Source: an uncultured bacterium
Lineage (GTDB): Bacteria; Zixibacteria; MSB-5A5; CAIYYT01
Direction: 5' to 3'
Length of the DNA stretch: 64,000 bases
NCBI GenBank assembly: GCA_963726455.1
Contig: CAVSCK010000004.1
Coordinates: forward strand, 1,472,001-1,536,000
Part shown: piece after piece, positions 1-64,000 of the stretch
Position numbering within the stretch: position 1 is the first letter of the stretch
How the letters are laid out: every line of letters starts with the position of its first letter
The notes under the pieces: generated by a model
Told to the model about the DNA's origin: nothing
Database searches by the model: none
The model's input: only the letters and a program-made list of their open reading frames with translations
Program-made: the position numbers and the translations under genes

Positions 1-3000
1 TATGGCTACGCGTTAAAGGGTGACCGCAAATTCACCTTCTACACTCCCGCGTTTCGTGTGGTCAGTGCCTGGTTGACCTATGAACTTACTCCCGAATCTG
101 ATCAGCAGGCCAACCTGTTCTCGACCGTCGAATTCAACTATGTCGTCGATCCCAAAGAAGCTCTCAAGTACTTTTCCGTCCAGGACGAGGGCGGCGGAGC
201 GGTAGAATACACGATACAAACCGAAGCTCCGGCCGCCATTATTGCCCTGAAAGCTGAAGGTGCTCGCCGGGGTGAGAAGGAAAACCAGGTACAACTCAAG
301 ATCGCCAAAGGGCTGAAACCTTTGGGCGGTAATTCCGGCCTGGCCGCCGACTTTGTCAAACCGCTGACATTGCCCGGCCGCGAGGACCTCAAGGTCGAGA
401 GTGTTCTGCCCGTTAGGGAATCACCTAACCGGAACACGATTCGCATCGCTTTCAATCTGCCGATCAACGGTGCGACCGCGGCGCCGTTTGTGTCAATCGA
501 CCCTCCGATCAGCTACAAACTGACCTATTCGCATAACTATCTTGACCTGCACGCCGAATTTGTGCCGAGGACAACCTATCAGGTCAAGCTGCACAAAGGT
601 CTAAGGGCAATAGATGGTTCGCTCTTGCCGCGGGATTTTGCCAATGCCGTGAACATTATCCGCGAGAATATTCAGCCACAGGTTGGTTTTGTCGGTGACG
701 GCTTCTATCTCACGCGCACCGGCAACCTCAATGTCGGCATCTCGACGATCAACGTCGACAAGCTGACTATCGAAGTCGAAAAAGTCTTCGCCAACAATCT
801 CGCCTACCTTCTCAATATGTATGACCTCGGCCGCGAAGGCCGCAACTATGGCTATTATTGGGGAGACGAGGAGGAGGGCGGTGACCGGCCCCGCTATCGT
901 TCCGACCTGATGGCTGTCGGATCACTGGTGCATCAGGAAGATCTGGCGATTGCTTCACAGCCGAACGAGGAGACAGTCACCCCGCTGAACGTCAAAGACT
1001 ATCTCGACAACAACCGCATCGGCATCTATCGCGTCACTGCCCGGCAGGCGACCGAGCGCTGGAACAATTCCACGCGCTGGGTGGTCGCAACCGATCTGGG
1101 CATACTCGCCAAGAAGGCCAAGGACGATCTCTGGCTCTGGGTCAATTCGCTCTCGACCTTGAAACCGATTGCGGATGTCGAACTCAGATTAGTCAGTCAG
1201 AATAATCAAACCATTGCGACAACCAAAACCGACGGCGACGGCATCGCGATCTTCAAGAACTATGAAACCACTGCCGCCGATTTCCGTCCCTACGTCGTAA
1301 TCGCCACACAGGGCAACGACGTCTCGTTCGTCGAATTGACACGCCGCATGATTCCAACCTCGGATTTTGCCGTCGACGGCAAACCGTATCTTTCCGGCGG
1401 CCTCGAAGCATTCCTCTACACCGAGCGCGGAATTTATCGTCCCGGCGAGACGGTTCATCTCGCGGCAGTCGTGCGCGGCGCCGACCAGACCGTACCGCCT
1501 TCGTTCCCATCGCGATTCAAAGTCACCGGTCCGGATGGCAAAACCGTCGCCGAGGAAAAAGCAGTTCTCAACGAACAAGGTGCGGCTACTTTCGATGTTG
1601 TCGTACCCGAATATCTTCTCACCGGCAAATATCTCGCCACCATGCTGATCGGCGAGAATGAGGAAATTGGCCGCGTCGCGTTCAACGTTGAAGAGTTCGT
1701 GCCCGACCGCATGAAAGTCAAAGCCGCTGCCGACCGAGAGTCGTATGCTTCCGGCGACAAGGTTAACCTCAACGTTGACGCCGTCACTCTCTTCGGGCCG
1801 CCGGCGTCCAACCGCCGCGTGCAGGGTGACGTAATTCTCGAGCCGCAGTCGTTCACTGCACTTAAGTGGAAATCGTTTACTTTCGACGATACCAGAAAGT
1901 CCTTCACCAAACAGACTGACAAACTCGCCGACACTTTGCTCGACGACAACGGCAGGTTCACTTATCGTTACGAAATTCCCAAAGGTCTGACACCACCATC
2001 CGCGATCAAGGGCACGATCTTCGTAACTGTTCTCGAACCGGGAGGCCGCGGTGTCTCTGCCGCCGCGAACATCATGGTTCATCCGTATGGCAATTACGTT
2101 GGCCTCAGGCAACAACAGGATGGTTACGCCCAACCCAACACCGCAACGAATATCGAATTCATATCGGTCAGCCCCGACGGCGAGCCAATTTCCGGCCGCA
2201 ACATCGAAGTCGTCTTTACGCGCATTTACTGGCACAGCATCTTGAAGTACGACGAACGTTTCAACGCCTACCGCTACGTCTCCGAAGTGGTCGAAGATCC
2301 GGTTGAACGCTTCAACGTCACATCCGGCGTCGGAGTCGGCACCTTCAAAGTCACTCCCGATGATTACGGCAGCTATCGTGTGGCTGTGCGCGATGTCGAA
2401 TCAGGCGCTTCGTCCTCGATTCGATTCTATGCCTCCGGCTGGGGTTATGCTCCCTGGGCAATGGATCACCCAGACCGAATCGAGATCGACCTTGACAAAC
2501 AATCCTACCAACCCGGCGAAGTGGCTCAGGTACAGATTCGCGCGCCCTTTGCAGGGAAACTTCTCCTGACAATCGAGCGGGAGAAAGTGTTCGAACACCG
2601 CATCGTCACCATGACCGAAAACACTGCGACGATCAAATTGCCGGTGAGCGAAATCCTCAAACCGAACGCCTATATTTCCGCACATCTGATTCGCTCCACC
2701 GAGAAGCTCGACCGCGATTCACGCGCGCGCGCTTTCGGCACGGTACCGATCTTCGTCAATACCGATCGCAACAAACTCTCGGTTGACCTGCAGCTACCGA
2801 CGGAGATTCGCCCGAAAAACAAGCTCACAGTCAACTTCAAAGTCTCCGGCCAGACTCGCGGCACACCTTACTTGACGATAGCCGCCGTCGATGAAGGCAT
2901 TTGCCAGCTCACGGATTTTCAGACGCCCGATGCTCACGGCTATTTCTTCAGCAAAAAGCGGCTCTCGGTGGAATCCTACGATGTCTATGGCGTAGTCCTG

Positions 3001-5085
3001 CCCGAAATATCCTCCCCCTCGGGTGACTTGGGCGCGGCGGCCCGCCGGCGTCTGATGCCGATTTCCGTCACTCGCGTAAAGCCGGTCGCGTTCTGGTCCG
3101 GTCTGCTTACTACTGATGCGCAGGGCAACGGTTCGGTCAGTTTCGATGTACCTCAATTCAACGGCTCGATTCGCGTGATGGCTGTTGCATTCGGCGGTGA
3201 CAAATTCGGCAAAGCGGAACAAAACGTGTTTGTCCGCGAACCGATCGTGCTAACACCTACATACCCGCGCTTTATCGGCTCCACCGACGAACTGACTGTG
3301 CCCGTCAGCATCTACAACAACACCGGCGCTGATGCAACCTTTACTGTCGATCTGTCAGCCACCGGGCCGGTCAAACTCACCGAGGGCGGCTCTCGCTCTA
3401 TCAAGATTCCTTCCGGTCGCGAGATGCCTGTCTACTATCGAGTCAAAGCCGATCAGTCGATTGGCAAAGTGACGTTCAAACTCTCGGCGAGTGGCGGCGG
3501 CGCTACGGCATCTCAGGAGGAAGAACTCGCCCTCCGGCCACCGGTGCCATTTATTACCATTTCCGGCAACGGATCAGCAACCGCGACGGCTTCAGCAACG
3601 TTCAAATTCCCTGCCGATTGGATGCCGGGCACCTCCGACTTCACGCTGTCGACTTCATCTTTCCCGGCTGTTCGCTTCGCCGGCAGTTTGCAGTACTTGC
3701 TCGGCTATCCACACGGATGCGTCGAACAAACGACCTCGAAACTCTTCCCGATGCTTTACTTCGACGAGTTGGCGCGCCTTGCCGAACCGGAGTTGTTCAA
3801 GAAGAACTCGGTCGATTACTACATCGAGGAAGGCATCACCAAACTCGTCAACATGCAGTTAACTTCCGGCGGGTTCACCTACTGGCCTCAGGGCGACTAC
3901 CAGAATAACTGGAGTTCGATTTATGCGTCGCACTTCCTCGTTGAAGCTCGCAAAGCCGGTTACACTATTCCCGACCGCACTTATGATCGCATGATGGATG
4001 CGCTCCGAGGTTTCGCGCGTGATTATCGCACCGGCAAATTTGACGAATACCAAACTTCCGCCTATGCCAACTATGTTCTCGCGCTGGCGGGCAAACCCGA
4101 TCGCAGTACCATCTTCTATATCAAGGACAATGCCATCGACGCGCTCACGGAATATTCGCGCTACCAACTTATCGGCGCTCTCGCTCTGGCGGGAGATGTC
4201 GCCTCTGCGCGTCAATTGTTGCCGAAGACCGTGCTCTCGTCCGACAGTCTGCGGGAATGGGAAAGCGGCGGCAATTTCAATTCGCCGATTCGTTCCCGCG
4301 CTATCATGCTCGATATCCTCGCGGAAATCGAACCGACCAGCCCGCAAATTCCCAAACTAGTCGAGAGTCTGAGCAAGGCGGTTAACCCGCAGGGACGCTG
4401 GTACACTACGCAGGAAAATGCCTACGCTCTCATGGCGCTCGGCAAAGTGATGAAGAAACAGCCGCAGGCCAACTTCACTGGCACCGTGAAGCTCAACGGT
4501 GTATCTATCGGCCAGATCGACAACCAGAATTTCAATTTCCGCGCCAAAGATTGGGGCGGCAGGGAAGTCACCATCTCCATTTCCGGTTCTGGCGTCTGTT
4601 ACTACTATTGGCGGGTCGACGGCCTGCCTTCCACGCTCAAGATCGATGAATACGATAACGATCTGCAGGTGCGCCGCCGCTACCTCGACGAAAGCGGCAA
4701 TCCCGTCGACTACGCGACATTGCGGCAGGGCGACATGGTCATCGCCGAAATCACGATCAAGGCGCTCAGCGAATCTCTCGACAACGTCGCCATCGTCGAT
4801 ATGCTGCCGACTGCATTCGAAATCGAAAATCCGCGCCTGCAATCCCGCCGCGGCATCACCTGGATCGGCGACAAGGCCTATCAGCCGCTTTACATGGATA
4901 TGCGCGACGACCGCATGATTCTCTACGGCAACTTCCTGTTCGGCAAGGAACAGAAATGTTACTACGGCATTCGCGTCGTCTCCGAGGGTTCGTTTATCGT
5001 GCCGCCGGTTCGCGCTGAAGCGATGTACGCGCCGATGAAAGCATCCGTCGCGTCCAGCGGTAAGATCGAAGTCAAACGTCCGTGA
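1..5085 (+). CDS. yfhM: Bacterial alpha-2-macroglobulin (5' end lies outside the window)
   Basis: Frame is open from base 1. MG-domain motif LYTERGIYRPGE, thioester motif GYPHGCVEQTTS, C-terminal VPPVRAEAMYAP. Followed by pbpC, the canonical partner. Confidence 0.95.
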   Translation, partial: YGYALKGDRKFTFYTPAFRVVSAWLTYELTPESDQQANLFSTVEFNYVVDPKEALKYFSVQDEGGGAVEYTIQTEAPAAIIALKAEGARRGEKENQVQLKIAKGLKPLGGNSGLAADFVKPLTLPGREDLKVESVLPVRESPNRNTIRIAFNLPINGATAAPFVSIDPPISYKLTYSHNYLDLHAEFVPRTTYQVKLHKGLRAIDGSLLPRDFANAVNIIRENIQPQVGFVGDGFYLTRTGNLNVGISTINVDKLTIEVEKVFANNLAYLLNMYDLGREGRNYGYYWGDEEEGGDRPRYRSDLMAVGSLVHQEDLAIASQPNEETVTPLNVKDYLDNNRIGIYRVTARQATERWNNSTRWVVATDLGILAKKAKDDLWLWVNSLSTLKPIADVELRLVSQNNQTIATTKTDGDGIAIFKNYETTAADFRPYVVIATQGNDVSFVELTRRMIPTSDFAVDGKPYLSGGLEAFLYTERGIYRPGETVHLAAVVRGADQTVPPSFPSRFKVTGPDGKTVAEEKAVLNEQGAATFDVVVPEYLLTGKYLATMLIGENEEIGRVAFNVEEFVPDRMKVKAAADRESYASGDKVNLNVDAVTLFGPPASNRRVQGDVILEPQSFTALKWKSFTFDDTRKSFTKQTDKLADTLLDDNGRFTYRYEIPKGLTPPSAIKGTIFVTVLEPGGRGVSAAANIMVHPYGNYVGLRQQQDGYAQPNTATNIEFISVSPDGEPISGRNIEVVFTRIYWHSILKYDERFNAYRYVSEVVEDPVERFNVTSGVGVGTFKVTPDDYGSYRVAVRDVESGASSSIRFYASGWGYAPWAMDHPDRIEIDLDKQSYQPGEVAQVQIRAPFAGKLLLTIEREKVFEHRIVTMTENTATIKLPVSEILKPNAYISAHLIRSTEKLDRDSRARAFGTVPIFVNTDRNKLSVDLQLPTEIRPKNKLTVNFKVSGQTRGTPYLTIAAVDEGICQLTDFQTPDAHGYFFSKKRLSVESYDVYGVVLPEISSPSGDLGAAARRRLMPISVTRVKPVAFWSGLLTTDAQGNGSVSFDVPQFNGSIRVMAVAFGGDKFGKAEQNVFVREPIVLTPTYPRFIGSTDELTVPVSIYNNTGADATFTVDLSATGPVKLTEGGSRSIKIPSGREMPVYYRVKADQSIGKVTFKLSASGGGATASQEEELALRPPVPFITISGNGSATATASATFKFPADWMPGTSDFTLSTSSFPAVRFAGSLQYLLGYPHGCVEQTTSKLFPMLYFDELARLAEPELFKKNSVDYYIEEGITKLVNMQLTSGGFTYWPQGDYQNNWSSIYASHFLVEARKAGYTIPDRTYDRMMDALRGFARDYRTGKFDEYQTSAYANYVLALAGKPDRSTIFYIKDNAIDALTEYSRYQLIGALALAGDVASARQLLPKTVLSSDSLREWESGGNFNSPIRSRAIMLDILAEIEPTSPQIPKLVESLSKAVNPQGRWYTTQENAYALMALGKVMKKQPQANFTGTVKLNGVSIGQIDNQNFNFRAKDWGGREVTISISGSGVCYYYWRVDGLPSTLKIDEYDNDLQVRRRYLDESGNPVDYATLRQGDMVIAEITIKALSESLDNVAIVDMLPTAFEIENPRLQSRRGITWIGDKAYQPLYMDMRDDRMILYGNFLFGKEQKCYYGIRVVSEGSFIVPPVRAEAMYAPMKASVASSGKIEVKRP

Positions 5086-5125
5086 CTATAAGAGTGGTGT
5101 GACTAACGTGAATCCGTCTCTCAAC

Positions 5126-7437
5126 ATGCGCGTCGCTCGCTGGTTTCTGACGTTGCTGGCAGTGTTCAGTCGGCTTATTCACTGCCGCGTTTCTGATTTT
5201 CCCGTTGCCGACAGACAAACTGAATCTGCCGGCATCGACCGTTGTCTCTGGATCGCAACGGCCAACTGCTGCGCGCCTATCTTGCTCCCGACCAGATGTG
5301 GCGGATTCACGTTGACGGCAATCAGATCTCACCGGCTCTCAAAACCACCGTGCTCGCATACGAAGATCGCGCCTTCTATCGCCACCCCGGCATCAATCCA
5401 AAATCAATTCTGCGCGCCGCCATTTCTAACTGGCGCGCCGGACGAGTCACCCAGGGTGGTTCCACGATTACCATGCAAGTCGCGCGCCTGATGGAGCCCA
5501 AAGACCGAACCATGACCGGCAAGCTGATCGAAATCTTCCGCGCCCTGCAACTTGAAGTGCGGTACTCAAAGGATGAGATTCTGACATTCTACTTCAACCT
5601 AGCCCCCTACGGTGGGAATATCATCGGCGTCGGCGCTGCCTCGCGATTCTATTTCGGCAAGAGCCCCGACAAACTCAGCTTCGGGGAGGCCGCTCTGCTG
5701 GCGGCCATCCCCAATTCGCCTAATCGCTATCGGCCTGACATCAAGGCATCAGAAGCCAAACCCGGCCGCGACAAAATTCTTGGCCTCCTTCGCAGACAAT
5801 CGAAGATCACATCGGCACAATACGCCGAAGCTCTTGCCGAGTACGTTCCGGACAGGCGTTTCGACATGCCGTTCAACGCTCCTCAATTTGCCGACTTCTT
5901 GATCAAGTGTTATCCGCAGCAGGACGAACTGCATTCGACCATCGATCCGACAGTTCAACATCTGGCCGAGACCACTCTCCGCGCGCATCTGAAGCCCTTG
6001 ATACCACAGGGCATCACCAACGGCGCTGTCGTCGTCATTGACAATGTTTCGAAGGATGTCCTCGCACTAGTTGGTTCGGTGGACTTCACCGACTCGCTCA
6101 ACAAGGGCCAGGTCAACGGCGCCGTCGCTCCGCGATCTCCCGGCTCTGCGCTCAAACCTTTTGTCTACGCCATCGGCATCGACGAAGGCCTGATCTCGCC
6201 GCGTAGTTTGCTCTATGATGTTCCGGTCAACTACTCCGGTTATCGTCCGGTCAACTATGATGAAACCTACCACGGCGCCGTGACAGCCGAGGACGCGCTG
6301 ATCCGCTCGCTCAACGTTCCCGCCGTCAATCTCTCCGCCAAACTCGGCGGCGATGGCGTTTACACTTTGCTCAAGGATGCCGGCATAACCACGCTGCCGA
6401 ATCCGCAGGAATACTATGGACTATCGCTTATTCTCGGTGGCTGCGAAGTCAACCTGCTCGAATTGACCAACATCTATTCCGGCCTTGCTGACAGCGGCGC
6501 CTTTCGCGACTACCGATTGCTGAAGTCCGCTCCCGATCCAATTGCGCGCAAGCTTCTGTCATCCGGAACCTGCTACATCATAACCGACATCCTTAGTCAA
6601 TTGCGCCGCCCTGAACTGCCGGCAGTCTGGGAGGCGACTTTGCATCTTCCCAAAGTTGCCTGGAAGACCGGCACCTCGTACGGCAAACGCGACGCGTGGA
6701 GCGTCGGCTTTACGCCAAGGTTTACAATCGGTGTCTGGGCCGGCAACTTCGATGGGAAAGGCAATCCCCGGCTCGTCGGCGCTGAGGTTGCCACTCCGAT
6801 TCTCTTCGACATTTTCGACGCGCTGGAAAGTGCCGGCGACAATCGCTGGTTCGTTCCGCCGAACACCGTGGCACGACGGCAGGTCTGCGCCGTCAGCGGC
6901 CAACTTCTCTCCGCCTACTGCGCTGCGACTGCCAACGAAATCTATCTGCCCGGCATTTCTCCCAACCAACCCTGCGCCATGCATGAGATAATCATGGTTG
7001 ATAAACAAACCGGCAAACGCCTGTGCAGCCATTGTCGCGCCAAACGCACCTATGATGAGAAGATCGTCGTCAACTGGCCGGCGGAAATCGCCACCTGGAT
7101 GGAGCGCAACGGCTATCCGATCGATCCTATGCCGGAACACTTCGCGCAGTGCCCGCAACTTGCCTCTGGACAAAATCCGGTGATAGTATCTCCCTCACCT
7201 GACGCCGAGTACTTCATCCTGCCCGATGTTGATATCCAATACCAGAAGATTCTGCTGGATGCTTCGGTCTCAAACCGGACGCGCACTGTCTACTGGTTCC
7301 TCAACAAGCGGCTCATATCTTCTGGCAGTCCTGCAAAGAAAGTCTTCATCACTCCCACCGCCGGAACGCACACGTTAGTATGTCTCGATGATGAAGGCCG
7401 CTCCGCCGAGGTCAAACTCACCATTCGCAATCAATAA
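5126..7437 (+). CDS. pbpC: Penicillin-binding protein 1C; N-terminal anchor interrupted by two +1 frameshifts (~5165, ~5247)
   Basis: Transglycosylase motifs EDRAFYRHPG and GGSTITMQVAR; transpeptidase SALK, SLN and KTG; C-terminal PBP1C domain. Removing two extra T gives MRVARWFLTLLAVSVGLFTAAFLIFPLP...TVVLDRNGQLLR. Confidence 0.93.
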
Positions 7438-7505
7438 GCATTCGTGTCATTACGAGGAGCGTGGGGTATGGAAGTGCAGTGAAGAGCGTGACAACGCAAA
7501 CACAC

Positions 7506-7543
7506 AAAAAAATCGCCCGGACCCCCGGCAGAGGGTCCAGGCG
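7506..7543 (-). terminator. Rho-independent terminator for the hybAB-cytochrome operon
   Basis: Stem cgcccggaccc/gggtccaggcg followed on the minus strand by a 7-T run, just past the cytochrome stop. Confidence 0.75.
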
Positions 7544-7573
7544 CAGGAGGCGATGTATAATCGCAAATCTGTC

Positions 7574-8719
7574 TTACATATCCGTCCGCTTGACTCTCAT
7601 CCCCGGCGGTGCTTTGTCGGCAGTACGCCCGTCGTCATGACAACTATCGCACTTGGGATTTTCGTCGTACTTGTGCTCGGCGTGACAATCAGTGCACTCA
7701 AGTTGTGAGTGAACTTCGTCGAGCTGCAGGCCGACTACGGCGTGCCTGAAATTCTCCTGGTTCCAACCAGCATGGCAATTGGAGCACATGCGGTTGAGTT
7801 TGGAGATTCGCTTTCCAGTCGGATGACAGGCCCAGCAATCAAGTTTGTTGTGATACGGATTTAGCGGCCAACCGGTCTTGTTGTGCGTGAATCCGGGACG
7901 TTCCTGGGTGTCGTGGCATTTGCTGCACTGATCCGACCGATGGCAGTCGTTGCAGATGGCATGCACCTGTTCTTGCGTCTTTTGTGTATAGGCAACCTTC
8001 TGAATGTCATGACAGTTGCCGCAATTCTCTTTTGCATGGCAGTTCGTGCACTTGAACCCGAACAGATCGACATGTTCTTTGTGCTGGAACGTCACCACCG
8101 GACCCAACTTGTACGGAGTGGTATATACTCTCTTAAGGGGCACCGTAATAACCGGGTGCGACGCGCCCATGATGTCTGTCGGATCCTTCGACGCCTTGGC
8201 AATGTCACTTCCCTGCTTCGGCAAATGGCATACGATGCACTTGGTGTCGTGGCTCCATTCGCGATGGCACGACAGGCACTGCCGATGATAAGCGCCTTTG
8301 AGATTCGGTTTACCCAGGTCGGTTGATTGCGCGTCCGTATTGTGACAATCCTTACAGGGAGGAATTACCCCTTTGGGGCTGTAATGGTGACACGTGGCAC
8401 ATTCCAGATTCATCTGTGCCATCGAGGCATGAACTTTGTGATTGAAATGGACACCCTGATATTGCTCCGACAGCTCATCCAGCAACATCGAGTCGGGCGC
8501 ATCCACCAGATTGTGCCTGCTTGTCTGATGTACCATCTGTGTGCGCGGACAGGTTTTCAAACACGGGTCATGAAAGGTCGGCACCTCGCAGGTATGACAT
8601 TGCTTGCAGTCCGACTTGGGCATGGCCGCCGATGAATTGTTTTGGCCGTAGACCGCCAGCGTCATCACTGCCGACAGCAGCAATCCCGCAAATAACGCTA
8701 ATCTATGTCGATTGTTCAT
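7574..8719 (-). CDS. Periplasmic 13-heme cytochrome c (cytochrome c3/HmcA-like)
   Basis: Sec signal peptide, 13 CxxCH motifs counted, c3-type motifs VHFNHKVH and LKGAYHRQC. Confidence 0.9.
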   Translation of the reverse strand: MNNRHRLALFAGLLLSAVMTLAVYGQNNSSAAMPKSDCKQCHTCEVPTFHDPCLKTCPRTQMVHQTSRHNLVDAPDSMLLDELSEQYQGVHFNHKVHASMAQMNLECATCHHYSPKGVIPPCKDCHNTDAQSTDLGKPNLKGAYHRQCLSCHREWSHDTKCIVCHLPKQGSDIAKASKDPTDIMGASHPVITVPLKRVYTTPYKLGPVVTFQHKEHVDLFGFKCTNCHAKENCGNCHDIQKVAYTQKTQEQVHAICNDCHRSDQCSKCHDTQERPGFTHNKTGWPLNPYHNKLDCWACHPTGKRISKLNRMCSNCHAGWNQENFRHAVVGLQLDEVHSQLECTDCHAEHKYDENPKCDSCHDDGRTADKAPPGMRVKRTDM

Positions 8720-8729
8720 TGCACCTCAC

Positions 8730-9986
8730 CTACTTCAATCCGAGATCAACGTTGGCAACTCTGACTGATTCCGTCGACCTCTTGTCCAATGGTACCGATA
8801 TCACCGGGAACGTCATCACCGCAAACCGGTACACCAGCACCAACATTGCCACCAGTCCTATCGTCACCATGAATTCGTAAGGCGACGGGAAATATGTCTT
8901 CTCCGCATAAAGCGGCTTATAAGCGATCAGGAATACGTCAATGCGGTTGAGCAAAACACCGCCGATCACCAGCGACGCCGACGTGAACAATCCCGCAATC
9001 GACCGCCGCACGCTCGGAATCGCAAGCATGATCATTGGCAGAATGACGCCTGCCGTCAGTTCCAGAATGAACATCCCCGACTGTAAACTCCCCTCGAACA
9101 CGTACGGCCAGGCGTTTCTGATCGTCAAGTCACCGATCTTGAATCCCAGGTAAATTCCGAGTAAGATCGGCGTATAGCGTGCGATAGACGATAACAGTTT
9201 TCGTTCCGGCTGGAGTTTGAACGAGCGCGATGCCAGTATCGATTCGAAAATCACCATCGGAAATCCCACCGAGATGGCCGACAGCAAGAACAGCAGCGGC
9301 GAAATCGGCGTATACCACAGCGGATGCATCTTGGTAGGGGCAATCATCATCAACGTCCCCAGCGATGACTGGTGCAGACACGACAGCACCACGCCGGCGA
9401 TGAGAAACAGCCAAATAAATTGCCTCAGGAATCGCTGGCAGAGGCGCAGCACGCCGTCGACCAGCCCGTTCAAGGGCGCAAGCAGATGCGGTAGTTTTAC
9501 GCGCCCGATGAATCTCTCCGCAACGATCGGCACGAATTCGATATACAGGACGGTCAGATAAACCATCACACACATACCGACTTCAAAAAGTACCGAATTG
9601 CCCTGCCACATATTCGGAAGCATTGGATGCCATACATTATAGTACCGTCCGAGGTCAGCCAGCAAACCGATCACTACGAACGTGTACCCCAAAAGCGCGG
9701 TTAACAATGCCGGTCGAACGACGGCGTGGTATTCTTTCTTGTGAAATATCTCAACCAGTGCCGCCGTCGTAAAACCGCCCGCCGCCAGTGCCACTCCCGA
9801 AGCCACGTCAATGGAAATCCAGATGCCCCATGGATATTGATTGGTCAGGTTGGTCGCGGCCTGCAGGCCGAAAATGAGTCGATAGATGTAAGCAAACGCG
9901 CCGACCGCCGCAATCATCGCGACAAACAACGTCCCCTGCGTGAAAAATCTCCCCTTTACCGGAGCCGGAGTCTCAAGAGTGCTCAT
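8730..9986 (-). CDS. hybB: NrfD/HybB/HmcC-family integral membrane quinol-interacting subunit
   Basis: TNL...YPWGIWISIDVASGVALAAGGF, ADLGRY, SVLFEV and LHQSSLG motifs; many TM helices. Confidence 0.88.
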   Translation of the reverse strand: MSTLETPAPVKGRFFTQGTLFVAMIAAVGAFAYIYRLIFGLQAATNLTNQYPWGIWISIDVASGVALAAGGFTTAALVEIFHKKEYHAVVRPALLTALLGYTFVVIGLLADLGRYYNVWHPMLPNMWQGNSVLFEVGMCVMVYLTVLYIEFVPIVAERFIGRVKLPHLLAPLNGLVDGVLRLCQRFLRQFIWLFLIAGVVLSCLHQSSLGTLMMIAPTKMHPLWYTPISPLLFLLSAISVGFPMVIFESILASRSFKLQPERKLLSSIARYTPILLGIYLGFKIGDLTIRNAWPYVFEGSLQSGMFILELTAGVILPMIMLAIPSVRRSIAGLFTSASLVIGGVLLNRIDVFLIAYKPLYAEKTYFPSPYEFMVTIGLVAMLVLVYRFAVMTFPVISVPLDKRSTESVRVANVDLGLK

Positions 9987-10881
9987 GGTGATCCTCCTTC
10001 TCGTCGTTCTTGTCGCGCATCGAATACATAATCAATCCCAGCAAGCCATAGAGCGCTATTGGGGGAACAAAATTCTTGAAAACGCCATGTTGAATCGATT
10101 CCGACACCGCCGGAATCGGCTTGGTGTCCAGCTTCGGCAACTCCGTGTTTACGAAATCCACCGGCGCGAGATACATCCAACTTGTGCCGCCGATCTCCGT
10201 CTCGCCATAAACATGGTCATAATATTTGGCCGGATTCAGCTTGATCCGCTCTTTGGCGACATCCAGCAGCTCCCGCCGAGTACCGAAGGTCAACGCTTCA
10301 TTCGGACAAATCGCTACGCAGGCCGGCTTCTTTCCTTCCACCAGTTTTGGCTCGCAGAAAGTGCACTTGCGCACTCTCGGAGTTAATGCATCACTGTACT
10401 CATAGGCCGGAACCTGAAATGGACAGGCCACCATGCAATACCGGCAACCGATACACTTCCAGGCCTCATAATCAACCGACCCCAACGGATTCTTGCGCAG
10501 TGCACCGACGATGCAAGCCGACACACACGCTGCCTTGTTGCAGTGCATACACTGAACTTTGATTAAATATTGTTTGCCGGTCTGATTCGGATCGACAAAA
10601 CGATTCACCACCGTGAACTGCTTGTCATCCGGCCGGCGATGCCTTTCGAATGCCGACTTATCCTCGAACTCGGCGAGTGTCTTGGTCGAAAGTTTGTGCT
10701 CGTTGTTACAGGCCCACTCGCACTTTCGACATCCGACACAGACTGCCGTGTCCACCAGCACTCCATACATCTTGTCGTAATCGGCCGCTCCCGCGCTGCT
10801 ACTGGCCATGGTTTTTCCGGCAAACACTGTTGCCGAACCGGCGGCCGCCAGTTTGAAAAAGTCCCTGCGTTTGAGACCCAT
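9973..10881 (-). CDS. hybA: Tat-exported 4x[4Fe-4S] ferredoxin subunit (HybA/HmcB-like)
   Basis: Twin-arginine signal KRRDFFK, four Cys clusters (CVGCRKC, CMHC, CIGCRYC, CTFC), YGETEIGGTSWMY, C-terminal TM helix. Confidence 0.88.
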   Translation of the reverse strand: MGLKRRDFFKLAAAGSATVFAGKTMASSSAGAADYDKMYGVLVDTAVCVGCRKCEWACNNEHKLSTKTLAEFEDKSAFERHRRPDDKQFTVVNRFVDPNQTGKQYLIKVQCMHCNKAACVSACIVGALRKNPLGSVDYEAWKCIGCRYCMVACPFQVPAYEYSDALTPRVRKCTFCEPKLVEGKKPACVAICPNEALTFGTRRELLDVAKERIKLNPAKYYDHVYGETEIGGTSWMYLAPVDFVNTELPKLDTKPIPAVSESIQHGVFKNFVPPIALYGLLGLIMYSMRDKNDEKEDHHEHS

Positions 10882-10927
10882 TTACGTCACCTCGCTTTGC
10901 CCCAACGGGGCTGGGCTGCGCTGTCAC

Positions 10928-10945
10928 ATGTGAATCTTTTCACAA
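10928..10945. promoter_or_regulatory. Palindromic operator (Rex-type, also fits CRP-family consensus) upstream of hybA
   Basis: ATGTGAA-tctt-TTCACAA, about 50 bp upstream of the hybA start. Confidence 0.7.
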
Positions 10946-11422
10946 AGTCATGTGCCAGCAAGTCACTTTCAGGACTATTTATAGTATATTTCTTTCTGCT
11001 TGTCAAGCACAAATCAATACCCAAACCCTCAAATTTATCCATACAAAACCCAGCTATACTCCATCCAGAAAGTTCTGATCCCGTACCAGTTGATTTCTCA
11101 AGTATTGGCATTGCTAAGTACAAATTTCACAAAAAATTACCTATTACTGTCATTACCGTGAAAATTGCCTCAGGCTCCCGGCACCCATCCTGTCACTCCC
11201 GGCCGGCGCTCCAAATCACACCCACTCGAATCGGCTGCTCCCCCTTGGAAATCCCGATTACTGCTGCTTCCATTATATGTTATCGTCCGTTACCTCGGCT
11301 TCAAGACGCCCAAGTGCATGACTTTCCTGGCCTTCCGGGAGACTCCAACAATTCCTCTCCTATTCCGGAACCGACGCTACCCGTTGCGTACAAATAGAAA
11401 CTGGTTATATTGGCGGCCATCT

Positions 11423-12625
11423 ATGACTCGATACTTTTTCAGAACTGTCTTAATCTCACTCGCTGCTATTCTGATTGCAAGCGGCGTTATGGCAAGTCCC
11501 AAAAAACAATCCAAGCCGGAGCCGGTCCCGTCCCTGGTCGACTCGACTTTGCTGCGATTATTGAACTCCCTGTTCCCCGACAGTGCCGGATATACGGTCG
11601 CCGGCGCGCTCGATCCTCAGCGTCCCGGCAAGACCGACACGGATTTGCTCTTCCAGACCGCCCGAGTTGTCTGTCCCGATTTCGCCTCGCTGCAACGCGC
11701 GATTAGAACCCTCAAGGACAACGAAGAACTCAAGATCAAGAAACTGCGCTACGACCTTGACAAACCCCGTTCCGGCGACCCCGCTGGTTATCGCGGCGTT
11801 ATCGTGACTTTCGGCTGGCAGGATCAGGAGAAAGTCGCCCAGATCCTGACCTTCCAGGAACTTCGCTGGCTGCTCTGGGCGGAAACACTGCTGCCTTATG
11901 ACGCCAAATCCGAATCCAAGTCCAGCCGCGAGTATGCCATCGCCGTCGCAAATTATCTCGATACCGTCGATCACGGCTATACCTCCGTTGACGTTCCCCG
12001 GCCAAAGACCTTCGGCTTGACCGACAAATACGACTTGTTCGCCCCGTTGCCCGATGACTCGATAATTTTTCCTGCCGGCATGACCGAGATTTCGACTCCC
12101 TTTGCCCACGGAATCACTGCCTTTGTGCCGACCGATTCGAGTCTGAACCAATTCAAGTTGCTGGCACCCAATGACACGTTTGTTGACAACGACCCCGCCT
12201 TATTCCAATGGCAGTGCCGCACTTTCTTTTCCGATGGCCACAAACTCTCAGACATCAAAGAACTGACAGCTAAAGATTTTGCCCAACTCGACGCCGGCGA
12301 CTATGCCTTTGCCGTCGGTATGAGCGGCGACATTCACTACGTCAAATACACTCAGCCACACGGCGCTCGCTGGTCACAACAACTTCACGGTCTGCTCTTC
12401 CCGGAAGAACCTATTCTGACCGCCGGCGACTTCGCTATCTCTCGTGATCCCATGCCCTGCATCACGAAGATCAACATCCGCGCGCACCATTTTTCAGGCA
12501 GTGGCCAGCCGCCGACTTCTCTTCGCGCTCTGAGTGACGGTTATCTTACCACGCTCGGACACTTCTTCCAGGCGCTCGACCGGATATTCGTTCATTACCA
12601 CGCCGTTCAGATCAGCAAGTATTGA
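11423..12625 (+). CDS. Exported hypothetical protein with a degenerate RelA/SpoT-like nucleotidyltransferase domain
   Basis: Signal peptide MTRYFFRTVLISLAAILIASGVMA; segment ARVVC...KPRSGDPAGYRGV...AQILTFQELRWLLWAE follows the RelA_SpoT motif order. Confidence 0.55.
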   Translation: MTRYFFRTVLISLAAILIASGVMASPKKQSKPEPVPSLVDSTLLRLLNSLFPDSAGYTVAGALDPQRPGKTDTDLLFQTARVVCPDFASLQRAIRTLKDNEELKIKKLRYDLDKPRSGDPAGYRGVIVTFGWQDQEKVAQILTFQELRWLLWAETLLPYDAKSESKSSREYAIAVANYLDTVDHGYTSVDVPRPKTFGLTDKYDLFAPLPDDSIIFPAGMTEISTPFAHGITAFVPTDSSLNQFKLLAPNDTFVDNDPALFQWQCRTFFSDGHKLSDIKELTAKDFAQLDAGDYAFAVGMSGDIHYVKYTQPHGARWSQQLHGLLFPEEPILTAGDFAISRDPMPCITKINIRAHHFSGSGQPPTSLRALSDGYLTTLGHFFQALDRIFVHYHAVQISKY

Positions 12626-12722
12626 ATCGACTTCTTGAATTCTGTTGGGTTGTCCTGCATTAAGACCTCGCGGTAATTCAGGGGTTTAAACATCCTGATT
12701 CCGCCACCCTCTAAATGCTCGA

Positions 12723-12776
12723 TTATCCATGTTGTTGGGCGAAACTGTCCACATGGTTATGCACATTTGTGGATAT
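12723..12776. promoter_or_regulatory. Cluster of four DnaA-box-like 9-mers
   Basis: TTATCCATG (12723), CTGTCCACA (12745), TTATGCACA (12757), TGTGGATAT (12768, reverse). Confidence 0.45.
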
Positions 12777-12892
12777 CTCTATTGCGCCAAACCACAGCGC
12801 CACAACGTCTTACAAACTGCAATTGCAAAGATTAGTTATTTGTACCTTGCCAACTTGTTAGCCGACAATTCCCTGCGATAAAACTGAGTCCG

Positions 12893-12910
12893 TTGTGAAG
12901 ATTTTCACAT
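12893..12910. promoter_or_regulatory. Rex/CRP-type palindromic operator upstream of hemA
   Basis: TTGTGAA-gatt-TTCACAT. Confidence 0.7.
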
Positions 12911-12914
12911 CTTA

Positions 12915-12930
12915 TGACAATCACGTGACA
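12915..12930 (+). promoter_or_regulatory. HemR-type direct-repeat box (OmpR/PhoB family)
   Basis: TGACA-atcacg-TGACA, a TGACA-N6-TGACA repeat upstream of hemA; the operon encodes an OmpR-family regulator. Confidence 0.7.
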
Positions 12931-12984
12931 ATCGTAATCAACCCACTCCTATTTTCTGGGCAAGTTTATGGAGATCAAACAATC

Positions 12985-14283
12985 GTGAAAGACTTCGGAA
13001 TCATCGGCGTCAACATATCCTCGCAAAACCTTGAACTTCTCGAAAGACTCACTATACCCGCGGAAGAACGTCCCTCTCGGCTGTTCGCACTTAAGACCTT
13101 CGCCGGTTTATCCGGCCTCGTTTATCTCGCCACCTGCAATCGTGTCGAGTTCCTGTTCACCTACAGCGAACCCAACGATCTCACTTCCATCCGCAACAAG
13201 ATGCTCGATCTGTTCTTCCGCGGCGAACAGCATGCGAAGTTTGAGCCGAATGATTTCTATCTCCATAGTGGTCTTGAGGCCGTCACTCACCTGTTCACCG
13301 TCGCATCCGCGCTCGATTCGGTAATGGTTGGTGAAGCGCAGATACTCGGCCAGGTCAAGAACGCTCTCAGTTTCGCACAGGAAAACAACCTGATCGATTC
13401 CGATCTCGATAAGATCTTCCAGGCCGCCTTCCGCGTAGCCAAAAAAGTTCGCTCCGAAACCGACCTCGGTAAAGGCAACGTCTCTGTCGTCGGACTGGTC
13501 ACGGCATTGATTCGCGACTTCATCAAATCCGAAGGGAATGTCCCGGTGGCGCTGTTCGGTGTCGGCGAAATGACCCGCAAAGTTGCCACCTATTTGAAAG
13601 ATCAGGGCATCACGGAAATCTTCTTCGTCAATCGCACCGAGGCCAACACCGAGCCACTTGTACAGCAGTTCGGCGGTCAGGGTATCTCATTAAAGAACTT
13701 CCTCGAAAATCCCTTGCCGGTCAGGATCATTTGCACTGCCACGTCGTCGCCGGCTCCTATTCTCACGGATAGCGAATTCTCCGATATCCTGAACCAAGTG
13801 GAGAATCGCCGTCTGCTTGCAATCGACCTGGCCATACCCCGTGACATCGAAATTTCCGTATCGCTGACCGATGACAATCGTGTTCAGCTTTTCAACATGT
13901 CCGATATCAAGCAGCTTTCCGACACCAATCGCCGCCAGCGTTTCCGGGACGTCGACATCGCCCGCGAAATCATCACGGCTGAGGTTGATCGTTTCCATCA
14001 CGAGGACGTCGAAAGCTCGCTCAAGTCACTTTTTGCCGAATCGCACCGCGAATCGCTCGACCTGGCGCAGAAATGCCTGGATGATCTTTTCGGTAAACAT
14101 CTTCCCAATCTGGACGACAATGATCGTAAGAAGATTGAGTACATGTTAAACAAGGTGGTTAACTTTACCGCCTATCGGCCGGTGCATATGATGGCTAAGA
14201 AAATCACTTCCGAAAAATCAACCAACGCTCATCCTCTTCCTGACAAGTTGCGCCGTTTGCTGAATTCCCCGCAAGGAAACTAA
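12985..14283 (+). CDS. hemA: Glutamyl-tRNA reductase
   Basis: ATCNRVEF, LDSVMVGEAQILGQVK, GVGEM, IDLAIPRDI. GTG start at 12985 chosen because a GGAG RBS lies upstream. Confidence 0.96.
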   Translation: MKDFGIIGVNISSQNLELLERLTIPAEERPSRLFALKTFAGLSGLVYLATCNRVEFLFTYSEPNDLTSIRNKMLDLFFRGEQHAKFEPNDFYLHSGLEAVTHLFTVASALDSVMVGEAQILGQVKNALSFAQENNLIDSDLDKIFQAAFRVAKKVRSETDLGKGNVSVVGLVTALIRDFIKSEGNVPVALFGVGEMTRKVATYLKDQGITEIFFVNRTEANTEPLVQQFGGQGISLKNFLENPLPVRIICTATSSPAPILTDSEFSDILNQVENRRLLAIDLAIPRDIEISVSLTDDNRVQLFNMSDIKQLSDTNRRQRFRDVDIAREIITAEVDRFHHEDVESSLKSLFAESHRESLDLAQKCLDDLFGKHLPNLDDNDRKKIEYMLNKVVNFTAYRPVHMMAKKITSEKSTNAHPLPDKLRRLLNSPQGN

Positions 14284-15221
14284 TGGACAAGCTCGTCATC
14301 GGTTCGCGCGGTTCCGATCTGGCGCTTTGGCAGGCGAACTTCATCAAAGAAAACCTCGCCAAGCATACCGACGTTCCAATTGAAATCAAGATCATCAGGA
14401 CCCAGGGCGACAAGATCGATCACCTTTCCTTTTCCGAGATGGAAGGCAAGGGCTTCTTCACCAAGGAACTGGAGGACGAACTTCTCGCCGGCAGCATCGA
14501 TCTGGCCGTGCACTCACTTAAAGACCTTCAGACAACCATGCCATTCGGACTCACGCTGGGCGCCGTTTGTTTTCGTGAAGACCCCCGCGAACTGGTGCTG
14601 ATCAGGCCCGGAGCCGGCAATTCGACTGCGTTGCTCGGCGTCAAAGAAGACTCCATCGTCGGTACCAGTTCCGTACGCAGGCAATGCCAGGTGGCCAGTC
14701 TTGGCCCTTCGCTCAAGATCAAAGACCTGCGCGGCAATGTGCCGACCCGCATCCGCAAGTTGAGAGAAGGACAATATGATGCCATCATCCTGGCTTATGC
14801 CGGTGTTAAGCGGCTTAATCTTGAACTCTCCGACTTGATGACTTACGCCCTGAACACCTCCCTCTTTCTGCCCGCTCCGGGTCAGGGCATCCTCGGCATC
14901 CAGATTCGCGAGAACGATTCACCTGTGAAATCAATAGTGTCCGCGTTGGATTCCAATGACCTTCGTCAGCAGGTTGCGCTCGAGCGTGGTTTGCTGGCAA
15001 GATTCGCCGGTGGTTGTCAACTGCCGCTCGCCGCCATTTCCGAGATTACACCCGACGGCTACTCTCTTAAGGCAGTCCTGGGCGTTCATAACGGCGCCGT
15101 TTGGGGGGAATTGCGACGAGTCGAATTGACCGGCACTGATATCGAGACCATAGTAGACAGGGCGTACCAATGCCTCAGCGAGCCAAAGCCACGGCAGACC
15201 GACTCAGCCACGCTACGTTAA
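14283..15221 (+). CDS. hemC: Hydroxymethylbilane synthase (porphobilinogen deaminase)
   Basis: GSRGSDLALWQA, GKGFFTKELE, AVHSLKD, GTSSVRR, LRGNVPTR, GGCQLP. Confidence 0.97.
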   Translation: MDKLVIGSRGSDLALWQANFIKENLAKHTDVPIEIKIIRTQGDKIDHLSFSEMEGKGFFTKELEDELLAGSIDLAVHSLKDLQTTMPFGLTLGAVCFREDPRELVLIRPGAGNSTALLGVKEDSIVGTSSVRRQCQVASLGPSLKIKDLRGNVPTRIRKLREGQYDAIILAYAGVKRLNLELSDLMTYALNTSLFLPAPGQGILGIQIRENDSPVKSIVSALDSNDLRQQVALERGLLARFAGGCQLPLAAISEITPDGYSLKAVLGVHNGAVWGELRRVELTGTDIETIVDRAYQCLSEPKPRQTDSATLR

Positions 15222-15931
15222 CCGTTCTGATTTCCCGTCCCGCATCGCAGCTTACGGAATTTCTGCGGGTTGCTTCGGATCGCAAAGTGCGAATCATCCC
15301 TTTTCCGTTAATGAGCATCGAACCGACCATTGATCGTTTCGACACCGCCGAAATTGCCCAGGACTTGGCCGATACATCCTGGCTCCTTTTCACCAGTGCC
15401 AACGCCGTCAGAGTCTACCTTGACTTCCTGCGAAAACACAATATCCCGATTCCTTCAGATATCTCCGTCGGCGTTATCGGCAAGAAGACCGCAGAAATGG
15501 TCGAGCGCTACAGTTTGCAGGTCAACCTCTGTCCCAAAGAGGAAATCGCAGAAGGTCTCCTGCAGGAATTCCTTGATTTACACCTACCTCACGACAAGAT
15601 AATTACCATTCCCGCCGCCGCGGATGTTCGACCAGTGTTGGTGGATGGCCTGCTCCGTGCCGGGTACCATACCAACAGACTTGATATTTATCGCAACGCC
15701 GCAACGCCGGCGCACCTGCTGCCCGTCATCTCCGACGAACAGATTGATTATTTTTGTTTCTTGAGTAGTTCTGCTGTAGAACGTTATAATGAGTTGTTTG
15801 GTCGACCGACCGGCACAGCGGTTTCGATCGGCAAAATCACCACCGCGACCATGAACTCGCTTGGGTGGCTTAACATAATCGAATTGCCGGAACCGGATCT
15901 CAACCGGCTCTGGGAGGTCATTGATGCATAG
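15170..15931 (+). CDS. hemD: Uroporphyrinogen-III synthase (possibly fused to HemC)
   Basis: VLISRP, WLLFTSANAV, VIGKKTA, FLSSSAV, SIGKITT; overlaps hemC by 52 nt. Confidence 0.88.
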   Translation: MPQRAKATADRLSHATLTVLISRPASQLTEFLRVASDRKVRIIPFPLMSIEPTIDRFDTAEIAQDLADTSWLLFTSANAVRVYLDFLRKHNIPIPSDISVGVIGKKTAEMVERYSLQVNLCPKEEIAEGLLQEFLDLHLPHDKIITIPAAADVRPVLVDGLLRAGYHTNRLDIYRNAATPAHLLPVISDEQIDYFCFLSSSAVERYNELFGRPTGTAVSIGKITTATMNSLGWLNIIELPEPDLNRLWEVIDA

Positions 15932-16907
15932 TGTTTATTATAGGCCGCGACGGTTGCGTGTGAATCAACTGATCCGCGATTTGGCTGCGGAAACGCAGCT
16001 CAAACTTAGCGGCATGATTCAGCCCTATTTCGTCTGCGATGGCAAGAATGTCAAAACCGAAATCTCCAGCATGCCGGGTATCTTCCGTGAGTCGGCCGAT
16101 TCGCTGGTCAAATCCATAGCTGCCGACTTGAAGCTGGGCATCAAACGTGTCATGTTGTTCGGTGTGCCCGATATTAAAGACGCCAACGCTTCTTCGGCAC
16201 TCGGCAAAGATGCCGTTGTCAATCGCGCCGTCAAGATGCTCAAGGATAAATTCGGCGAGCAGATTTTTGTCTCTGCTGACGTTTGCCTGTGCGCCTATAC
16301 CGACTCCGGACATTGCGGCATACTGTCGGGGGAACAGATTGACAACGACAAATCCCTGCCGGTGTTGACCCAGATGGCACTCGATTTGGCGCGCGCCGGC
16401 TGTGACTGTGTGGCTCCTTCCGATATGATGGATGGCCGCGTCGCCGCAATTCGCGACGCGCTCGAAGACGAGGGCTTCGTCAACACATTGATACTCGCTT
16501 ACAGTGCCAAGTATGCTTCGGCCTACTATGGTCCGTTCCGCGAAGCGGCTGAGTCTGCGCCGCAACATGGTGACCGCCAGTCTTACCAGATGGACGTTCG
16601 CAATCGTCTGGAGGCTGTCAAGGAAGTTGCGCTCGACATCGAGGAGGGTGCCGACCTGGTCATGGTCAAGCCCGCGCTTGCTTACTTGGACATCATCTCT
16701 GACGTTCGCGCCGCCACCGAATTGCCGGTTGCCGCCTACAACGTCTCCGGTGAATACAGCATGGTCAAACTGATGGTTCAGGCGGGCTATGCCGAGGAAA
16801 AACGTCTGGTGCTGGAAAACCTGACCGCTATCACGCGCGCCGGCGCCGACATCATTCTCACTTACCATCTGCGCGATATCCTCAAGAACGGATGGTTGAA
16901 TGGCTGA
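15924..16907 (+). CDS. hemB: Porphobilinogen synthase (ALA dehydratase), Zn-binding type
   Basis: RPRRLR, DVCLCAYTDSGHCG, APSDMMDGR, MVKPA, AYNVSGEYSM. Confidence 0.97.
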   Translation: MHSVYYRPRRLRVNQLIRDLAAETQLKLSGMIQPYFVCDGKNVKTEISSMPGIFRESADSLVKSIAADLKLGIKRVMLFGVPDIKDANASSALGKDAVVNRAVKMLKDKFGEQIFVSADVCLCAYTDSGHCGILSGEQIDNDKSLPVLTQMALDLARAGCDCVAPSDMMDGRVAAIRDALEDEGFVNTLILAYSAKYASAYYGPFREAAESAPQHGDRQSYQMDVRNRLEAVKEVALDIEEGADLVMVKPALAYLDIISDVRAATELPVAAYNVSGEYSMVKLMVQAGYAEEKRLVLENLTAITRAGADIILTYHLRDILKNGWLNG

Positions 16908-18183
16908 TCAATCCAAATCGCACCACACTTTCTCGCGCGCCCGCAAAGTCATTCCCGGTGGCGTAAGCTCACCCGTCCGCGCCTTCCGTGCAGTTGGCGG
17001 CGAGCCGGTCTTCATGGATCATGGCCGGGGGCCGTACTTGTTCGATCTCGATGGCAATCGCTATCTCGATTTCTGCTGTTCCTGGGGACCATTGATACTC
17101 GGCCACGCGCAGTCCGAAGTCGTCGATACCGTCACGACCGCTGTTGCCGCCGGCATGACGTTTGGCACGGCCACCGCAATCGAAGTTGACCTTGCCGAGA
17201 AAATTATTGAGAAAGTCAAACCCATTGAAATGGTGCGCTTCGTCTCCTCCGGCACCGAAGCCGTGATGTCTGCGGTTCGGTTGGCGCGCGGCTTCACGCA
17301 TCGCGACAAGATCATCAAATTCAACGGCTGCTATCATGGCCACTCCGACTACCTGCTTGTTAAGGCCGGCTCTGGGTTGGTCACCTTCGGGACTCCGTCG
17401 TCAGCAGGCGTGCCCGAGGACTTCGTCAAACATACCCTGGTCGCCGAACTCGACGACGAAAAACATGTGATCGCCTATTTCGATCAATACGGAAAAGACA
17501 TCGCCGCAGTAATCATCGAACCGATACCGGCCAATAACGGCCTGCTCCCGCAGCGCCCTGAATTCCTGCAATTCCTGCGCGACATCACCACCAAACATGG
17601 CGCACTCTTGATCTTCGACGAAGTCATCTCCGGTTTCCGCGTTGGCTGGGGAGGCGCCGCCGAGCTTTACGGCATCACTCCCGATCTCATGACCTTCGGT
17701 AAAGTCATTGGCGGTGGCATGCCGGTCGGCGCGTTCGGTGGTCGGCGCGAAATCATGGAGCAACTGGCACCGCTAGGCGCCGTCTATCAGGCGGGCACGC
17801 TTTCCGGAAATCCTGTCGCGATGGCTGCGGGACTCAAGACCCTGTCAATTCTCGAACGCGACGATTCGTATTCACGCCTTGAATCCCTTGGCTCATCGTT
17901 TGAACGCTCGCTAAAAAACTCCCTCGCCAACCTCCCGGTCTCTGTCTTGCGTGTTGGCTCGATAGTCTGGATCGCGCTGCAACCACAACCGCCGCGCCGT
18001 GCCATCGACATTGAAGACAAGGGCATTGCCATCTACAACGCCATGCATCGCGAAATTCTGGAAGCCGGAATCTATCTGCCGCCTTCCGGCTATGAAGTCC
18101 TGTTTGTCAGCACGGCGCACACCGAAGCGATGCTGACCGACGCCGCCGGAATAATCGCGCGCGGCATCAAGGCACGCCTGTAA
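16900..18183 (+). CDS. hemL: Glutamate-1-semialdehyde 2,1-aminomutase
   Basis: PGGVSSPVRAF, SGTEAVMSAVRLAR, FDEVISGFR, FGKVIGGGMPVGA, YQAGTLSGNP. Confidence 0.97.
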   Translation: MADQSKSHHTFSRARKVIPGGVSSPVRAFRAVGGEPVFMDHGRGPYLFDLDGNRYLDFCCSWGPLILGHAQSEVVDTVTTAVAAGMTFGTATAIEVDLAEKIIEKVKPIEMVRFVSSGTEAVMSAVRLARGFTHRDKIIKFNGCYHGHSDYLLVKAGSGLVTFGTPSSAGVPEDFVKHTLVAELDDEKHVIAYFDQYGKDIAAVIIEPIPANNGLLPQRPEFLQFLRDITTKHGALLIFDEVISGFRVGWGGAAELYGITPDLMTFGKVIGGGMPVGAFGGRREIMEQLAPLGAVYQAGTLSGNPVAMAAGLKTLSILERDDSYSRLESLGSSFERSLKNSLANLPVSVLRVGSIVWIALQPQPPRRAIDIEDKGIAIYNAMHREILEAGIYLPPSGYEVLFVSTAHTEAMLTDAAGIIARGIKARL

Positions 18184-18205
18184 AGCAACGAGCAGTGAGA
18201 CGAAC

Positions 18206-19564
18206 ATGAAATCACTAGCCAGAAGACTCAGGGCGCCCAAAGGAATGGCGCTGGCATTGTTTGTTGCGATCGCGGTCGTGGCCGTCGCTCAGATAAGCTG
18301 GTGGATACTTTTTCAGGTCACAATCTCCCGCGAACAGGAACATCTCTATCGCCAGGTCGCGCAGACTTCCGCCAATCTCACGACTACCATGCTCAATCAA
18401 TGTTATGACCGCCTGGTCTCGCACGCTACGGTCATTGCATCCGACGACAACCCGCAGCACGTCAAGCGCTCATTCGATCAGCTATTGAATGATCCCGCCG
18501 TCAACGGCTACCTCATCAGCGATTCCTCCGGACAGACGATTGCCCGGGGCGGCGTGCTTGATTCATCACTCTATCTGCCGATTGCAGGCCAAGATCCGGT
18601 CGTTCTCTATCTCAATAGCCGCTATCCGATCGCGCAGATCGCCGGTGTCGCGCCGAATCTGACATTTCAGGATAACGGCAAACGCGGTGTCTACACTTCG
18701 CCCTGGTTTGATTCCAGTATGTTCGTCCTCAAGCCCGAAGTGTTGGCGACCGTCCAGAACAAGGCGTTTCATCGCATTGTCATGTTTGCCGCCGAGGGTT
18801 CCTTCTTCGTCCTCCTGACTTTGCTCGGCGCGTTTATGATCTACCGCACGCTTCGGCAAACCGAGGAACTCAAACAGCAGCAGGAAAATTTCATCCATGC
18901 CGTAACGCATGAATTCAAGATCCCCGTGGCGTCGATCAAGCTCTATTTGGAGACAATGTCCTCGCAGAAAATCGACAAGGACAAGTATCAGACCTTCATC
19001 CCGCGCATGCTCGAAGACTGCCAGCGCCTCGAACGCCTGGTCGACAACGTCCTTGAAGCCGGTCGTCTGAGTCGTCATAGTCACCATCTCAAACTGGCGC
19101 CGGCAAATCTGTCCGCCGACATCGAGGAATATCTCGAAGAGTTGCGGCCGCTTATCGAACGCAGCCACCTGAAACTGTCTGTTAATATCGAATCCGACCT
19201 GAACGTCCGCTCCGACTACCAGGCCATGCGTCGCGTCGTCTCGGCTTTGGTCGACAACGCCATCAAGTACTCGCCGGAAAATCGCCGCGAACTTACCATC
19301 ACTGCGAAACGCGTCGGTCATAAATGCCGCCTGACCTTCGCCGACCGTGGCGTCGGAATCGCTCGCGAAGAACAGGACAACATCTTCAATCGCTTCTATC
19401 GCACGGGCACCGAAAACACCCGCACCGTGAAAGGAACCGGATTGGGATTGTTCCTTGTTAAAGAGATTGTGACCGAGCATGATGGCGCCGTGGAGGTAAA
19501 ATCCGACGGCCTTGATCAGGGCAGCACGTTCGTGATCACTCTTCCATTGGAGAAAAGGTCATGA
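18206..19564 (+). CDS. Membrane sensor histidine kinase (Leptospira HemK/Hklep-like position)
   Basis: Two TM helices around a periplasmic domain; H-box VTHEFKIP, N-box LVDNAIKYS, G boxes DRGVG and GTGLGL. Confidence 0.92.
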   Translation: MKSLARRLRAPKGMALALFVAIAVVAVAQISWWILFQVTISREQEHLYRQVAQTSANLTTTMLNQCYDRLVSHATVIASDDNPQHVKRSFDQLLNDPAVNGYLISDSSGQTIARGGVLDSSLYLPIAGQDPVVLYLNSRYPIAQIAGVAPNLTFQDNGKRGVYTSPWFDSSMFVLKPEVLATVQNKAFHRIVMFAAEGSFFVLLTLLGAFMIYRTLRQTEELKQQQENFIHAVTHEFKIPVASIKLYLETMSSQKIDKDKYQTFIPRMLEDCQRLERLVDNVLEAGRLSRHSHHLKLAPANLSADIEEYLEELRPLIERSHLKLSVNIESDLNVRSDYQAMRRVVSALVDNAIKYSPENRRELTITAKRVGHKCRLTFADRGVGIAREEQDNIFNRFYRTGTENTRTVKGTGLGLFLVKEIVTEHDGAVEVKSDGLDQGSTFVITLPLEKRS

Positions 19565-20277
19565 GCAAACGCATTCTTGTCGTCGAGGACGAAGAACATA
19601 TCGCCGACGGGCTGGCTATGAATCTCGAAGCCGAGGGCTACGAAGTCGTGGTCTGCGGCGACGGCAACGCTGCGCTCGATTACTACCGGAAAGGTTTTCT
19701 CGACTTGATCATTCTCGACATCATGATTCCCGGCAAGGACGGCCTCGCCGTCTGCCGCGAAATCCGGCAGAGTGGCGGACGCGTTCCGATTCTCTTTCTC
19801 ACGGCGCGTGACCGGCAGTCCGATCGCGTCGAGGGTTTCCTGACCGGCGGCGACGACTACATGACCAAACCGTTCGATTTGCAGGAACTGCTTCTGCGCG
19901 TAGCTGCCATCTTCCGTCGGCAGGTCTGGTACGGCACCGTCGAACGCGAGGAATCGCGCTACGACTGGCACGAGAATTGGATAAATTTCAAAAGCTATCT
20001 CGCGCACGGTCCCGGAGGTGAGGTCGAATTATCTCAGAAGGAATGCATGACCATGAAATTCCTGGTCGAGCATCACGACGAGGTCGTCTCTCGCGACATG
20101 ATTCTCGACGCCGTCTGGGGCTACCATGTCTACCCATCGAGCCGCACGATTGACAACTTCATCGTACGACTGCGCAAAATATTCGAGCCCGATCCTACCG
20201 TGCCGCGATACATCCATACCCTGCGCGGTGTCGGCTACAAATTCACACCCGGCGGAGAGACCGATGCCTCATTATAA
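19561..20277 (+). CDS. OmpR/PhoB-family response regulator (HemR-like)
   Basis: VVEDE, LDIMIP, TA, KPF receiver motifs; winged-helix RTIDNFIVRLRK...HTLRGVGY. Confidence 0.93.
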   Translation: MSKRILVVEDEEHIADGLAMNLEAEGYEVVVCGDGNAALDYYRKGFLDLIILDIMIPGKDGLAVCREIRQSGGRVPILFLTARDRQSDRVEGFLTGGDDYMTKPFDLQELLLRVAAIFRRQVWYGTVEREESRYDWHENWINFKSYLAHGPGGEVELSQKECMTMKFLVEHHDEVVSRDMILDAVWGYHVYPSSRTIDNFIVRLRKIFEPDPTVPRYIHTLRGVGYKFTPGGETDASL

Positions 20278-21286
20278 TTTCATCGCCGCTGCGCTGCGGC
20301 AACCGCACGAGACCGTGCCCATTTGGGTCATGCGCCAGGCCGGCCGATACTTGCCCGAGTACCGCGCCGTTCGCAGTCGGGCGTCGTTTCTCGATCTGTG
20401 CCATCAGCCCGACTTGATGACCGAAGTCTCCCTGCAACCGATCGACATTTTCGGCTTTGACGCCGCAATCTTCTTTTCCGACATCCTGATTCCTTTGGCG
20501 CCGCTCGGCATTTCGGTCACTTTCCCGAACGGCCCGCCGCGACTCGAACCGCCGTTACGCAGTCCTGCCGACATCGACAAATTGAAACCGTACGATATCA
20601 AGTCCGAGCTTTCGTTTGCACTCGCCGGGATCCGGCAAATTCGCACCAAACTTGATGGACGCGTGCCGTTGATCGGTTTCTGCGGATCACCTTTCACGCT
20701 CCTCTGTTACCTTGTCGAGGGTGGCGGCTCGAAAGATTTCACCGAGACCAAGAAGTTCATCTTCACGTATCCTGATGCTGCCACGCGATTGTTGACCCTT
20801 CTCGCTGATCTGGTCGGCGAATATCTCTCGCATCAGATTGCGGCCGGTGCGCAGGCAGTTCAGGTATTCGACACCTGGGGCGGAATATTGTCGCCGGCTG
20901 ATTACCGCCGCTTCAGTCTGCCCTTTGTGCAACGCGTTTTCGATCGCTGCCACACCAAAGGCGTGCCGCGCATCCTGTATCTGGGCAATACGGCCTGCTA
21001 TCTCAATCTGCTCGCCGATCTCCACTGCGAAGTGATTTCGATTGACTGGCGCACTGACTTGACGGCGGCAAAAGCTGCACTGCCCAACCAGGCAATCCAG
21101 GGCAATCTTGATCCCAACATTCTCTTCGCTCCAACGTCAGTAGTTATTGACGAGGCCCGTCGTATTCTTGAGATTATGCGCGACCGCGACGGCTTTATTT
21201 TCAACCTTGGCCACGGCATCTTACCGCAAACACCGGTTGACAACGTACATGCGCTGGTGGATACGGTTCACTCATTTCGGAGATAA
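20264..21286 (+). CDS. hemE: Uroporphyrinogen decarboxylase
   Basis: PIWVMRQAGRYLPEYR, FSDIL, QGNLDP, FNLGHG; ATG at 20264 after GGAGAG. Confidence 0.97.
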   Translation: MPHYNFIAAALRQPHETVPIWVMRQAGRYLPEYRAVRSRASFLDLCHQPDLMTEVSLQPIDIFGFDAAIFFSDILIPLAPLGISVTFPNGPPRLEPPLRSPADIDKLKPYDIKSELSFALAGIRQIRTKLDGRVPLIGFCGSPFTLLCYLVEGGGSKDFTETKKFIFTYPDAATRLLTLLADLVGEYLSHQIAAGAQAVQVFDTWGGILSPADYRRFSLPFVQRVFDRCHTKGVPRILYLGNTACYLNLLADLHCEVISIDWRTDLTAAKAALPNQAIQGNLDPNILFAPTSVVIDEARRILEIMRDRDGFIFNLGHGILPQTPVDNVHALVDTVHSFRR

Positions 21287-21288
21287 TC

Positions 21289-22674
21289 ATGAAGGAATTG
21301 AATTCTACTTTCGAACTTCTGAAAAAATACGATAAGCCCGGTCCGCGCTATACTTCCTATCCCACGGCTCCCGAATTTCGGCATGACTTCACCACTGTTG
21401 ATTATACCGATGCTCTCACCCGTGCCGGCAAGAACGTCGATTCACCTCTTTCACTGTATGTTCACATTCCTTTTTGCGCCCAGCGCTGCCACTTCTGCGG
21501 TTGCACGACTGTCATTACGCACAGCGAAGAATCCGTCAACAAATATCTCGCCGCTCTCGATATCGAACTGACAAACATCAGCAAGCATCTCGGATCGCGC
21601 CGGCAATTACTGCAACTCCATTGGGGCGGCGGCACGCCGACTCATTTGAATGTAGCGCAAATCGAGCAACTCTTCCGTCAAATCACCGATCGCTTTTCGA
21701 TTCTTCCCGATGCCGAGGTTGCCATCGAGGTTGACCCGCGCGTTACGTCCGATCAGCAAATCGAAAAACTCCGCGCTCTCGGCTTCAATCGCCTCAGCAT
21801 GGGAATTCAGGACTTCACCAAAGTCGTGCAGGCCGCTATCGGTCGCTGGCAGACTTTGAACCAGAGTGAGGCGCTCTATCGTTCCTGCCGCGCCCTCGGC
21901 TATCGCGGCCTCAATATGGATTTGATCTACGGCCTGCCGAAACAGACAGTCCCTGATTTTGCGCGATCTATTGACCATGTCATCCGCATGCGTCCCGACC
22001 GAGTGGCCGTTTACAGCTATGCCTATTTACCGGCACAGCGCTCCAATCAGAAATTGATCAGCCCGTCCTGGCTGCCGACTCTCGAGGACAAATTCCGGCT
22101 CTTCGCCACGGCCGTCGACAAATTCCTGGACGCCGGCTACATCCAAATCGGCATGGACCATTTTGCCTTGCCTGACGACGAATTGGCGATCGCCCTGTCA
22201 CAGCAGACGTTGCACCGCAATTTCATGGGTTATACCACTAAACCCGCTGCTGACATGATCGGCCTTGGCATGTCCGCCATCGGTGACCTCGCCGCCTGCT
22301 ATGCACAGAATATTTCGCGCATCGGCTCTTATCATGCCGCCATCGAGGAGAAAGGCCTCGCGACCTACCGTGGCTATCACCTTTCGCAGGATGATCTCAT
22401 CCGCCGCCGCCTGATTACATTCCTCATGTGCAATTTCATTCTGCCGTTCGATTTGATTAAGCGCGAATTTGGCGTCGACTACTTCGAGTATTTCCGCGCC
22501 GAGGATGCCCAACTCGACCAGTTCATCACCGACGGTTTGCTGCTGCGGCGTCCCGATGCTCTCGAAATTACTCCCGCAGGGCGCATCTTCATTCGCAATA
22601 TCGCGATGGTCTTCGATGCCTATCTGCATCGCGCGGACAAACCGGGACAGCACACTTTCTCGCGCACGATCTGA
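21289..22674 (+). CDS. hemN: Oxygen-independent coproporphyrinogen III oxidase (radical SAM)
   Basis: GPRYTSYPTA, HIPFCAQRCHFCGC, HWGGGTP, IGMDHFA, HRNFMGY, C-terminal FSRTI. Confidence 0.97.
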   Translation: MKELNSTFELLKKYDKPGPRYTSYPTAPEFRHDFTTVDYTDALTRAGKNVDSPLSLYVHIPFCAQRCHFCGCTTVITHSEESVNKYLAALDIELTNISKHLGSRRQLLQLHWGGGTPTHLNVAQIEQLFRQITDRFSILPDAEVAIEVDPRVTSDQQIEKLRALGFNRLSMGIQDFTKVVQAAIGRWQTLNQSEALYRSCRALGYRGLNMDLIYGLPKQTVPDFARSIDHVIRMRPDRVAVYSYAYLPAQRSNQKLISPSWLPTLEDKFRLFATAVDKFLDAGYIQIGMDHFALPDDELAIALSQQTLHRNFMGYTTKPAADMIGLGMSAIGDLAACYAQNISRIGSYHAAIEEKGLATYRGYHLSQDDLIRRRLITFLMCNFILPFDLIKREFGVDYFEYFRAEDAQLDQFITDGLLLRRPDALEITPAGRIFIRNIAMVFDAYLHRADKPGQHTFSRTI

Positions 22675-22678
22675 GATA

Positions 22679-23703
22679 ATGGCTACCGCGCTCGAACGAA
22701 TTCAGGCAGTCACCGGGAACAGACCGCAGTTCGATCCGGCGCGGGAAATCTGGGGTGTGCTGTTCGTCAATATGGGTGGCCCCGAAAAAACGGAAGAGAT
22801 CAGACCCTATCTTTACAACATCTTCTCCGACCGCGCGGTTATTAACTTCCCGTTGGCGCCTCTCTTGCAGAAGCCAATGGCTCGTCTGATCTCGACACTT
22901 TCGCGCAAAAAGAGTCGCTGCACGTTACAATCTGATTGGCGGCGGTTCACCCCTGTTGAGTTATGATCGCAAGCTGGCTGACGGCGTTAAGCAAATCCTG
23001 ATACGCGAATTCTGCAACATCCGAGTCTATGTCGGCATGCGCTATATCGCAGCCCTTCATCGAAAGCCAGCTACAAGCAGCAATTTCCGATGGTTGCATG
23101 CACCTGCTGGTATTTCCCATGTATCCGCAATACTGTCTGGCAACCACCGGCACCGCTTTCGACGCCATCACTCGCTACCTTGCCGATCATTCGAGAGCAT
23201 TGTCGCTCGATGCAATACCTGACTATTATGAATCTGCCGGATACATTGCATTACTGCGCAAACGTATTGAGCAGGCATTCGCTAGGACACAAGCTGGCTC
23301 GAAAACACGTCTATTGTTCTCTGCTCATTCAGTCCCTGAAAGTATCCGCGCGGGCGGTGATCCTTACGTCAACCAGGTAACTCACACTTGCGATCTCGCC
23401 GGACGCGGTTATGATTATATGCTTTCCTTTCAATCAGCGACCGGCCCGGTGAAATGGGTCGGACCCGACACCTTGCAAACAATCGACAAGCTCGCCATCG
23501 AGGGTATCGAGCAACTCATAGTCGTACCGGTCAGCTTTGTGTCGGACAACATTGAGACGCTTTACGACATCGATATTGTCATGCAGGAACGTTGCCGTCA
23601 ACTTGGAATGAAACCGCTGATCCGCACCACCATGTTCAATGGCGAACCCGACTTCGCCGAATTCATCGCCGGCCTTGTCCGCGAGAGGATACGCACCACA
23701 TGA
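22679..23703 (+). CDS. hemH: Ferrochelatase, split by two +1 frameshifts (~22900, ~23046)
   Basis: NMGGP, RYNLIGGGSPL, GMRY, PMYPQY, LFSAHSVP, GDPY, FQS, FVSDNIETLYDID are spread over three successive frames. Confidence 0.9.
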
Positions 23704-25097
23704 CTGTCGATCACGAGACTCCGCGTATTGCGATCATCGGTGGCGGCATTTCCGGTTTGGCGTCGCTGCACTTTCTCAAACGCAAGCTTGGTGGACGCGC
23801 ACGGATTCGCCTGTTCGAGGCAGACTCACGGCTGGGCGGTACCATCGGCTCCGACCGCGTTGATGGTTATGTCTGTGACTGGGGGCCTAACGGCTTTCTC
23901 GATCGTGTCCCCTTGACTTTGCAGCTTGTCGATGAAATCGGCCTGCGGGACAAACTTCGTCCCGCTGATCCCCAGGCCGATAATCGTTTCATTTACCGGC
24001 ATGGCCGTCTGCATGCCATCAGCGCTTCCCCGATCAAGTTCATGACATCGCGGTTGCTGTCATTGCCAGGACGGTTGCGTGTGACGATGGAACCTTTGAT
24101 CAAAGCCAGACGCGACGGCGCCGACGAATCCGTGTTTGATTTTGCCGCGCGGCGTATCGGTCGCGAAGCCGCCGAGGCCATGATCGATCCCATGGTCTCC
24201 GGCATCTTCGGTGGTGATGCCAAAGCCGTTTCGCTCAAATCCTGTTTCCCTGTAATGGAGGAAATGGAACGCAATTACGGCTCCCTCTTCAAAGCGATGA
24301 TCGCCAAAAAGAAGTCAGGCAAGAACGCCGGACCTGCCGGACCTTCGGGACGGCTGACCTCGTTCAACAACGGTCTCTTTACGCTTGTCGAGCGCTTCTA
24401 CGAACTATACTCTGAACACATTCAGACCGGCACTCCGACCACAAATATCACTCGAACGCCCACCGGATATCATCTCGAATTTGGCAACGGCAGTTCCGAC
24501 ACCTTTGACGGCGTGATTATCGCAACCCCGGCCTATGTTGCCGCACATTTGTTGAAACGCTCTGATGAATCGGTCTCCGATCTGCTCAGCCAAATTCCCT
24601 ATGCGTCACTTGCCGTCTGTTGCTTCGGTTATCGCGACGACAAACGCGCGCAGGAACTCGATGGCTTCGGATTTCTTGTTCCCCGTAACGAGGGCAAACG
24701 AATTCTCGGCTCGATCTGGACATCGTCGATCTTCCGCGATCAGGCGCCAACCGGAGAAGTTCTGCTGCGCACAATGGTCGGCGGCTACACCGACCCCGAT
24801 GCCGTGCATCTTGACGACAAGGATCTGATCGCATTAGTTCACGGCGAGCTTAGCCAGATACTCGGCCTGCAAACGCAACCTGCCTTTGTGCGAATCTTTC
24901 GCTATGACAAGGGTATCCCCCAATTCATTCTGGGCCACAATGACCGGCTCCGGCAAATCGCGACACGCCTCGAATCTCTCCCCGGAATCTATCTTGCCAG
25001 CAATGCCTATTCCGGCATCGGCCTGAACGATTGCGTCACCCGCGCCGATGAAGTCACCACCGCTCTCGTTCAGCATCTCGCCTGCCCGAAGACCTAA
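23700..25097 (+). CDS. hemY: FAD-dependent protoporphyrinogen oxidase (HemY type)
   Basis: IIGGGISGL, RLGGTI, GPNGF, DGFGFLVP, IPQF, GIGLNDC; ATGA overlap with the hemH stop. Confidence 0.95.
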   Translation: MTVDHETPRIAIIGGGISGLASLHFLKRKLGGRARIRLFEADSRLGGTIGSDRVDGYVCDWGPNGFLDRVPLTLQLVDEIGLRDKLRPADPQADNRFIYRHGRLHAISASPIKFMTSRLLSLPGRLRVTMEPLIKARRDGADESVFDFAARRIGREAAEAMIDPMVSGIFGGDAKAVSLKSCFPVMEEMERNYGSLFKAMIAKKKSGKNAGPAGPSGRLTSFNNGLFTLVERFYELYSEHIQTGTPTTNITRTPTGYHLEFGNGSSDTFDGVIIATPAYVAAHLLKRSDESVSDLLSQIPYASLAVCCFGYRDDKRAQELDGFGFLVPRNEGKRILGSIWTSSIFRDQAPTGEVLLRTMVGGYTDPDAVHLDDKDLIALVHGELSQILGLQTQPAFVRIFRYDKGIPQFILGHNDRLRQIATRLESLPGIYLASNAYSGIGLNDCVTRADEVTTALVQHLACPKT

Positions 25098-25178
25098 TCC
25101 GCAGCGCTTCTCCTCGTCCAAATTTCATACACCTGTGCCCTCTTATCACTTCAGCCACCCCTGACGATATATCTTAAC

Positions 25179-26003
25179 GTGCATAACAGGGTACTCCTCT
25201 ATTCTGCAGCGGCAGTGGCATTCGTGGCACTGCTCTTTCTTGGCGCCGGCCTGGGCAACAGCATTGCCTTCACCAACTTAAATCATCCCCACCGCTCTGT
25301 CGGCTGCAAGAATTGCCACGGGTTTCAAACGCGAGAGGCCGCCTCGGATTCGCTTCAAGGTCAGAAACCGGCCGCGACCGCCCAATGCCTTGAATGCCAT
25401 GCCACCGACCTGCAAAAACCCGGTTTCGCGCAGCTTTTCCACCAGCGTGGCGAGGATTGTGAACGCTGCCACAGCTTCCACAATCCGCAAGTGCTTGTGA
25501 TAAATGGAGACTCCACCGACATCGAGGTAGCCACAGCCGAGCTCTACCAATGTAGTGACTGCCACCAGACTACCACTCTCCCCGAAGTTAGTGCGGGACA
25601 TCAGGAAGCGGCGAAACTTCTGCACGGTGACACCAGGGGATTATTCCGCACCGATCCCAGCGCCTTCTGCCTGGCCTGCCACGATTACGGTGCCGTTCCG
25701 CAGGTTACGTCGAATTTAAGGCCTCCCCAGTTGCACATGGAGGCCAGTCATCCTTACGACATCAGGATCATCCCCGGCTATCGGCGCGCTGGGTCCTCCC
25801 TGAAACTGCAGGATCAGCTTGACCCAATGTACCGGCTGGTCGACGAGAAAATGACCTGTATCACCTGCCATTCCCTGGCCTCAACTAATGCCCAACTTGT
25901 GGTGGCCACAATCGACAAAGGCCTCTGCACCGGTTGCCATGATATGCAGCGTCCCGATGGCTCCTTCGCCGCCCTGTCTCTTCACAAGCAGGTCAATAAC
26001 TAG
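25179..26003 (+). CDS. 7-heme cytochrome c with N-terminal signal or anchor
   Basis: CKNCH, CLECH, CERCH, CSDCH, CLACH, CITCH, CTGCH. Confidence 0.88.
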   Translation: MHNRVLLYSAAAVAFVALLFLGAGLGNSIAFTNLNHPHRSVGCKNCHGFQTREAASDSLQGQKPAATAQCLECHATDLQKPGFAQLFHQRGEDCERCHSFHNPQVLVINGDSTDIEVATAELYQCSDCHQTTTLPEVSAGHQEAAKLLHGDTRGLFRTDPSAFCLACHDYGAVPQVTSNLRPPQLHMEASHPYDIRIIPGYRRAGSSLKLQDQLDPMYRLVDEKMTCITCHSLASTNAQLVVATIDKGLCTGCHDMQRPDGSFAALSLHKQVNN

Positions 26004-26363
26004 TTTCCTAAGCGACCACCACCAACCCAAACTTTCCTGCCATCTGCTAACCTTAGTGAATTGAGGCACAAATCTCTCGGGACCCATGTCCGCCGGCGAC
26101 ATCATCAGGTCGGACTTCGGTTTCCCGTAAAGCACTGTGGAAAGGCCACTAAACCTGTTCGTTTTCCAGCCAATTGGACTCAAAAAAGATTCGGAAAGAT
26201 TTAATTTTCCCTTGCCTTTTTGGTATTTCACCTATATCTTGCGGCGTGCTAGGAGATACCGGTTTTTACTTTGAACGGCACATCGAGTCGCATAAACACT
26301 GGGAATTACTTCACGTTAGTGAATATTAGCTAACTTCGGACTCGAAGAAATTGAAATGTTAAT

Positions 26364-26381
26364 TTGTGAAAAAAATCACAT
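26364..26381. promoter_or_regulatory. Rex/CRP-type operator 1 upstream of the nanowire cluster
   Basis: TTGTGAA-aaaa-ATCACAT. Confidence 0.62.
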
Positions 26382-26459
26382 GAATACCGGCGAAATCCAA
26401 GCTTTCTCCCTTGGTTATTTCCATTTTGCCTTGGCCGACGGATTTTTTTCCACCTCAAT

Positions 26460-26477
26460 ATGTGAAAAGCTTCACAT
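26460..26477. promoter_or_regulatory. Rex/CRP-type operator 2 upstream of the nanowire cluster
   Basis: ATGTGAA-aagc-TTCACAT, perfect inverted arms, about 25 bp before the NHL gene. Confidence 0.7.
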
Positions 26478-26501
26478 GGAAACCCGCCGGTAATCACCCA
26501 A

Positions 26502-27629
26502 ATGATGAATCAACTGCGCAGTCCGCACGAAAGACAACTCCTACGCTTCGGCTCTTCCTGTTTCACGAAGCTGCTCGTCCTATCTCTCCTAGTTCTCGCC
26601 GCTCTCTCTGCGACTACTCCGCTCTTCGCTCAGGGCAACGGCCGTTTAGTGCTGCCGGCACAGTTCGTTCGCGAACTTACTCCTCCCGGTGACGGTGGCA
26701 GCTTCCTTCGTCCCGACAAGATTTTCCTCGATAACCGTTTCAACGAAGTCTTTGTGTCCGACCCGGGATACAATCGGATCGTTGTCTTTGATACCTCCGG
26801 CCTGTACAAATTCGAATTTTCCGGCAACCAGATTTTCGGCACCGCTGATGACATTGTGGTAGACTCCGACGGCTACATTTATGTTCTGGGTTCGACCGCC
26901 GCGGGCAAGAACATCTTTGTTTTCGATTACGACGGCCTCTACCTCAAGAAGCTGGAGTTGACCGGCCTGCCCGCCGGGCAAACATTGGAAATCGATCATC
27001 TCATAATCGATGAAACCAGCACCTTCTACACGATCGACGAAGCCAAAGCGCTGGTGACTTCATTGGGCACCGACGGCGTCCTGAAAAATCAATTCCCGAT
27101 CCTGGCTGATCTCACTGACAAACTGCGGCAGGAAGCCCTCTACGGCACGCCGCAGGTTTACGGCGGCGCCATCTACATCCCGGTTTCTACCGAGGGCTCG
27201 GTGTACGTCTACGATCTCTCCGGCAACTATATTTCCAACATCGGCGTTCAGGGCACTGACGCCGGTTCGCTTAACTTCCCCGTTGCCGTCGCTGTTGCCG
27301 ACGGTGGACAAATACTCACCGTACTGGATAAACATCGCTATGTCGTCGTTTGCTACACGCTGGACGGCAAGTTCATCGGCGAGTACGGCGGCATGGGATT
27401 TAGTCTGGGCTGGTTCTACCATCCGGGCGCTTTCGCCCTCGACAAGTTCAATCGTGCCTACATCAGCCAGGTGTATCTGAATCGTGTGCAAGTCTGTGCG
27501 CTGCCCGATGCCATCATTCAGAAAGCAAAGTCACTGAACATAAAGAGTTCTCAAACACAAACTTCACCACAAAAGCTTGAAACAATGCTTAGAGAGGAGG
27601 TGATCGGGCAAATCACCGAAATCCATTGA
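26502..27629 (+). CDS. Exported NHL-repeat six-bladed beta-propeller (OscD-like)
   Basis: Signal peptide; NHL repeats (FLRPDKI...VFVSDPGYNRIVVFD, LNFPVAVAV, FYHPGAFALD); immediately upstream of the omcS-like gene. Confidence 0.85.
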   Translation: MMNQLRSPHERQLLRFGSSCFTKLLVLSLLVLAALSATTPLFAQGNGRLVLPAQFVRELTPPGDGGSFLRPDKIFLDNRFNEVFVSDPGYNRIVVFDTSGLYKFEFSGNQIFGTADDIVVDSDGYIYVLGSTAAGKNIFVFDYDGLYLKKLELTGLPAGQTLEIDHLIIDETSTFYTIDEAKALVTSLGTDGVLKNQFPILADLTDKLRQEALYGTPQVYGGAIYIPVSTEGSVYVYDLSGNYISNIGVQGTDAGSLNFPVAVAVADGGQILTVLDKHRYVVVCYTLDGKFIGEYGGMGFSLGWFYHPGAFALDKFNRAYISQVYLNRVQVCALPDAIIQKAKSLNIKSSQTQTSPQKLETMLREEVIGQITEIH

Positions 27630-27673
27630 TGATGTTAACTCTAATACCTTGTGAGTGTTTTTGGAGGTTTTCT

Positions 27674-28741
27674 ATGCGTAAGGTTCTTCTCATTGCCATC
27701 TGCTTCGCCGTAGCGCTGTTTTTCAGCGGCGTAGCCTATGGTTTCCATGACGAAGGCGTGGCGCGCTGCAGTGGTTGTCATACCATGCACAACAGCCAGA
27801 ATGGCACTGCGGTAGACACCACAACCGGCCATGAAAACGGTAACGAATACCTGTTGATCAAGGCCAAGCCGTCTGACGTCTGCTTGTCATGCCACGGTGC
27901 CGAACGCGGCGCCGTATTTGGCACCGATCCGTTGGCTCCCCCGGCCGAAAAGGGCCCGGGTAACTTTGTTTTCCTTCTGGAGAACAACATTTATGATGGC
28001 CGCACTGGCACCGTCACCGGCGACGCCGCCGGTCACAACGTCGATGCCCCGTCCAGAGGCGTCGGTCCGGACGCTACCCTGAGCTCCGCCCCGGGTGGAA
28101 CTTTCCCGGCCAGTGCTATGGGTTGCTCCTCCTGCCATGATCCGCATGGCAACCAGAACTATCGTCTTCTGTATGGCGCCGGTGGCGTTGTGCAGGATGG
28201 TATCGCCACGTTCACCAGTGCTGCTCCGACCGCCGAAGGTCTTGGTTTCAGCGCCGCTGCTGAAAGCAACACCAACCACGTCGCCTACAAGGGTGGCTTC
28301 AGCGCTTGGTGCGGAAACTGCCACGGCAATTTCCATCAGGAAGCAGGCGGCAGACTTGAGCATCCGTCCGGCGAAGGCTTGGGCGGCACGATTTCCGGTA
28401 ACTATGGTCGTTACAATGGTACTGCCCATTACAACAGTGGTACTCCGGCGACCTCGTATCTGGCAGCGGTCCCGTTTGAGGATGCAGCCAATACCACCAC
28501 CTCGACTGCCGGCCCGACGGCCTCCAGCCAGGTGTCTTGCATCACCTGCCACAGAGCACATGCCACCTCAGCTCCGGATGCCGGCCGCTGGGACTTCAAT
28601 GTGACCTGGCTCTCTGACGACGGTGTTCGCTCCGGTTCCTATGCTATTCCAAATCCGTACGGTCCCGACGTGGAAATTCAGCGCTCGCTGTGCAACAAGT
28701 GCCACGTGAAGGATGCCGGCGACGTTGGAAGCAATCCGTAA
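27674..28741 (+). CDS. omcS: OmcS-like hexaheme cytochrome (nanowire subunit)
   Basis: GGAGG RBS and signal peptide. Mature N-terminus FHDEGVARCSGCHTMHNS, then GHNV, APGGTFP, CSSCHDPHG, WCGNCH, HPSG, VPFE, CITCHRAHA and terminal QRSLCNKCHVKD, matching my recall of OmcS. Six CxxCH. Confidence 0.9.
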   Translation: MRKVLLIAICFAVALFFSGVAYGFHDEGVARCSGCHTMHNSQNGTAVDTTTGHENGNEYLLIKAKPSDVCLSCHGAERGAVFGTDPLAPPAEKGPGNFVFLLENNIYDGRTGTVTGDAAGHNVDAPSRGVGPDATLSSAPGGTFPASAMGCSSCHDPHGNQNYRLLYGAGGVVQDGIATFTSAAPTAEGLGFSAAAESNTNHVAYKGGFSAWCGNCHGNFHQEAGGRLEHPSGEGLGGTISGNYGRYNGTAHYNSGTPATSYLAAVPFEDAANTTTSTAGPTASSQVSCITCHRAHATSAPDAGRWDFNVTWLSDDGVRSGSYAIPNPYGPDVEIQRSLCNKCHVKDAGDVGSNP

Positions 28742-28801
28742 TCGGATCTTGTGATACAAGCTGTTGAGTTGATACCCCTTATCAGCAACTACAGTGAAAA
28801 G

Positions 28802-28834
28802 CAAAACGCCCGACTGACAAAGCCGGGCGTTTTG
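28802..28834 (+). terminator. Intrinsic terminator or stabilising hairpin after omcS
   Basis: caaaacgcccg...cgggcgttttg, perfect 11-bp stem. Confidence 0.7.
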
Positions 28835-28854
28835 ATTAAATTAATCAGTAAGAA

Positions 28855-30963
28855 ATGAGACAATATTTGTCGCCATACAGACCGATAGCCATATTTGTCC
28901 GCCTTGTCGTCTGCCTGATTGCCCTGTTCCTCGCAGGAATCAGTTCTGCCGTGGCAGGAATTTCGCCCAACCTTTCCGGCACGATCAATGTGTCAGGCGT
29001 AAATTCGCTGTCCGACACACTGCACGAACAGAGTCTCAGCCAGCAGTACGCTATCTACTGGCAAAAGAATCTCTTCCCCTATGTGATGTTGCGCACCTCG
29101 GTTACTTACTTCAATTATGGCCTGAACCAAAACATCGGCGCGAATAGTTGGCGCAAAGAGTTTTCTCCGGTAGCGGAGCTGACGTGGAAGCATCCGTACT
29201 TTAGTCTATCCGGTTCGGCGCAACGCCGCCAGACCAGCAGTAACGACATGCTCACCAACCTGAACAACGATTTTCTGACTGCGAGTCTGCGCACGCGATT
29301 GGCAAATTATCCTTACATCAATGCCCAGTTTCAGCAAAGCGATATCTACAACCGCCCCGATCGCCGTGAGCGCGACACGCGGAACCGTTCGCTGATAGCC
29401 GCGACCGGCTACAGTACGCGAAGCTCGAATGCTTCTTATTCGTTTTCGCTTCGCAACACAATCAACCGCCTGGATCAACGACAACAGAAAGATTATCAGC
29501 ATTCGGTACGGCTGAATCATACCCGCAATCTGGTCGGGAAAGCAGTAAGAACAAGCGTTGGATATTCGCTGGATTATCGCACCCAGCATGATATCACTCC
29601 GGCTGCCAGCATTCTTCCTCGCGAGATCCCCGGGTTGAACGGCCTGTATGCCAACGATGCAACGCCCGACTTGGGCGCGCTTGATAGCATTACATCTTTG
29701 GCAGATGGAAATACTGCCTTACCAACGACGCCTCCGATCGATATCGGCAACGGCAACGTCAACTGGAACCTGGGCGCTGACCTCGGCGCCACGCAGACAG
29801 TCAATAAGATCTATGTCTACACCGACCGTCCCTCCGGCAATGGAGTGCGCTGGGAAGTCTTCAGGTCGGCCGACAATATCGTCTGGAATCAGGTGACGGG
29901 ATCAACGTCATTCTTCAATATCAGTTTCAGCCGCTACGAAATCAGTTTTCCCAGCGACACTACTCGCCTTATCAAGGCCGTAAATTCCGGCCTCAATGAA
30001 GTTCCGACGGTTTTTGTGACTGAACTCGAAGCGCTGGTCGAAATCGGGAACCAGCCCGATATCAAACGGGAGCAAACCATTCATCAGGCAAATTTGAATA
30101 ATACTTTTCTCTTGTCATCCAAACTTACGGCCGGTGCCGATGTCTACTTGCGCCGTGAATCGGGCAGAAGTTTGTCCGTGTTACGAAATGAGACCGATTA
30201 CGCCGCCAGCACGAGATTCAAGTTTTCCGAGGCATTACAGAACGGTGTTCGCTACGAAATCGACCTGATCAACTTTGAAAAAGGCACCCCCGATGTCGAT
30301 AAGACGTCTTCGGTGGCCTATGATCTGCAGTACAGACCAATGGAGACTCTCGCTTTTCTCTTGTCCGCAGCCAGCCGTCACAGCTATATTGGTCCGATGA
30401 AGTCCCAGGAACTCAATAATGCCATTCTGCGGGCGCTTGGCGACCCCTTCGTTCGCTTGCACATCGCGACTGAGGTTGGATACTCAGGCAACAATCTCTA
30501 CGCGGGGAATCTCAGATATAACACCTTCGTCTATAACATGTCAGTCACCGGCGGAATCTTCAGGTTCCTGGACGCCGGCGTGACTTATGGCTATCAGCAT
30601 ACTGACGACGTCAGAAACGCCTTGATACGGACCAAGAACCAATATTCCCTGCTCGTGACCTATCGGATGACGCGCCATATTCTGATGCAGGGAAACGTTG
30701 ATCTGACCCATGACTTCAACAATCGCTACATTTCCCAGGAATACCTGGTAAGCTGGACGGCCTCTCCCAAGCTCAGTCTTTCCGGTTCCGCCTATTTGAC
30801 CGAGCAGTACGGCGCTTCGCGAACCGATAGATACAATGCCCAGCTTCAATATTATGTCACCGCGCGCACGTCGCTGTTGGTGATGTATACCGAGTATGAT
30901 CTGACTCCCACTCTCGGCAATCGCACTGCCGCCATACAGGCCGGTATCAGGACTTCTTTTTGA
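28855..30963 (+). CDS. Outer-membrane beta-barrel with an inserted discoidin (F5/8 type C)-like domain (OscE-like)
   Basis: Signal peptide, amphipathic Tyr-rich strands, C-terminal Phe (AGIRTSF). Central segment LADGN...LGADLG...VNKIYVY...SADNIVW...RLIKAV...VTELEA. Confidence 0.75.
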   Translation: MRQYLSPYRPIAIFVRLVVCLIALFLAGISSAVAGISPNLSGTINVSGVNSLSDTLHEQSLSQQYAIYWQKNLFPYVMLRTSVTYFNYGLNQNIGANSWRKEFSPVAELTWKHPYFSLSGSAQRRQTSSNDMLTNLNNDFLTASLRTRLANYPYINAQFQQSDIYNRPDRRERDTRNRSLIAATGYSTRSSNASYSFSLRNTINRLDQRQQKDYQHSVRLNHTRNLVGKAVRTSVGYSLDYRTQHDITPAASILPREIPGLNGLYANDATPDLGALDSITSLADGNTALPTTPPIDIGNGNVNWNLGADLGATQTVNKIYVYTDRPSGNGVRWEVFRSADNIVWNQVTGSTSFFNISFSRYEISFPSDTTRLIKAVNSGLNEVPTVFVTELEALVEIGNQPDIKREQTIHQANLNNTFLLSSKLTAGADVYLRRESGRSLSVLRNETDYAASTRFKFSEALQNGVRYEIDLINFEKGTPDVDKTSSVAYDLQYRPMETLAFLLSAASRHSYIGPMKSQELNNAILRALGDPFVRLHIATEVGYSGNNLYAGNLRYNTFVYNMSVTGGIFRFLDAGVTYGYQHTDDVRNALIRTKNQYSLLVTYRMTRHILMQGNVDLTHDFNNRYISQEYLVSWTASPKLSLSGSAYLTEQYGASRTDRYNAQLQYYVTARTSLLVMYTEYDLTPTLGNRTAAIQAGIRTSF

Positions 30964-30986
30964 TTCCGAGTGAAAGGTTTTACATA

Positions 30987-31562
30987 ATGCGTTTTACAGC
31001 CCTGCGGTCAATTTCAATACTAACTCTGCTGTTACTCCTGGTCGCCTGTTCTGGAATGGGGCCGACGGTCTTCGTCAACAAGCAGTACAATTTTAACTTC
31101 CTCGAAAAAGTTGCCGTGGTACCGTTCGAGAACCTCTCCTCCGATCAGGGCGCCGGGGCACGCATCACCCACATTTTCCTCACGGAGCTTTTGTCCACCG
31201 AGTCATTCGATGTGGTCGAGCCGGGGGAAGTGTCCAAAGCCGTCCAGAAATTTGGCGGCGGCGGAACGGCCAGTCTGACCAAAGATCAGATCGTGGAGGT
31301 CGGCAAGACTCTGGGAGTGCAGGGGATTATCCTTGGCTCCGTGAACGAATCGGCCGGCACGCGCGCCGGATCCTCACCTACTACCGAAATTACCATCAAC
31401 GCCAGAATGGTGGAGACCGAAACCGGCCAGACTATTTGGTCGGCTACGAATACTGAGGGCGGACGCGGCTTCTGGGCATCGCTCTTTGGCACCGGCGACA
31501 AGTCGGAAAGCCAATCCACCCGCAAGTGCGTCAAGCGGATCATTAAGACACTGGTCAAGTAG
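30987..31562 (+). CDS. Lipoprotein, CsgG/LpoB/DUF799-like fold (OscF-like)
   Basis: Lipobox LLVA-C; KVAVVPFEN...GKTLGVQGIILGSV...ARMVETETGQTIW. Confidence 0.8.
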   Translation: MRFTALRSISILTLLLLLVACSGMGPTVFVNKQYNFNFLEKVAVVPFENLSSDQGAGARITHIFLTELLSTESFDVVEPGEVSKAVQKFGGGGTASLTKDQIVEVGKTLGVQGIILGSVNESAGTRAGSSPTTEITINARMVETETGQTIWSATNTEGGRGFWASLFGTGDKSESQSTRKCVKRIIKTLVK

Positions 31563-31569
31563 CCACGCG

Positions 31570-32694
31570 ATGACTGCCTCCATAGTTCGCCGGATATTTC
31601 TCGTTGCCGCGTTGCCGGTTATTTCGATGATCCTCGGGGTATTCTCTTTGCCATCTGATCTCAGCGCCGCTGCGCGCATAGGAATCCTGCCGTTCGGCAA
31701 TTACACCAATACCAACTCAGCACCCGATTCGCTGACACCCCTGATCCAGGAGCAATTGACTTCGCGCGGGTTTGTGGCGGTATCGCACGACAGCATCCGC
31801 AATTTCATGCGCCACCAGCGCCTCAGAACGATGGGTATGGTTTCCTCCAAAGAGACCGAATTGCTGCGCGACAACCTCAGTTTGGATTACTTGATCACGG
31901 GCTCGCTGGACTTCTACGCGGCACAGGCCAATCCCGAAGTAGGACTTTCCGTTCGGGTAATTGATTGTCACTCGCTGGCAATCGTGTGGGCGGCGAGTCA
32001 TTCCGCCACCGGCGAGGATTACGCGGGAATGTTCGGCGCGGGCAGAATTTCATCACTATCAAAACTGTCGGAACGAGTGATTGACGATCTCTTCAAGTCG
32101 TTTCCGTTGGACAAGGATCTCACTGCCAGGTCGGGCGATCCCTGGCGGCATGGAGCAAAAGAGTCGCAGAAAGAACGCATAGCGATTGTCCCCTTCGATA
32201 ATGTGTCGGGCTACTTTCATGCAGGTGAAATTGCGAACGGCCTTCTTATCTCCAGGTTATGCGAAGATGGCTTTCAAATTCTGGAACCGGGAGACGTAGC
32301 GGCAGTGCTGGCGGACCTGCGTTCCACTCCGCGCGGCAAGGTGTCGTCTCTAGAGATAGCACAGCTTCGGGACAAACTTAATGCGACTGTCATTCTCACC
32401 GGAGCAGTATATGGTTTCGCCGTGGCCGGAGGAGCTGAGACCGGCGCCCAGGTCGAAATTGGTATGCGCTTAATTGATGCTGCTACTGGAAAAGTGGTTG
32501 CCTCCACGACCTCGGTTAAGAAGGAAGCCGATACCGAAACCATATTCGGCGCCGGCAGAGAATATTCACTTGGAAAATTGACGTCGGAAAGTCTAGAGTC
32601 CGCCTGGAAGTCTCTGCAAAAAGACAGGGCAAAGCATACGTCATTGGCTAATCACCCCGGCACGGAAGGCGACACCACAAATGGTAACCGCTAG
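31570..32694 (+). CDS. Exported protein with two tandem CsgG-like domains (OscG-like)
   Basis: Signal peptide; repeated pattern RIGILPFGN...ITGS...RVIDC and RIAIVPFDN...LTGAV...RLIDAATGKVV. Confidence 0.78.
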   Translation: MTASIVRRIFLVAALPVISMILGVFSLPSDLSAAARIGILPFGNYTNTNSAPDSLTPLIQEQLTSRGFVAVSHDSIRNFMRHQRLRTMGMVSSKETELLRDNLSLDYLITGSLDFYAAQANPEVGLSVRVIDCHSLAIVWAASHSATGEDYAGMFGAGRISSLSKLSERVIDDLFKSFPLDKDLTARSGDPWRHGAKESQKERIAIVPFDNVSGYFHAGEIANGLLISRLCEDGFQILEPGDVAAVLADLRSTPRGKVSSLEIAQLRDKLNATVILTGAVYGFAVAGGAETGAQVEIGMRLIDAATGKVVASTTSVKKEADTETIFGAGREYSLGKLTSESLESAWKSLQKDRAKHTSLANHPGTEGDTTNGNR

Positions 32695-34351
32695 ACCCAC
32701 TATAGCTTCTTTCTTAGCATTCATCGTCTGCTCATTGCTGTGGCTGACCCCGCGATTGGCAGTGGCTGCCTCGGTGGACAAACCGTCCTGCCTCGTTATC
32801 GTCAATGGTGATTCCATCACGACTGCAACTTTCGAGGCATCGTTCAGTAATATCCACGCAACGATGTCGACCCGCGAAAAGGAGACTTTCGATTACCGTA
32901 AGCTGCTGAACAAGCTGGTCAACGATCGCTTGCTGGTGCAGGAAGCCGAGTCGATGAAGATGGATCAGGAAAGCAGCGTGACGAAGTTGCTCGAAAAGCG
33001 CCGCAAGGAATATGCGGTCGCGGCATACATCAAATCCTCGTTCGTACCCAAAGATTCGGTCACTGATGCGGAAGTGCACAAATTCTTCATGGCTAATTTC
33101 GGCAAGAAGCAGTTGCGCACGGTTGCAGTCGAAACGAAAGAGAAGGCATCCGAGTTGATGGCCAGGATTCGCAAGGGCGCGGACATGGACAGCATCGCCC
33201 AGGCCGTTTCACTTGACATGTACAAATACCACGGCGGCTTGCGCTCACCAGCTTATGACATCGCGCTTGAGTCTGAATTCAAGCCGATTGTTTCCAAGCT
33301 GAAAGTTCACGAGCTTGCCGGGCCGGTCGCATATCGCAAGTCGTTTGCCTTCGTGCGGCTCGAACAGGCGACACCACCCGACACTGCCGACCTTCCCAAA
33401 GTGAAAGATTCGATCGTTCGGGATCTCAAGACTCAGAAACAGAATCAATCCTGGCAGGCGTTTCTGACCGATTTACGTTCCAAGTCTGCTATAGTTGTCG
33501 ACAGCGCGCTGCTAAGCACCATCAGACGCACCCAGGATGTTGCTCTCGATTCAACATTCATGAAGGGTAGCAGCAAACCGGTCGCGACGATTGCTTCCCG
33601 TGACACGATTACCGATTTCGATTTGCGGCAGCGAATCGCGCATCTGCGCATGGCGGCAAATACTCAGGCGATGGATTCGCTGGCGCGCCAAACGCTGGAT
33701 GAATCGATCAACGAGATCGTCCTCTTCCGCGCCGCCGAAACTGCAGGGTTCACGGAGAAGTCACAGGTGCTGAGCAAACTGGCATCCACGCGAGATAGTG
33801 TTTTGATCGAAATGTATCTCAAGGAGACCGTGGTTTCGCGGATCAAGTTTAACCATCAGGAATTCACGGACTACTATAACGCCCATCTTGAGGACTTCCG
33901 CGAACCCGCAGAGTACAATCTCAAGGAAATCATGGTCAATCGCCGGGATCTTGCCGACAGTATCGTGGGGCTAGTGCACGATGGCGCCGATTTCAATTTT
34001 GTCGCCCGCAAGTTGCTGGCCGGCAAATCAGATGTCGATGAGGTCGACAAGTGGATGTCACTCGGAGCTTTCCCACAAGCGATTCAGGACGATCTGTCGG
34101 AGCTGCCGACGGGCAGCATCACCAAGCCCTACCAGACTTCCGACGGTTGGGTGATTTTCAAGATCAAAGAGCGCCGACCGGGCAAGATCAAAGAACAGAG
34201 TGAAGCCGATATGCAGATACGCGATATCATGTTTCAGCAGAAATTCGATGAGTCGCTGGATAAGATTTTGAATACATTGAAGAAGAATTCGCAGATCGTC
34301 TATTTCGATAATGCGATAAACGCGTTCCTTGGCAAGACAACGTCCAAGTAA
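32681..34351 (+). CDS. SurA/PrsA-like periplasmic chaperone with two parvulin domains (OscH-like)
   Basis: VIVNGDSIT, LNKLVNDRLLVQEA, GADMDSIAQAVS, GADFNFVAR, ITKPYQTSDGWVIFK. Confidence 0.85.
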   Translation: MVTARPTIASFLAFIVCSLLWLTPRLAVAASVDKPSCLVIVNGDSITTATFEASFSNIHATMSTREKETFDYRKLLNKLVNDRLLVQEAESMKMDQESSVTKLLEKRRKEYAVAAYIKSSFVPKDSVTDAEVHKFFMANFGKKQLRTVAVETKEKASELMARIRKGADMDSIAQAVSLDMYKYHGGLRSPAYDIALESEFKPIVSKLKVHELAGPVAYRKSFAFVRLEQATPPDTADLPKVKDSIVRDLKTQKQNQSWQAFLTDLRSKSAIVVDSALLSTIRRTQDVALDSTFMKGSSKPVATIASRDTITDFDLRQRIAHLRMAANTQAMDSLARQTLDESINEIVLFRAAETAGFTEKSQVLSKLASTRDSVLIEMYLKETVVSRIKFNHQEFTDYYNAHLEDFREPAEYNLKEIMVNRRDLADSIVGLVHDGADFNFVARKLLAGKSDVDEVDKWMSLGAFPQAIQDDLSELPTGSITKPYQTSDGWVIFKIKERRPGKIKEQSEADMQIRDIMFQQKFDESLDKILNTLKKNSQIVYFDNAINAFLGKTTSK

Positions 34352-34382
34352 TAGGAAATTGGTTCAGGGAAGAAACTTCGTC

Positions 34383-36378
34383 ATGCCGCAACTGATCAAA
34401 TCACGCAAGTTTATCTCACTACTCTCCGCATCTGCGTTGATGGCAATGTTCGTACTGCTACTCAGTTACACCTCAGACAGTCAGGCGCAGGTCAAACGCG
34501 GCAAACGTTTTTCCACCGAAGGCAATTGCCTCGACTGCCATAAGCTGGATCAGTTCAAGGGCAAGGTTAAACACAAACCCTTCGGCGATAAGGATTGTCA
34601 GGCGTGCCACAAACCGCACGGCCTCGTGGGAATGTTGCGGCTCAAAGAAGACGGCGCGGCACTCTGTTTCCTCTGCCACGACAAGGTGAAACTTGGCCTG
34701 GAGCGCGCCAATGTGCACGATCCCGCGAAGAAAGGTGACTGCAAGATTTGCCACGATTCGCACGCCTCGGACGAACCGGGTTTGTTGAAAGCCAAATCTG
34801 AGGAACTCTGTTTCACTTGCCACGATCGCACGGAGTTCGAGGGCAAAATTGTTCACCAGCCGATGAAGCAAAGTTGTTTTGCCTGCCATGAGGTTCATGG
34901 GAGCGACCATGTGGCTCTGCTAAAGAAAGACAAAAACGATCTCTGCAATGATTGCCATAATACGTCCGAGCCGGCGTTTGCCAAGGCGCACGCCGATTAT
35001 CCGGTGGCCAAGTCAGATTGCTCAATGTGCCATTCTTCGCATTCATCGGATGAACCTAAGTTGTTGACGAAATCGATACATGCGCCGGTAGCCGCAGGCG
35101 AATGCCAGACTTGTCATACTGTCCCGAGCGACACGACCTTTGCCGTGCAGGGCGACCCGCAGCAACTCTGCGTAACCTGCCACGACCTGGCCGAGATCGC
35201 GCCCGAAGGCACGCATCCGCCGGTAGCCGCCGGCGAATGCCTCACGTGCCACAATCCGCACGGATCAAAAGAGAAGTCACTCTTGGTGAAATCGGAAAAG
35301 GAACTGTGCCTCGATTGCCACAGCGACGTTTCCAACGAGTTGATTCAGGCCTCGACGCACAAGCCCGCGCAGGAAGATTGCGCGATCTGCCATAAGGCGC
35401 ACGGCAAGACTGATTCCAAGTTGCTGACCAAAGATGTCAATACGTTATGTCTCGACTGCCACGCCGAACAGAAAGCAGCTCTGGCCGACGCCGACGTGCA
35501 TCCGCCCTTTTCTGACGGCGTCTGCACCGACTGTCACCGTCCGCACGGAACACCGGAACCGAAATTGGTCAAGAGCAATACCTCTGAACTCTGCGCGTCA
35601 TGCCACGACGACGTCAACAAATGGATCACGCAGAAGAGCGCGCATCAGCCGGTCAAGGCAGGACAGTGCGTCAAATGCCACAATCCGCATGCCTCACCAC
35701 AAGCCCAAGTTGTTGGTCGCCGAGAACAATGCGTTGTGTGAGAATTGCCACAGTGCTTTGACGGCAGACAGCACCAACACCGTGATTCATCCGCCGTTCG
35801 GCGAAAAGCAGTGCAACACCTGCCATGTGCCGCATGCGTCCGACTACACGCCATTGTTGGCATCAGCCCAGGGAGAACTCTGCGGTGGATGTCATTCCGA
35901 CATTCCGGGCGACTCGACCAAATTCGTCAGCGAACACAAGCCGGTTGCCGAGGGCAATTGCTCCGGCTGCCACAGTCCGCACGCCGGCAAACTCGCCAAG
36001 TTGCTTTTGGATAAACAACCCCGGCTCTGCCTGAATTGCCATACTGATATCGGCGACCTGATGAAGAAAGCCAACGTGCATCCGCCTGCCGTGGAGGAAT
36101 GCACCGGCTGCCACAAGCCGCATACCAGCGAAGTGAAAACGCTTTTGGCCGAGAATGTGCCGGCAATGTGCCTCGCCTGTCACGATGGCGAAGACGCGTC
36201 ATTCAAAAGCAAGCATCTTGGCTTGAGCGGTTCGCAGATCGACTGCCGCAAGTGTCACGATCCGCATGCGTCAGAGGACAAGCGGATGATACTTCCGAAA
36301 GAGCACGACCCGTTTGCCAACGGCGCCTGTGATGCCTGCCACACTGATGTTCCCCAGCCGGAAGGAGAGAAAAAGTGA
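34383..36378 (+). CDS. 26-heme cytochrome c (paired CxxCH repeats), one +1 frameshift at ~35705
   Basis: 17 CxxCH before and 9 after the shift; removing one C restores the repeat NPHASPQAKLL. Confidence 0.88.
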
Positions 36379-37604
36379 AGAATACAATGATGTCTCTCGC
36401 GGCTCTTCTCCTGATCTTTGCGGCGTCAAGTTTCGCGCAGGCAGTCAAAGTCAATCAGCCGGAAGTCTGTTTTAATTGCCATTCCGAGATCAGTGACCTC
36501 AACGCCAAGAAGCATGTGCACACGGCGTTCAAGTCGGGACAGTGCTCGTCATGCCATAGTCCGCATGCGGCTCGCCACGAAAAGCTTCTCGCCGAAAGTC
36601 CCGGCGCGTTGTGCCTTGGTTGCCATACTGATGTCAAGAAGTTGGTCACGAGTCCGTCGCCGCATGTGCCGGCTGCTAGTGGCGAGTGTCTCAAATGCCA
36701 TGATCCGCACGCATCCGACAATGCCAGTCAGCTTAAGCAGCCGATGACCGCGCTGTGCACAACCTGCCATCCCGTGATCAATGACTGGTTCAAGCGCGCG
36801 AATATCCATCAGCCGGTGGAAACGAAGCAGTGCATGAAGTGCCACAATCCGCACGGCACCGGCAACAGTGGCCTGCTTGTCAACAATGTGCCGACACTCT
36901 GCTTCGGCTGCCACCAGCAGAATCAGACCTTCCAGACCGTGCATAAGGGTTACAACCTGAGCAAGGCCGACTGCACGATGTGTCACGATCCGCATTCGTC
37001 CGGCTCCAAGGGTCTCTTGATGGCGAATCAACACGCGCCGTTCAAGGGCGGTCGCTGCAGCGCCTGCCATTCCGCCGGCGCCGAGTCGGGTGGTTCATTC
37101 GCGATCGCGGGAAGTATCAAGAACGTTTGCCTGAAATGCCATGCGGGAATCACTGCGGATGCCAAGTTGGAATTCCATCCACACGTCAACGATGAACGTT
37201 CATGTATCAACTGTCATAATCCGCACGCCTCGAACGGCACGTCGCTGTTGGCGTCGGATCAAAAGAATCTCTGCCTGAAATGCCACTTCAATAATCCGGC
37301 TCCGGGAAAAGACAAGAGCGCCTACATCACGCACAACGGCCAGGATTGCACGACTTGCCATCGTCCGCACGGCGCCGACAACAAACGGCTCTTCAAGATG
37401 GCGGACCTCGACCTGTGCCGCAGTTGCCATCCCGATGTTCACAAGGGCTCGCATCCGATGGCGCCTGATCCCAAAGCGATCGATCCGCGCACGAAACAGC
37501 CAGTCACCTGCATCAGTTGCCACAAGCTGCATGGCTCCGACTTCAAGCCATACCTGCCGCTCAGTTCCGACGGCGACCTCTGCGTCCAGTGCCATAAGAA
37601 GTAG
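36375..37604 (+). CDS. 16-heme cytochrome c (paired CxxCH repeats)
   Basis: Signal peptide, 16 CxxCH counted, GGAG RBS, overlaps the upstream stop. Confidence 0.92.
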   Translation: MKNTMMSLAALLLIFAASSFAQAVKVNQPEVCFNCHSEISDLNAKKHVHTAFKSGQCSSCHSPHAARHEKLLAESPGALCLGCHTDVKKLVTSPSPHVPAASGECLKCHDPHASDNASQLKQPMTALCTTCHPVINDWFKRANIHQPVETKQCMKCHNPHGTGNSGLLVNNVPTLCFGCHQQNQTFQTVHKGYNLSKADCTMCHDPHSSGSKGLLMANQHAPFKGGRCSACHSAGAESGGSFAIAGSIKNVCLKCHAGITADAKLEFHPHVNDERSCINCHNPHASNGTSLLASDQKNLCLKCHFNNPAPGKDKSAYITHNGQDCTTCHRPHGADNKRLFKMADLDLCRSCHPDVHKGSHPMAPDPKAIDPRTKQPVTCISCHKLHGSDFKPYLPLSSDGDLCVQCHKK

Positions 37605-37645
37605 CGGCTATTTCAGCGACATCTGCCGCCCGGTTTCTCCACCGC

Positions 37646-37760
37646 CAGTAGTCGCGCACGGCAGTGCGTTTGAGGATTAGGCAGTCGTCCTCGCCTGCCG
37701 GAAGTTCCGGTGCGCCCTGCGCATGTCATTCCCACGAAGGTGGGAATCCAGGCGTATTTG
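37646..37760. repeat. Composite palindromic repeat (GTCATTCCC...GGGAATCC family), inverted relative to the copies at 42985-43277
   Basis: ggcagtcgtcctcgcctgccg and tgtcattcccacgaaggtgggaatccaggcgta recur as reverse complements near 43 kb. Confidence 0.8.
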
Positions 37761-37987
37761 GGCGCACGTAGCTTAGAATCGCTTCGCCTTTGACGCTCTA
37801 ACATTGCGCGCCACTAGGAATCCTTCCAAGTCGCGGCGGGTCGGGGTAACAGGGAATTTAGTTTGACACCTAGCCTCAAATAGATTATTCTCTAAATGAT
37901 CTATCATAGTTCCGCTTCTGTAGCGGTAATTCGCTATATGTGATGTGAGCGAACATCCAGCGGAAGACAAGATTTGGGGAGTGGGGT

Positions 37988-38992
37988 ATGCCAATTGAAG
38001 ACATAAAAGCACTCACGGAGGAAGAGTTCCGCAACCAATTCTCCGACTTGTACAAGTCTCTTCCCGCGTTGTTGCAGCGGAGCCCTGAAAACGCCTTGGA
38101 TGCCTATATAGAGAAAGTCGACTTCAATGTTGAGATTGCTGAGACGAGAGCTCGAGCACACTGCCATTTCATAGCTCTTGATGGTAACAAGAGACCACGA
38201 CAAAAGGACTTTGCCAGATTCCTCGCCACCAAGATCACAGATTTCGCTATTCCGCGAAGTGAGATTAGACGTGCAATACAAGAGGCTAGCCGACTAGGAT
38301 CAACTGCTCCAGTTGACAACCTCGGCAACAAGGCACGGAGCCTCTTTGTTAAGTCTCAGAACAGTGGTGAAGGCGGAGAAGCACTGTTGTCTCTCCTGGC
38401 GGAGACTTTGCTCGGGTTGCCTCAGATGCTCACTAAGATGGTTCTAAAGACCAGTAGTCAAATGCCGGTTCATGGCTGTGATGGCATTCACATCGGAGTG
38501 AATAAAGGGACTGGCAATCTGGCACTGTACTGGGGGGAGTCTAAGTTGTACAGTGACGTGAATAAAGCTATCCGGGACTGTTTTAGTAGCCTTGCTCCTT
38601 TCCTGCTTGGTACAGGTGGGAGTAGCGCCAAGCAAGTCCGCGATCTACAACTACTTCGTGACGGAATTGACTTTGACGACCGCGATTTGGAGAATGCAGT
38701 TAAGCGATTCCTAAATCCTGACGATCCGATGTTCAAAAGTCTGGAGTATCGCGGGTTGTGTCTAATTGGCTTTAACTCGGACGAATATCCATCGAATCCT
38801 AATTCGAAGGAGGCTGAGCAGCTGAGGCAGGACATCCGCAATGCTTTTGAACGGAACAGAGGAAACATAAGAGACTGCGTGATTAGAGAACGCATTCAAA
38901 CCTTTGATATCGAAGTGTTCTGTCTGCCTTTTCCAAACGTGGACGAGTTCCGTCTCGCCTTTAGAACTGAAATAGGGGTGGCCCCTGAGTAA
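37988..38992 (+). CDS. hamA: Hachiman HamA (DUF1837) nuclease
   Basis: SGEGGEALL, KMVLKTSSQMPVHGCDGIH, LYWGESKLY; adjacent to a helicase. Confidence 0.88.
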   Translation: MPIEDIKALTEEEFRNQFSDLYKSLPALLQRSPENALDAYIEKVDFNVEIAETRARAHCHFIALDGNKRPRQKDFARFLATKITDFAIPRSEIRRAIQEASRLGSTAPVDNLGNKARSLFVKSQNSGEGGEALLSLLAETLLGLPQMLTKMVLKTSSQMPVHGCDGIHIGVNKGTGNLALYWGESKLYSDVNKAIRDCFSSLAPFLLGTGGSSAKQVRDLQLLRDGIDFDDRDLENAVKRFLNPDDPMFKSLEYRGLCLIGFNSDEYPSNPNSKEAEQLRQDIRNAFERNRGNIRDCVIRERIQTFDIEVFCLPFPNVDEFRLAFRTEIGVAPE

Positions 38993-41591
38993 ATCGGATC
39001 TGCAGAGTTGGCTTGTTGGAAATGCTGGATTTCGAAAACAATACGACAAGCTGTTGATAGATTCTGTGGTTCGGCAGTTTCCCAATTTGAAGCGCTGTGA
39101 TGGCAATACCAATCAGTTGCATGACTGGAGATATCTGCTGCTTTGTGCCAGCCTTCTTTCGCAATCCGAGGCAGAGAAATGCCAGGATATCGCCTTGCGA
39201 ATAGCCCAGTTCTGCCTTGAATGCGAAGACACCTCCGACGATGAAAAAGACGCAGCTGCCGTTGTCCTGGACAGTATGGCCAATCGCCCAGCTATTGGAC
39301 TGGCAGAAAGAAGAAATCTCCTTCACGCGGATTTCGTCGAGCGATTGCCGTTTCCTCTCTTTCAGGATTGGACCAAGAGGTCACTTGAATACTCTGTGAA
39401 TCTTTCGGATTCCACTTCAATACAGGTAAACAGATTCCAACGGCGCTTTTGGGATGATGCGTCGGCCAACGATTGGATGAGTGTTTCAGCACCTACATCC
39501 GCTGGCAAGTCCTTCATTGTTGAACGTTGGCTTGCTGAGTATCTGCGCACCAAGCCTCTCGCCAAGATTGTCTTCCTAGTTCCGACTCGCGCACTCATCC
39601 AGCAAGTTCAGAGGGATGTCGATAATCTCTTGAAAAATGAAAGAATCCCCAATGTTGCCGTTACCACCCTACCTCTGCGATCAACAGTAGTAAACAACAA
39701 AGCCTGTATCTTCGTTTTCACTCAGGAGCGCTTTCACATTCTTCTAGGTGAAGTCGATGCAGATTTGTCGTTTGACCTGCTAATTGTCGACGAAGCTCAG
39801 AAAATTGGTGACAACTATCGCGGCGTGCTCCTGCAACAGGCTATTGAAGCTGCCGTATTGAGAAGCCCAGCGTGTCGCGTGTTCTTTGCCAGCCCCATGA
39901 CCGATAATCCCGAGACCATGTTAGCCGATGCACCAAGGGGCATATCGAGCAAATCATTGGTCAGCGAAGACACTATGGTGAATCAGAATCTGATCTGGAC
40001 ATCGCAGGAGATCGGCAGACCAAGTCACTGGAATTTGGAATTACTCTTGGACTCAACCCCCATCTTCATCGGAAGTTTCGTGTTGCCTGCTAGTCCATCT
40101 CCCGAGAGTAAGAGGTTACCCTTCGTTGCCTTCTCACTAGGAAATCATCATGGAGGGAATGTAGTATACGTAAACGGAGCAGCAGAGGCTGAAAAAGTGG
40201 CAATGCAGCTGTATGACTTAGTCGAAGCCCAAAATGACCTATCAACCGATGACGAGATTTCAGCCCTCATCGAATTGATAAGGAGGATCGTGCATCCGAA
40301 GTACTCCCTTGCGAATGTTCTACAACGTGGCATAGCATTTCACTACGGCAACATGCCTTTACTTATTCGAACCGAAATAGAAAGACTATTCGATTCAAAC
40401 AAGCTCAAGTACTTGGTTTGTACATCCACATTAATTGAAGGCATTAACATGCCGTGCCAAAGCATTTTCGTTCGCGGCCCACAAAAGGGCCGTGGGATAC
40501 CTATGGCTCCGAGTGACTTTTGGAATCTCGCCGGTCGCGCCGGCCGGTGGGGAAAGGAATTTCAGGGTAACATTGTTTGTGTCGACGCCACGAAGGATAA
40601 TTTGTGGAAGCTTTCGGCACCAAGATCCCGGACGAAATTCCACATTACTAGAACTTCCGACCAAATACTACGCAAGTCCGAAGAACTCGTAGCATTCATC
40701 GATAATCGGACACCTCGAGGTGAGGCAGTCCAAAAACCGAATCTGGAGTATGTGTTCTCTTACTTAGTCTGCTCTTATATAAACCATGGCAGCATTGCTC
40801 AAACCATTTGGGCTCAGCGCTTTGACGACCGGATCATAAAAACGCTCGATCAGAAGGTGGGGGCAATTGTAGATAAGCTCAAGGTGCCAAAGACAGTCGT
40901 GTTGAAAAACCCAGGAATCAGCGCAATTGCCATGGACGGCTTACTCGCTTATTTCGACGAGCACACGGGAAAGCGACAAGAACCTTTGGATCAGTTGATG
41001 CCAGTGCCCGCTGAAAGTGAAGATGCTTTTGAATCCTATGTCAAAATTCTCAATCGAATCAATTCCCATCTGGCTCCGGTCTTTGGACGTGGAGGTCGAG
41101 TTCGTCAACTTGCATTGCTAATTGTGCATTGGTTGAGAGGATTTCCACTTGCAATGATTATTTCGGGTCGAGAACAGTACTACAGAAATCATAGGACACA
41201 GGACATCACGCTGAGTAATCTCATTCGGGAAACTATGAAGGACGTTGAGGAAATTGCTCGCTTCCAGGCACCCAAGTATCTGGGGTGTTACGTAGATCTC
41301 CTGCGAGAGCATCTTGAACTCAACAACAGGCACGATCTTATCGAGCGATTGATCGAGATAAACATCTTGCTAGAATTTGGTGTCTCGCAGACCACGCAAC
41401 TGTCTCTCATTGGACTTGGCCTTAGTCGATCAAGCGCTATTGCCTTGTCAGAGTTCATCACTGATGACTCCCTACAAGAGTCACAGTGTCTTTCCTGGCT
41501 GAAGGAGAGCGATTGGATCACTAGGGACTTGCCCGCATTAGTCAAGCGTGAAATCGCTGATGTGCTTCAAAACAAAGAAGAAGAGTCCTAG
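38985..41591 (+). CDS. hamB: Hachiman HamB Ski2-like DEAD/DEAH helicase (possible CTG start at 38985; otherwise 39054)
   Basis: SAPTSAGKS, VPTRAL, TQER, VDEAQ, GIAFHYGNMP, CTSTLIEGINMP, NLAGRAGR. Confidence 0.88.
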   Translation: MSKSDLQSWLVGNAGFRKQYDKLLIDSVVRQFPNLKRCDGNTNQLHDWRYLLLCASLLSQSEAEKCQDIALRIAQFCLECEDTSDDEKDAAAVVLDSMANRPAIGLAERRNLLHADFVERLPFPLFQDWTKRSLEYSVNLSDSTSIQVNRFQRRFWDDASANDWMSVSAPTSAGKSFIVERWLAEYLRTKPLAKIVFLVPTRALIQQVQRDVDNLLKNERIPNVAVTTLPLRSTVVNNKACIFVFTQERFHILLGEVDADLSFDLLIVDEAQKIGDNYRGVLLQQAIEAAVLRSPACRVFFASPMTDNPETMLADAPRGISSKSLVSEDTMVNQNLIWTSQEIGRPSHWNLELLLDSTPIFIGSFVLPASPSPESKRLPFVAFSLGNHHGGNVVYVNGAAEAEKVAMQLYDLVEAQNDLSTDDEISALIELIRRIVHPKYSLANVLQRGIAFHYGNMPLLIRTEIERLFDSNKLKYLVCTSTLIEGINMPCQSIFVRGPQKGRGIPMAPSDFWNLAGRAGRWGKEFQGNIVCVDATKDNLWKLSAPRSRTKFHITRTSDQILRKSEELVAFIDNRTPRGEAVQKPNLEYVFSYLVCSYINHGSIAQTIWAQRFDDRIIKTLDQKVGAIVDKLKVPKTVVLKNPGISAIAMDGLLAYFDEHTGKRQEPLDQLMPVPAESEDAFESYVKILNRINSHLAPVFGRGGRVRQLALLIVHWLRGFPLAMIISGREQYYRNHRTQDITLSNLIRETMKDVEEIARFQAPKYLGCYVDLLREHLELNNRHDLIERLIEINILLEFGVSQTTQLSLIGLGLSRSSAIALSEFITDDSLQESQCLSWLKESDWITRDLPALVKREIADVLQNKEEES

Positions 41592-42233
41592 TTTTGTAGG
41601 TCGAAACACTTTGTGAAAATTGGTCTGACCCACAAATCCGTTTCCGGGGGTTTCGACATTTCTGTATTGCTCCACTACAACCGCCAACCTACTCTCAAAA
41701 CATTCCCCTGTTCCGGCACCCCCTGCGCCGCGCCTAACCTCTTGTCTTCGAGTGTTTCATCTCCGCGCGGCGTGCGACCTGCCGGCCTTCCGCAAAAATA
41801 TTCTCACTTTTCTTCTCCCTCGATTCACACTCATTTTCGGCTTTTTACACGTCTCTTTGCTTCCATCTTGCATCTCTCCAACCACTTACCCGCTGTCGCC
41901 AGCACTAAAAAGCATAAATCTCAAAACCCTATATAAGTAGAACGCAGGTTGCGGCACCGAAGGTCACCCCGGAGGGCTTTGTGGGTCTGGTGATTAGCGG
42001 CTGAGCAAAATGGGAGTTTTGTGAATCAACCTTCTACCGATCAGGAATCCCCGATGGCAACACGGTTACGACTAAGCTATCCATGCCGAACTCTAACCGT
42101 GTCGTCCCGGGCATACTCGTCCTCCGCCGTGGTGAGTGAGTCTGTCGCTGTAAACCTTGTGGTTCGCGCTGTCGGATACCCGCCGTCCAACCGACACGCT
42201 TTGATGTGGAATGGTGCTCTCTCTGGGATGAAG

Positions 42234-42406
42234 GTCGCGACTAAAGTCGCTCCTACATTCCGGTCAGATCACGCGTCCCCCTACTCTGTAGGAGCGACTT
42301 TAGTCGCGACTGCTGTGTGTGCGATGACCCGCGTAGGGGCTTGGTCTCCAAGCCCGCCGGATCCATCGACACGCAACAATCGGGCAAGGAGACCTTGCCC
42401 CTACGC
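42234..42406. repeat. Two inverted pairs of GTAG-type REP elements
   Basis: Perfect 24-bp inverted repeat at 42234-42257 and 42287-42310 (tgtaggagcgactttagtcgcgac). Second pair at 42331-42355 and 42382-42406 shows compensatory changes. Confidence 0.8.
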
Positions 42407-43012
42407 GCTGTATTCCCCTCTTGAGAGGGGATTAAGGGAGGTGTCATTCCTGTGTCCGCGCCACCCTCTGTGTATCGTGACACCACCACATCATCGCACC
42501 GGTGTCCCATCCGCTTTAGCGGGTGGGTTTCGTATGTCTGTAGCTGTCAACTACAGAACAGTTCACACCGTCGGAGGGAACCCAGTAATAGAGCGTATCG
42601 CGACAACCGCGAATCCGATCAACTTTGCTACCAGGGCGAACAACTGCGAAGTTGGTGGCTCAATGGAGGAGCGTCCCCTTATCCCCGCAACACGTTCCAG
42701 CTCTTCGGCACACTTGACGGATGGTTTGATGCCAACGTTGCCGCCAGTGTTTTTCCCAGTACGGGATCGATTCATGCGCCGCGCCTGTCCTCATCTTATC
42801 ACCCGCTTACTCTTGTCATTCCCGCGCAAGCGGGAATCCAGGCTTATTTCAACGGTGCGAATCGAAGTGAAAACACGAACGGGAACCTGTCACCAAACGG
42901 GCCAGCCATCCGCCGGCAGGAGCTGACGGCCCAGGTTCGCTTGGTCTTTGACATCGCGAATTGTAATGATTCGCGCCATAATTAGAGCGCACTGCCGTGC
43001 GTGACTACCCGT

Positions 43013-43277
43013 GCGGCAGGCGAGGACGACTGCCGCGCACTGCAGTACGCCTGGATTCCCGCTTGCGCGGGAATGACACGGTGGATGCGGACGCGGCAGG
43101 CGAGGACGACTGCCGGGCACTGCAGTACGCCTGTATTCCCGCTTGCGCGGGAATGACATGGTGGGTGCGGATGCGGCAGGCGAGGACGACTGCCGCGCAC
43201 AAGCAGGTACCGTCAGGAAGGGGTTCCTGACTGCTCGTGGAAATACGTCTGGATTCCCGCCTGCGCGGGAATGACAC
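43013..43277. repeat. 80-bp tandem repeat (~2.3 units) carrying GGATTCCCGC...GCGGGAATGAC palindromes
   Basis: gcggcaggcgaggacgactgcc at 43013, 43093 and 43173; further palindromes at ~42815 and ~43250. Confidence 0.85.
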
Positions 43278-43311
43278 CGGTCAAGTTACTCGATGTTGGC
43301 GATGACGGTCA

Positions 43312-43701
43312 TCAGTCAAGGTACGCGATGGCGTCGATTTCGACCATGACGTCCATCGGGAGTTTGGCGACCTGGACAGTGGCACGTGCCGGACAATCGT
43401 GCGTGAAGTGGCGATTGTAGACCTCGTTCATCGCTTTGAAGTCGTCCATGCTCTTCAGGTAGACGGTGGTTTTGAGCACTTTATCCATCGCCGAGCCGGC
43501 GGCGGTTAAGATGGCGGTGACATTTTTCAGGACGCGGTCGGTCTGTTCGACGATACCACCATCGACCAGTTTGCCGGTGGCGGGATCAAGCGGTATTTGC
43601 CCGGACACGAACACCAGTTGTTTGCAGTCGATGGCCGTTCCCTGCGAATAGGGGCCGATGGCTTTGGGGGCGAGTTCGGTGGCTATGATCTTCTTGGACA
43701 T
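43312..43701 (-). CDS. ridA: RidA/YjgF enamine-imine deaminase
   Basis: APKAIGPYSQ, VSGQIPLDP, PARATVQV, VEIDAIA. Confidence 0.95.
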   Translation of the reverse strand: MSKKIIATELAPKAIGPYSQGTAIDCKQLVFVSGQIPLDPATGKLVDGGIVEQTDRVLKNVTAILTAAGSAMDKVLKTTVYLKSMDDFKAMNEVYNRHFTHDCPARATVQVAKLPMDVMVEIDAIAYLD

Positions 43702-43859
43702 AATTTCTCCTTTTGGTTGCAGCGGTCGGTGCGACCGTCAAATCAGCTACGAGGGGAATATAAGAATGAAGCGCGGGCGCGGCAATGTTAGTGTTTGGGC
43801 GTCAGGTCACGCTCGTGGGATGAGCTAAGACCTGACACAACTCTTAATGCACGGCGGCG

Positions 43860-44852
43860 TTAGTATTTGTTCATGGGGCTTTCGGGGCCCATGAGAATGG
43901 TGAATTCGCGCAGCATCTGGCCATCAAAGGAACCGGGTTCGCTGTGCATCATTTTGAGCGCCGGGAAGGTCTCGATCGCGGGTTGGTAGACGCGTTCGGT
44001 CGTGAGCGCATCGAAGACATCGGAGATGGCGACCAACTTGCTGAACGGATGCAGGTCGCGTTCGTCGATGCCGGCGGGGTAACCGCTGCCGTCGAACCGT
44101 TCGTGATGTTGCAGCACTGGATAGTATGACTCCTCCGGTATCAGATCGGTTTCGCGCAGAATTTCGCTGCCCCAGTTGGGATGCTTCTTCATGATCTCGA
44201 ATTCGGAACGGTTCAGCGACGTGCGTTTGTTCAGGATGCGTTCCGGCACCTTGCTCTTGCCGACATCATGCAGCAGCGCGCCGGTGCCGAGGGTAATCAG
44301 TTCGTCATGTCCGCCGATGCCAATCTGCCGTGCCAGCGCGATCGAGAAGGTGCAGACGTTGACCGAATGCGTGTAGGTGTAATAATCGAATGACGTGATC
44401 TTCATCAGATTGAGGAACGCCTCGCGCCCCTTGAGGATGTAGTTGATTGTATGTTCGACCAGGTCCTGGCTGCGGCGGATATTGTCGGAATAGGTCGGAT
44501 TGGAGAGCACTTCCTTGACCAGCGCCTGCGAGGTGCTGTATAGAATGGAGGCCTTCTTGACCTCCTCGACTTTGGGATCGGCCAGGAGTTCGGGCAGGTG
44601 CTCCTCGATATATTGCTGGTATGCCTCCTTGGAATCATAAGTGATATAGATTGTGGAGACATGGTTTTCCAGAAGCTTCTTGCGTGACAGGTCGGAGAAC
44701 GGTAAAGACTTGGCGCGGTAGAGAACGAGTTCCTTGCCGGTGTGGATATAGATATCGAAATACAGTATCTTATCGATTCGCAGTGAATCGACCTGCACCG
44801 GCAAGAAGGCCGGATTCTGAGACGAAGTGCGCTTCTTAGTTAGACTTAGCAT
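43860..44852 (-). CDS. HD-GYP cyclic-dinucleotide phosphodiesterase
   Basis: YTYTHSVNV, LLHDVGK, HHERFDGSGYP, DVFDALT. Confidence 0.92.
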   Translation of the reverse strand: MLSLTKKRTSSQNPAFLPVQVDSLRIDKILYFDIYIHTGKELVLYRAKSLPFSDLSRKKLLENHVSTIYITYDSKEAYQQYIEEHLPELLADPKVEEVKKASILYSTSQALVKEVLSNPTYSDNIRRSQDLVEHTINYILKGREAFLNLMKITSFDYYTYTHSVNVCTFSIALARQIGIGGHDELITLGTGALLHDVGKSKVPERILNKRTSLNRSEFEIMKKHPNWGSEILRETDLIPEESYYPVLQHHERFDGSGYPAGIDERDLHPFSKLVAISDVFDALTTERVYQPAIETFPALKMMHSEPGSFDGQMLREFTILMGPESPMNKY

Positions 44853-44905
44853 AATACAGATACTCTATTCCTATGATATCGACAGACAGGGGACGCTTCT
44901 GCAAC

Positions 44906-44938
44906 AAAAAGGCCGGTCGGTGTGATTCACCGACCGGC
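44906..44938 (-). terminator. Rho-independent terminator of the 206-aa gene
   Basis: gccggtcggtg/caccgaccggc stem followed by a T run on the minus strand. Confidence 0.78.
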
Positions 44939-44975
44939 GAGCCAAAGGAGGGGCAACGGGCTGTGAAATGGAAAC

Positions 44976-45596
44976 TTAGCTGCCGTAGCTCTTGACCAGC
45001 ATCATCACCGACTGCAGTGACGTGCTGATATTCGAAAGAGCTTTGGAGTATCTTTTCAATAATTCCGAATACTGCCAACGCATCGAGAACGCCTTTTCCG
45101 GAAATTCGAACAGGTCGAGCAGAGTCTTGCGATAGATTTCGTCCAGATAGCGGACGACGTAATAGCTGTATTCCGGGACGTCTTTATCGTCCGCATTGCC
45201 TTTGCTCAGCCTGTCGCGATAGGCCTCCACCTTCTCCAACACTACCGTTCCGAAACACCAGGGAGTCATCACGACGCCGAAATTATTGGCCTCGGTATAG
45301 AAATCGTAGATGGTCTTGAGCAGAGTCTCGACGACTTTGCGCTTGGCATAAAGGAAAGCGCGGAGTTCCTGCTGATATGGCTGGAGCTGGGCTTCCTTGG
45401 CCTTGGCGTCCTGAAGTTCACCCAGGGCGCGCTCTTCCACGCGTTCCAAGAAGGCATAGTAGTCGTCGAAATAGACCTTGACGTTTTCGCTGAGAGTATA
45501 GGTGAAATAACCACCGTCGTCATGCTTGACCCGCGGTTCGACGCCTTTACCGAATCTCGCTTCCGAAAAACCTTTTTTCATTTCCGCAGATATCAT
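44976..45596 (-). CDS. Hypothetical helical protein (206 aa)
   Basis: Clean ORF with AGGAG RBS, own promoter and terminator; no family recognised. Confidence 0.8.
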   Translation of the reverse strand: MISAEMKKGFSEARFGKGVEPRVKHDDGGYFTYTLSENVKVYFDDYYAFLERVEERALGELQDAKAKEAQLQPYQQELRAFLYAKRKVVETLLKTIYDFYTEANNFGVVMTPWCFGTVVLEKVEAYRDRLSKGNADDKDVPEYSYYVVRYLDEIYRKTLLDLFEFPEKAFSMRWQYSELLKRYSKALSNISTSLQSVMMLVKSYGS

Positions 45597-45639
45597 GTCG
45601 ATCTCCTTCCGTCAATGTCGTGTCCGACATGAGTACTAC

Positions 45640-45654
45640 GCAAGGGGTGTGCCA
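45640..45654 (-). promoter_or_regulatory. Sigma-54 (-24/-12) promoter
   Basis: Minus strand reads TGGCAC-ACCCC-TTGC, an exact consensus match about 45 bp upstream of the 206-aa gene. Confidence 0.75.
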
Positions 45655-45819
45655 GAGTGACGAGCACGGGGGCAGTCAATAGCTGACGGCGTAAGGCGTT
45701 GACCGTGAATCGGTTAGGAGAGCGCGTCCAGAAGCCCGTCGTAAAGTGTTTCAGATTAGTGTGACGTTGTTTGCAGACATTTCACGCTGCGAGACACGGG
45801 GCCAAGGACGGTGTATTTG

Positions 45820-45848
45820 TTGACTCTGGTTTGGAGGGTCGGTACATT
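45820..45848 (+). promoter_or_regulatory. Sigma-70 promoter for ruvX-mltG
   Basis: TTGACT-17 nt-TACATT, with 6 nt before the ATG at 45855. Confidence 0.55.
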
Positions 45849-45854
45849 CACGCG

Positions 45855-46286
45855 ATGTTTGAGAAACGGATTGTCGGCATTGATTATGGGCGCAAGCGAA
45901 TCGGCATCGCATACTCCGATCCGCTGCGAATTACGGCTCAGCCGCTGGCGACGGTTATCGTCAAAATAGAGGGCGAGGCAGTCAAGAAAGTCTGTGAAGT
46001 GCTGGCACGGGAGGATGTCGAACTGGTTGTGGTCGGCCTGCCGGTGTCGTTGTCGGGCGGAAAGGGCGGACAGATGGCGGACGAAATCCGGAAGTTCGCA
46101 CAGGGACTGGAGAGAAGTGGCTACAAGGTGGTGTTCGAGGATGAGCGGTTCACGTCCGCAGAGGCAATGGCGACCATGCGCCGCGCCGGCAAGAAAGAAA
46201 AACAAATGCGGGGCAAGACTGATGTTATTGCGGCGCAGTTGATCCTGCAGGACTATCTGGATTCCCTTCCAAAGCAGATGCCGTGA
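45855..46286 (+). CDS. ruvX: YqgF/RuvX pre-16S rRNA nuclease
   Basis: IVGIDYGRKRIGIAYSD, VVGLP, DERFTS, D..AAQLILQDYL. Confidence 0.95.
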   Translation: MFEKRIVGIDYGRKRIGIAYSDPLRITAQPLATVIVKIEGEAVKKVCEVLAREDVELVVVGLPVSLSGGKGGQMADEIRKFAQGLERSGYKVVFEDERFTSAEAMATMRRAGKKEKQMRGKTDVIAAQLILQDYLDSLPKQMP

Positions 46287-47380
46287 AGAAATTTCTCTCA
46301 CTGCTTAAGTGGTTTGTGTCGACGACGCTGATATTTGCGCTGTCGCCGCTGGTGTTGGTTGTATCACTGATTGAGATAATTGTGAGCGGATCGACAATAA
46401 AGAGAATTCTGCTGGGACTGGCAGTCATTGTAGTTGTGGCAGCCGTGATCGCTTATTATCAGACGCAGCGCAAAGTCGGTGATCCCCTGAAAGATTATGT
46501 GGTGCTGGTGCATCCGGAAGATAACGCCGCCAATGTTTATGTGCGGGTGATAGCCAGCGGCCTGCCGGTCAACAAGTGGCTTTATTCGTGGTATATGCGC
46601 AGCACCAAGGTGGACAGACAACTTAGGCCGGGGCGGTATCATCTTAAAGGCGGACTCACCAATTATCAGATTGTAATAGCCTTCCGTGACAGCAAGCCGG
46701 AGTTGAGCAAAGTGACCATTCCGGAGGGATGGTCGATCAGGCAGATGATACCGGTGTTGGCGCGAGAGATTCCGACCGACTCGGTGCAACTGCGCCGATT
46801 GCTGGCGGATCAGAATTTCCTGCGGAGTTTCGAAATCGACGCGCCGGGATTCGAGGGATACCTGTTTCCGGAAACGTACACGTTCTTTCCATACGAGGAT
46901 GCGCGCACGATCATAAGCGAAATGGTGCGGACATTCCGTAAAGAAGTCACTCCGGATATGATGCAGCGTGCCAAGGATCTGAAGTTGTCGCTGAACCAAG
47001 TCATCACGATGGCATCACTGGTCGAAGCCGAAGCTGCGGATGGCAAAGAACGGGAGTTGATTGCTTCCGTGTTTTACAACCGTCTGCGTCTGGGTTGGAA
47101 GCTTCAATGCGATCCGACAGTGATCTATGCATTAGGCGGGCTCGACCGGCCGCTATTACGCAAAGACCTGGAGTTTGATTCGCCTTACAACACTTACCTC
47201 TATTATGGCCTGCCTCCGGGGCCGGTCTGTTCGCCGGGATTAGCGTCAATCAATGCCGCGCTCTATCCGGCGACCACGAATTACACTTACTTTGTCGCCA
47301 CGGGCACGGGGCAGCATGTGTTCACGGCATCGCTGGAGGAACACAATCGCGCGACGAGCCGGGTAAAGCGGAATTGGTGA
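46283..47380 (+). CDS. mltG: Endolytic transglycosylase MltG
   Basis: VTIPEG, EGYLFPETY, ASLVEAE, LQCDPTVIY, SPYNTY..GLPPGP. Confidence 0.95.
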   Translation: MKKFLSLLKWFVSTTLIFALSPLVLVVSLIEIIVSGSTIKRILLGLAVIVVVAAVIAYYQTQRKVGDPLKDYVVLVHPEDNAANVYVRVIASGLPVNKWLYSWYMRSTKVDRQLRPGRYHLKGGLTNYQIVIAFRDSKPELSKVTIPEGWSIRQMIPVLAREIPTDSVQLRRLLADQNFLRSFEIDAPGFEGYLFPETYTFFPYEDARTIISEMVRTFRKEVTPDMMQRAKDLKLSLNQVITMASLVEAEAADGKERELIASVFYNRLRLGWKLQCDPTVIYALGGLDRPLLRKDLEFDSPYNTYLYYGLPPGPVCSPGLASINAALYPATTNYTYFVATGTGQHVFTASLEEHNRATSRVKRNW

Positions 47381-47415
47381 GGGAAGTGTCAGGTCTCGCC
47401 CCCGACTTCGTCGTG

Positions 47416-47737
47416 GGCTAAGACCTGACACAACACGAAACCCGCCGCAAGCGGATGGGGCACCCGGGCGTTGATGACGGGCTCGCTGACCTACGGAATC
47501 TTGTTCCGTCAGGATAGGAATCCTGACGGCGCGGAGAAGGTGTCAGACAGGAATGTCTAACCTACCGATTTGGCTAAGACCTGACACAACACGAAACCCG
47601 CCGCAAGCGGATGGGGCACCCGGGCGTTGATGACGGGCTCGCTGACCTACGGAATCTTGTTCCGTCAGGATAGGAATCCTGACGGCGCGGAGAAGGTGTC
47701 AGACAGGAATGTCTAACCTACCGATTTGGCTAAGACC
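47416..47737. repeat. 156-bp tandem duplication of a multi-palindrome unit
   Basis: ggctaagacc at 47416, 47572 and 47728; each unit carries aaacccgccgcaagcggatggggcaccc and ccgtcaggataggaatcctgacgg. Confidence 0.88.
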
Positions 47738-47890
47738 AGACACAGCTAAGAAGAGACGATGTGTCAGGTCACGCTCGCGGATCGAGCTAAGACCTGACAC
47801 AACTATTCAGACAGAGAAAAAACCCACCGCAAGCGATGGGGCACCTTTGTCATCGAAGGATTTGCTGCAGCAAGTGGCACGAGCGTGAGA

Positions 47891-47919
47891 TTGACAACTG
47901 GCGGGCAAAAGCATACCAT
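47891..47919 (+). promoter_or_regulatory. Sigma-70 promoter for the EamA transporter
   Basis: TTGACA-17 nt-TACCAT, with 6 nt before the ATG at 47926. Confidence 0.6.
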
Positions 47920-47925
47920 GCGCGG

Positions 47926-48804
47926 ATGAAAGTTGCGGTCTATGTCCTGCTGTGTCTCATCTGGGGTTCGACCTGGACCGGTATCAAGATGGGGCTGGAG
48001 GACGCGCCGCCGATTTGGAGTGCGGCGATACGGTTTATCCTGGCGACGGCTCTGCTTTGGCTTTTCAACCTCATTTCGAAGCGGCAGTACCCCAGCGGCT
48101 GGCGCAACAAGTGGCGCGTGGCCTGGCCGGGAATCTTTACGTTCTTCGGCTCCTACACTTTGACTTATCTCGGCGAAAACTATATCACTTCCGCACTGGC
48201 GGCGATTCTATTTGCGGTGATGCCCTTCTTTATTATGGGTCTGATGCCTTTGATGCTGAAATCGGAACGCGTGGATCGGCGATCGGTTGTCGGTGTGCTG
48301 GTGGCATTTGTCGGCGTGGTGATGATCTTTTCCGAACCGACGGAGGCGGGGTCGAATTCGCTACTAGGGATGATCTTGTTGTTACTCTCCCCTATCTGCG
48401 CCGCGATAGGCGCGGTGACGGTAAAGGCATATTTGCATGATGAACCGGTGTTTCCGATGGTCACGCTGCAGATGGGACTCGGCGCGTTGTTGCTCACGGT
48501 GACGGCGCTGATCTTTGAACCGTTGAGTGGGTTCAAGTTCACGAAAACCTCAGTCGGCGCCATTGTATACCTGGCGGTGTTTGGCTCGGTCATCGCGTTC
48601 AGCGGATACTACTGGCTGCTGCAGCGAGTGCGCCTGATCACCATGTCAATGGTGGCCTTGATTACACCGGCGGTCGCGATGTTCGTGGGATTCATCCTGC
48701 TCAAGGAAGTCCTGACGATCGGCGATTATACAGGAGCCGTGCTGGTTCTGGTTGGAGTGTTGATTGTAGACCTCAAGCTGGCGCAAACAACAAGCTCTGC
48801 ATAG
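47926..48804 (+). CDS. EamA/DMT-family transporter
   Basis: LIWGSTW, PPIWSAAIRF, YLAVFGSVIAF; about 10 TM helices. Confidence 0.92.
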   Translation: MKVAVYVLLCLIWGSTWTGIKMGLEDAPPIWSAAIRFILATALLWLFNLISKRQYPSGWRNKWRVAWPGIFTFFGSYTLTYLGENYITSALAAILFAVMPFFIMGLMPLMLKSERVDRRSVVGVLVAFVGVVMIFSEPTEAGSNSLLGMILLLLSPICAAIGAVTVKAYLHDEPVFPMVTLQMGLGALLLTVTALIFEPLSGFKFTKTSVGAIVYLAVFGSVIAFSGYYWLLQRVRLITMSMVALITPAVAMFVGFILLKEVLTIGDYTGAVLVLVGVLIVDLKLAQTTSSA

Positions 48805-48842
48805 ACAGAACTGCGTGCTCGGAGGGGTGGCGAGTGACGGGT

Positions 48843-49436
48843 TCAAATACGGTTGCTGCAGTAGCGGCAGACCATCGCTTCTTTCTTGATAATTTCCGCA
48901 CAATATGGGCAGCGTTTTTCGTCAGGCCGCAGGCGCGGCAGATGCGGTTTTTGATAACGTTTCAGTGATTCCACCGCTTTGTGCGCCGCCGCCGCCGCGG
49001 CAGTACCGGAAAATTCAAATACTGTGTTGCGCCGCATGGCATGGTTGTCATCCCAATCGATCACCACGCAATATTCGTTCTTGAGATCGCTTTCAGATTT
49101 GTTGACGGCGAACGCAGAGAATGTGAGGTCTTTGGGCGCTGTCAGACGCTGAAGGGTTTTGTCCTTCTCATCATAGAAGACGTCAATGATGCCATTGCGG
49201 GGGATGCGTCCCAATTCCTGGTCATGGTCGGCAAGGAAAAGATAGGCCGCCTCGCTGATATTGCAGTCGACCAAATCCACGCTTTCGAGGGCACTCGGAA
49301 AACCGGCGAGATAGGTACCGACCGGGAATTTGTCGAGCACGCCCTCTTCCTCATCGCGGCTCTTGCCGGCGAAGTAGAGCGCCACAACAACGATGACGGC
49401 GATTAAGACGACCAGTAGAATCGCGACGGTATTCAA
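48843..49436 (-). CDS. Membrane-anchored protein with C-terminal zinc ribbon
   Basis: N-terminal TM; CPYCAEIIKKEAMVCRYC; upstream TTGACT-17-TATCAT. Confidence 0.8.
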   Translation of the reverse strand: MNTVAILLVVLIAVIVVVALYFAGKSRDEEEGVLDKFPVGTYLAGFPSALESVDLVDCNISEAAYLFLADHDQELGRIPRNGIIDVFYDEKDKTLQRLTAPKDLTFSAFAVNKSESDLKNEYCVVIDWDDNHAMRRNTVFEFSGTAAAAAAHKAVESLKRYQKPHLPRLRPDEKRCPYCAEIIKKEAMVCRYCSNRI

Positions 49437-49722
49437 TTCGTACGCTCCGGGCTACAGACTCACCGGCGAAATGATAGGCGAGTGGGAGAGGGCAGTCAAT
49501 GTAAAATTGGAGTTGGTGCGACTGGAAACACAGCCCTTTAGTTCCCCTCTTAAGAGGGGAAAACAAGCGTCGGCTCAGAAATGAGTGGTAGGATAAACAT
49601 TCTTGTTTGTCCCTGAGGTTTGGTGTCAAGTGGTCAGACCGGAATGTCTAACCTACCGGGCTGCATTTGAGAGTCAAACAGGAATGTTCAACCTACTGGG
49701 CTGCGTTAGCATGAAATTTGAA

Positions 49723-50859
49723 CTACTTCGGGAAACGGCGGAGCTTGTCGATCAGGGCATCGATCTCGTCGGTCGTGTTATAGAAATTGACGGCGACACG
49801 AACACCGCCTTCGCGAAAGACGAGATAGAAGTTTTCGCTCAAGAGGTATTTCCAAAGCTGGTCTCCGGCGGGCGAACCAATGGAAATGATCGACGAGCGA
49901 TGCTTCGATTCCAACGAGCTCTTGAGGTAGTAGTAATCGCTGGTCTTGAGATATTCCACCAGTCGGTCGAGCAGCGCCAGATTGTGCCGGAAAATATTTT
50001 CGACGCCAAGACCGTTGATATATTTCAGCGCGGCCGACATCGCCCAGATTTGCATAAAGGGATAAGTGCCGGTGTTGAAACGGCGGGAATCGGCGAACGG
50101 TTCGCGGTCGAAGTGACGGAGGTCGGTGAACTTCATCTGCCAATCGACACCGAGCCAGCCGGTTGACAGCGACTTGAGTTGACGTTTCGCATCCTTGGAT
50201 AAGTAGAAGAAGCCAGATCCCAGCGGCGACAGCAGCCATTTTTGTGCGCCACAGGCAAGCAGGTCAATCTGGCATTCGCGTACATTGAGCGGACAATGAC
50301 CGAGTCCCTGAATGGCATCAACTACAAAGAAGATATCATGCTCGCGGCAGAATTCGCCGATGGCCATGAGATCATTGCGGAAGCCGTTGAAATACTGAAC
50401 GTAGCTGACCGCCAGCACGCGCGTGCGCGGGGTCACCAGTTTGCGAGCTTCATCCAACGAGAAATTGTTATCTATCGACGGAGCATACTTGAGCAGCACG
50501 CCATCCTGTTCGAACACTTTGAACGGATACGGCACTGACGGGAAATCGTTGTCGGCAAGAATGACTTCATCGCCCGGTTTGAGGCCGAGACCCGTCGCCG
50601 CGATATTGATGCCGATGGATGTGTTGAACGCATAGCCGATTTCGTCGGCGTCAGCACCGGTCATCTTCGCGGCTTCGTCCCGCACTTGTTGCAGATAATC
50701 CATCGATTCATGGTCGGGCTGGCGGAGATTGTAGACCTCCTCCCAATACTGATCAATCTTCTCTTTGACTGGTTTCAACATGGGGGCATAGGAAGCGTTA
50801 TTGAAGAAGATTTTCTTGTCCAGACCTATAAAGTCGTCACGTACGCGTTTGTCGATCAT
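49723..50859 (-). CDS. Class V PLP aminotransferase / cysteine desulfurase-like enzyme
   Basis: FNNAS, NTSIG, VDAIQGLG, GAQKWLLSPLGSG, RVAVNFYNT. Confidence 0.9.
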   Translation of the reverse strand: MIDKRVRDDFIGLDKKIFFNNASYAPMLKPVKEKIDQYWEEVYNLRQPDHESMDYLQQVRDEAAKMTGADADEIGYAFNTSIGINIAATGLGLKPGDEVILADNDFPSVPYPFKVFEQDGVLLKYAPSIDNNFSLDEARKLVTPRTRVLAVSYVQYFNGFRNDLMAIGEFCREHDIFFVVDAIQGLGHCPLNVRECQIDLLACGAQKWLLSPLGSGFFYLSKDAKRQLKSLSTGWLGVDWQMKFTDLRHFDREPFADSRRFNTGTYPFMQIWAMSAALKYINGLGVENIFRHNLALLDRLVEYLKTSDYYYLKSSLESKHRSSIISIGSPAGDQLWKYLLSENFYLVFREGGVRVAVNFYNTTDEIDALIDKLRRFPK

Positions 50860-50870
50860 GATGGTACTCG

Positions 50871-51272
50871 CTAGTAATGATAGGTATAGGTGATCGAACC
50901 GATCACCAGAAGCAGAGTCAGCAGACTCCAGAAAAGGTCAAAGGCGGCAATCACACCCGGAAGTTTGTATTGATTGAAGTTGCGAATATGCATTGGCAGC
51001 ACGCCGACTCCGAAAATGAATAGTCCGATGAACAGGCCGCTACGATAACTGGTGAACGGCAGCACCGGAAAGAATCCGGCATAAACAGTCACCGGCAACA
51101 TCACCACAAATACGAAATTTACGAGGAACGGCTGGGTAAACTGGACGACAATTCTGTCTTCAGGCGAGTATTTGCGGGCCAGCGGTTTTTGAATCAGCAC
51201 GCGCAAGATTTCCAGAATCAACAACATTACGCCTGCCACGAGAATAGTCAATAACAAGCGGCCGGTGGTCAT
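50871..51272 (-). CDS. Hypothetical four-TM membrane protein
   Basis: Hydrophobic segments; abuts both neighbours in an operon. Confidence 0.75.
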   Translation of the reverse strand: MTTGRLLLTILVAGVMLLILEILRVLIQKPLARKYSPEDRIVVQFTQPFLVNFVFVVMLPVTVYAGFFPVLPFTSYRSGLFIGLFIFGVGVLPMHIRNFNQYKLPGVIAAFDLFWSLLTLLLVIGSITYTYHY

Positions 51273-52274
51273 CTATAACCAACCCTGATCCTGGTACCAT
51301 TGGTAGGTGTCGGCTATCGCCTGTTGCAGGGAGCAAGTCGGTTCGTAATTCAAGAGCGCTCTGGCTTTGGCAGACGAGCAGACCCAGTAGCGGTGCTCAA
51401 GCTCACGCACTTTGTCTTTCTTGAGCGGGAAACCGTCGTTGGAGCCGAGCAACGAAGACACGAGCTTCAATATCGGCACCGGTATTCGCAGTGGCCGGAT
51501 GTCTACTTTGATTGTATCGGCAATCAGCTGTTGTACTTCCCACTGCGAGATATCTTCGACGGACGTTATGAAGAACGTCTCCCCTGCCGCTTTGTCGTTG
51601 AACGCGGCACGGATTGTGCCGTCGACAACGTCCCTGACATAGGCCAGACTGACGAATCCCTCTTTGCCTCCGAACTTGAGCATCCACCCAAGTTTGACAT
51701 ACTTGAAGAATACGAACACATCCGTGTCGCGCGGCCCGAACACTGCCGGCGGACGAATAATTGTGATCGGAATTCTGTCCTTAAATGCCAATGCCGCCTC
51801 TTCGCCTGCCAATTTGCTGGCGCCATAATCGGAAACCGGCGTCGGAGCATCGGCCTCAGTCCGGAGTTTGTGTTCGCGTGACGGTCCGGCGGCTGCCTGA
51901 CTCGAAATGAGGACGAATCGTTTGAGCCGGGTCGCATATTTGGCGGCCATTTCCAACAGATTGGCGGTGCCATCGCGATTGACCACCATGTATTGGTTGA
52001 GTGATCGGGCGCTGATCAGGCCGGCGGAATGGAATATGTAGTCCATCTGTGGGAGTATGTCTTCCAAGGACTTCAGGTCCCCAAGACTACCTGTAACGGG
52101 CGTATATTTAAGCTCGCTGATCAGGTTGAGCCGCGAAGTCGGACGCAGCAAGAGGTAGAGATCGCATCCGAGTTTGCTCAGCGCTTCGGCAAGATGGCTG
52201 CCGACAAAACCGGAAGCGCCAGTAACCAGAACCTTAGGATGTTCAGGGAGTTGGGGATTAAATTGACTTGACAT
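51273..52274 (-). CDS. NAD-dependent epimerase/dehydratase (extended SDR), probable ceramide reductase CerR
   Basis: VTGASGFVG, ISSQAAAGP, YGASK, RPPAVFGPRD; divergent from spt. Confidence 0.8.
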   Translation of the reverse strand: MSSQFNPQLPEHPKVLVTGASGFVGSHLAEALSKLGCDLYLLLRPTSRLNLISELKYTPVTGSLGDLKSLEDILPQMDYIFHSAGLISARSLNQYMVVNRDGTANLLEMAAKYATRLKRFVLISSQAAAGPSREHKLRTEADAPTPVSDYGASKLAGEEAALAFKDRIPITIIRPPAVFGPRDTDVFVFFKYVKLGWMLKFGGKEGFVSLAYVRDVVDGTIRAAFNDKAAGETFFITSVEDISQWEVQQLIADTIKVDIRPLRIPVPILKLVSSLLGSNDGFPLKKDKVRELEHRYWVCSSAKARALLNYEPTCSLQQAIADTYQWYQDQGWL

Positions 52275-52361
52275 AAAACTATTAGTCAATTATGATAGCC
52301 GACCTGTTGGTTGAGAACATTCTGCCAATCTACCTAGTCGGAGGCCGAAAGCAAGTCAATT

Positions 52362-53555
52362 ATGGATCTGTTCGACAAGTGCAAGAACTTCACGCGGTCG
52401 CTTGAAGTAAAGGAAGCGGGTTTCTACCCCTATTTCCGTCCGATTTCATCTGCTGCCGATACAGTAGTCACGATCCACGGTCAGAAAATGATCATGATCG
52501 GCTCGAACAACTATCTCGGCCTGACCACTCATCCCAAAGTCAAGGAAGCGGCGATTGCGGCGACTCGGAAGTATGGATCCGGTTGCACCGGCTCACGCTT
52601 ACTCAATGGCACGCTTGATTTGCACCTCGAACTGGAGCAAAAGCTGGCTAAATTCATGCACAAGGAAGAGGCGCTGGTCTACTCGACGGGCATGCAGACC
52701 AATCTGGGTACGATTTCGGCGCTGGTCAACAAGGGCGAGTTTGTCATTATCGACCGTTCGGATCACGCCAGCATTGTTGACGGCTGCCGGCTTTCATTTG
52801 GACGAACGCTCAAGTACGAACATAATAATATGGACGATCTGGAACGCCTGTTGACCGGCCTTGATCCCGACACACCTAAGCTGATTGTTACCGACGGTGT
52901 ATTTTCGATGGAAGGCGATATTGCCAAGTTGCCCCGACTGGTGGAACTTGCGCACGCGCATAATGCCAGCGTCATGGTGGATGATGCTCACTCAATCGGA
53001 GTGTTGGGCGCGACCGGCGCCGGGACCGCCGAGCATTTCGGCCTGACCGATGAAGTTGATGTAACGATGGGGACATTTTCCAAGTCGTTCGCCTCGATCG
53101 GCGGATTTATTGTCGGCGATGCGGAAGTTGTCGAATACGTCAAGCACGTCTCCCGGACGATGATATTCTCCGCGTCGATTCCGCCGGCCTCTGCGGCTGC
53201 GGTGATGGCGGCGTTGGACATTCTCGAAGCGGAACCGGAACGACGCAAACGTCTGTGGGACATCACGCATCGGATGCATCGCGAACTGAAGGGCCTGGGG
53301 TTCAACATTGGTACCACTGAAACACCGATTGTGCCGATATTGATCGGCGACGAGACGGAATGCTTCCAATTCTGGGCGATGCTTACGCAATCCGGAATTT
53401 TCGCCAACGCGGCGATACCACCAGCCGTGGCACCGGGTCAGGCGTTGATAAGGACAAGTTACACCGCCAATCATACGGATGAGCAACTGGATCACGTTCT
53501 TGATACATTCGCGGCGATCGGCAAGAAGACGGGATTGATTTCGGCGATGGTGTAG
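52362..53555 (+). CDS. spt: Serine palmitoyltransferase (alpha-oxoamine synthase family)
   Basis: GFYPYFRPI, GSNNYLGL, GSRLLNGT, HASI, DDAHSIGV, GTFSKS, FSASIPP; adjacent to a bCerS-like gene. Confidence 0.78.
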   Translation: MDLFDKCKNFTRSLEVKEAGFYPYFRPISSAADTVVTIHGQKMIMIGSNNYLGLTTHPKVKEAAIAATRKYGSGCTGSRLLNGTLDLHLELEQKLAKFMHKEEALVYSTGMQTNLGTISALVNKGEFVIIDRSDHASIVDGCRLSFGRTLKYEHNNMDDLERLLTGLDPDTPKLIVTDGVFSMEGDIAKLPRLVELAHAHNASVMVDDAHSIGVLGATGAGTAEHFGLTDEVDVTMGTFSKSFASIGGFIVGDAEVVEYVKHVSRTMIFSASIPPASAAAVMAALDILEAEPERRKRLWDITHRMHRELKGLGFNIGTTETPIVPILIGDETECFQFWAMLTQSGIFANAAIPPAVAPGQALIRTSYTANHTDEQLDHVLDTFAAIGKKTGLISAMV

Positions 53556-53575
53556 CCGTCACCGGGGCGCCCAGA

Positions 53576-54742
53576 ATGAAACTCGAAGAAATCGACATAA
53601 TCGAGGTCACCTCCAGGTCCGACCTCAAGAAATTCATAAAATTTCCATGGAAAGTCTATGCGGGAGATCCCAACTGGGTTCCGCCGTTATTGGTTGATCG
53701 CCTGGCATTCTTCGATCGGAAGAAGAATCCTTTCTACCGCTACGCCAGAGTTCAGTTATTCCTGGCCGTGTATCATGGCGAAGTGCTGGGGCGCGTCGCA
53801 ACCTGCGTGAACTATATCCACAATCAATTCCATCAGGAGAAGACCGGATTCTTCGGGTTCTTTGAATCGGTGAAGGACTACGACGTTGCGCACCGATTAT
53901 TGAAAGTTGCCGTCATTGCGCTCAAGAAACACGGGATGGAACAGATGCGCGGACCGGCAAATTTCTCAAGCAACCATGATTGGGGATTGCTGGTCGACGC
54001 TTTCGACAAGCCGCCGGTGGTGCAGATGACGTACAATCCGCCCTACTATGTGGAGTATTTCGAGCGTTTCGGCCTGACCAAGGAAAAGGACTTGCTGGCG
54101 TTTGCGATGACGGAAGAAAACCGTCCACCGGAACGGATGGCAAAGATCGTCGAGAGAATTCGCGAGCGTTCAGGAGCGAAGTTTCGGAAGATCAATTTGC
54201 ACGATTTCGACGCGGAAATCATGCGTGTGATCAAAGTCTACAACGACGCCTGGGAAGACAATTGGGGATTCGTGCCGTTGCATGAAGATGAGTTTGTTCA
54301 CATTGCCAAGGATCTGAAACAAATCGTCGATCCCGACCTGGCGCTGTTCGCCGAAATTGACGGTGAGCCAGCCGGGTTTGCTCTGGCGATTCCTGATATC
54401 AACCAGGTGCTGATCAAGCTTAACGGCCGATTGCTGCCCTTCGGTTTGATCAAACTGCTCTGGAATCTGAAAATCAGGCGCAAAGTCAATCAGGCGCGGG
54501 TGATCACGATGGGAGTCGTGAAGAAATTCCAAAAACGGGGCATCGATAATGTTTTCTACCTCGATCTATTCAATAACGGTACTGCCAAGGGCTACAATTT
54601 CGGCGAACTGTCCTGGATTCTGGAAGATAATCATCTGATGATATCGGCGCTGGAGACGCTTGGGGCCAAGCGCTACAAGACGTATCGAATATACCAGACG
54701 CCGCTGATGACGGTGTTGGAAAACCTACCGAGTCCCGACTGA
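53576..54742 (+). CDS. Tandem-GNAT acyltransferase, probable bacterial ceramide synthase (bCerS)
   Basis: FPWKVY..DPNWVPPL, GFFGFFE, RGP, YNPPYY, YNDAWEDNWGFVP, IPDIN, ELSWILEDN. Confidence 0.8.
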   Translation: MKLEEIDIIEVTSRSDLKKFIKFPWKVYAGDPNWVPPLLVDRLAFFDRKKNPFYRYARVQLFLAVYHGEVLGRVATCVNYIHNQFHQEKTGFFGFFESVKDYDVAHRLLKVAVIALKKHGMEQMRGPANFSSNHDWGLLVDAFDKPPVVQMTYNPPYYVEYFERFGLTKEKDLLAFAMTEENRPPERMAKIVERIRERSGAKFRKINLHDFDAEIMRVIKVYNDAWEDNWGFVPLHEDEFVHIAKDLKQIVDPDLALFAEIDGEPAGFALAIPDINQVLIKLNGRLLPFGLIKLLWNLKIRRKVNQARVITMGVVKKFQKRGIDNVFYLDLFNNGTAKGYNFGELSWILEDNHLMISALETLGAKRYKTYRIYQTPLMTVLENLPSPD

Positions 54743-54815
54743 TCCGGCGCCGCCGGCTCGGGTTTATAAAGAATCCACACATCGTCAGGACTGAGGCGGA
54801 GGGCACACTGCTACC

Positions 54816-55886
54816 GTGACTACGGTCGGTCAATCAGAACGAGAAACGCAGTTCGGCGAGGCGATTCGCGCCTTTTTATTTGATTCCCAGTGCCGGGAAT
54901 AACTTCAATTCATTCTTCGCCGGCACCTGGCGTCGAACGCTTGGCTGTCTGACATCGCTGCGCAGAAAGGGCTACCGATTGCCCGAGGCCGGTTCCAACA
55001 CTGAAGCCATTCCGCGCGATCTTATCTATGACATACTGGGTTCCCTGCTCAGAAGCGAGCGCGGTAAGCGCCCGTTTCATATCGTGATGGATTACTTTGA
55101 CTCCACGGTACAGTGCGGGCCGGTTCATGAGCTGCGAAGGCCGAAGAATTGGAACGCTCATTCATGATCCTGCTGCGCAGCTTCGTGCGACAGGAGCTTT
55201 TCCGGTTATGCCGCCAGTACGATCCACAGAAAGCCAATCTCAAACGAGGATTGACACAGGTGTTCGAAGAACTGGAGTACGGTCACACGTCGGCAGCGAA
55301 CAGCAACAGTGAGTACATATTTCTTGCCCGAAATTCCTCCTCCTTGCGGCTTGACCGACCGATGATAGCTCGTGATCGGCTGCGGCAACTTGTCGAGGAC
55401 GCGTTCCTGCAATCGACAAGCCGCCGTCAATGGTGCCTGAGAATATTCGATCTCCTTAATGAGTTGCAGGAGGTGCAGAATCGCTTGCGCAATCATGAAC
55501 TGCTGAGCGCAGCAGTAGCGGTGAATCTGCAATTCATGGAATTCGACTGCATGAGGCCGTCCAAGCTTCCGAATCCAGAGGATGATTTCGACGCGGAGAC
55601 TCTCAACGAAGCGCGCCGGAAGGCGGTCGAATGCATACGGGAGACCGTCATTCGGGACTTCGTCACCAAGGGTCGAATCACGGAAGAAGTCGGAGCACGA
55701 TTTGCAGTCGCCGCCGACAAGTATCTCACTGATTTGTCCGCGCATGGAAATAGTGATCCGATACCAGACTACTTCCGGGAAGTGATGCCCAAGGAAGAGC
55801 ACGCGCAGTATCTCGAAAAGTACAAGTACGTTTTTGAAACGGTGATTAATCGAGCCGTCGAGGAATTTCGTTCGCGGCTGCAGTAA
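54816..55886 (+). CDS. Divergent sigma-factor-like protein (~355 aa after removing three +1 frameshifts at ~54884, ~55102, ~55140)
   Basis: GGAGGG RBS upstream of a GTG; successive frames join into one helical protein. DLIYDILGSLL and FMILLRSFVRQELFRL resemble sigma region 2; lies directly upstream of a zf-HC2 gene. Confidence 0.45.
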
Positions 55887-55942
55887 ACATTTGACAGGAT
55901 TCGATTTCGGAGACTATAGAAGACTGTGATGGAGGTTGTGAA

Positions 55943-56803
55943 GTGAAGACACATCCGGAACAAAGCACACTCAAGGCGTTTGTGGCCAATGAGTTAGGCG
56001 ACATTGGGCAACTCGAATCGATTCGGGCTCACATCGCAGAGTGTGAATTCTGCCGGGAATTCTGTGATGATTACCGAGCTGATCTTGAGGCGCAAACTGA
56101 GACTGCGAAAGTCCAGCCGGAACAACGAGACTGGACTGTGGCCGACGAAATATTTTCGGACGTATACGCTGGACGGACGATCAGTCTGAACCTCTTACCT
56201 GCACCGCGTTCAATTTCCCAGATGTACCTCGCGGCGGACGGAGAACGGCCTGCCGACATGGTAACCAACCTGGCGACTTTGTTCTCGGAACAGCCGGAAC
56301 TCGTGCTGCGAGTGATGCGCGATGATGCCAGGGGCATAGATTACCTGCAATTGATTAGCGCCGATCCGCAGTTGGCAGCGCAGGCGATGATTCAGATTCC
56401 CGAAATACAAAAGCAGTATGTTACCGACGATACCGGCAAGGTGTTGCTGGCAAGAGACGAGCTTAGGGATCCCGAGAGTCTGCAGTGGGAAATCAAGCTC
56501 CCCGACGCGCGATTCACTCTGCGGCCGCTCGTGTACGACCCGGAGCATGTGGAAAGTTCGCGCGAAGTGATTCTGGAAACGGAACATCATGACCGCATAC
56601 AGGTGGTGTTCGAGACCAAGACCGAAGGCAAACAGATTCTCATCAGAGTACTCGAGATCGAAGGTGAGCCGAACTTTGGCACGATCCGTGTTTCGATCAA
56701 ACAGCAGAATATCCATCAGGTGAAAGAAGTGGCGCCCAATCAAAATGTTTCGTTCAATATTAACGACTCCGACCAGGAAATCAGCATCAGGTTGTTCCGT
56801 TAA
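55943..56803 (+). CDS. Soluble zf-HC2 (ZAS) anti-sigma-like protein with C-terminal beta-rich domains
   Basis: HP..L..F...L...IRAHIAECEFC (HxxxCxxC); GGAGG RBS; no TM segment. Confidence 0.75.
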   Translation: MKTHPEQSTLKAFVANELGDIGQLESIRAHIAECEFCREFCDDYRADLEAQTETAKVQPEQRDWTVADEIFSDVYAGRTISLNLLPAPRSISQMYLAADGERPADMVTNLATLFSEQPELVLRVMRDDARGIDYLQLISADPQLAAQAMIQIPEIQKQYVTDDTGKVLLARDELRDPESLQWEIKLPDARFTLRPLVYDPEHVESSREVILETEHHDRIQVVFETKTEGKQILIRVLEIEGEPNFGTIRVSIKQQNIHQVKEVAPNQNVSFNINDSDQEISIRLFR

Positions 56804-59269
56804 ATGACAAAGTCTCCATTGCAACTTGCGCGCGATTTTGCCCGCCTGCAAAGTCACTTATCCACCTGCCCGGCCGGAGATCAACGACTATTGGCATTGC
56901 TGGAATTCTGGCCGGAGATTCAGGAATACTCGGGCGACGAGGCATATCAGAGTTATTTCGATCAATACCTGCCGCTGTTGGCGCGCATGCTTGACAGAGC
57001 TATTCTCGCGGATTTGACAATCGTGGAATTGAAGCGGTTGCAGCAAATGCTCGACGAGAGCGGCAACAGGTCCGCTTGCGGTATGGTCGGCCGCGAATTG
57101 GCGAAGATGTATTTCTATGTTGGGGGAATTGAAGAGGGATTGCATGTGCTTGAATCACCCTCACCCCTGGCCCCTCTCCCGGAGGGCGAGGAGAAGAACG
57201 AATCAGGTGCTGATGTGGTACTTGAGTCACCCTCACCCCTTACCCCTCTCCCAGAGGGAGAGGGGAAGAACGAGTCAGGTGCTGATGCGGTGTCACCCTC
57301 ACCCCTGGCCCCTCTCCCGGAGGGAGAGGGGAAAAACAATGCACAAACACTCACGGCAGTAGGCAATTTGGTGCAGGGGATCGAAGCGACCAACGAATAT
57401 GTCGCATTTCAGGCCGTTTGCGTCCGGGCGACGGAAATAAATCATCCACTCGCGCAGGCGCTCAACGAGATTCTTACTGAATGGCAGGGTGAGCGGGAAG
57501 CTTCCTACCATGATCGTGCCAAGTGCCTGTTCGTCGAGCGGGGTGAGGACGGCAAGAACACTCGCGGCAGAATGCGAACACTGAACGGCAAGGTTGAGCT
57601 ATTCGGAAAGTCGGCGCCGACAGACGAAATTACTTTCGAGAATGCGATCAAAACACCGGATGATCCGTTTGTCGGGGTGGCCTATGATGCGTTTGCAGCG
57701 GTGCGAAACATTTTCAGCGCGTCCGGCTTAAGGAATCAGGGATCGCATTATTATCATGCGCATTTCAATATCGAAGACAGCGGCCAGACATTCACCGGCG
57801 ACTCCATCGGGCTGGCATTTGGCCTGCTTGCCTACACGCAGTTGCTACGGCCGGAGGCGCTGCGGCTCGACCGCCTGGTGTCGGGCGAAGTGGCATTCAC
57901 GGGTGGCGTCGATCGTGACGGCAATCTGACTGCGATCAACGATGACACTGTGCCGCAGAAAATCGAACGGGCATTTTTCTCGCCGGTCAAATACATCGTG
58001 CTGCCGGAAGCGAGTGGCCTGCCCAGCCAGGCAGCATCTGGACAAACTGCGCACCTGAAGTTTCCCCGACGCAATCTGCACCTGATCTCCGCGCGACGAA
58101 TTGAGGATGTCGTGGATGACCACAATATCATCCGCAGCGAGAAGGTGTGCATCGGCGAATTCGTAGCGAAGCGCGCAGCGAAATATGGGAAGATGACGAA
58201 AGTACAGGTGCCGCTTTTCCTGGTGCTTGCATATTTATTGGTCTGCCTGATCTATCCGAAGGCGTGGGTCGGGTTTGATTGGGAGCCGGCGTCTGTGAAA
58301 TTCATCACCAACGGTTTCATCGTATACAATTCAAATTCGCACGAACTTTGGCGGAAGCCGATGCCTTTCGACCCATTGGGCGATGACTCACTCTATGGCA
58401 GAGCCGCCGATCTCGGCGGAGATGGCAAGAACGAAGTCCTGGTGATGCCGTCGGTGAACAGGGGCTGCAAGCAGAGCGGCTGGCTTTATGTCTACGACAG
58501 CAAAGGGGATACTCTGTATTCGCGCGATTGCACGGTACGCGGCGAGTATCCCAGGTACAGGGGGGAAAAGGACCGTGATTCCGCCCGGTACTACGTTGTA
58601 CTCAATATTGTAAGGGATACCAAGAGGTCGACGATAATAGCTCAGACATACCAGGACTACCCCGACCGCGGAGCTATCAGGTTTCTCGACGGGCAGGGAA
58701 ATTATCTTGGTTGGTACATAAACGCGGGAGGAACCAATTTCCGAATGCCGGGCGATGTTAACGGTGACGGCATGGATGAGTTTATCTTCTTTGGCTACCA
58801 GCAGCTCCTGAATTGCACAGCGGTATTTGCGTTATCGCCGGATTCGAGTCATGGTGTATCGCCCCCCTACGAAGCCCCGGAACTCGACTTACGAAAGGTC
58901 AAGCGTGGCAATCCAGTCCGATACGTAATGTTTTTCCCCACGGACGTAGGCAGAATAATGCTGCGGGCGGGCTACAACAGCCTTATGAATTTTTTCAGGG
59001 AGGCAGACGGAACATATCGCGCTTCCGTCGAGGAGGCCGACACCGTACCCGGTGGAGCCACGGTTGACTACATTCTCGATTCGCGGCTGCGCGTCCTGAA
59101 AGTACGTCTGAGCGATGCGTTTGTAAATCAGAGACGGAACTTGATCATGGCCGGCAAAATTAGTGACATTCCCCGGACGATGTATGAAGATCAACTACGA
59201 GATAGTGTCACCTACTGGACCGGAACGGAGTACGTGACGGAGGGGCAACTGCGTAGCGCCGGGAAATAG
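56804..59269 (+). CDS. Single-pass membrane protein: cytoplasmic Lon-type (S16) protease domain, TM helix, extracytoplasmic FG-GAP repeats
   Basis: TGDSIGLA (Ser334), VAFTGGVDRDGNL, QKIERA (Lys386), IVLP; TM VPLFLVLAYLLVCLIY; DLGGDGKNEVLV and GDVNGDGMDEFIF. No Walker A motif seen. Confidence 0.78.
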   Translation: MTKSPLQLARDFARLQSHLSTCPAGDQRLLALLEFWPEIQEYSGDEAYQSYFDQYLPLLARMLDRAILADLTIVELKRLQQMLDESGNRSACGMVGRELAKMYFYVGGIEEGLHVLESPSPLAPLPEGEEKNESGADVVLESPSPLTPLPEGEGKNESGADAVSPSPLAPLPEGEGKNNAQTLTAVGNLVQGIEATNEYVAFQAVCVRATEINHPLAQALNEILTEWQGEREASYHDRAKCLFVERGEDGKNTRGRMRTLNGKVELFGKSAPTDEITFENAIKTPDDPFVGVAYDAFAAVRNIFSASGLRNQGSHYYHAHFNIEDSGQTFTGDSIGLAFGLLAYTQLLRPEALRLDRLVSGEVAFTGGVDRDGNLTAINDDTVPQKIERAFFSPVKYIVLPEASGLPSQAASGQTAHLKFPRRNLHLISARRIEDVVDDHNIIRSEKVCIGEFVAKRAAKYGKMTKVQVPLFLVLAYLLVCLIYPKAWVGFDWEPASVKFITNGFIVYNSNSHELWRKPMPFDPLGDDSLYGRAADLGGDGKNEVLVMPSVNRGCKQSGWLYVYDSKGDTLYSRDCTVRGEYPRYRGEKDRDSARYYVVLNIVRDTKRSTIIAQTYQDYPDRGAIRFLDGQGNYLGWYINAGGTNFRMPGDVNGDGMDEFIFFGYQQLLNCTAVFALSPDSSHGVSPPYEAPELDLRKVKRGNPVRYVMFFPTDVGRIMLRAGYNSLMNFFREADGTYRASVEEADTVPGGATVDYILDSRLRVLKVRLSDAFVNQRRNLIMAGKISDIPRTMYEDQLRDSVTYWTGTEYVTEGQLRSAGK
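57149..57337 (+). repeat. Three in-frame palindromic repeat units within the protease gene
   Basis: tcaccctcacccct...cccctctccc.gagg..gagg x3 (periods 72 and 66 nt), encoding SPSPLAPLPEGE. Confidence 0.88.
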
Positions 59270-59739
59270 TACAAATCCCGCTGGAAAATTCCACAAATCT
59301 GAGATTCCATCACTATAAGACTAATTGAAAAGCAAACGGAGCGATTCCGGGGTCACTAACTGTGGCGTTGCCTGGGGGCAGGCGCGGCACACAGGGGGGA
59401 AGGACGACGCTGAGCAGGTACTGGGGAAAGCTCACGGCGTTTTTGAGACCGGTAGTGGTCGACACTGCCGGTCGATTGTTTTGGGGATGGTCGGGAGCGC
59501 CTGGTGTGTATGATGCGACCTGATTGAGAAGAGTCGGGTTTCTCGTCCCGTGGTGTGCGAAATGCGGAAGGCAGTCTGAAGGCGGGTGTCGATGACACGT
59601 TCGGTGACTCGGTGCAGAGGGGACTCGGAACACTGACCTACGGAGTAAACCCAATCGCTGAAGCGAATGGGGCACCCGCGAGATCTGACCGTCGCGCACG
59701 AGGACGTACGCGACGCACTCATAGAAATTAGGATGGATG

Positions 59740-60459
59740 TTACTGAAGCAGTTCGACGGTGGTCTTGTCGGCGGTGGCCGTAACTTTCACCACGTCGACA
59801 CCTTCGGCATCACGCAGTAACACAATCGTATTCTTGGAATCGTAGCCGGCCTTGCTGAGGCAGACTTTCCAGTAGGCGAACGCCGCCTGGGCAACGCGCT
59901 GCTTCTTGATCTTGGAGAAGGAAGGCCAGGCATCGCCGACAGTCAAGGCCGCAGATGGCGCCTGACTATCTTTCAGTTCAGTGACGCCGGTGATAATTTG
60001 CAGAGTGGTGTCAGCGAGTCGTCCGCCCATCTTGAATTGTGTCCAGGGATCGACGTAGCGATCAAGCGAAAGCATTGACTCGTGAATGTAAGCAGTCGTG
60101 GTATCATCAAGCTGTACCTGCCACCACTGGTCGGTTTTGGCGGTCAATTTGACTTCGGCGCCCCGCGTTAGCTTGGTTATGATCGGAGCCGTCGTCGATG
60201 GTTGGCTGCGCACATTGATTGACGATTTGAAGACCCAGGCCGATTTGAGTTCCGGACCTTGGGGGGCAACTGTGGGTGATTTCGGCTTGGCGGAGTCGGA
60301 CGGAACCGTCGCCTCCACTTTTTGCTGTGCAGGTGGCGTCGGAGGCAGGGTCGACTGTTGTTGATGGCCGCAACCGGCGATGCCGGCGCTTAGTGCCGAG
60401 CACACAAGTACGCAACCGACTATTCGCAAGTTAATACCCCGTCGAGAAGTTTTAGGCAT
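59740..60459 (-). CDS. SH3-domain lipoprotein
   Basis: GGAGG RBS, lipobox IAG-C, Pro-rich linker, INVRSQPST...WWQV...AYIH. Confidence 0.85.
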   Translation of the reverse strand: MPKTSRRGINLRIVGCVLVCSALSAGIAGCGHQQQSTLPPTPPAQQKVEATVPSDSAKPKSPTVAPQGPELKSAWVFKSSINVRSQPSTTAPIITKLTRGAEVKLTAKTDQWWQVQLDDTTTAYIHESMLSLDRYVDPWTQFKMGGRLADTTLQIITGVTELKDSQAPSAALTVGDAWPSFSKIKKQRVAQAAFAYWKVCLSKAGYDSKNTIVLLRDAEGVDVVKVTATADKTTVELLQ

Positions 60460-60607
60460 CGTCCTCCGATTCGTGCGTTGCTGCCGATTGACAGCGGCTC
60501 GCAATGATGAGTCAATATTGGGATTGCCATTGGGGGTGTCAACAGAAAAGATGGAGTGGAACGTGTGGGGTCGCGACTGAAGTCCCTCCTACAATTCGTT
60601 AATTGAG

Positions 60608-61522
60608 TTAATGGTCTGTTGTCGATGTGCGTGTACCAGATTTCCAGCGACGGTGAGTCCAGAGCCATTGCTCCGGGTGAGCTTTAATGGCAGCGGCAAG
60701 TCGATCGGAAAAGAGTGTCAGCAAACGTTTGATCTCGGCATCTTTGTCAGCTGCAGGATTCGGTTCGATTATCTCTGAAGTCAGGAGAGTGAATCCATTC
60801 TCTTCACGCTTGGGCAGAATGACCATGACGGGAGCATTGTAATGATAACTGAACAGCGCCCAGCCGCGGAAATGCGACGCCGGCCTGCCCAGAAAGTCGA
60901 GCATCACGCCGTCACTGCCGGCATCCTGATCGACGACCATTGCCAGAGTGCCTCCCGACTTGAGAATTTTCGGAGCCACACGCGGCGCTTCATGGCTGAG
61001 TATAACATGGGCTCCGAAGATCTGCCGACGCTTGTTGACCAGCCGGTCGACGAAAGGATTTGACTGTTCCTTGGCGAGGAAATTTACGTTCGCGAATCTG
61101 GTCGCGACAAATTGTCCCATGACTTCCCAGCTTCCGTAATGCCCGCTAATAAATATCAGCGGCCTTCCCTGCCGGGATAGCTGCTGCATTTGATTGAGCC
61201 GGGCGGATGCCTCGTCGCTGACCACGACACTGTTTACGACGCGATCAAGCTGACTTTCGTCAATGGCAACGGCGGCCAGATTGCGATAGACTTGTTTGAT
61301 GATATGTGTGATTTCCGGCTCGGCGAGTTGTGGCAATGCAGCCCTGATGTTGTCGTGTGCAATCCTGACGCGGCGCGGTGTGGCCAGATAAGCGATTCTA
61401 CCGGCGACTCCAGCCAGCTTCAACCGCCAGCTTCCCGGTATCAGGCGCAGGAACACGTAAAAGACGAGTACGAAGAGGTACTCAACGAGGTGACGAAAAG
61501 TTTTCAGAGTCGTCGGAGTCAT
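60608..61522 (-). CDS. Lipid A late acyltransferase family protein (LpxL/HtrB-like)
   Basis: SGHYGSWE, VVDQD, HPEQWLWTHRRWK. Confidence 0.9.
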   Translation of the reverse strand: MTPTTLKTFRHLVEYLFVLVFYVFLRLIPGSWRLKLAGVAGRIAYLATPRRVRIAHDNIRAALPQLAEPEITHIIKQVYRNLAAVAIDESQLDRVVNSVVVSDEASARLNQMQQLSRQGRPLIFISGHYGSWEVMGQFVATRFANVNFLAKEQSNPFVDRLVNKRRQIFGAHVILSHEAPRVAPKILKSGGTLAMVVDQDAGSDGVMLDFLGRPASHFRGWALFSYHYNAPVMVILPKREENGFTLLTSEIIEPNPAADKDAEIKRLLTLFSDRLAAAIKAHPEQWLWTHRRWKSGTRTSTTDH

Positions 61523-62471
61523 CCGGATCTTTCCATGGCTCATCGTTGGATCCGGTATAGTCGAAGTCGCGGCTTTCGTACTTCTCCTCCTCTTTCCAAC
61601 GGTCGAGCGCATCCTTCTTGCGTTTCCGCAGCAGAATATATCCGAGAATCACGACGACGGCAAGGATGATCCAGAGTCCCATACTCTCCGACAATATACT
61701 GAAGATCGTGTATTTGTCCGCAAGGAATTGGCGATAGTCGGCTTCGAAAGCCGCAAAGGAGATTCCCAAGCCGGTACGGAAGGCATCGCTGGTTTCCCTG
61801 CCGGCGGCAAAAGCATCGAGCAGGTCGAGAAAGGCAAGCTCGCCGAAACGTTGATAGATGTAGAACACGACAAGATAGCTTTGAGAGTACGCCAGATTCG
61901 CCTGCGCTTCACGGAAACTGTTAACGTCGTCGATCTTGCTAAGAGGCAATATCGATTTCGTGAGTTGCGCCGACGCCACGGTAGTTACATTCGAGAAGGT
62001 CCACTCACCGGCAAACCAGGAGGCGAATCCCTCATCGATGAAACGCGGAATGTGGGCTCCGTGCACGCGCAAGTGCAGAGCGATATGAGCCAATTCGTGT
62101 TCCAGCAGGTCGGCCATCGAACCGGGATAGCGGTTCATCATTGGCCGACGCAGGAGGATAAGATCGCGCCCCGGCACAGCGGCTCCGGCACCCCAATCGG
62201 GCATCCGTCCGCCGGCCAGCGAATCAAACTGCTGCTGGGTTTCGACGACGGCCACGGTGAGCGTGTCGGGAAGCTGGACGTCGAGCAGCTTGACCAGTCG
62301 CACCGATGCTACGTTGAGAATCAGGCGCATCTGTTCCGATTGGCGCTGATCGCTGTTTACGACATCGAAGTATGTCGCCCGGGCAGAACTGCTGAGCAAC
62401 ACGAGAGCCAGAATGGCTAGAGCAATTCGCTTCACGTGATCAATATACGCCAAAGAGCGTTGTATCATCAA
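61482..62471 (-). CDS. Peptidase MA-family zinc metalloprotease with C-terminal TM anchor
   Basis: Signal peptide, PDWGAG, HELAH, PRFIDEGFA, AYSQS. Confidence 0.85.
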   Translation of the reverse strand: MMIQRSLAYIDHVKRIALAILALVLLSSSARATYFDVVNSDQRQSEQMRLILNVASVRLVKLLDVQLPDTLTVAVVETQQQFDSLAGGRMPDWGAGAAVPGRDLILLRRPMMNRYPGSMADLLEHELAHIALHLRVHGAHIPRFIDEGFASWFAGEWTFSNVTTVASAQLTKSILPLSKIDDVNSFREAQANLAYSQSYLVVFYIYQRFGELAFLDLLDAFAAGRETSDAFRTGLGISFAAFEADYRQFLADKYTIFSILSESMGLWIILAVVVILGYILLRKRKKDALDRWKEEEKYESRDFDYTGSNDEPWKDPDDSDDSENFSSPR

Positions 62472-63023
62472 TCAGTCAGTGGGATGGATTGTGCGCGGAA
62501 GTGGCAAGTCGACGTTCTCGCCGTTGAGGCGAACTATTCGGCCGGGCGTTCCGACTACGGTGGCGTTATCAGGCACGTCGCACATATAGATGAAGGTGTT
62601 GGCGCCGATGGAGACGTTGTTGCCGATGCTGACCGGGCCGAGAATAATCGCGCCCGTGCCGACGAGGACATTGTTTCCCAAGGTCGGGTGGCGTTTGCCG
62701 GCGTGCTTGCCGGTTCCGCCCAGAGTCACGTTATGGAACAACACACAGTTTTCACCGATTTGAGTGGTTTCGCCGACGACCAGTCCCATGCCGTGATCGA
62801 TGAACAGCCCCTTGCCAAGCGTGGCGCCGGGATGAATTTCGATACCGGTGAAGAATCGTGTGATTTGAGAGATCACACGGGCGAAAAATCTGAGCTTCCA
62901 CTTGTACAGACGGTGCGCCAGACGCTGCCAGATAATGGCGTGCAAGCCCGCGTAAAGTATCGGTTCCAGACCACGCGCGGCGGGGTCATTGCGGTAGATG
63001 GCTTTGAAGTCGTCCCAGATCAT
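62472..63023 (-). CDS. cysE: Serine O-acetyltransferase
   Basis: [35 protein letters not shown]. Confidence 0.93.
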
Positions 63024-63058
63024 GTATTATTTATCATCGGCAATAGTTGCCTCACCTT

Positions 63059-64000
63059 TCAATCTTTCGGCAACAGCGCGTCGAGCTTAATATATGCCGT
63101 GTCGGCCCCACCGGTGACGTGGAATACTGCTTTGCCAACCGACCGATTGCCGGCCAGACCGGCCGCCTCAGGAGATTCAACCAGCGTTTTCGCGTCATCC
63201 TTGGAAAGCGTACGTGTAACCCGGCAGTCAAATTCACCGTTCAGGTCGACCGCACCTTCGACTTGATATACGAGCTTGCCCGACTTGATATTGAGTGGCG
63301 CCAGACGCAGAGACCGATTCTCCAACTGAAATGAGGCCTGTAATTCGTCGAATTCATCATGCTTGAGAGACTCGATTCCATACTGATTGGCTAGAACGTT
63401 GAGAGCCGAGATTCCCACTATTTTGCCGTCCTCGAGCTTCGCCTTGCCCGCCGCCCACAGCGTCGGAAGGACTTCCGAGGATGTCAATCCCCTGCCCTTC
63501 AACGCAAACTCCAGATCGGCGCGTCCATACAAATGGTTCTGAAAGTGCGTAAGTCCGGAGAGGAAATCGTTGATCTCTAGGTCGGTTTCCGCGTATTCGA
63601 CCTCGAATTCTGGAGTCGATAGGTCGTTCATGTCTATTACGACGTCGAACATGCCCGGCTTGTCGAATACGACACAGGCCACGGAATCGGAATACATGAT
63701 CCGGTTGACGACGGTAACATTCGATCGCAGATTCATGAGCGACACTCCCCCGGCGGATAAGCTGTCGATCTGCAGAGTTCCACGAGAGTCAAAATCAAAG
63801 AAGTAATCAAGCAAATGCAGAAGTGATGTCGTATCGCCCGCACCGCCGTATCCGCCACTGAGGATGGCAAGGTCAAGCGTGTCAGCACCGGCAGTGAAAT
63901 CAAAACGGGGTCGCTTATGTGGCTGTCCTTTTGTTGCCAGGTACTGGGCAAAATCCGTGATCTTACCCGTTAGTTGCAGTGCATTGCCGCCGACGGAGAC
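63059..64000 (-). CDS. AsmA-like protein, C-terminal part (5' end lies outside the window)
   Basis: Frame is open to base 64000; beta-rich AsmA-like tail (GKAKLEDGKI, FDELQASF, GAVDLNG). Confidence 0.7.
   Translation of the reverse strand, partial: VSVGGNALQLTGKITDFAQYLATKGQPHKRPRFDFTAGADTLDLAILSGGYGGAGDTTSLLHLLDYFFDFDSRGTLQIDSLSAGGVSLMNLRSNVTVVNRIMYSDSVACVVFDKPGMFDVVIDMNDLSTPEFEVEYAETDLEINDFLSGLTHFQNHLYGRADLEFALKGRGLTSSEVLPTLWAAGKAKLEDGKIVGISALNVLANQYGIESLKHDEFDELQASFQLENRSLRLAPLNIKSGKLVYQVEGAVDLNGEFDCRVTRTLSKDDAKTLVESPEAAGLAGNRSVGKAVFHVTGGADTAYIKLDALLPKD

What the first reader, a model, noticed from the sequence alone, without database searches (positions are those of the whole stretch)
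10928..26477. One operator links the quinol module, heme supply and nanowire into a putative redox regulon
Seen: four 18-bp palindromes, WTGTGAA-N4-WTCACAW, at 10928 (hybA), 12893 (hemA), 26364 and 26460 (nanowire operon). I saw no full match in other intergenic regions. Known: Rex, an NADH/NAD+ sensor, binds TTGTGAA-N4-TTCACAA; CRP-family proteins bind the nested TGTGA-N6-TCACA. Inference: a 30-kb locus co-induces electron exit from the quinone pool, heme synthesis for 68 heme sites and the wire when NADH accumulates. No rex or cytochrome c maturation genes are in the window.
Basis: partly seen in the sequence, partly recalled or inferred. Interest (0 to 1): 0.75.

Follow-up and report, generated by a model that had tools for sequence, protein, structure and literature searches.

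The report
Rex-type operators on Zixibacteria cytochrome island
An uncultured Zixibacteria bacterium carries the same short DNA switch in front of three neighbouring gene sets (a membrane electron-transfer module, heme synthesis and a possible conductive-wire export system), most likely so that a known NADH-sensing repressor turns them on together; the parts are known, but we found no report of them wired this way.

Summary
Four exact WTGTGAA-N4-WTCACAW sites lie at the stated coordinates, all intergenic, with none in shuffles. The 68 CxxCH motifs are confirmed. The host is a Zixibacteria. The hemA site is conserved (17/18) in the one close relative retrieved, whose four-fold sites are only 43% identical.

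Rex (~0.65) is the likelier binder than a CRP-family protein (~0.2). A follows TGTGA in 7/8 half-sites against 10/34 in E. coli CRP-like sites, and two boxes can only lie in transcribed leaders. However, the hemA box sits at about -61, the classical CRP position, and no rex gene could be checked.

A Leptospira-type hem-box (TGACA-N6-TGACA) lies 4 nt from the hemA palindrome and matches a two-component pair inside the hem operon. It precedes hemA in 3/3 related loci from three phyla.

'Nanowire' is unproven: the gene is OmcS-like (TM 0.73) in an osc-type cluster, but only OmcS itself is known to polymerise. The direction of flow through the NrfD module is unknown. Verdict: a real small regulon built from known regulator types in a new combination.

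The parts
7574..8719 (-). 13-heme class III (c3-type) periplasmic cytochrome, HmcA/nine-heme-like; last gene of the hyb/hmc unit, hairpin terminator at 7514-7543
8730..9986 (-). NrfD-family membrane subunit (HybB/HmcC-like)
   Evidence: PF03916; HybB 1.9e-103 and HmcC 7.6e-89, both below curated cut-off
9973..10881 (-). 4Fe-4S protein with twin-arginine-like N-terminus (HmcB/HybA-like)
   Evidence: HmcB 1.8e-96, HybA 1.2e-73, below cut-off; sequence
10928..10945 (.). Operator 1 (Rex-type), about +27..+44 from the inferred start site, 46 nt before the hybA ATG
10978..11006 (-). sigma70-type promoter TTGACA-17-TATAAA (11 of 12, joint best in the window)
   Evidence: missed, which requires T at the last -10 position
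12893..12910 (.). Operator 2 (Rex-type), centred about -60.5; conserved 17/18 in L001
12915..12930 (+). hem-box direct repeat TGACA-N6-TGACA (HemR-type), about -47..-32; the only exact one in the window
12950..12955 (+). inferred -10 hexamer of hemA (TATTTT here, TATAAT at the aligned place in L001)
   Evidence: inference
12985..18183 (+). hemA, hemC, hemD, hemB, hemL
18206..20277 (+). HisKA sensor kinase and OmpR-family response regulator inside the hem operon (HemKR-like)
20264..25097 (+). hemE, hemN, hemH (two frameshifts, about 22880 and 23040), hemY/hemG
25179..26003 (+). 7-heme cytochrome c
26212..26240 (+). candidate promoter TTGCCT-17-TATCTT of the omc/osc unit (8 of 12; uncertain)
26364..26381 (.). 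Operator 3 (Rex-type, one TGTGAT half)
26460..26477 (.). Operator 4 (Rex-type), 24 nt before the ATG, 96 nt from operator 3
26502..27629 (+). secreted NHL/six-bladed beta-propeller protein
27674..28741 (+). OmcS-like hexaheme cytochrome
   Evidence: phmmer to 6EF8 E 1e-36; model pLDDT 77.5, Foldseek E 4e-16, TMq 0.73, 29% identity
28855..34351 (+). osc-type block: putative outer-membrane barrel, two CsgG/LpoB-like proteins, SurA/PpiC foldase
   Evidence: barrel assignment is a weak lead, score 0.77
34383..37604 (+). 26-heme cytochrome (17+9 CxxCH, about 665 codons, split by a frameshift near 35690) and 16-heme cytochrome
   Evidence: GSU2495 is ~70 kDa with 26 hemes (PMC12977616)

Best explanation
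The four 18-bp sites are real operators of one dimeric regulator, most likely the NADH/NAD+ sensor Rex, encoded elsewhere in the genome. When NADH is low, Rex sits in the leader of the HmcB/HmcC-like module, on two or three sites in the leader of the OmcS-like/osc unit, and directly beside the activator site of the hem operon. When NADH builds up because electron acceptors run short, Rex leaves the DNA and the three units are de-repressed together. hemA has a second input: the response regulator encoded inside the operon probably activates it from the TGACA-N6-TGACA hem-box, under heme-precursor feedback as Leptospira HemKR does. Rex 4 nt upstream would act as an anti-activator, so the promoter would need both an NADH surplus and a heme shortage. 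Shown: sites, chance level, conservation at hemA, gene content, co-occurrence of the hem-box with the two-component pair. Inferred: identity of both binders, start sites, sign of control, outward electron flow, filament formation.
For: Chance excluded. hemA box 17/18 identical and box plus hem-box 32/38 identical in L001, against 114/267 for the upstream intergenic DNA and 279/648 at four-fold codon sites. The sites differ by 1-2 mismatches from the Rex consensus TTGTGAANNNNTTCACAA (consensus in PMC5355995, PMC5317091) and resemble validated S. avermitilis sites such as ATGTGAACGCGTTCACAA. A follows TGTGA in 7/8 half-sites against 10/34 in 17 motif-defined E. coli CRP-like sites (Fisher p 0.004; A at both inner positions in 3/4 against 1/17). 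That A (Ade8) is contacted by a conserved Rex lysine (PMC8836258). Box 1 lies downstream of an 11/12 promoter and box 4 ends 24 nt before an ATG, so neither leaves room for a -41.5 or -61.5 activator geometry. Precedents: Rex represses hem operons in Streptomyces; Rex-like motifs precede three multiheme cytochrome genes in Calderihabitans (prediction); Caldithrix has Rex with a near-identical predicted site. Hem-box: directly upstream of hemA in 3 of the 3 GTDB loci that contain hemA (L001, L043, L067); all 5 exact copies in 1.31 Mb lie in loci whose regulator shares the PS[ST]RT[IV]DNF helix.
Against: No rex gene in the window or in the 80 fetched loci, and the rest of the genome could not be read. 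The hemA box is centred at -60.5/-61.5, the class I CRP position used at Shewanella omcA and mtrC. One E. coli site upstream of preT differs from box 1 only at its two end bases. The omc boxes are far (+118, +214) from the best candidate promoter, which is unusual for a repressor. Conservation could be tested for hemA only, in one relative. L001 lacks the hyb/hmc module beside hemA, and its contig ends before the omc unit. The total hem-box count (5) is only modestly above shuffles (0-3); its strength is positional.
Confidence: 0.65

Rival explanations
1. A CRP/FNR-family dimer recognising TGTGA-N6-TCACA binds the sites. It activates hemA from -61.5 (and perhaps the omc unit from box 3, with a weak CATTTT -10 at 26422) and represses from the downstream boxes. 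The signal would be cAMP, a gas or a redox cofactor, not NADH.
For: Perfect 10/10 CRP core in 4 of 4 sites. hemA box centred -60.5 here and -61.5 in L001. CRP activates Shewanella omcA and mtrC from -61.5/-60.5 (PMC4417206). A near-identical site occurs upstream of E. coli preT.
Against: Inner A bias (7/8 against 10/34). Outer flanks are less A/T-rich than in the E. coli set (5/8 and 3/8 against 27/34 and 29/34). Boxes 1 and 4 cannot be activator sites. The -61 position follows from abutting the hem-box, where a bound protein could equally block the activator. The E. coli set speaks only for E. coli CRP, not for other family members.
Confidence: 0.2
2. An uncharacterised, lineage-specific regulator has converged on the same palindrome, or the in-operon response regulator binds both motifs.
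For: Neither rex nor crp was seen. Zixibacteria regulators are unstudied: no paper among the 20 listed of 557 mentioned Zixibacteria.
Against: The motif equals the widely conserved Rex consensus. The response regulator is better explained by the direct repeat, which occurs without the palindrome in L043 and L067.
Confidence: 0.11
3. The sites are chance matches or relics, and the three units are not co-regulated.
For: The motif was defined after seeing the sites. hemH and the 26-heme gene are frameshifted, which could mean decay.
Against: The plain core finds the same four intergenic sites. Score gap of 23 against 13 bits. A 19-nt identical run covers the box in L001. The frameshifts are more simply assembly errors (inference).
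Confidence: 0.04

Closest known systems
Rex regulon (Streptomyces rex-hemACD, cyd, nuo; Staphylococcus; Desulfovibrio; Thermotoga)
   Same: Operator sequence and length; sites over or downstream of promoters; heme synthesis and respiratory modules as targets (PMC5355995, passages).
   Different: rex is not linked to hemA here; targets include an OmcS-like/osc export cluster; the hemA site abuts a two-component activator box; no paper on Rex in this phylum was found.
Predicted Rex control of multiheme cytochromes in Calderihabitans maritimus
   Same: Rex-like motifs upstream of extracellular multiheme cytochrome genes (PMC7306483, passages).
   Different: A Clostridia-type thermophile with scattered mhc genes; no hem operon, OmcS or osc cluster is mentioned in the passages read.
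CRP control of Shewanella omcA-mtrCAB
   Same: Same TGTGA-N6-TCACA core, extracellular electron transfer targets, -61.5 position (PMC4417206, passages).
   Different: The Shewanella sites are degenerate activator sites; here the cores are perfect, A-biased, and two lie in transcribed leaders.
Leptospira HemKR / hem-box
   Same: Exact TGACA-N6-TGACA upstream of hemA; OmpR-family regulator with a HisKA kinase (PMC11426443 and its preprint, passages).
   Different: Found here in Zixibacteria, and in Gammaproteobacteria, Bdellovibrionota and Bacteroidota loci; orthology to HemK/HemR was not tested directly; a Rex-type box lies beside it.
Geobacter omcS / osc cluster (GSU2505-GSU2493)
   Same: OmcS-fold hexaheme followed by barrel-like, CsgG-like, foldase and large multiheme genes, including a 26-heme one.
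   Different: One hexaheme only, 332 against 407 residues, 29% identity; six downstream genes against eight; resembles the genomes with a lone GSU2501-like gene, whose wire formation is unknown.
Desulfovibrio Hmc / Nhc complexes and E. coli HybAB
   Same: NrfD subunit plus 4Fe-4S subunit plus c3-type multiheme cytochrome.
   Different: No HmcD/E/F and no hydrogenase in the unit; 13 hemes; all scores below the curated cut-offs; gene content closest to Nhc, which serves H2 use (PMC4215793).

Membership tests
Rex operator | 18-bp TTGTGAA-N4-TTCACAA palindrome with at most 2 mismatches | tested here: met
   1, 1, 2, 2 mismatches; 2 in L001
Rex operator | A after TGTGA (base contacted by the Rex lysine) | tested here: met
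   7/8 half-sites, 9/10 with L001
Rex operator | Position over or downstream of the promoter | tested here: inconclusive
   Boxes 1 and 4 lie in leaders; box 2 at about -61; box 3 unclear; start sites inferred only
Rex operator | rex gene present in the genome | not testable with these tools
   Absent from the window and from 80 loci; the rest of the genome was not available
Rex operator | Rex binding released by NADH | not testable with these tools
   needs EMSA
CRP-family site | TGTGA-N6-TCACA core | tested here: met
   4 of 4 perfect
CRP-family site | Activator geometry (-41.5 or -61.5) | tested here: inconclusive
   Met at hemA, impossible for boxes 1 and 4
CRP-family site | E. coli-like base use inside and outside the core | tested here: not met
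   A bias p 0.004, flanks less A/T-rich; the control set is motif-defined, from 350 kb chosen for catabolic genes
HemKR system | hem-box upstream of hemA | tested here: met
   window, L001, L043, L067
HemKR system | HisKA kinase plus OmpR-family regulator tied to hem genes | tested here: met
HemKR system | Orthology to Leptospira HemK/HemR | tested here: inconclusive
   No entry named HemR among the 46 PDB hits at E<=1e-20; third Atlas cluster mostly Spirochaetota but unnamed; no Leptospira sequence at hand
HemKR system | ALA/porphyrin-triggered dephosphorylation | not testable with these tools
   experiment needed
OmcS nanowire | Hexaheme OmcS fold with conserved heme ligands | tested here: met
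   six CxxCH; cysteines and histidines invariant in 84 sequences; TMq 0.73 to 6EF8
OmcS nanowire | True OmcS rather than an OmcT/OmcJ/GSU2501-type paralogue | not tested
   paralogue sequences not available; 29% identity, 75 residues shorter
OmcS nanowire | Polymerises into a conductive filament | not testable with these tools
   only OmcS is known to
Hmc complex | HmcA-F with a 16-heme subunit | tested here: not met
   three genes, 13 hemes, HmcB and HmcC scores below cut-off

The most novel reading that the evidence does not exclude
In Zixibacteria the cytoplasmic NADH/NAD+ ratio directly gates a complete extracellular electron-transfer chain (quinol-oxidising NrfD module, OmcS-type wire with its export machinery, and heme supply) through Rex. 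At hemA, Rex works as an anti-activator of a HemR-type regulator that the searches here found described only in Leptospira but that appears to occur in at least four other phyla.
Probability: 0.3. Interest if true: 0.72.

Novelty: new variant of a known kind. Interest (0 to 1): 0.48.

Why it matters
If Rex is the binder, wire and heme production in a common uncultured subsurface phylum would respond directly to electron surplus. That differs from the CRP control of Shewanella and the two-component and c-di-GMP control described for Geobacter. It would also give indirect evidence on direction: the cluster would serve to dispose of electrons, not to take them up. The operator is a genome-wide probe for Zixibacteria electron sinks. 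The hem-box finding extends a heme-precursor-sensing circuit well beyond Leptospira and is easy to test. The individual regulators and targets all have precedents, so this is a new wiring, not a new kind of system.

Tried and rejected
Conservation of the hyb and omc boxes therefore stayed untested. L001 has a TonB-receptor-like gene where the hyb module lies here.

2. Rex peptide-motif scans (motifs recalled) of the 80 loci and the window found nothing. With no Rex sequence at hand, no search for a Zixibacteria Rex was possible.

3. The built-in promoter scan found nothing above chance and missed the hyb promoter because of its last-T rule. My looser scan is also only a consensus match.

4. 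Rfam found no RNA family in the window, so no known riboswitch explains the leaders.

5. The OmcS-like protein has no match in the plasmid collection. The NrfD subunit has no PDB sequence match.

6. Ravcheev 2012 (Rex regulons) and Shen 2025 (osc cluster) were not held; they are cited only through papers that quote them.

7. Accession-level confirmation of the hem-omc linkage could not be made. The linkage rests on shared contig lengths and one pair of locus tags.

8. Rejected: hemA starting at GTG 12895 inside the box. Rejected: the in-operon response regulator as binder of the palindrome, because L043 and L067 have the regulator and the hem-box but no palindrome.

9. No complex prediction was run; metagenome and viral collections were not searched; no supplements were read.
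Full report
OBSERVATION. The pattern WTGTGAANNNNWTCACAW matches exactly four places (10928, 12893, 26364, 26460), with none in 100 dinucleotide shuffles of the window. Using 20 intergenic stretches that I delimited (6841 nt), 0 of 2000 shuffles reached four, for this motif or for the plain TGTGA-N6-TCACA core. The core has 5 exact hits in the window: the four and one inside hamA. A matrix from the sites scores them 23-29 bits against 13.4 for the next site; a weak fifth candidate (9.8 bits) lies at 26299 in the omc leader. The CxxCH total is 68. No rex, crp/fnr or ccm gene was seen among the 50 distinct ORFs scanned.

HOST AND ANATOMY. Named top hits of HemA and of the kinase are nearly all Zixibacteria, and Zixibacteria are the commonest name among the hexaheme's hits. 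Three units carry the sites. (a) On the minus strand, a 4Fe-4S protein, an NrfD-type membrane protein and a 13-heme c3-type cytochrome; the best models are HmcB/HybA and HybB/HmcC, all below cut-off. The gene content resembles the reduced Nhc form, which serves H2 use, whereas Hmc is thought to send electrons outward (PMC4215793, passages). The direction is therefore open. (b) hemA-C-D-B-L, a HisKA kinase and an OmpR-family regulator, then hemE-N-H-Y and a 7-heme cytochrome. hemA starts at 12985, not inside the box. (c) An NHL propeller, an OmcS-like hexaheme, a barrel-like protein (weak lead), two CsgG-like proteins, a foldase, a 26-heme and a 16-heme cytochrome. The hexaheme matches only OmcS in the PDB (E 1e-36), and its model (pLDDT 77.5) superposes on 6EF8 (E 4e-16, TMq 0.73, 29% identity). 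The layout resembles the Geobacter osc operon (PMC13194489, passages), and GSU2495 has 26 hemes. [quoted passage not shown] 'Nanowire' is thus a hypothesis. hemH (two shifts) and the 26-heme gene (one shift) are frameshifted; assembly error is my inference.

CONSERVATION. There the hemA box is kept at 17/18, 72 nt before the start (74 nt here), inside a 19-nt identical run. Box plus the next 20 nt are 32/38 identical, against 114/267 for the upstream intergenic DNA and 279/648 at four-fold codon sites. L001 lacks the hyb module next to hemA and ends before the omc unit, so three of the four sites have no comparative test. Linkage of hem and omc genes recurs indirectly. Eight of 31 kinase orthologue clusters on contigs of 10 kb or more share a contig length with one of 44 such hexaheme hits (only the top 120 of 1997 hits were listed). 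In HGW-Zixibacteria-1 the locus tags are CVT49_00595 and CVT49_00645.

WHO BINDS. For Rex: the sites are 1-2 mismatches from the consensus and resemble footprinted S. avermitilis operators, which lie from -50 to +25 and include rex-hemA (PMC5355995, passages). Caldithrix has Rex and a near-identical predicted site (PMC5317091, passages; that it is a related phylum is recalled). The A after TGTGA is contacted by a conserved Rex lysine (PMC8836258, passages). As a control I took 350 kb of E. coli K-12, chosen for catabolic operons. It holds 17 non-ORF core matches with at most one mismatch, 1.85 expected; these are motif-defined, not validated. A follows TGTGA in 10 of 34 half-sites there against 7 of 8 here (p 0.004), and both inner positions are A in 1 of 17 against 3 of 4. 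Box 1 lies at about +27..+44 behind TTGACA-17-TATAAA, and box 4 ends 24 nt before an ATG; neither leaves room for an activator geometry. Against Rex: no rex was found in what I could read. The hemA box is centred at -60.5 (L001 -61.5) from the inferred start, exactly where CRP activates Shewanella omcA and mtrC (PMC4417206, passages). One E. coli site before preT differs from box 1 only at its two end bases. The omc boxes are +118 and +214 from the best promoter candidate. I put Rex at 0.65, a CRP-family protein at 0.2, another regulator at 0.11 and chance at 0.04.

A SECOND OPERATOR. Four nucleotides after the hemA palindrome is TGACA-N6-TGACA (12915-12930), the only exact copy in the window. 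It is the hem-box bound by phospho-HemR of Leptospira, which activates hemA and is shut off by ALA (PMC11426443 and preprint, passages). It lies directly upstream of hemA in all 3 fetched loci that contain hemA: L001, L043 (Gammaproteobacteria) and L067 (Bdellovibrionales). Each has the kinase-regulator pair after hemL, and a -10-like hexamer follows 19-21 nt later. The other two exact copies in 1.31 Mb lie just after the regulator gene in two Bacteroidota loci. All five loci share the regulator's recognition-helix motif; shuffles gave 0-3 copies in total. L043 and L067 have no palindrome, so the two signals are separable. Orthology to HemK/HemR was not established. The two searches for HemR and the hem-box (12 of 12 and 20 of 38 listed) showed only Leptospira papers on this system, judged from the listings.

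MECHANISM. Most likely Rex represses all three units at low NADH and releases them when acceptors are limiting, while a HemR-type activator adds heme-precursor feedback at hemA. A repressor bound 4 nt from the activator site would block activation. Sites, conservation and gene content are shown; binders, start sites, sign, electron direction and filament formation are inferred.

NOVELTY. Rex on hem operons is established. Rex-like motifs before multiheme cytochromes have been predicted in Calderihabitans (PMC7306483, passages). CRP control of extracellular electron transfer is established. In the listings I saw no paper linking Rex to an OmcS/osc cluster or describing regulons in Zixibacteria; subscription papers, including the primary Rex and osc papers, were not available. 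PMC7531388, PMC10954620 and PMC3495685 were read as passages for context. This is a new variant of known kinds: interest 0.48, and 0.72 if the Rex-gated wire and the anti-activation at hemA are confirmed (probability about 0.3).

Noticed in passing
window 12915-12930; L001 4711; L043 3969; L067 4664; L009 11507; L020 7567: Leptospira-type hem-box with a HemKR-like pair in Zixibacteria, Gammaproteobacteria, Bdellovibrionota and Bacteroidota. The pair also follows hemL in Gemmatimonadales L028 and Saprospiraceae L044, where hemA is outside the contig.
   Followed up: partly
window 18206-19564: The Zixibacteria kinase has an extracytoplasmic insertion of about 120-150 residues that shorter relatives (about 290-335 aa) lack; about 65 full-length relatives.
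   Followed up: no
window 22679-23703 and 34383-36378: hemH has two frameshifts and the 26-heme cytochrome one; probably assembly errors.
   Followed up: partly
window 26299-26333: Weak fifth operator-like site (9.8 bits) overlapping an inverted TTCAC-N4-GTGAA arrangement; a possible extended -10 (TGnTAATTT, 26357-26365) overlaps operator 3. Operators 3 and 4 are 96 nt (9.1 turns) apart, which would allow looping.
   Followed up: partly
window 11423-12625: 400-aa secreted-looking protein with no Pfam or NCBIfam match, kept upstream of hemA in L001 (52% identity).
   Followed up: no
window 37988-41591: Hachiman anti-phage system (HamA, HamB) of lower GC right after the cytochrome cluster.
   Followed up: partly
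window 42200-43280 and 47380-47810: REP-like palindromic repeats (80-nt period) and an exact 156-nt tandem duplication.
   Followed up: no
window 1-7437: Bacterial alpha-2-macroglobulin followed by PBP1C, the usual pair.
   Followed up: no
window 55149-59269: Three genes without Pfam match; by eye possibly a sigma-like protein, a zinc-finger anti-sigma-like protein and a large membrane protein with three short repeats.
   Followed up: no
window 27674-28741: The OmcS-like family is large (1997 hits among 7994 candidates) and more than 60% identical across Zixibacteria, Acidobacteriota, Gemmatimonadota and Eisenbacteria.
   Followed up: partly

Follow-up and report, generated by a model that had tools for sequence, protein, structure and literature searches.

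The window, by which we mean the whole stretch of 64,000 nucleotides that was analyzed, contains a gene for an OmcS-like hexahaem cytochrome that is surrounded by genes for further multihaem cytochromes, a beta-propeller, a large outer-membrane barrel, two LpoB/CsgG-like proteins and a chaperone (Table 1). The propeller of the NHL type directly adjoins the OmcS-like gene on its upstream side, and the same placement is found in 52 of the 71 related loci with enough flank. A homologue of the 7-haem cytochrome further upstream lies inside the fetched flanks of 15 of 81 related loci. For the two-domain protein the listed reading frame opens with TTG; judged from the sequence, its likely start is ATG 31570, 8 nt past the preceding stop codon. 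The hairpin after the OmcS-like gene may be an attenuating terminator, and such an element could keep the transcripts of the machinery lower than those of the subunit. Terminator-like sites are not enriched as a class in this region, with 12 found and 14.5 expected. An Rfam search of the whole window gave no match.

Table 1. Features of the OmcS-like cluster (positions refer to the window).
Feature	Position	Strand	Basis and remarks
274-aa multihaem cytochrome, 7 CXXCH	25179..26003	+	Pfam Cytochrome_C7 / Paired_CXXCH; upstream of cluster
375-aa NHL / six-bladed beta-propeller, signal peptide	26502..27629	+	Pfam DUF5128 6-bladed propeller, E 4.7e-14
OmcS-family hexahaem cytochrome	27674..28741	+	355-aa precursor, 23-aa signal peptide, 332-aa mature chain starting FH
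GC-rich hairpin, 14-bp stem	28802..28834		terminator scan; inside the 113-nt gap 3' of the OmcS-like stop codon
702-aa outer-membrane beta-barrel, OscE position	28855..30963	+	hhalign, AF2, best PDB match of the model MtrB
200-aa LpoB/CsgG-like lipoprotein, LVAC lipobox, OscF position	30960..31562	+	Pfam LpoB
Two-domain CsgG/LpoB-like protein, OscG position	31486..32694	+	Pfam CsgG; ORF listed from TTG 31486
556-aa SurA-like double PPIase chaperone, OscH position	32681..34351	+	Pfam Rotamase_2 / SurA_N
26-haem cytochrome, OscI / GSU2495-like	34329..36375	+	two frames: 17 haems 34323-35696, 9 haems 35710-36372
409-aa cytochrome, 16 CXXCH, OscJ / GSU2494-like	36375..37604	+	haem count

The OmcS-like protein possesses exactly six CXXCH motifs and neither a CX3CH nor a CX4CH motif. 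When it was compared with all PDB chains by phmmer, the sole distinct sequence matched was OmcS (6ef8/6nef, 407 residues; E 9.9e-37). The alignment consists of two stretches covering query residues 24-316, and a separate alignment reaches the last CXXCH; the C-terminal block QRSLCNKCHVKD lines up with the last CXXCH in Geobacter-type sequences. Query residue 24 corresponds to residue 1 of the OmcS chain, and from there the alignment runs without gaps through FHDEGVARCSGCHTMHNS / FHSGGVAECEGCHTMHNS. The signal peptide therefore comprises 23 residues and the mature chain 332, and His39 of the precursor is His16 of the mature protein, which we take to be the inter-subunit haem ligand of mature OmcS. 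A first-pass annotation, made from the sequence, had recognized six haems and the OmcS signature blocks, had placed His16 at the same position as in OmcS and had estimated the mature chain at approximately 332 residues against 407. All of this agrees with the motif count, the phmmer match, the aligned C-terminal block, the ungapped start from mature residue 1 and the lengths involved (355-23 = 332, against 407 for the PDB chain). Pfam and NCBIfam, neither of which holds an OmcS model, returned generic multihaem matches only. Taken together, the gene is almost certainly a member of the OmcS family.

The haem ligands were located in an alignment of 48 sequences, which comprised the window protein, its genomic paralogue, 17 database homologues, 26 locus genes from species-representative genomes and three Geobacter-type sequences from one Geobacteraceae MAG. 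All six CXXCH motifs are invariant columns in conserved order. The invariant His residues are H25, H36, H74, H121, H155, H158, H217, H230, H293, H296 and H344, and H39 (mature His16) is conserved in at least 90% of the sequences. Outside the CXXCH motifs this leaves H25, H121, H158, H230 and H296 as invariant candidates for distal ligands, together with H39. Candidate positions for all six distal His ligands, whose alignment the first-pass annotation had made a condition of its reading, are thus represented. Six CXXCH His and six other conserved His give 12 ligands, which is the number that six bis-His haems require. By this alignment all 12 axial His positions of OmcS are kept in the compact protein. 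OmcS is described as having 12 His ligands, of which 11 belong to the own subunit and one (on haem 505) to the neighboring subunit (Filman et al. 2019). Of the 120 database homologues most similar to the window protein, all but one possess six CXXCH (119), and a CXXCHxxH near the N terminus is likewise found in 119. The His16 position is not kept by default, as it has been lost in a Geobacteraceae paralogue (L105:17074-18411).

Structure prediction is in agreement with membership in the OmcS family. The AlphaFold2 monomer model, which was built from the alignment and contains no haems, is of moderate quality (pLDDT 71.1, pTM 0.72), with low confidence in the N-terminal arm bearing His16. A Foldseek search against the PDB with this model gave 6ef8_A as the sole significant match (E 1.8e-15, TMq 0.66 / TMt 0.58), and the next-best match was OmcE with an E-value of 5.6. 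The sequence and structural alignment to OmcS, which was among the checks proposed at first pass, was positive by both routes. The model thus shows the protein with the predicted fold of OmcS. The prediction of a complex of two mature chains (24-355) with four haems scored 0.01 against a mark of 0.42 in a run without controls, and is counted neither for nor against a filament.

The companion genes were compared with the osc cluster, the omcS companion cluster of Geobacter (Shen et al. 2025, Cell Chem Biol 32:239, PMC11845295, as represented in citing papers). As comparison cluster served locus L105 of a Geobacteraceae MAG. Its genes encode in order an OmcS-type hexahaem cytochrome, a 4-haem cytochrome, a second hexahaem cytochrome, a YncE-type propeller, a 767-aa protein without Pfam match, a 198-aa LpoB-like lipoprotein, a 431-aa protein, a 591-aa PPIase, a 26-haem cytochrome, a 16-haem cytochrome, an NHL protein and a third hexahaem cytochrome. 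In the accessible portions of the literature a block of this type is given as GSU2500-GSU2493 and linked to nanowire maturation and secretion; the roles proposed there are folding for OscH, secretion for OscE, F and G, and morphology for OscD, and GSU2495 is stated to have 26 haems. The Osc letters E-H used by us are a mapping from locus-tag order onto a MAG, made from such portions and not from the primary paper.

The 702-aa barrel and the 767-aa Geobacteraceae protein give no significant match in a direct BLASTP comparison, and a protein search with the barrel in four Geobacter-type genomes gave no match either. Their homology becomes visible by profile comparison and by an intermediate sequence only: the barrel family (39 sequences) aligns with the Geobacter-type protein over 668 columns (hhalign probability 99.6%, E 2.6e-24), and a sequence from locus L079 matches both proteins. 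The other counterparts can be recognized directly. The 200-aa lipoprotein is 35% identical over 181 residues to the 198-aa Geobacteraceae protein at the matching position (E 3e-34), both halves of the two-domain protein are collinear with the 431-aa protein (E 2e-9 and 4e-9), and the two PPIases of 556 and 591 residues share an alignment of 523 residues (E 5e-16). The large cytochromes carry 17+9 and 16 haems in the window, compared to 26 and 16 in the Geobacteraceae MAG. The first-pass annotation had called the context unlike Geobacter; this view has to be given up, since the downstream genes are homologues of the Geobacter osc block and follow in the same order.

One gene of the block is missing. 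An OscD-type propeller is absent from the window cluster, where only 113 nt separate the cytochrome and barrel genes, and a search of the rest of the genome revealed no good homologue (best match E 2e-7, 20% identity). The NHL propeller of the window shows weak similarity to the NHL protein that closes the Geobacteraceae cluster (E 5e-6). It was also considered as a relative of the YncE-type propeller in the OscD position and rejected, as the comparison revealed no relation. Of the tested features that define osc membership, the barrel, lipoprotein and two-domain protein, the PPIase and the 26- and 16-haem cytochromes are all present, and the OscD propeller is the sole one lacking. On the basis of gene homology and order we regard the group as very probably an osc-like cluster.

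The barrel deserves separate consideration. Neither Pfam nor NCBIfam gave a match for it. Its AF2 model (pLDDT 90.1) is all-beta, with approximately 28 long strands and an inserted central domain at around residues 254-397, and 33 of the 39 family members end with Phe or Leu. The best PDB match of the model is MtrB of the Mtr complex (6r2q_B, E 2e-10), followed by TonB-dependent receptors and pilus ushers. One could thus assume that the barrel is an MtrB-like porin-cytochrome sheath around a large multihaem cytochrome, with the OmcS-like protein as its partner in the periplasm or at the surface, an arrangement for which the 26-haem and 16-haem cytochromes encoded alongside would provide candidates. 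The TM-scores to MtrB are low (0.43-0.46), however, and the receptors and ushers score so close to it that the match means little more than "large barrel". The barrel is moreover homologous to the gene in the Geobacter-type OscE position, for which a role in secretion is proposed in the accessible literature. We therefore judge a sheath of the MtrB type to be improbable.

The gene order is shared with loci of other genomes. Among 80 related loci, the flank 3' of the OmcS-like gene reaches 6.5 kb or more in 65. In 36 of them this flank shows the order E-F-G-H; the other 29 have orphan OmcS-like genes or different arrangements. The syntenic loci are labelled Zixibacteria, Krumholzibacteria, Eisenbacteria, Acidobacteriota (Polarisedimenticolia, Thermoanaerobaculia), Calditrichaeota, Fibrobacteria and others. 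An extra gene between cytochrome and barrel occurs in 13 of the 36. Seven of these 13 genes were read and consist of a haem-free ORF of approximately 470-520 residues; the one of locus L034 is a full-length homologue of the propeller in the Geobacter-type OscD position (24% over 458 residues, E 4e-28). The remaining 23 loci have at most 1 kb between cytochrome and barrel, which provides no space for an OscD-type gene.

This distribution bears on the integrity of the cluster. A frameshift near 35697-35709 divides the 26-haem gene, whose orthologues in L003, L004, L010, L012 and L081 each consist of one ORF of 689-694 residues with 26 CXXCH. Together with the failure to find an OscD-type homologue in the genome, this could be read as a cluster in decay, in which the OmcS-like gene is a remnant without a pathway. 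Essential genes are split in the assembly as well, namely ferrochelatase within the window and rpoB elsewhere, so that the frameshifts point to indel errors of the assembly and not to decay. The remaining cluster genes are intact and of full length compared to their relatives, and a gap too small for an OscD-type gene at this position is shared with the 23 syntenic relatives mentioned above. Decay of the cluster is therefore highly improbable in our opinion.

The first-pass annotation had further stated that there is one copy and no omcT-like paralogue. Within the window this stands: tblastn with the OmcS-like protein retrieved the gene itself and, in other multihaem genes, two weak matches of 23% and 32% identity. 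For the genome, an assembly of 3.64 Mb in 5 contigs, it does not, as a second copy with 60% identity is located approximately 950 kb away (G000:C4:548709-549692). The FH-type N terminus and His16 are kept in this copy. Its neighbors encode a response regulator, a DinB-family protein, a methyltransferase and a VIT1 transporter, and no osc genes were found near it. In the tree described below it groups within another compact subclade, alongside further genes without an E-F-G-H block downstream.

With regard to the host, a pattern-based scan of RpoB, which is not an exhaustive ranking, gave identities of 76-80% with the genome that contains L003, 63-67% with three MAGs labelled Zixibacteria and 53% with a fourth such MAG, and at most 55% with matches from KSB1, Calditrichales, Gemmatimonadota and Bacteroidota. 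The GTDB phylum of the host contains MAGs labelled Zixibacteria or Zixiibacteriota (G265 = L017, G196 = L005, G160 = L025 and G198 = L044, by coinciding coordinates) as well as MAGs labelled "uncultured Ignavibacteria" (G029 = L003, G044 = L034, G052 = L054). The four Zixibacteria-labelled MAGs inside this phylum support the earlier guess of a different lineage, possibly Zixibacteria. The question whether the host might belong to the Geobacterales, also raised at first pass, is answered in the negative by both GTDB phylum and RpoB. An OmcS-like gene (E <=1e-20) is present in 47 of the 285 genomes of the host phylum, in 37 of the 198 of high quality and in 15 of the 20 of the host's family.

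The OmcS-like protein is approximately 75 residues shorter than the Geobacter-type sequences, and the difference arises from few discrete indels. Compared to the Geobacter-type, about 35 residues are absent after residue 161, directly past the third haem motif and its DPH, 21 after residue 321 ahead of the C-terminal motif, about 11 after residue 269, and two runs of five after residues 80 and 84. The database search yielded 2062 proteins at E <=1e-5 among 7994 candidates scored. The best 120 of these homologues have 317-398 residues with a median of 352, and the nearest protein among the matches listed is 86% identical to that of the window. Of 599 candidate stretches from species-representative genomes, 538 code for a relative. 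Quick maximum-likelihood inference with 68 sequences gave an unrooted tree in which a branch with an SH-aLRT of 100 separates the 44 compact sequences from the others; the latter comprise all 23 sequences of at least 400 residues, which come from Thermodesulfobacteriota, Myxococcota and Nitrospirota, and one of 378 residues. By sequence, then, the compact form is a large clade that is spread across many phyla and found in hundreds of species-representative genomes, and the rarity implied at first pass does not apply. The trimming of loops assumed there is correct in so far as the chain is shorter by discrete indels; since the tree is unrooted, trimming in the compact clade reads the same as insertion in the Geobacter-type clade, and the direction of change is not given by it.

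The best explanation for these observations is that the gene product is a hexahaem c-type cytochrome which is exported by the Sec route and represents the compact form of the OmcS family, and that its gene would be the structural gene of the osc-like cluster. By analogy to OmcS, we consider it probable, if by no means certain, that the compact protein forms a filament. The subunit would be matured in the periplasm, aided by the SurA-like PPIase, and might pass the outer membrane via a channel that the 702-aa barrel would form together with the two LpoB/CsgG-like proteins. Outside the cell it could polymerize head-to-tail, whereby the conserved His16 of one subunit would complete the bis-His coordination of a haem in its neighbor. 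The resulting continuous chain of haems may serve extracellular electron transfer and could be supplied by the large, presumably periplasmic 26-haem and 16-haem cytochromes encoded in the cluster; conductivity and the direction of electron flow are likewise proposals. We regard the window gene as a good candidate for the subunit of a conductive protein filament, one for which a precedent exists.

Counting against a filament are the strongly supported branch that sets the compact clade off from all long-form sequences and the four to five absent segments, and in addition the absent OscD-type propeller, the frameshifted 26-haem gene of the assembly and the poorly modelled His16 arm. The main rival explanation is that this hexahaem OmcS-family cytochrome, secreted or located on the outer surface, forms no long filament and works as a monomer or small oligomer, be it as terminal reductase or as electron relay. 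The Geobacter proteins OmcT, OmcJ and GSU2501 may be such cytochromes. Among the Geobacter paralogues OmcS alone is known as a wire, as far as the accessible parts of the literature go, while OmcT, OmcJ and GSU2501 are not known to polymerize, and the separate position of the compact clade with its several absent segments fits this explanation, as does the lack of an OscD-type propeller in the window cluster. On the other hand, His16 has no obvious intramolecular need if 11 ligands of the own chain serve, as is described for OmcS. This residue is kept in 119 of 120 close homologues, while one Geobacteraceae paralogue has lost it, and the whole block of secretion and chaperone genes is conserved across phyla. 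On balance a non-filamentous cytochrome appears rather unlikely to us.

The filament reading can be extended to the clade as a whole. It is conceivable, if doubtful, that the compact clade represents a second structural class of OmcS nanowire, with approximately 55 instead of 68 residues per haem, which in this lineage is assembled without an OscD-type propeller and which serves Zixibacteria and further phyla of sediments in mineral respiration or in the uptake of electrons. The compact form might then be the widespread and possibly older state, and the Geobacter-type chain a loop-expanded derivative. Were this the case, the Geobacter model system would be the unusual one.

The idea that an OmcS homologue and the osc machinery are spread through bacteria is already in print, the machinery being described as widespread across bacteria (Shen et al. 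2025, PMC11845295, as far as this work is represented in citing papers). Metagenome surveys, in their accessible parts, report OmcS-type genes in subsurface communities including Zixibacteria, and FeGenie is described as including an OmcS model. The literature retrieved on OmcS-like filaments, and on OmcS in Zixibacteria and further candidate phyla, consists of surveys of metagenomes, descriptions of tools, and work on Geobacter and related members of the Desulfobacterota; it revealed no structural or biochemical study of the compact form, with Shen et al. 2025 known via citing papers. In databases the compact relatives are annotated as "hypothetical protein" or "CXXCH cytochrome family protein"; as no Pfam or NCBIfam model names the family, thousands of such genes are labelled "hypothetical protein". 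The points of note in the window cluster are the compact architecture and the missing OscD-type gene. If the compact subunit polymerizes, OmcS-type wires would be in general use among uncultured phyla of sediments and the subsurface, Zixibacteria included, and not a speciality of Geobacter, and the subunit could provide a smaller building block with denser haems for protein electronics.

Three known systems and the relatives in public genomes lend themselves to a comparison. With MtrB of the Shewanella MtrCAB complex (6r2q_B) the window shares a very large outer-membrane barrel encoded beside multihaem cytochromes. The two barrels differ in that identity is 8%, the window barrel has an inserted central domain, and Pfam and NCBIfam revealed no relation at the sequence level. 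With the Geobacter osc cluster the window shares the order of hexahaem cytochrome, barrel, LpoB-like lipoprotein, two-domain protein, PPIase, 26-haem and 16-haem cytochrome. Its NHL propeller precedes the cytochrome, whereas that of Geobacter closes the block; extra cytochromes of the OmcT or OscB type are absent, a 7-haem cytochrome is located upstream, and the YncE-type OscD propeller between cytochrome and barrel is missing.

With OmcS itself (GSU2504, Geobacter sulfurreducens, 6ef8/6nef) the window protein has in common six CXXCH in order, the FH N terminus, the CxxCHTMHNS block with His16, the 12 axial His positions, a mostly-coil fold and a Sec signal peptide. Identity to OmcS is 29% in the structural alignment, and 34-39% in alignments with the Geobacter-type sequences of the Geobacteraceae MAG; the host belongs to Zixibacteria instead of Geobacterales, and polymerization of the window protein is a prediction. 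Closest of all are the compact OmcS-like proteins of public MAGs from Zixibacteria, Krumholzibacteriota, Eisenbacteria, Acidobacteriota, Calditrichota, Fibrobacterota and Gemmatimonadota. Without substantive difference, and at 60-86% full-length identity, they share with the window protein its length, its motifs and its cluster.

Several genes in and outside the window are split. The 26-haem cytochrome gene carries 17 haems in one frame and 9 in the other, and its orthologues in five related loci are each encoded by one ORF of 689-694 aa with 26 CXXCH motifs. Since ferrochelatase and rpoB of the host genome (G000, contig C4) are likewise split, with rpoB matching in two frames, this suggests that the frameshifts are indel errors of the assembly and not gene decay.

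Coordinates of features discussed in the text (window positions unless a genome and contig are given)
Position	Strand	Feature
58-7437		Bacterial alpha-2-macroglobulin (1675 aa), then PBP1C-type penicillin-binding protein
7574-10881	-	Multihaem cytochrome c, NrfD-type membrane subunit and 4Fe-4S protein, consecutive
12895-25097		Complete haem biosynthesis operon, immediately 5' of the cytochrome cluster
22469-23703		Ferrochelatase: ORF 22469-22966 (profile positions 3-55) and ORF 23029-23703 (profile positions 95-316)
28855-30963		Barrel protein
34323-36372		26-haem cytochrome gene, shift near 35697-35709
37988-41591		HamA-domain protein (E 6.5e-61), then 845-aa DEAD/ResIII helicase
51273-54742	-, +, +	NAD-dependent epimerase/reductase; class I/II aminotransferase (Spt/KBL type); 388-aa protein without Pfam hit
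G000:C4:548709-549692		Second OmcS-like gene (= related locus L197:9701-10780, -)
G000:C4:919343-923111		rpoB

The haem biosynthesis operon has the gene order hemA, hemC, hemD, hemB, hemL, histidine kinase and response regulator, hemE, hemN, hemH, hemY. Its adjacency to the cytochrome cluster is not conserved among the related loci, of which 4 out of 81 contain a hemY homologue, in none adjoining the cluster. Further upstream, the row of multihaem cytochrome c, NrfD-type subunit and 4Fe-4S protein may represent a quinol-linked module, a potential electron source for the periplasmic cytochromes.

Directly beyond the cytochrome cluster the G+C content is lower (0.48 compared to about 0.54) in the stretch encoding the HamA-domain protein and the helicase, which look like a Hachiman-type defence pair. 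The epimerase/reductase, the aminotransferase and the 388-aa protein are presumably what the first-pass annotation called a ceramide trio, and a ceramide role of this group is plausible. Genes for alpha-2-macroglobulin and a PBP1C-type penicillin-binding protein are a usual pairing.

Within the cluster, the barrel protein possesses a conserved inserted domain (residues about 254-397), which is rich in nearly invariant residues and also holds the only invariant ones of the family, W344 and E390.

The second OmcS-like gene of the host (60% identity) has no osc neighbours. It groups in a different compact subclade, and the downstream block of OscE to OscH homologues is missing from the other members of that subclade too. 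Among the syntenic relatives, in which the order of this block is kept, the gap between cytochrome and barrel gene exceeds 1 kb in 13 (L005, L009, L011, L018, L019, L022, L023, L024, L030, L034, L035, L037 and L054), three of which belong to the phylum of the host. In the seven whose gap sequence was inspected, it contains an ORF of about 470-520 aa that is haem-free. Although such gap loci occur in the same phylum, no good homologue of the OscD-type gene was found in the host genome. The one gap ORF compared, that of L034, is a YncE-like propeller of the OscD type, as found between cytochrome and barrel in the Geobacter-type osc cluster.
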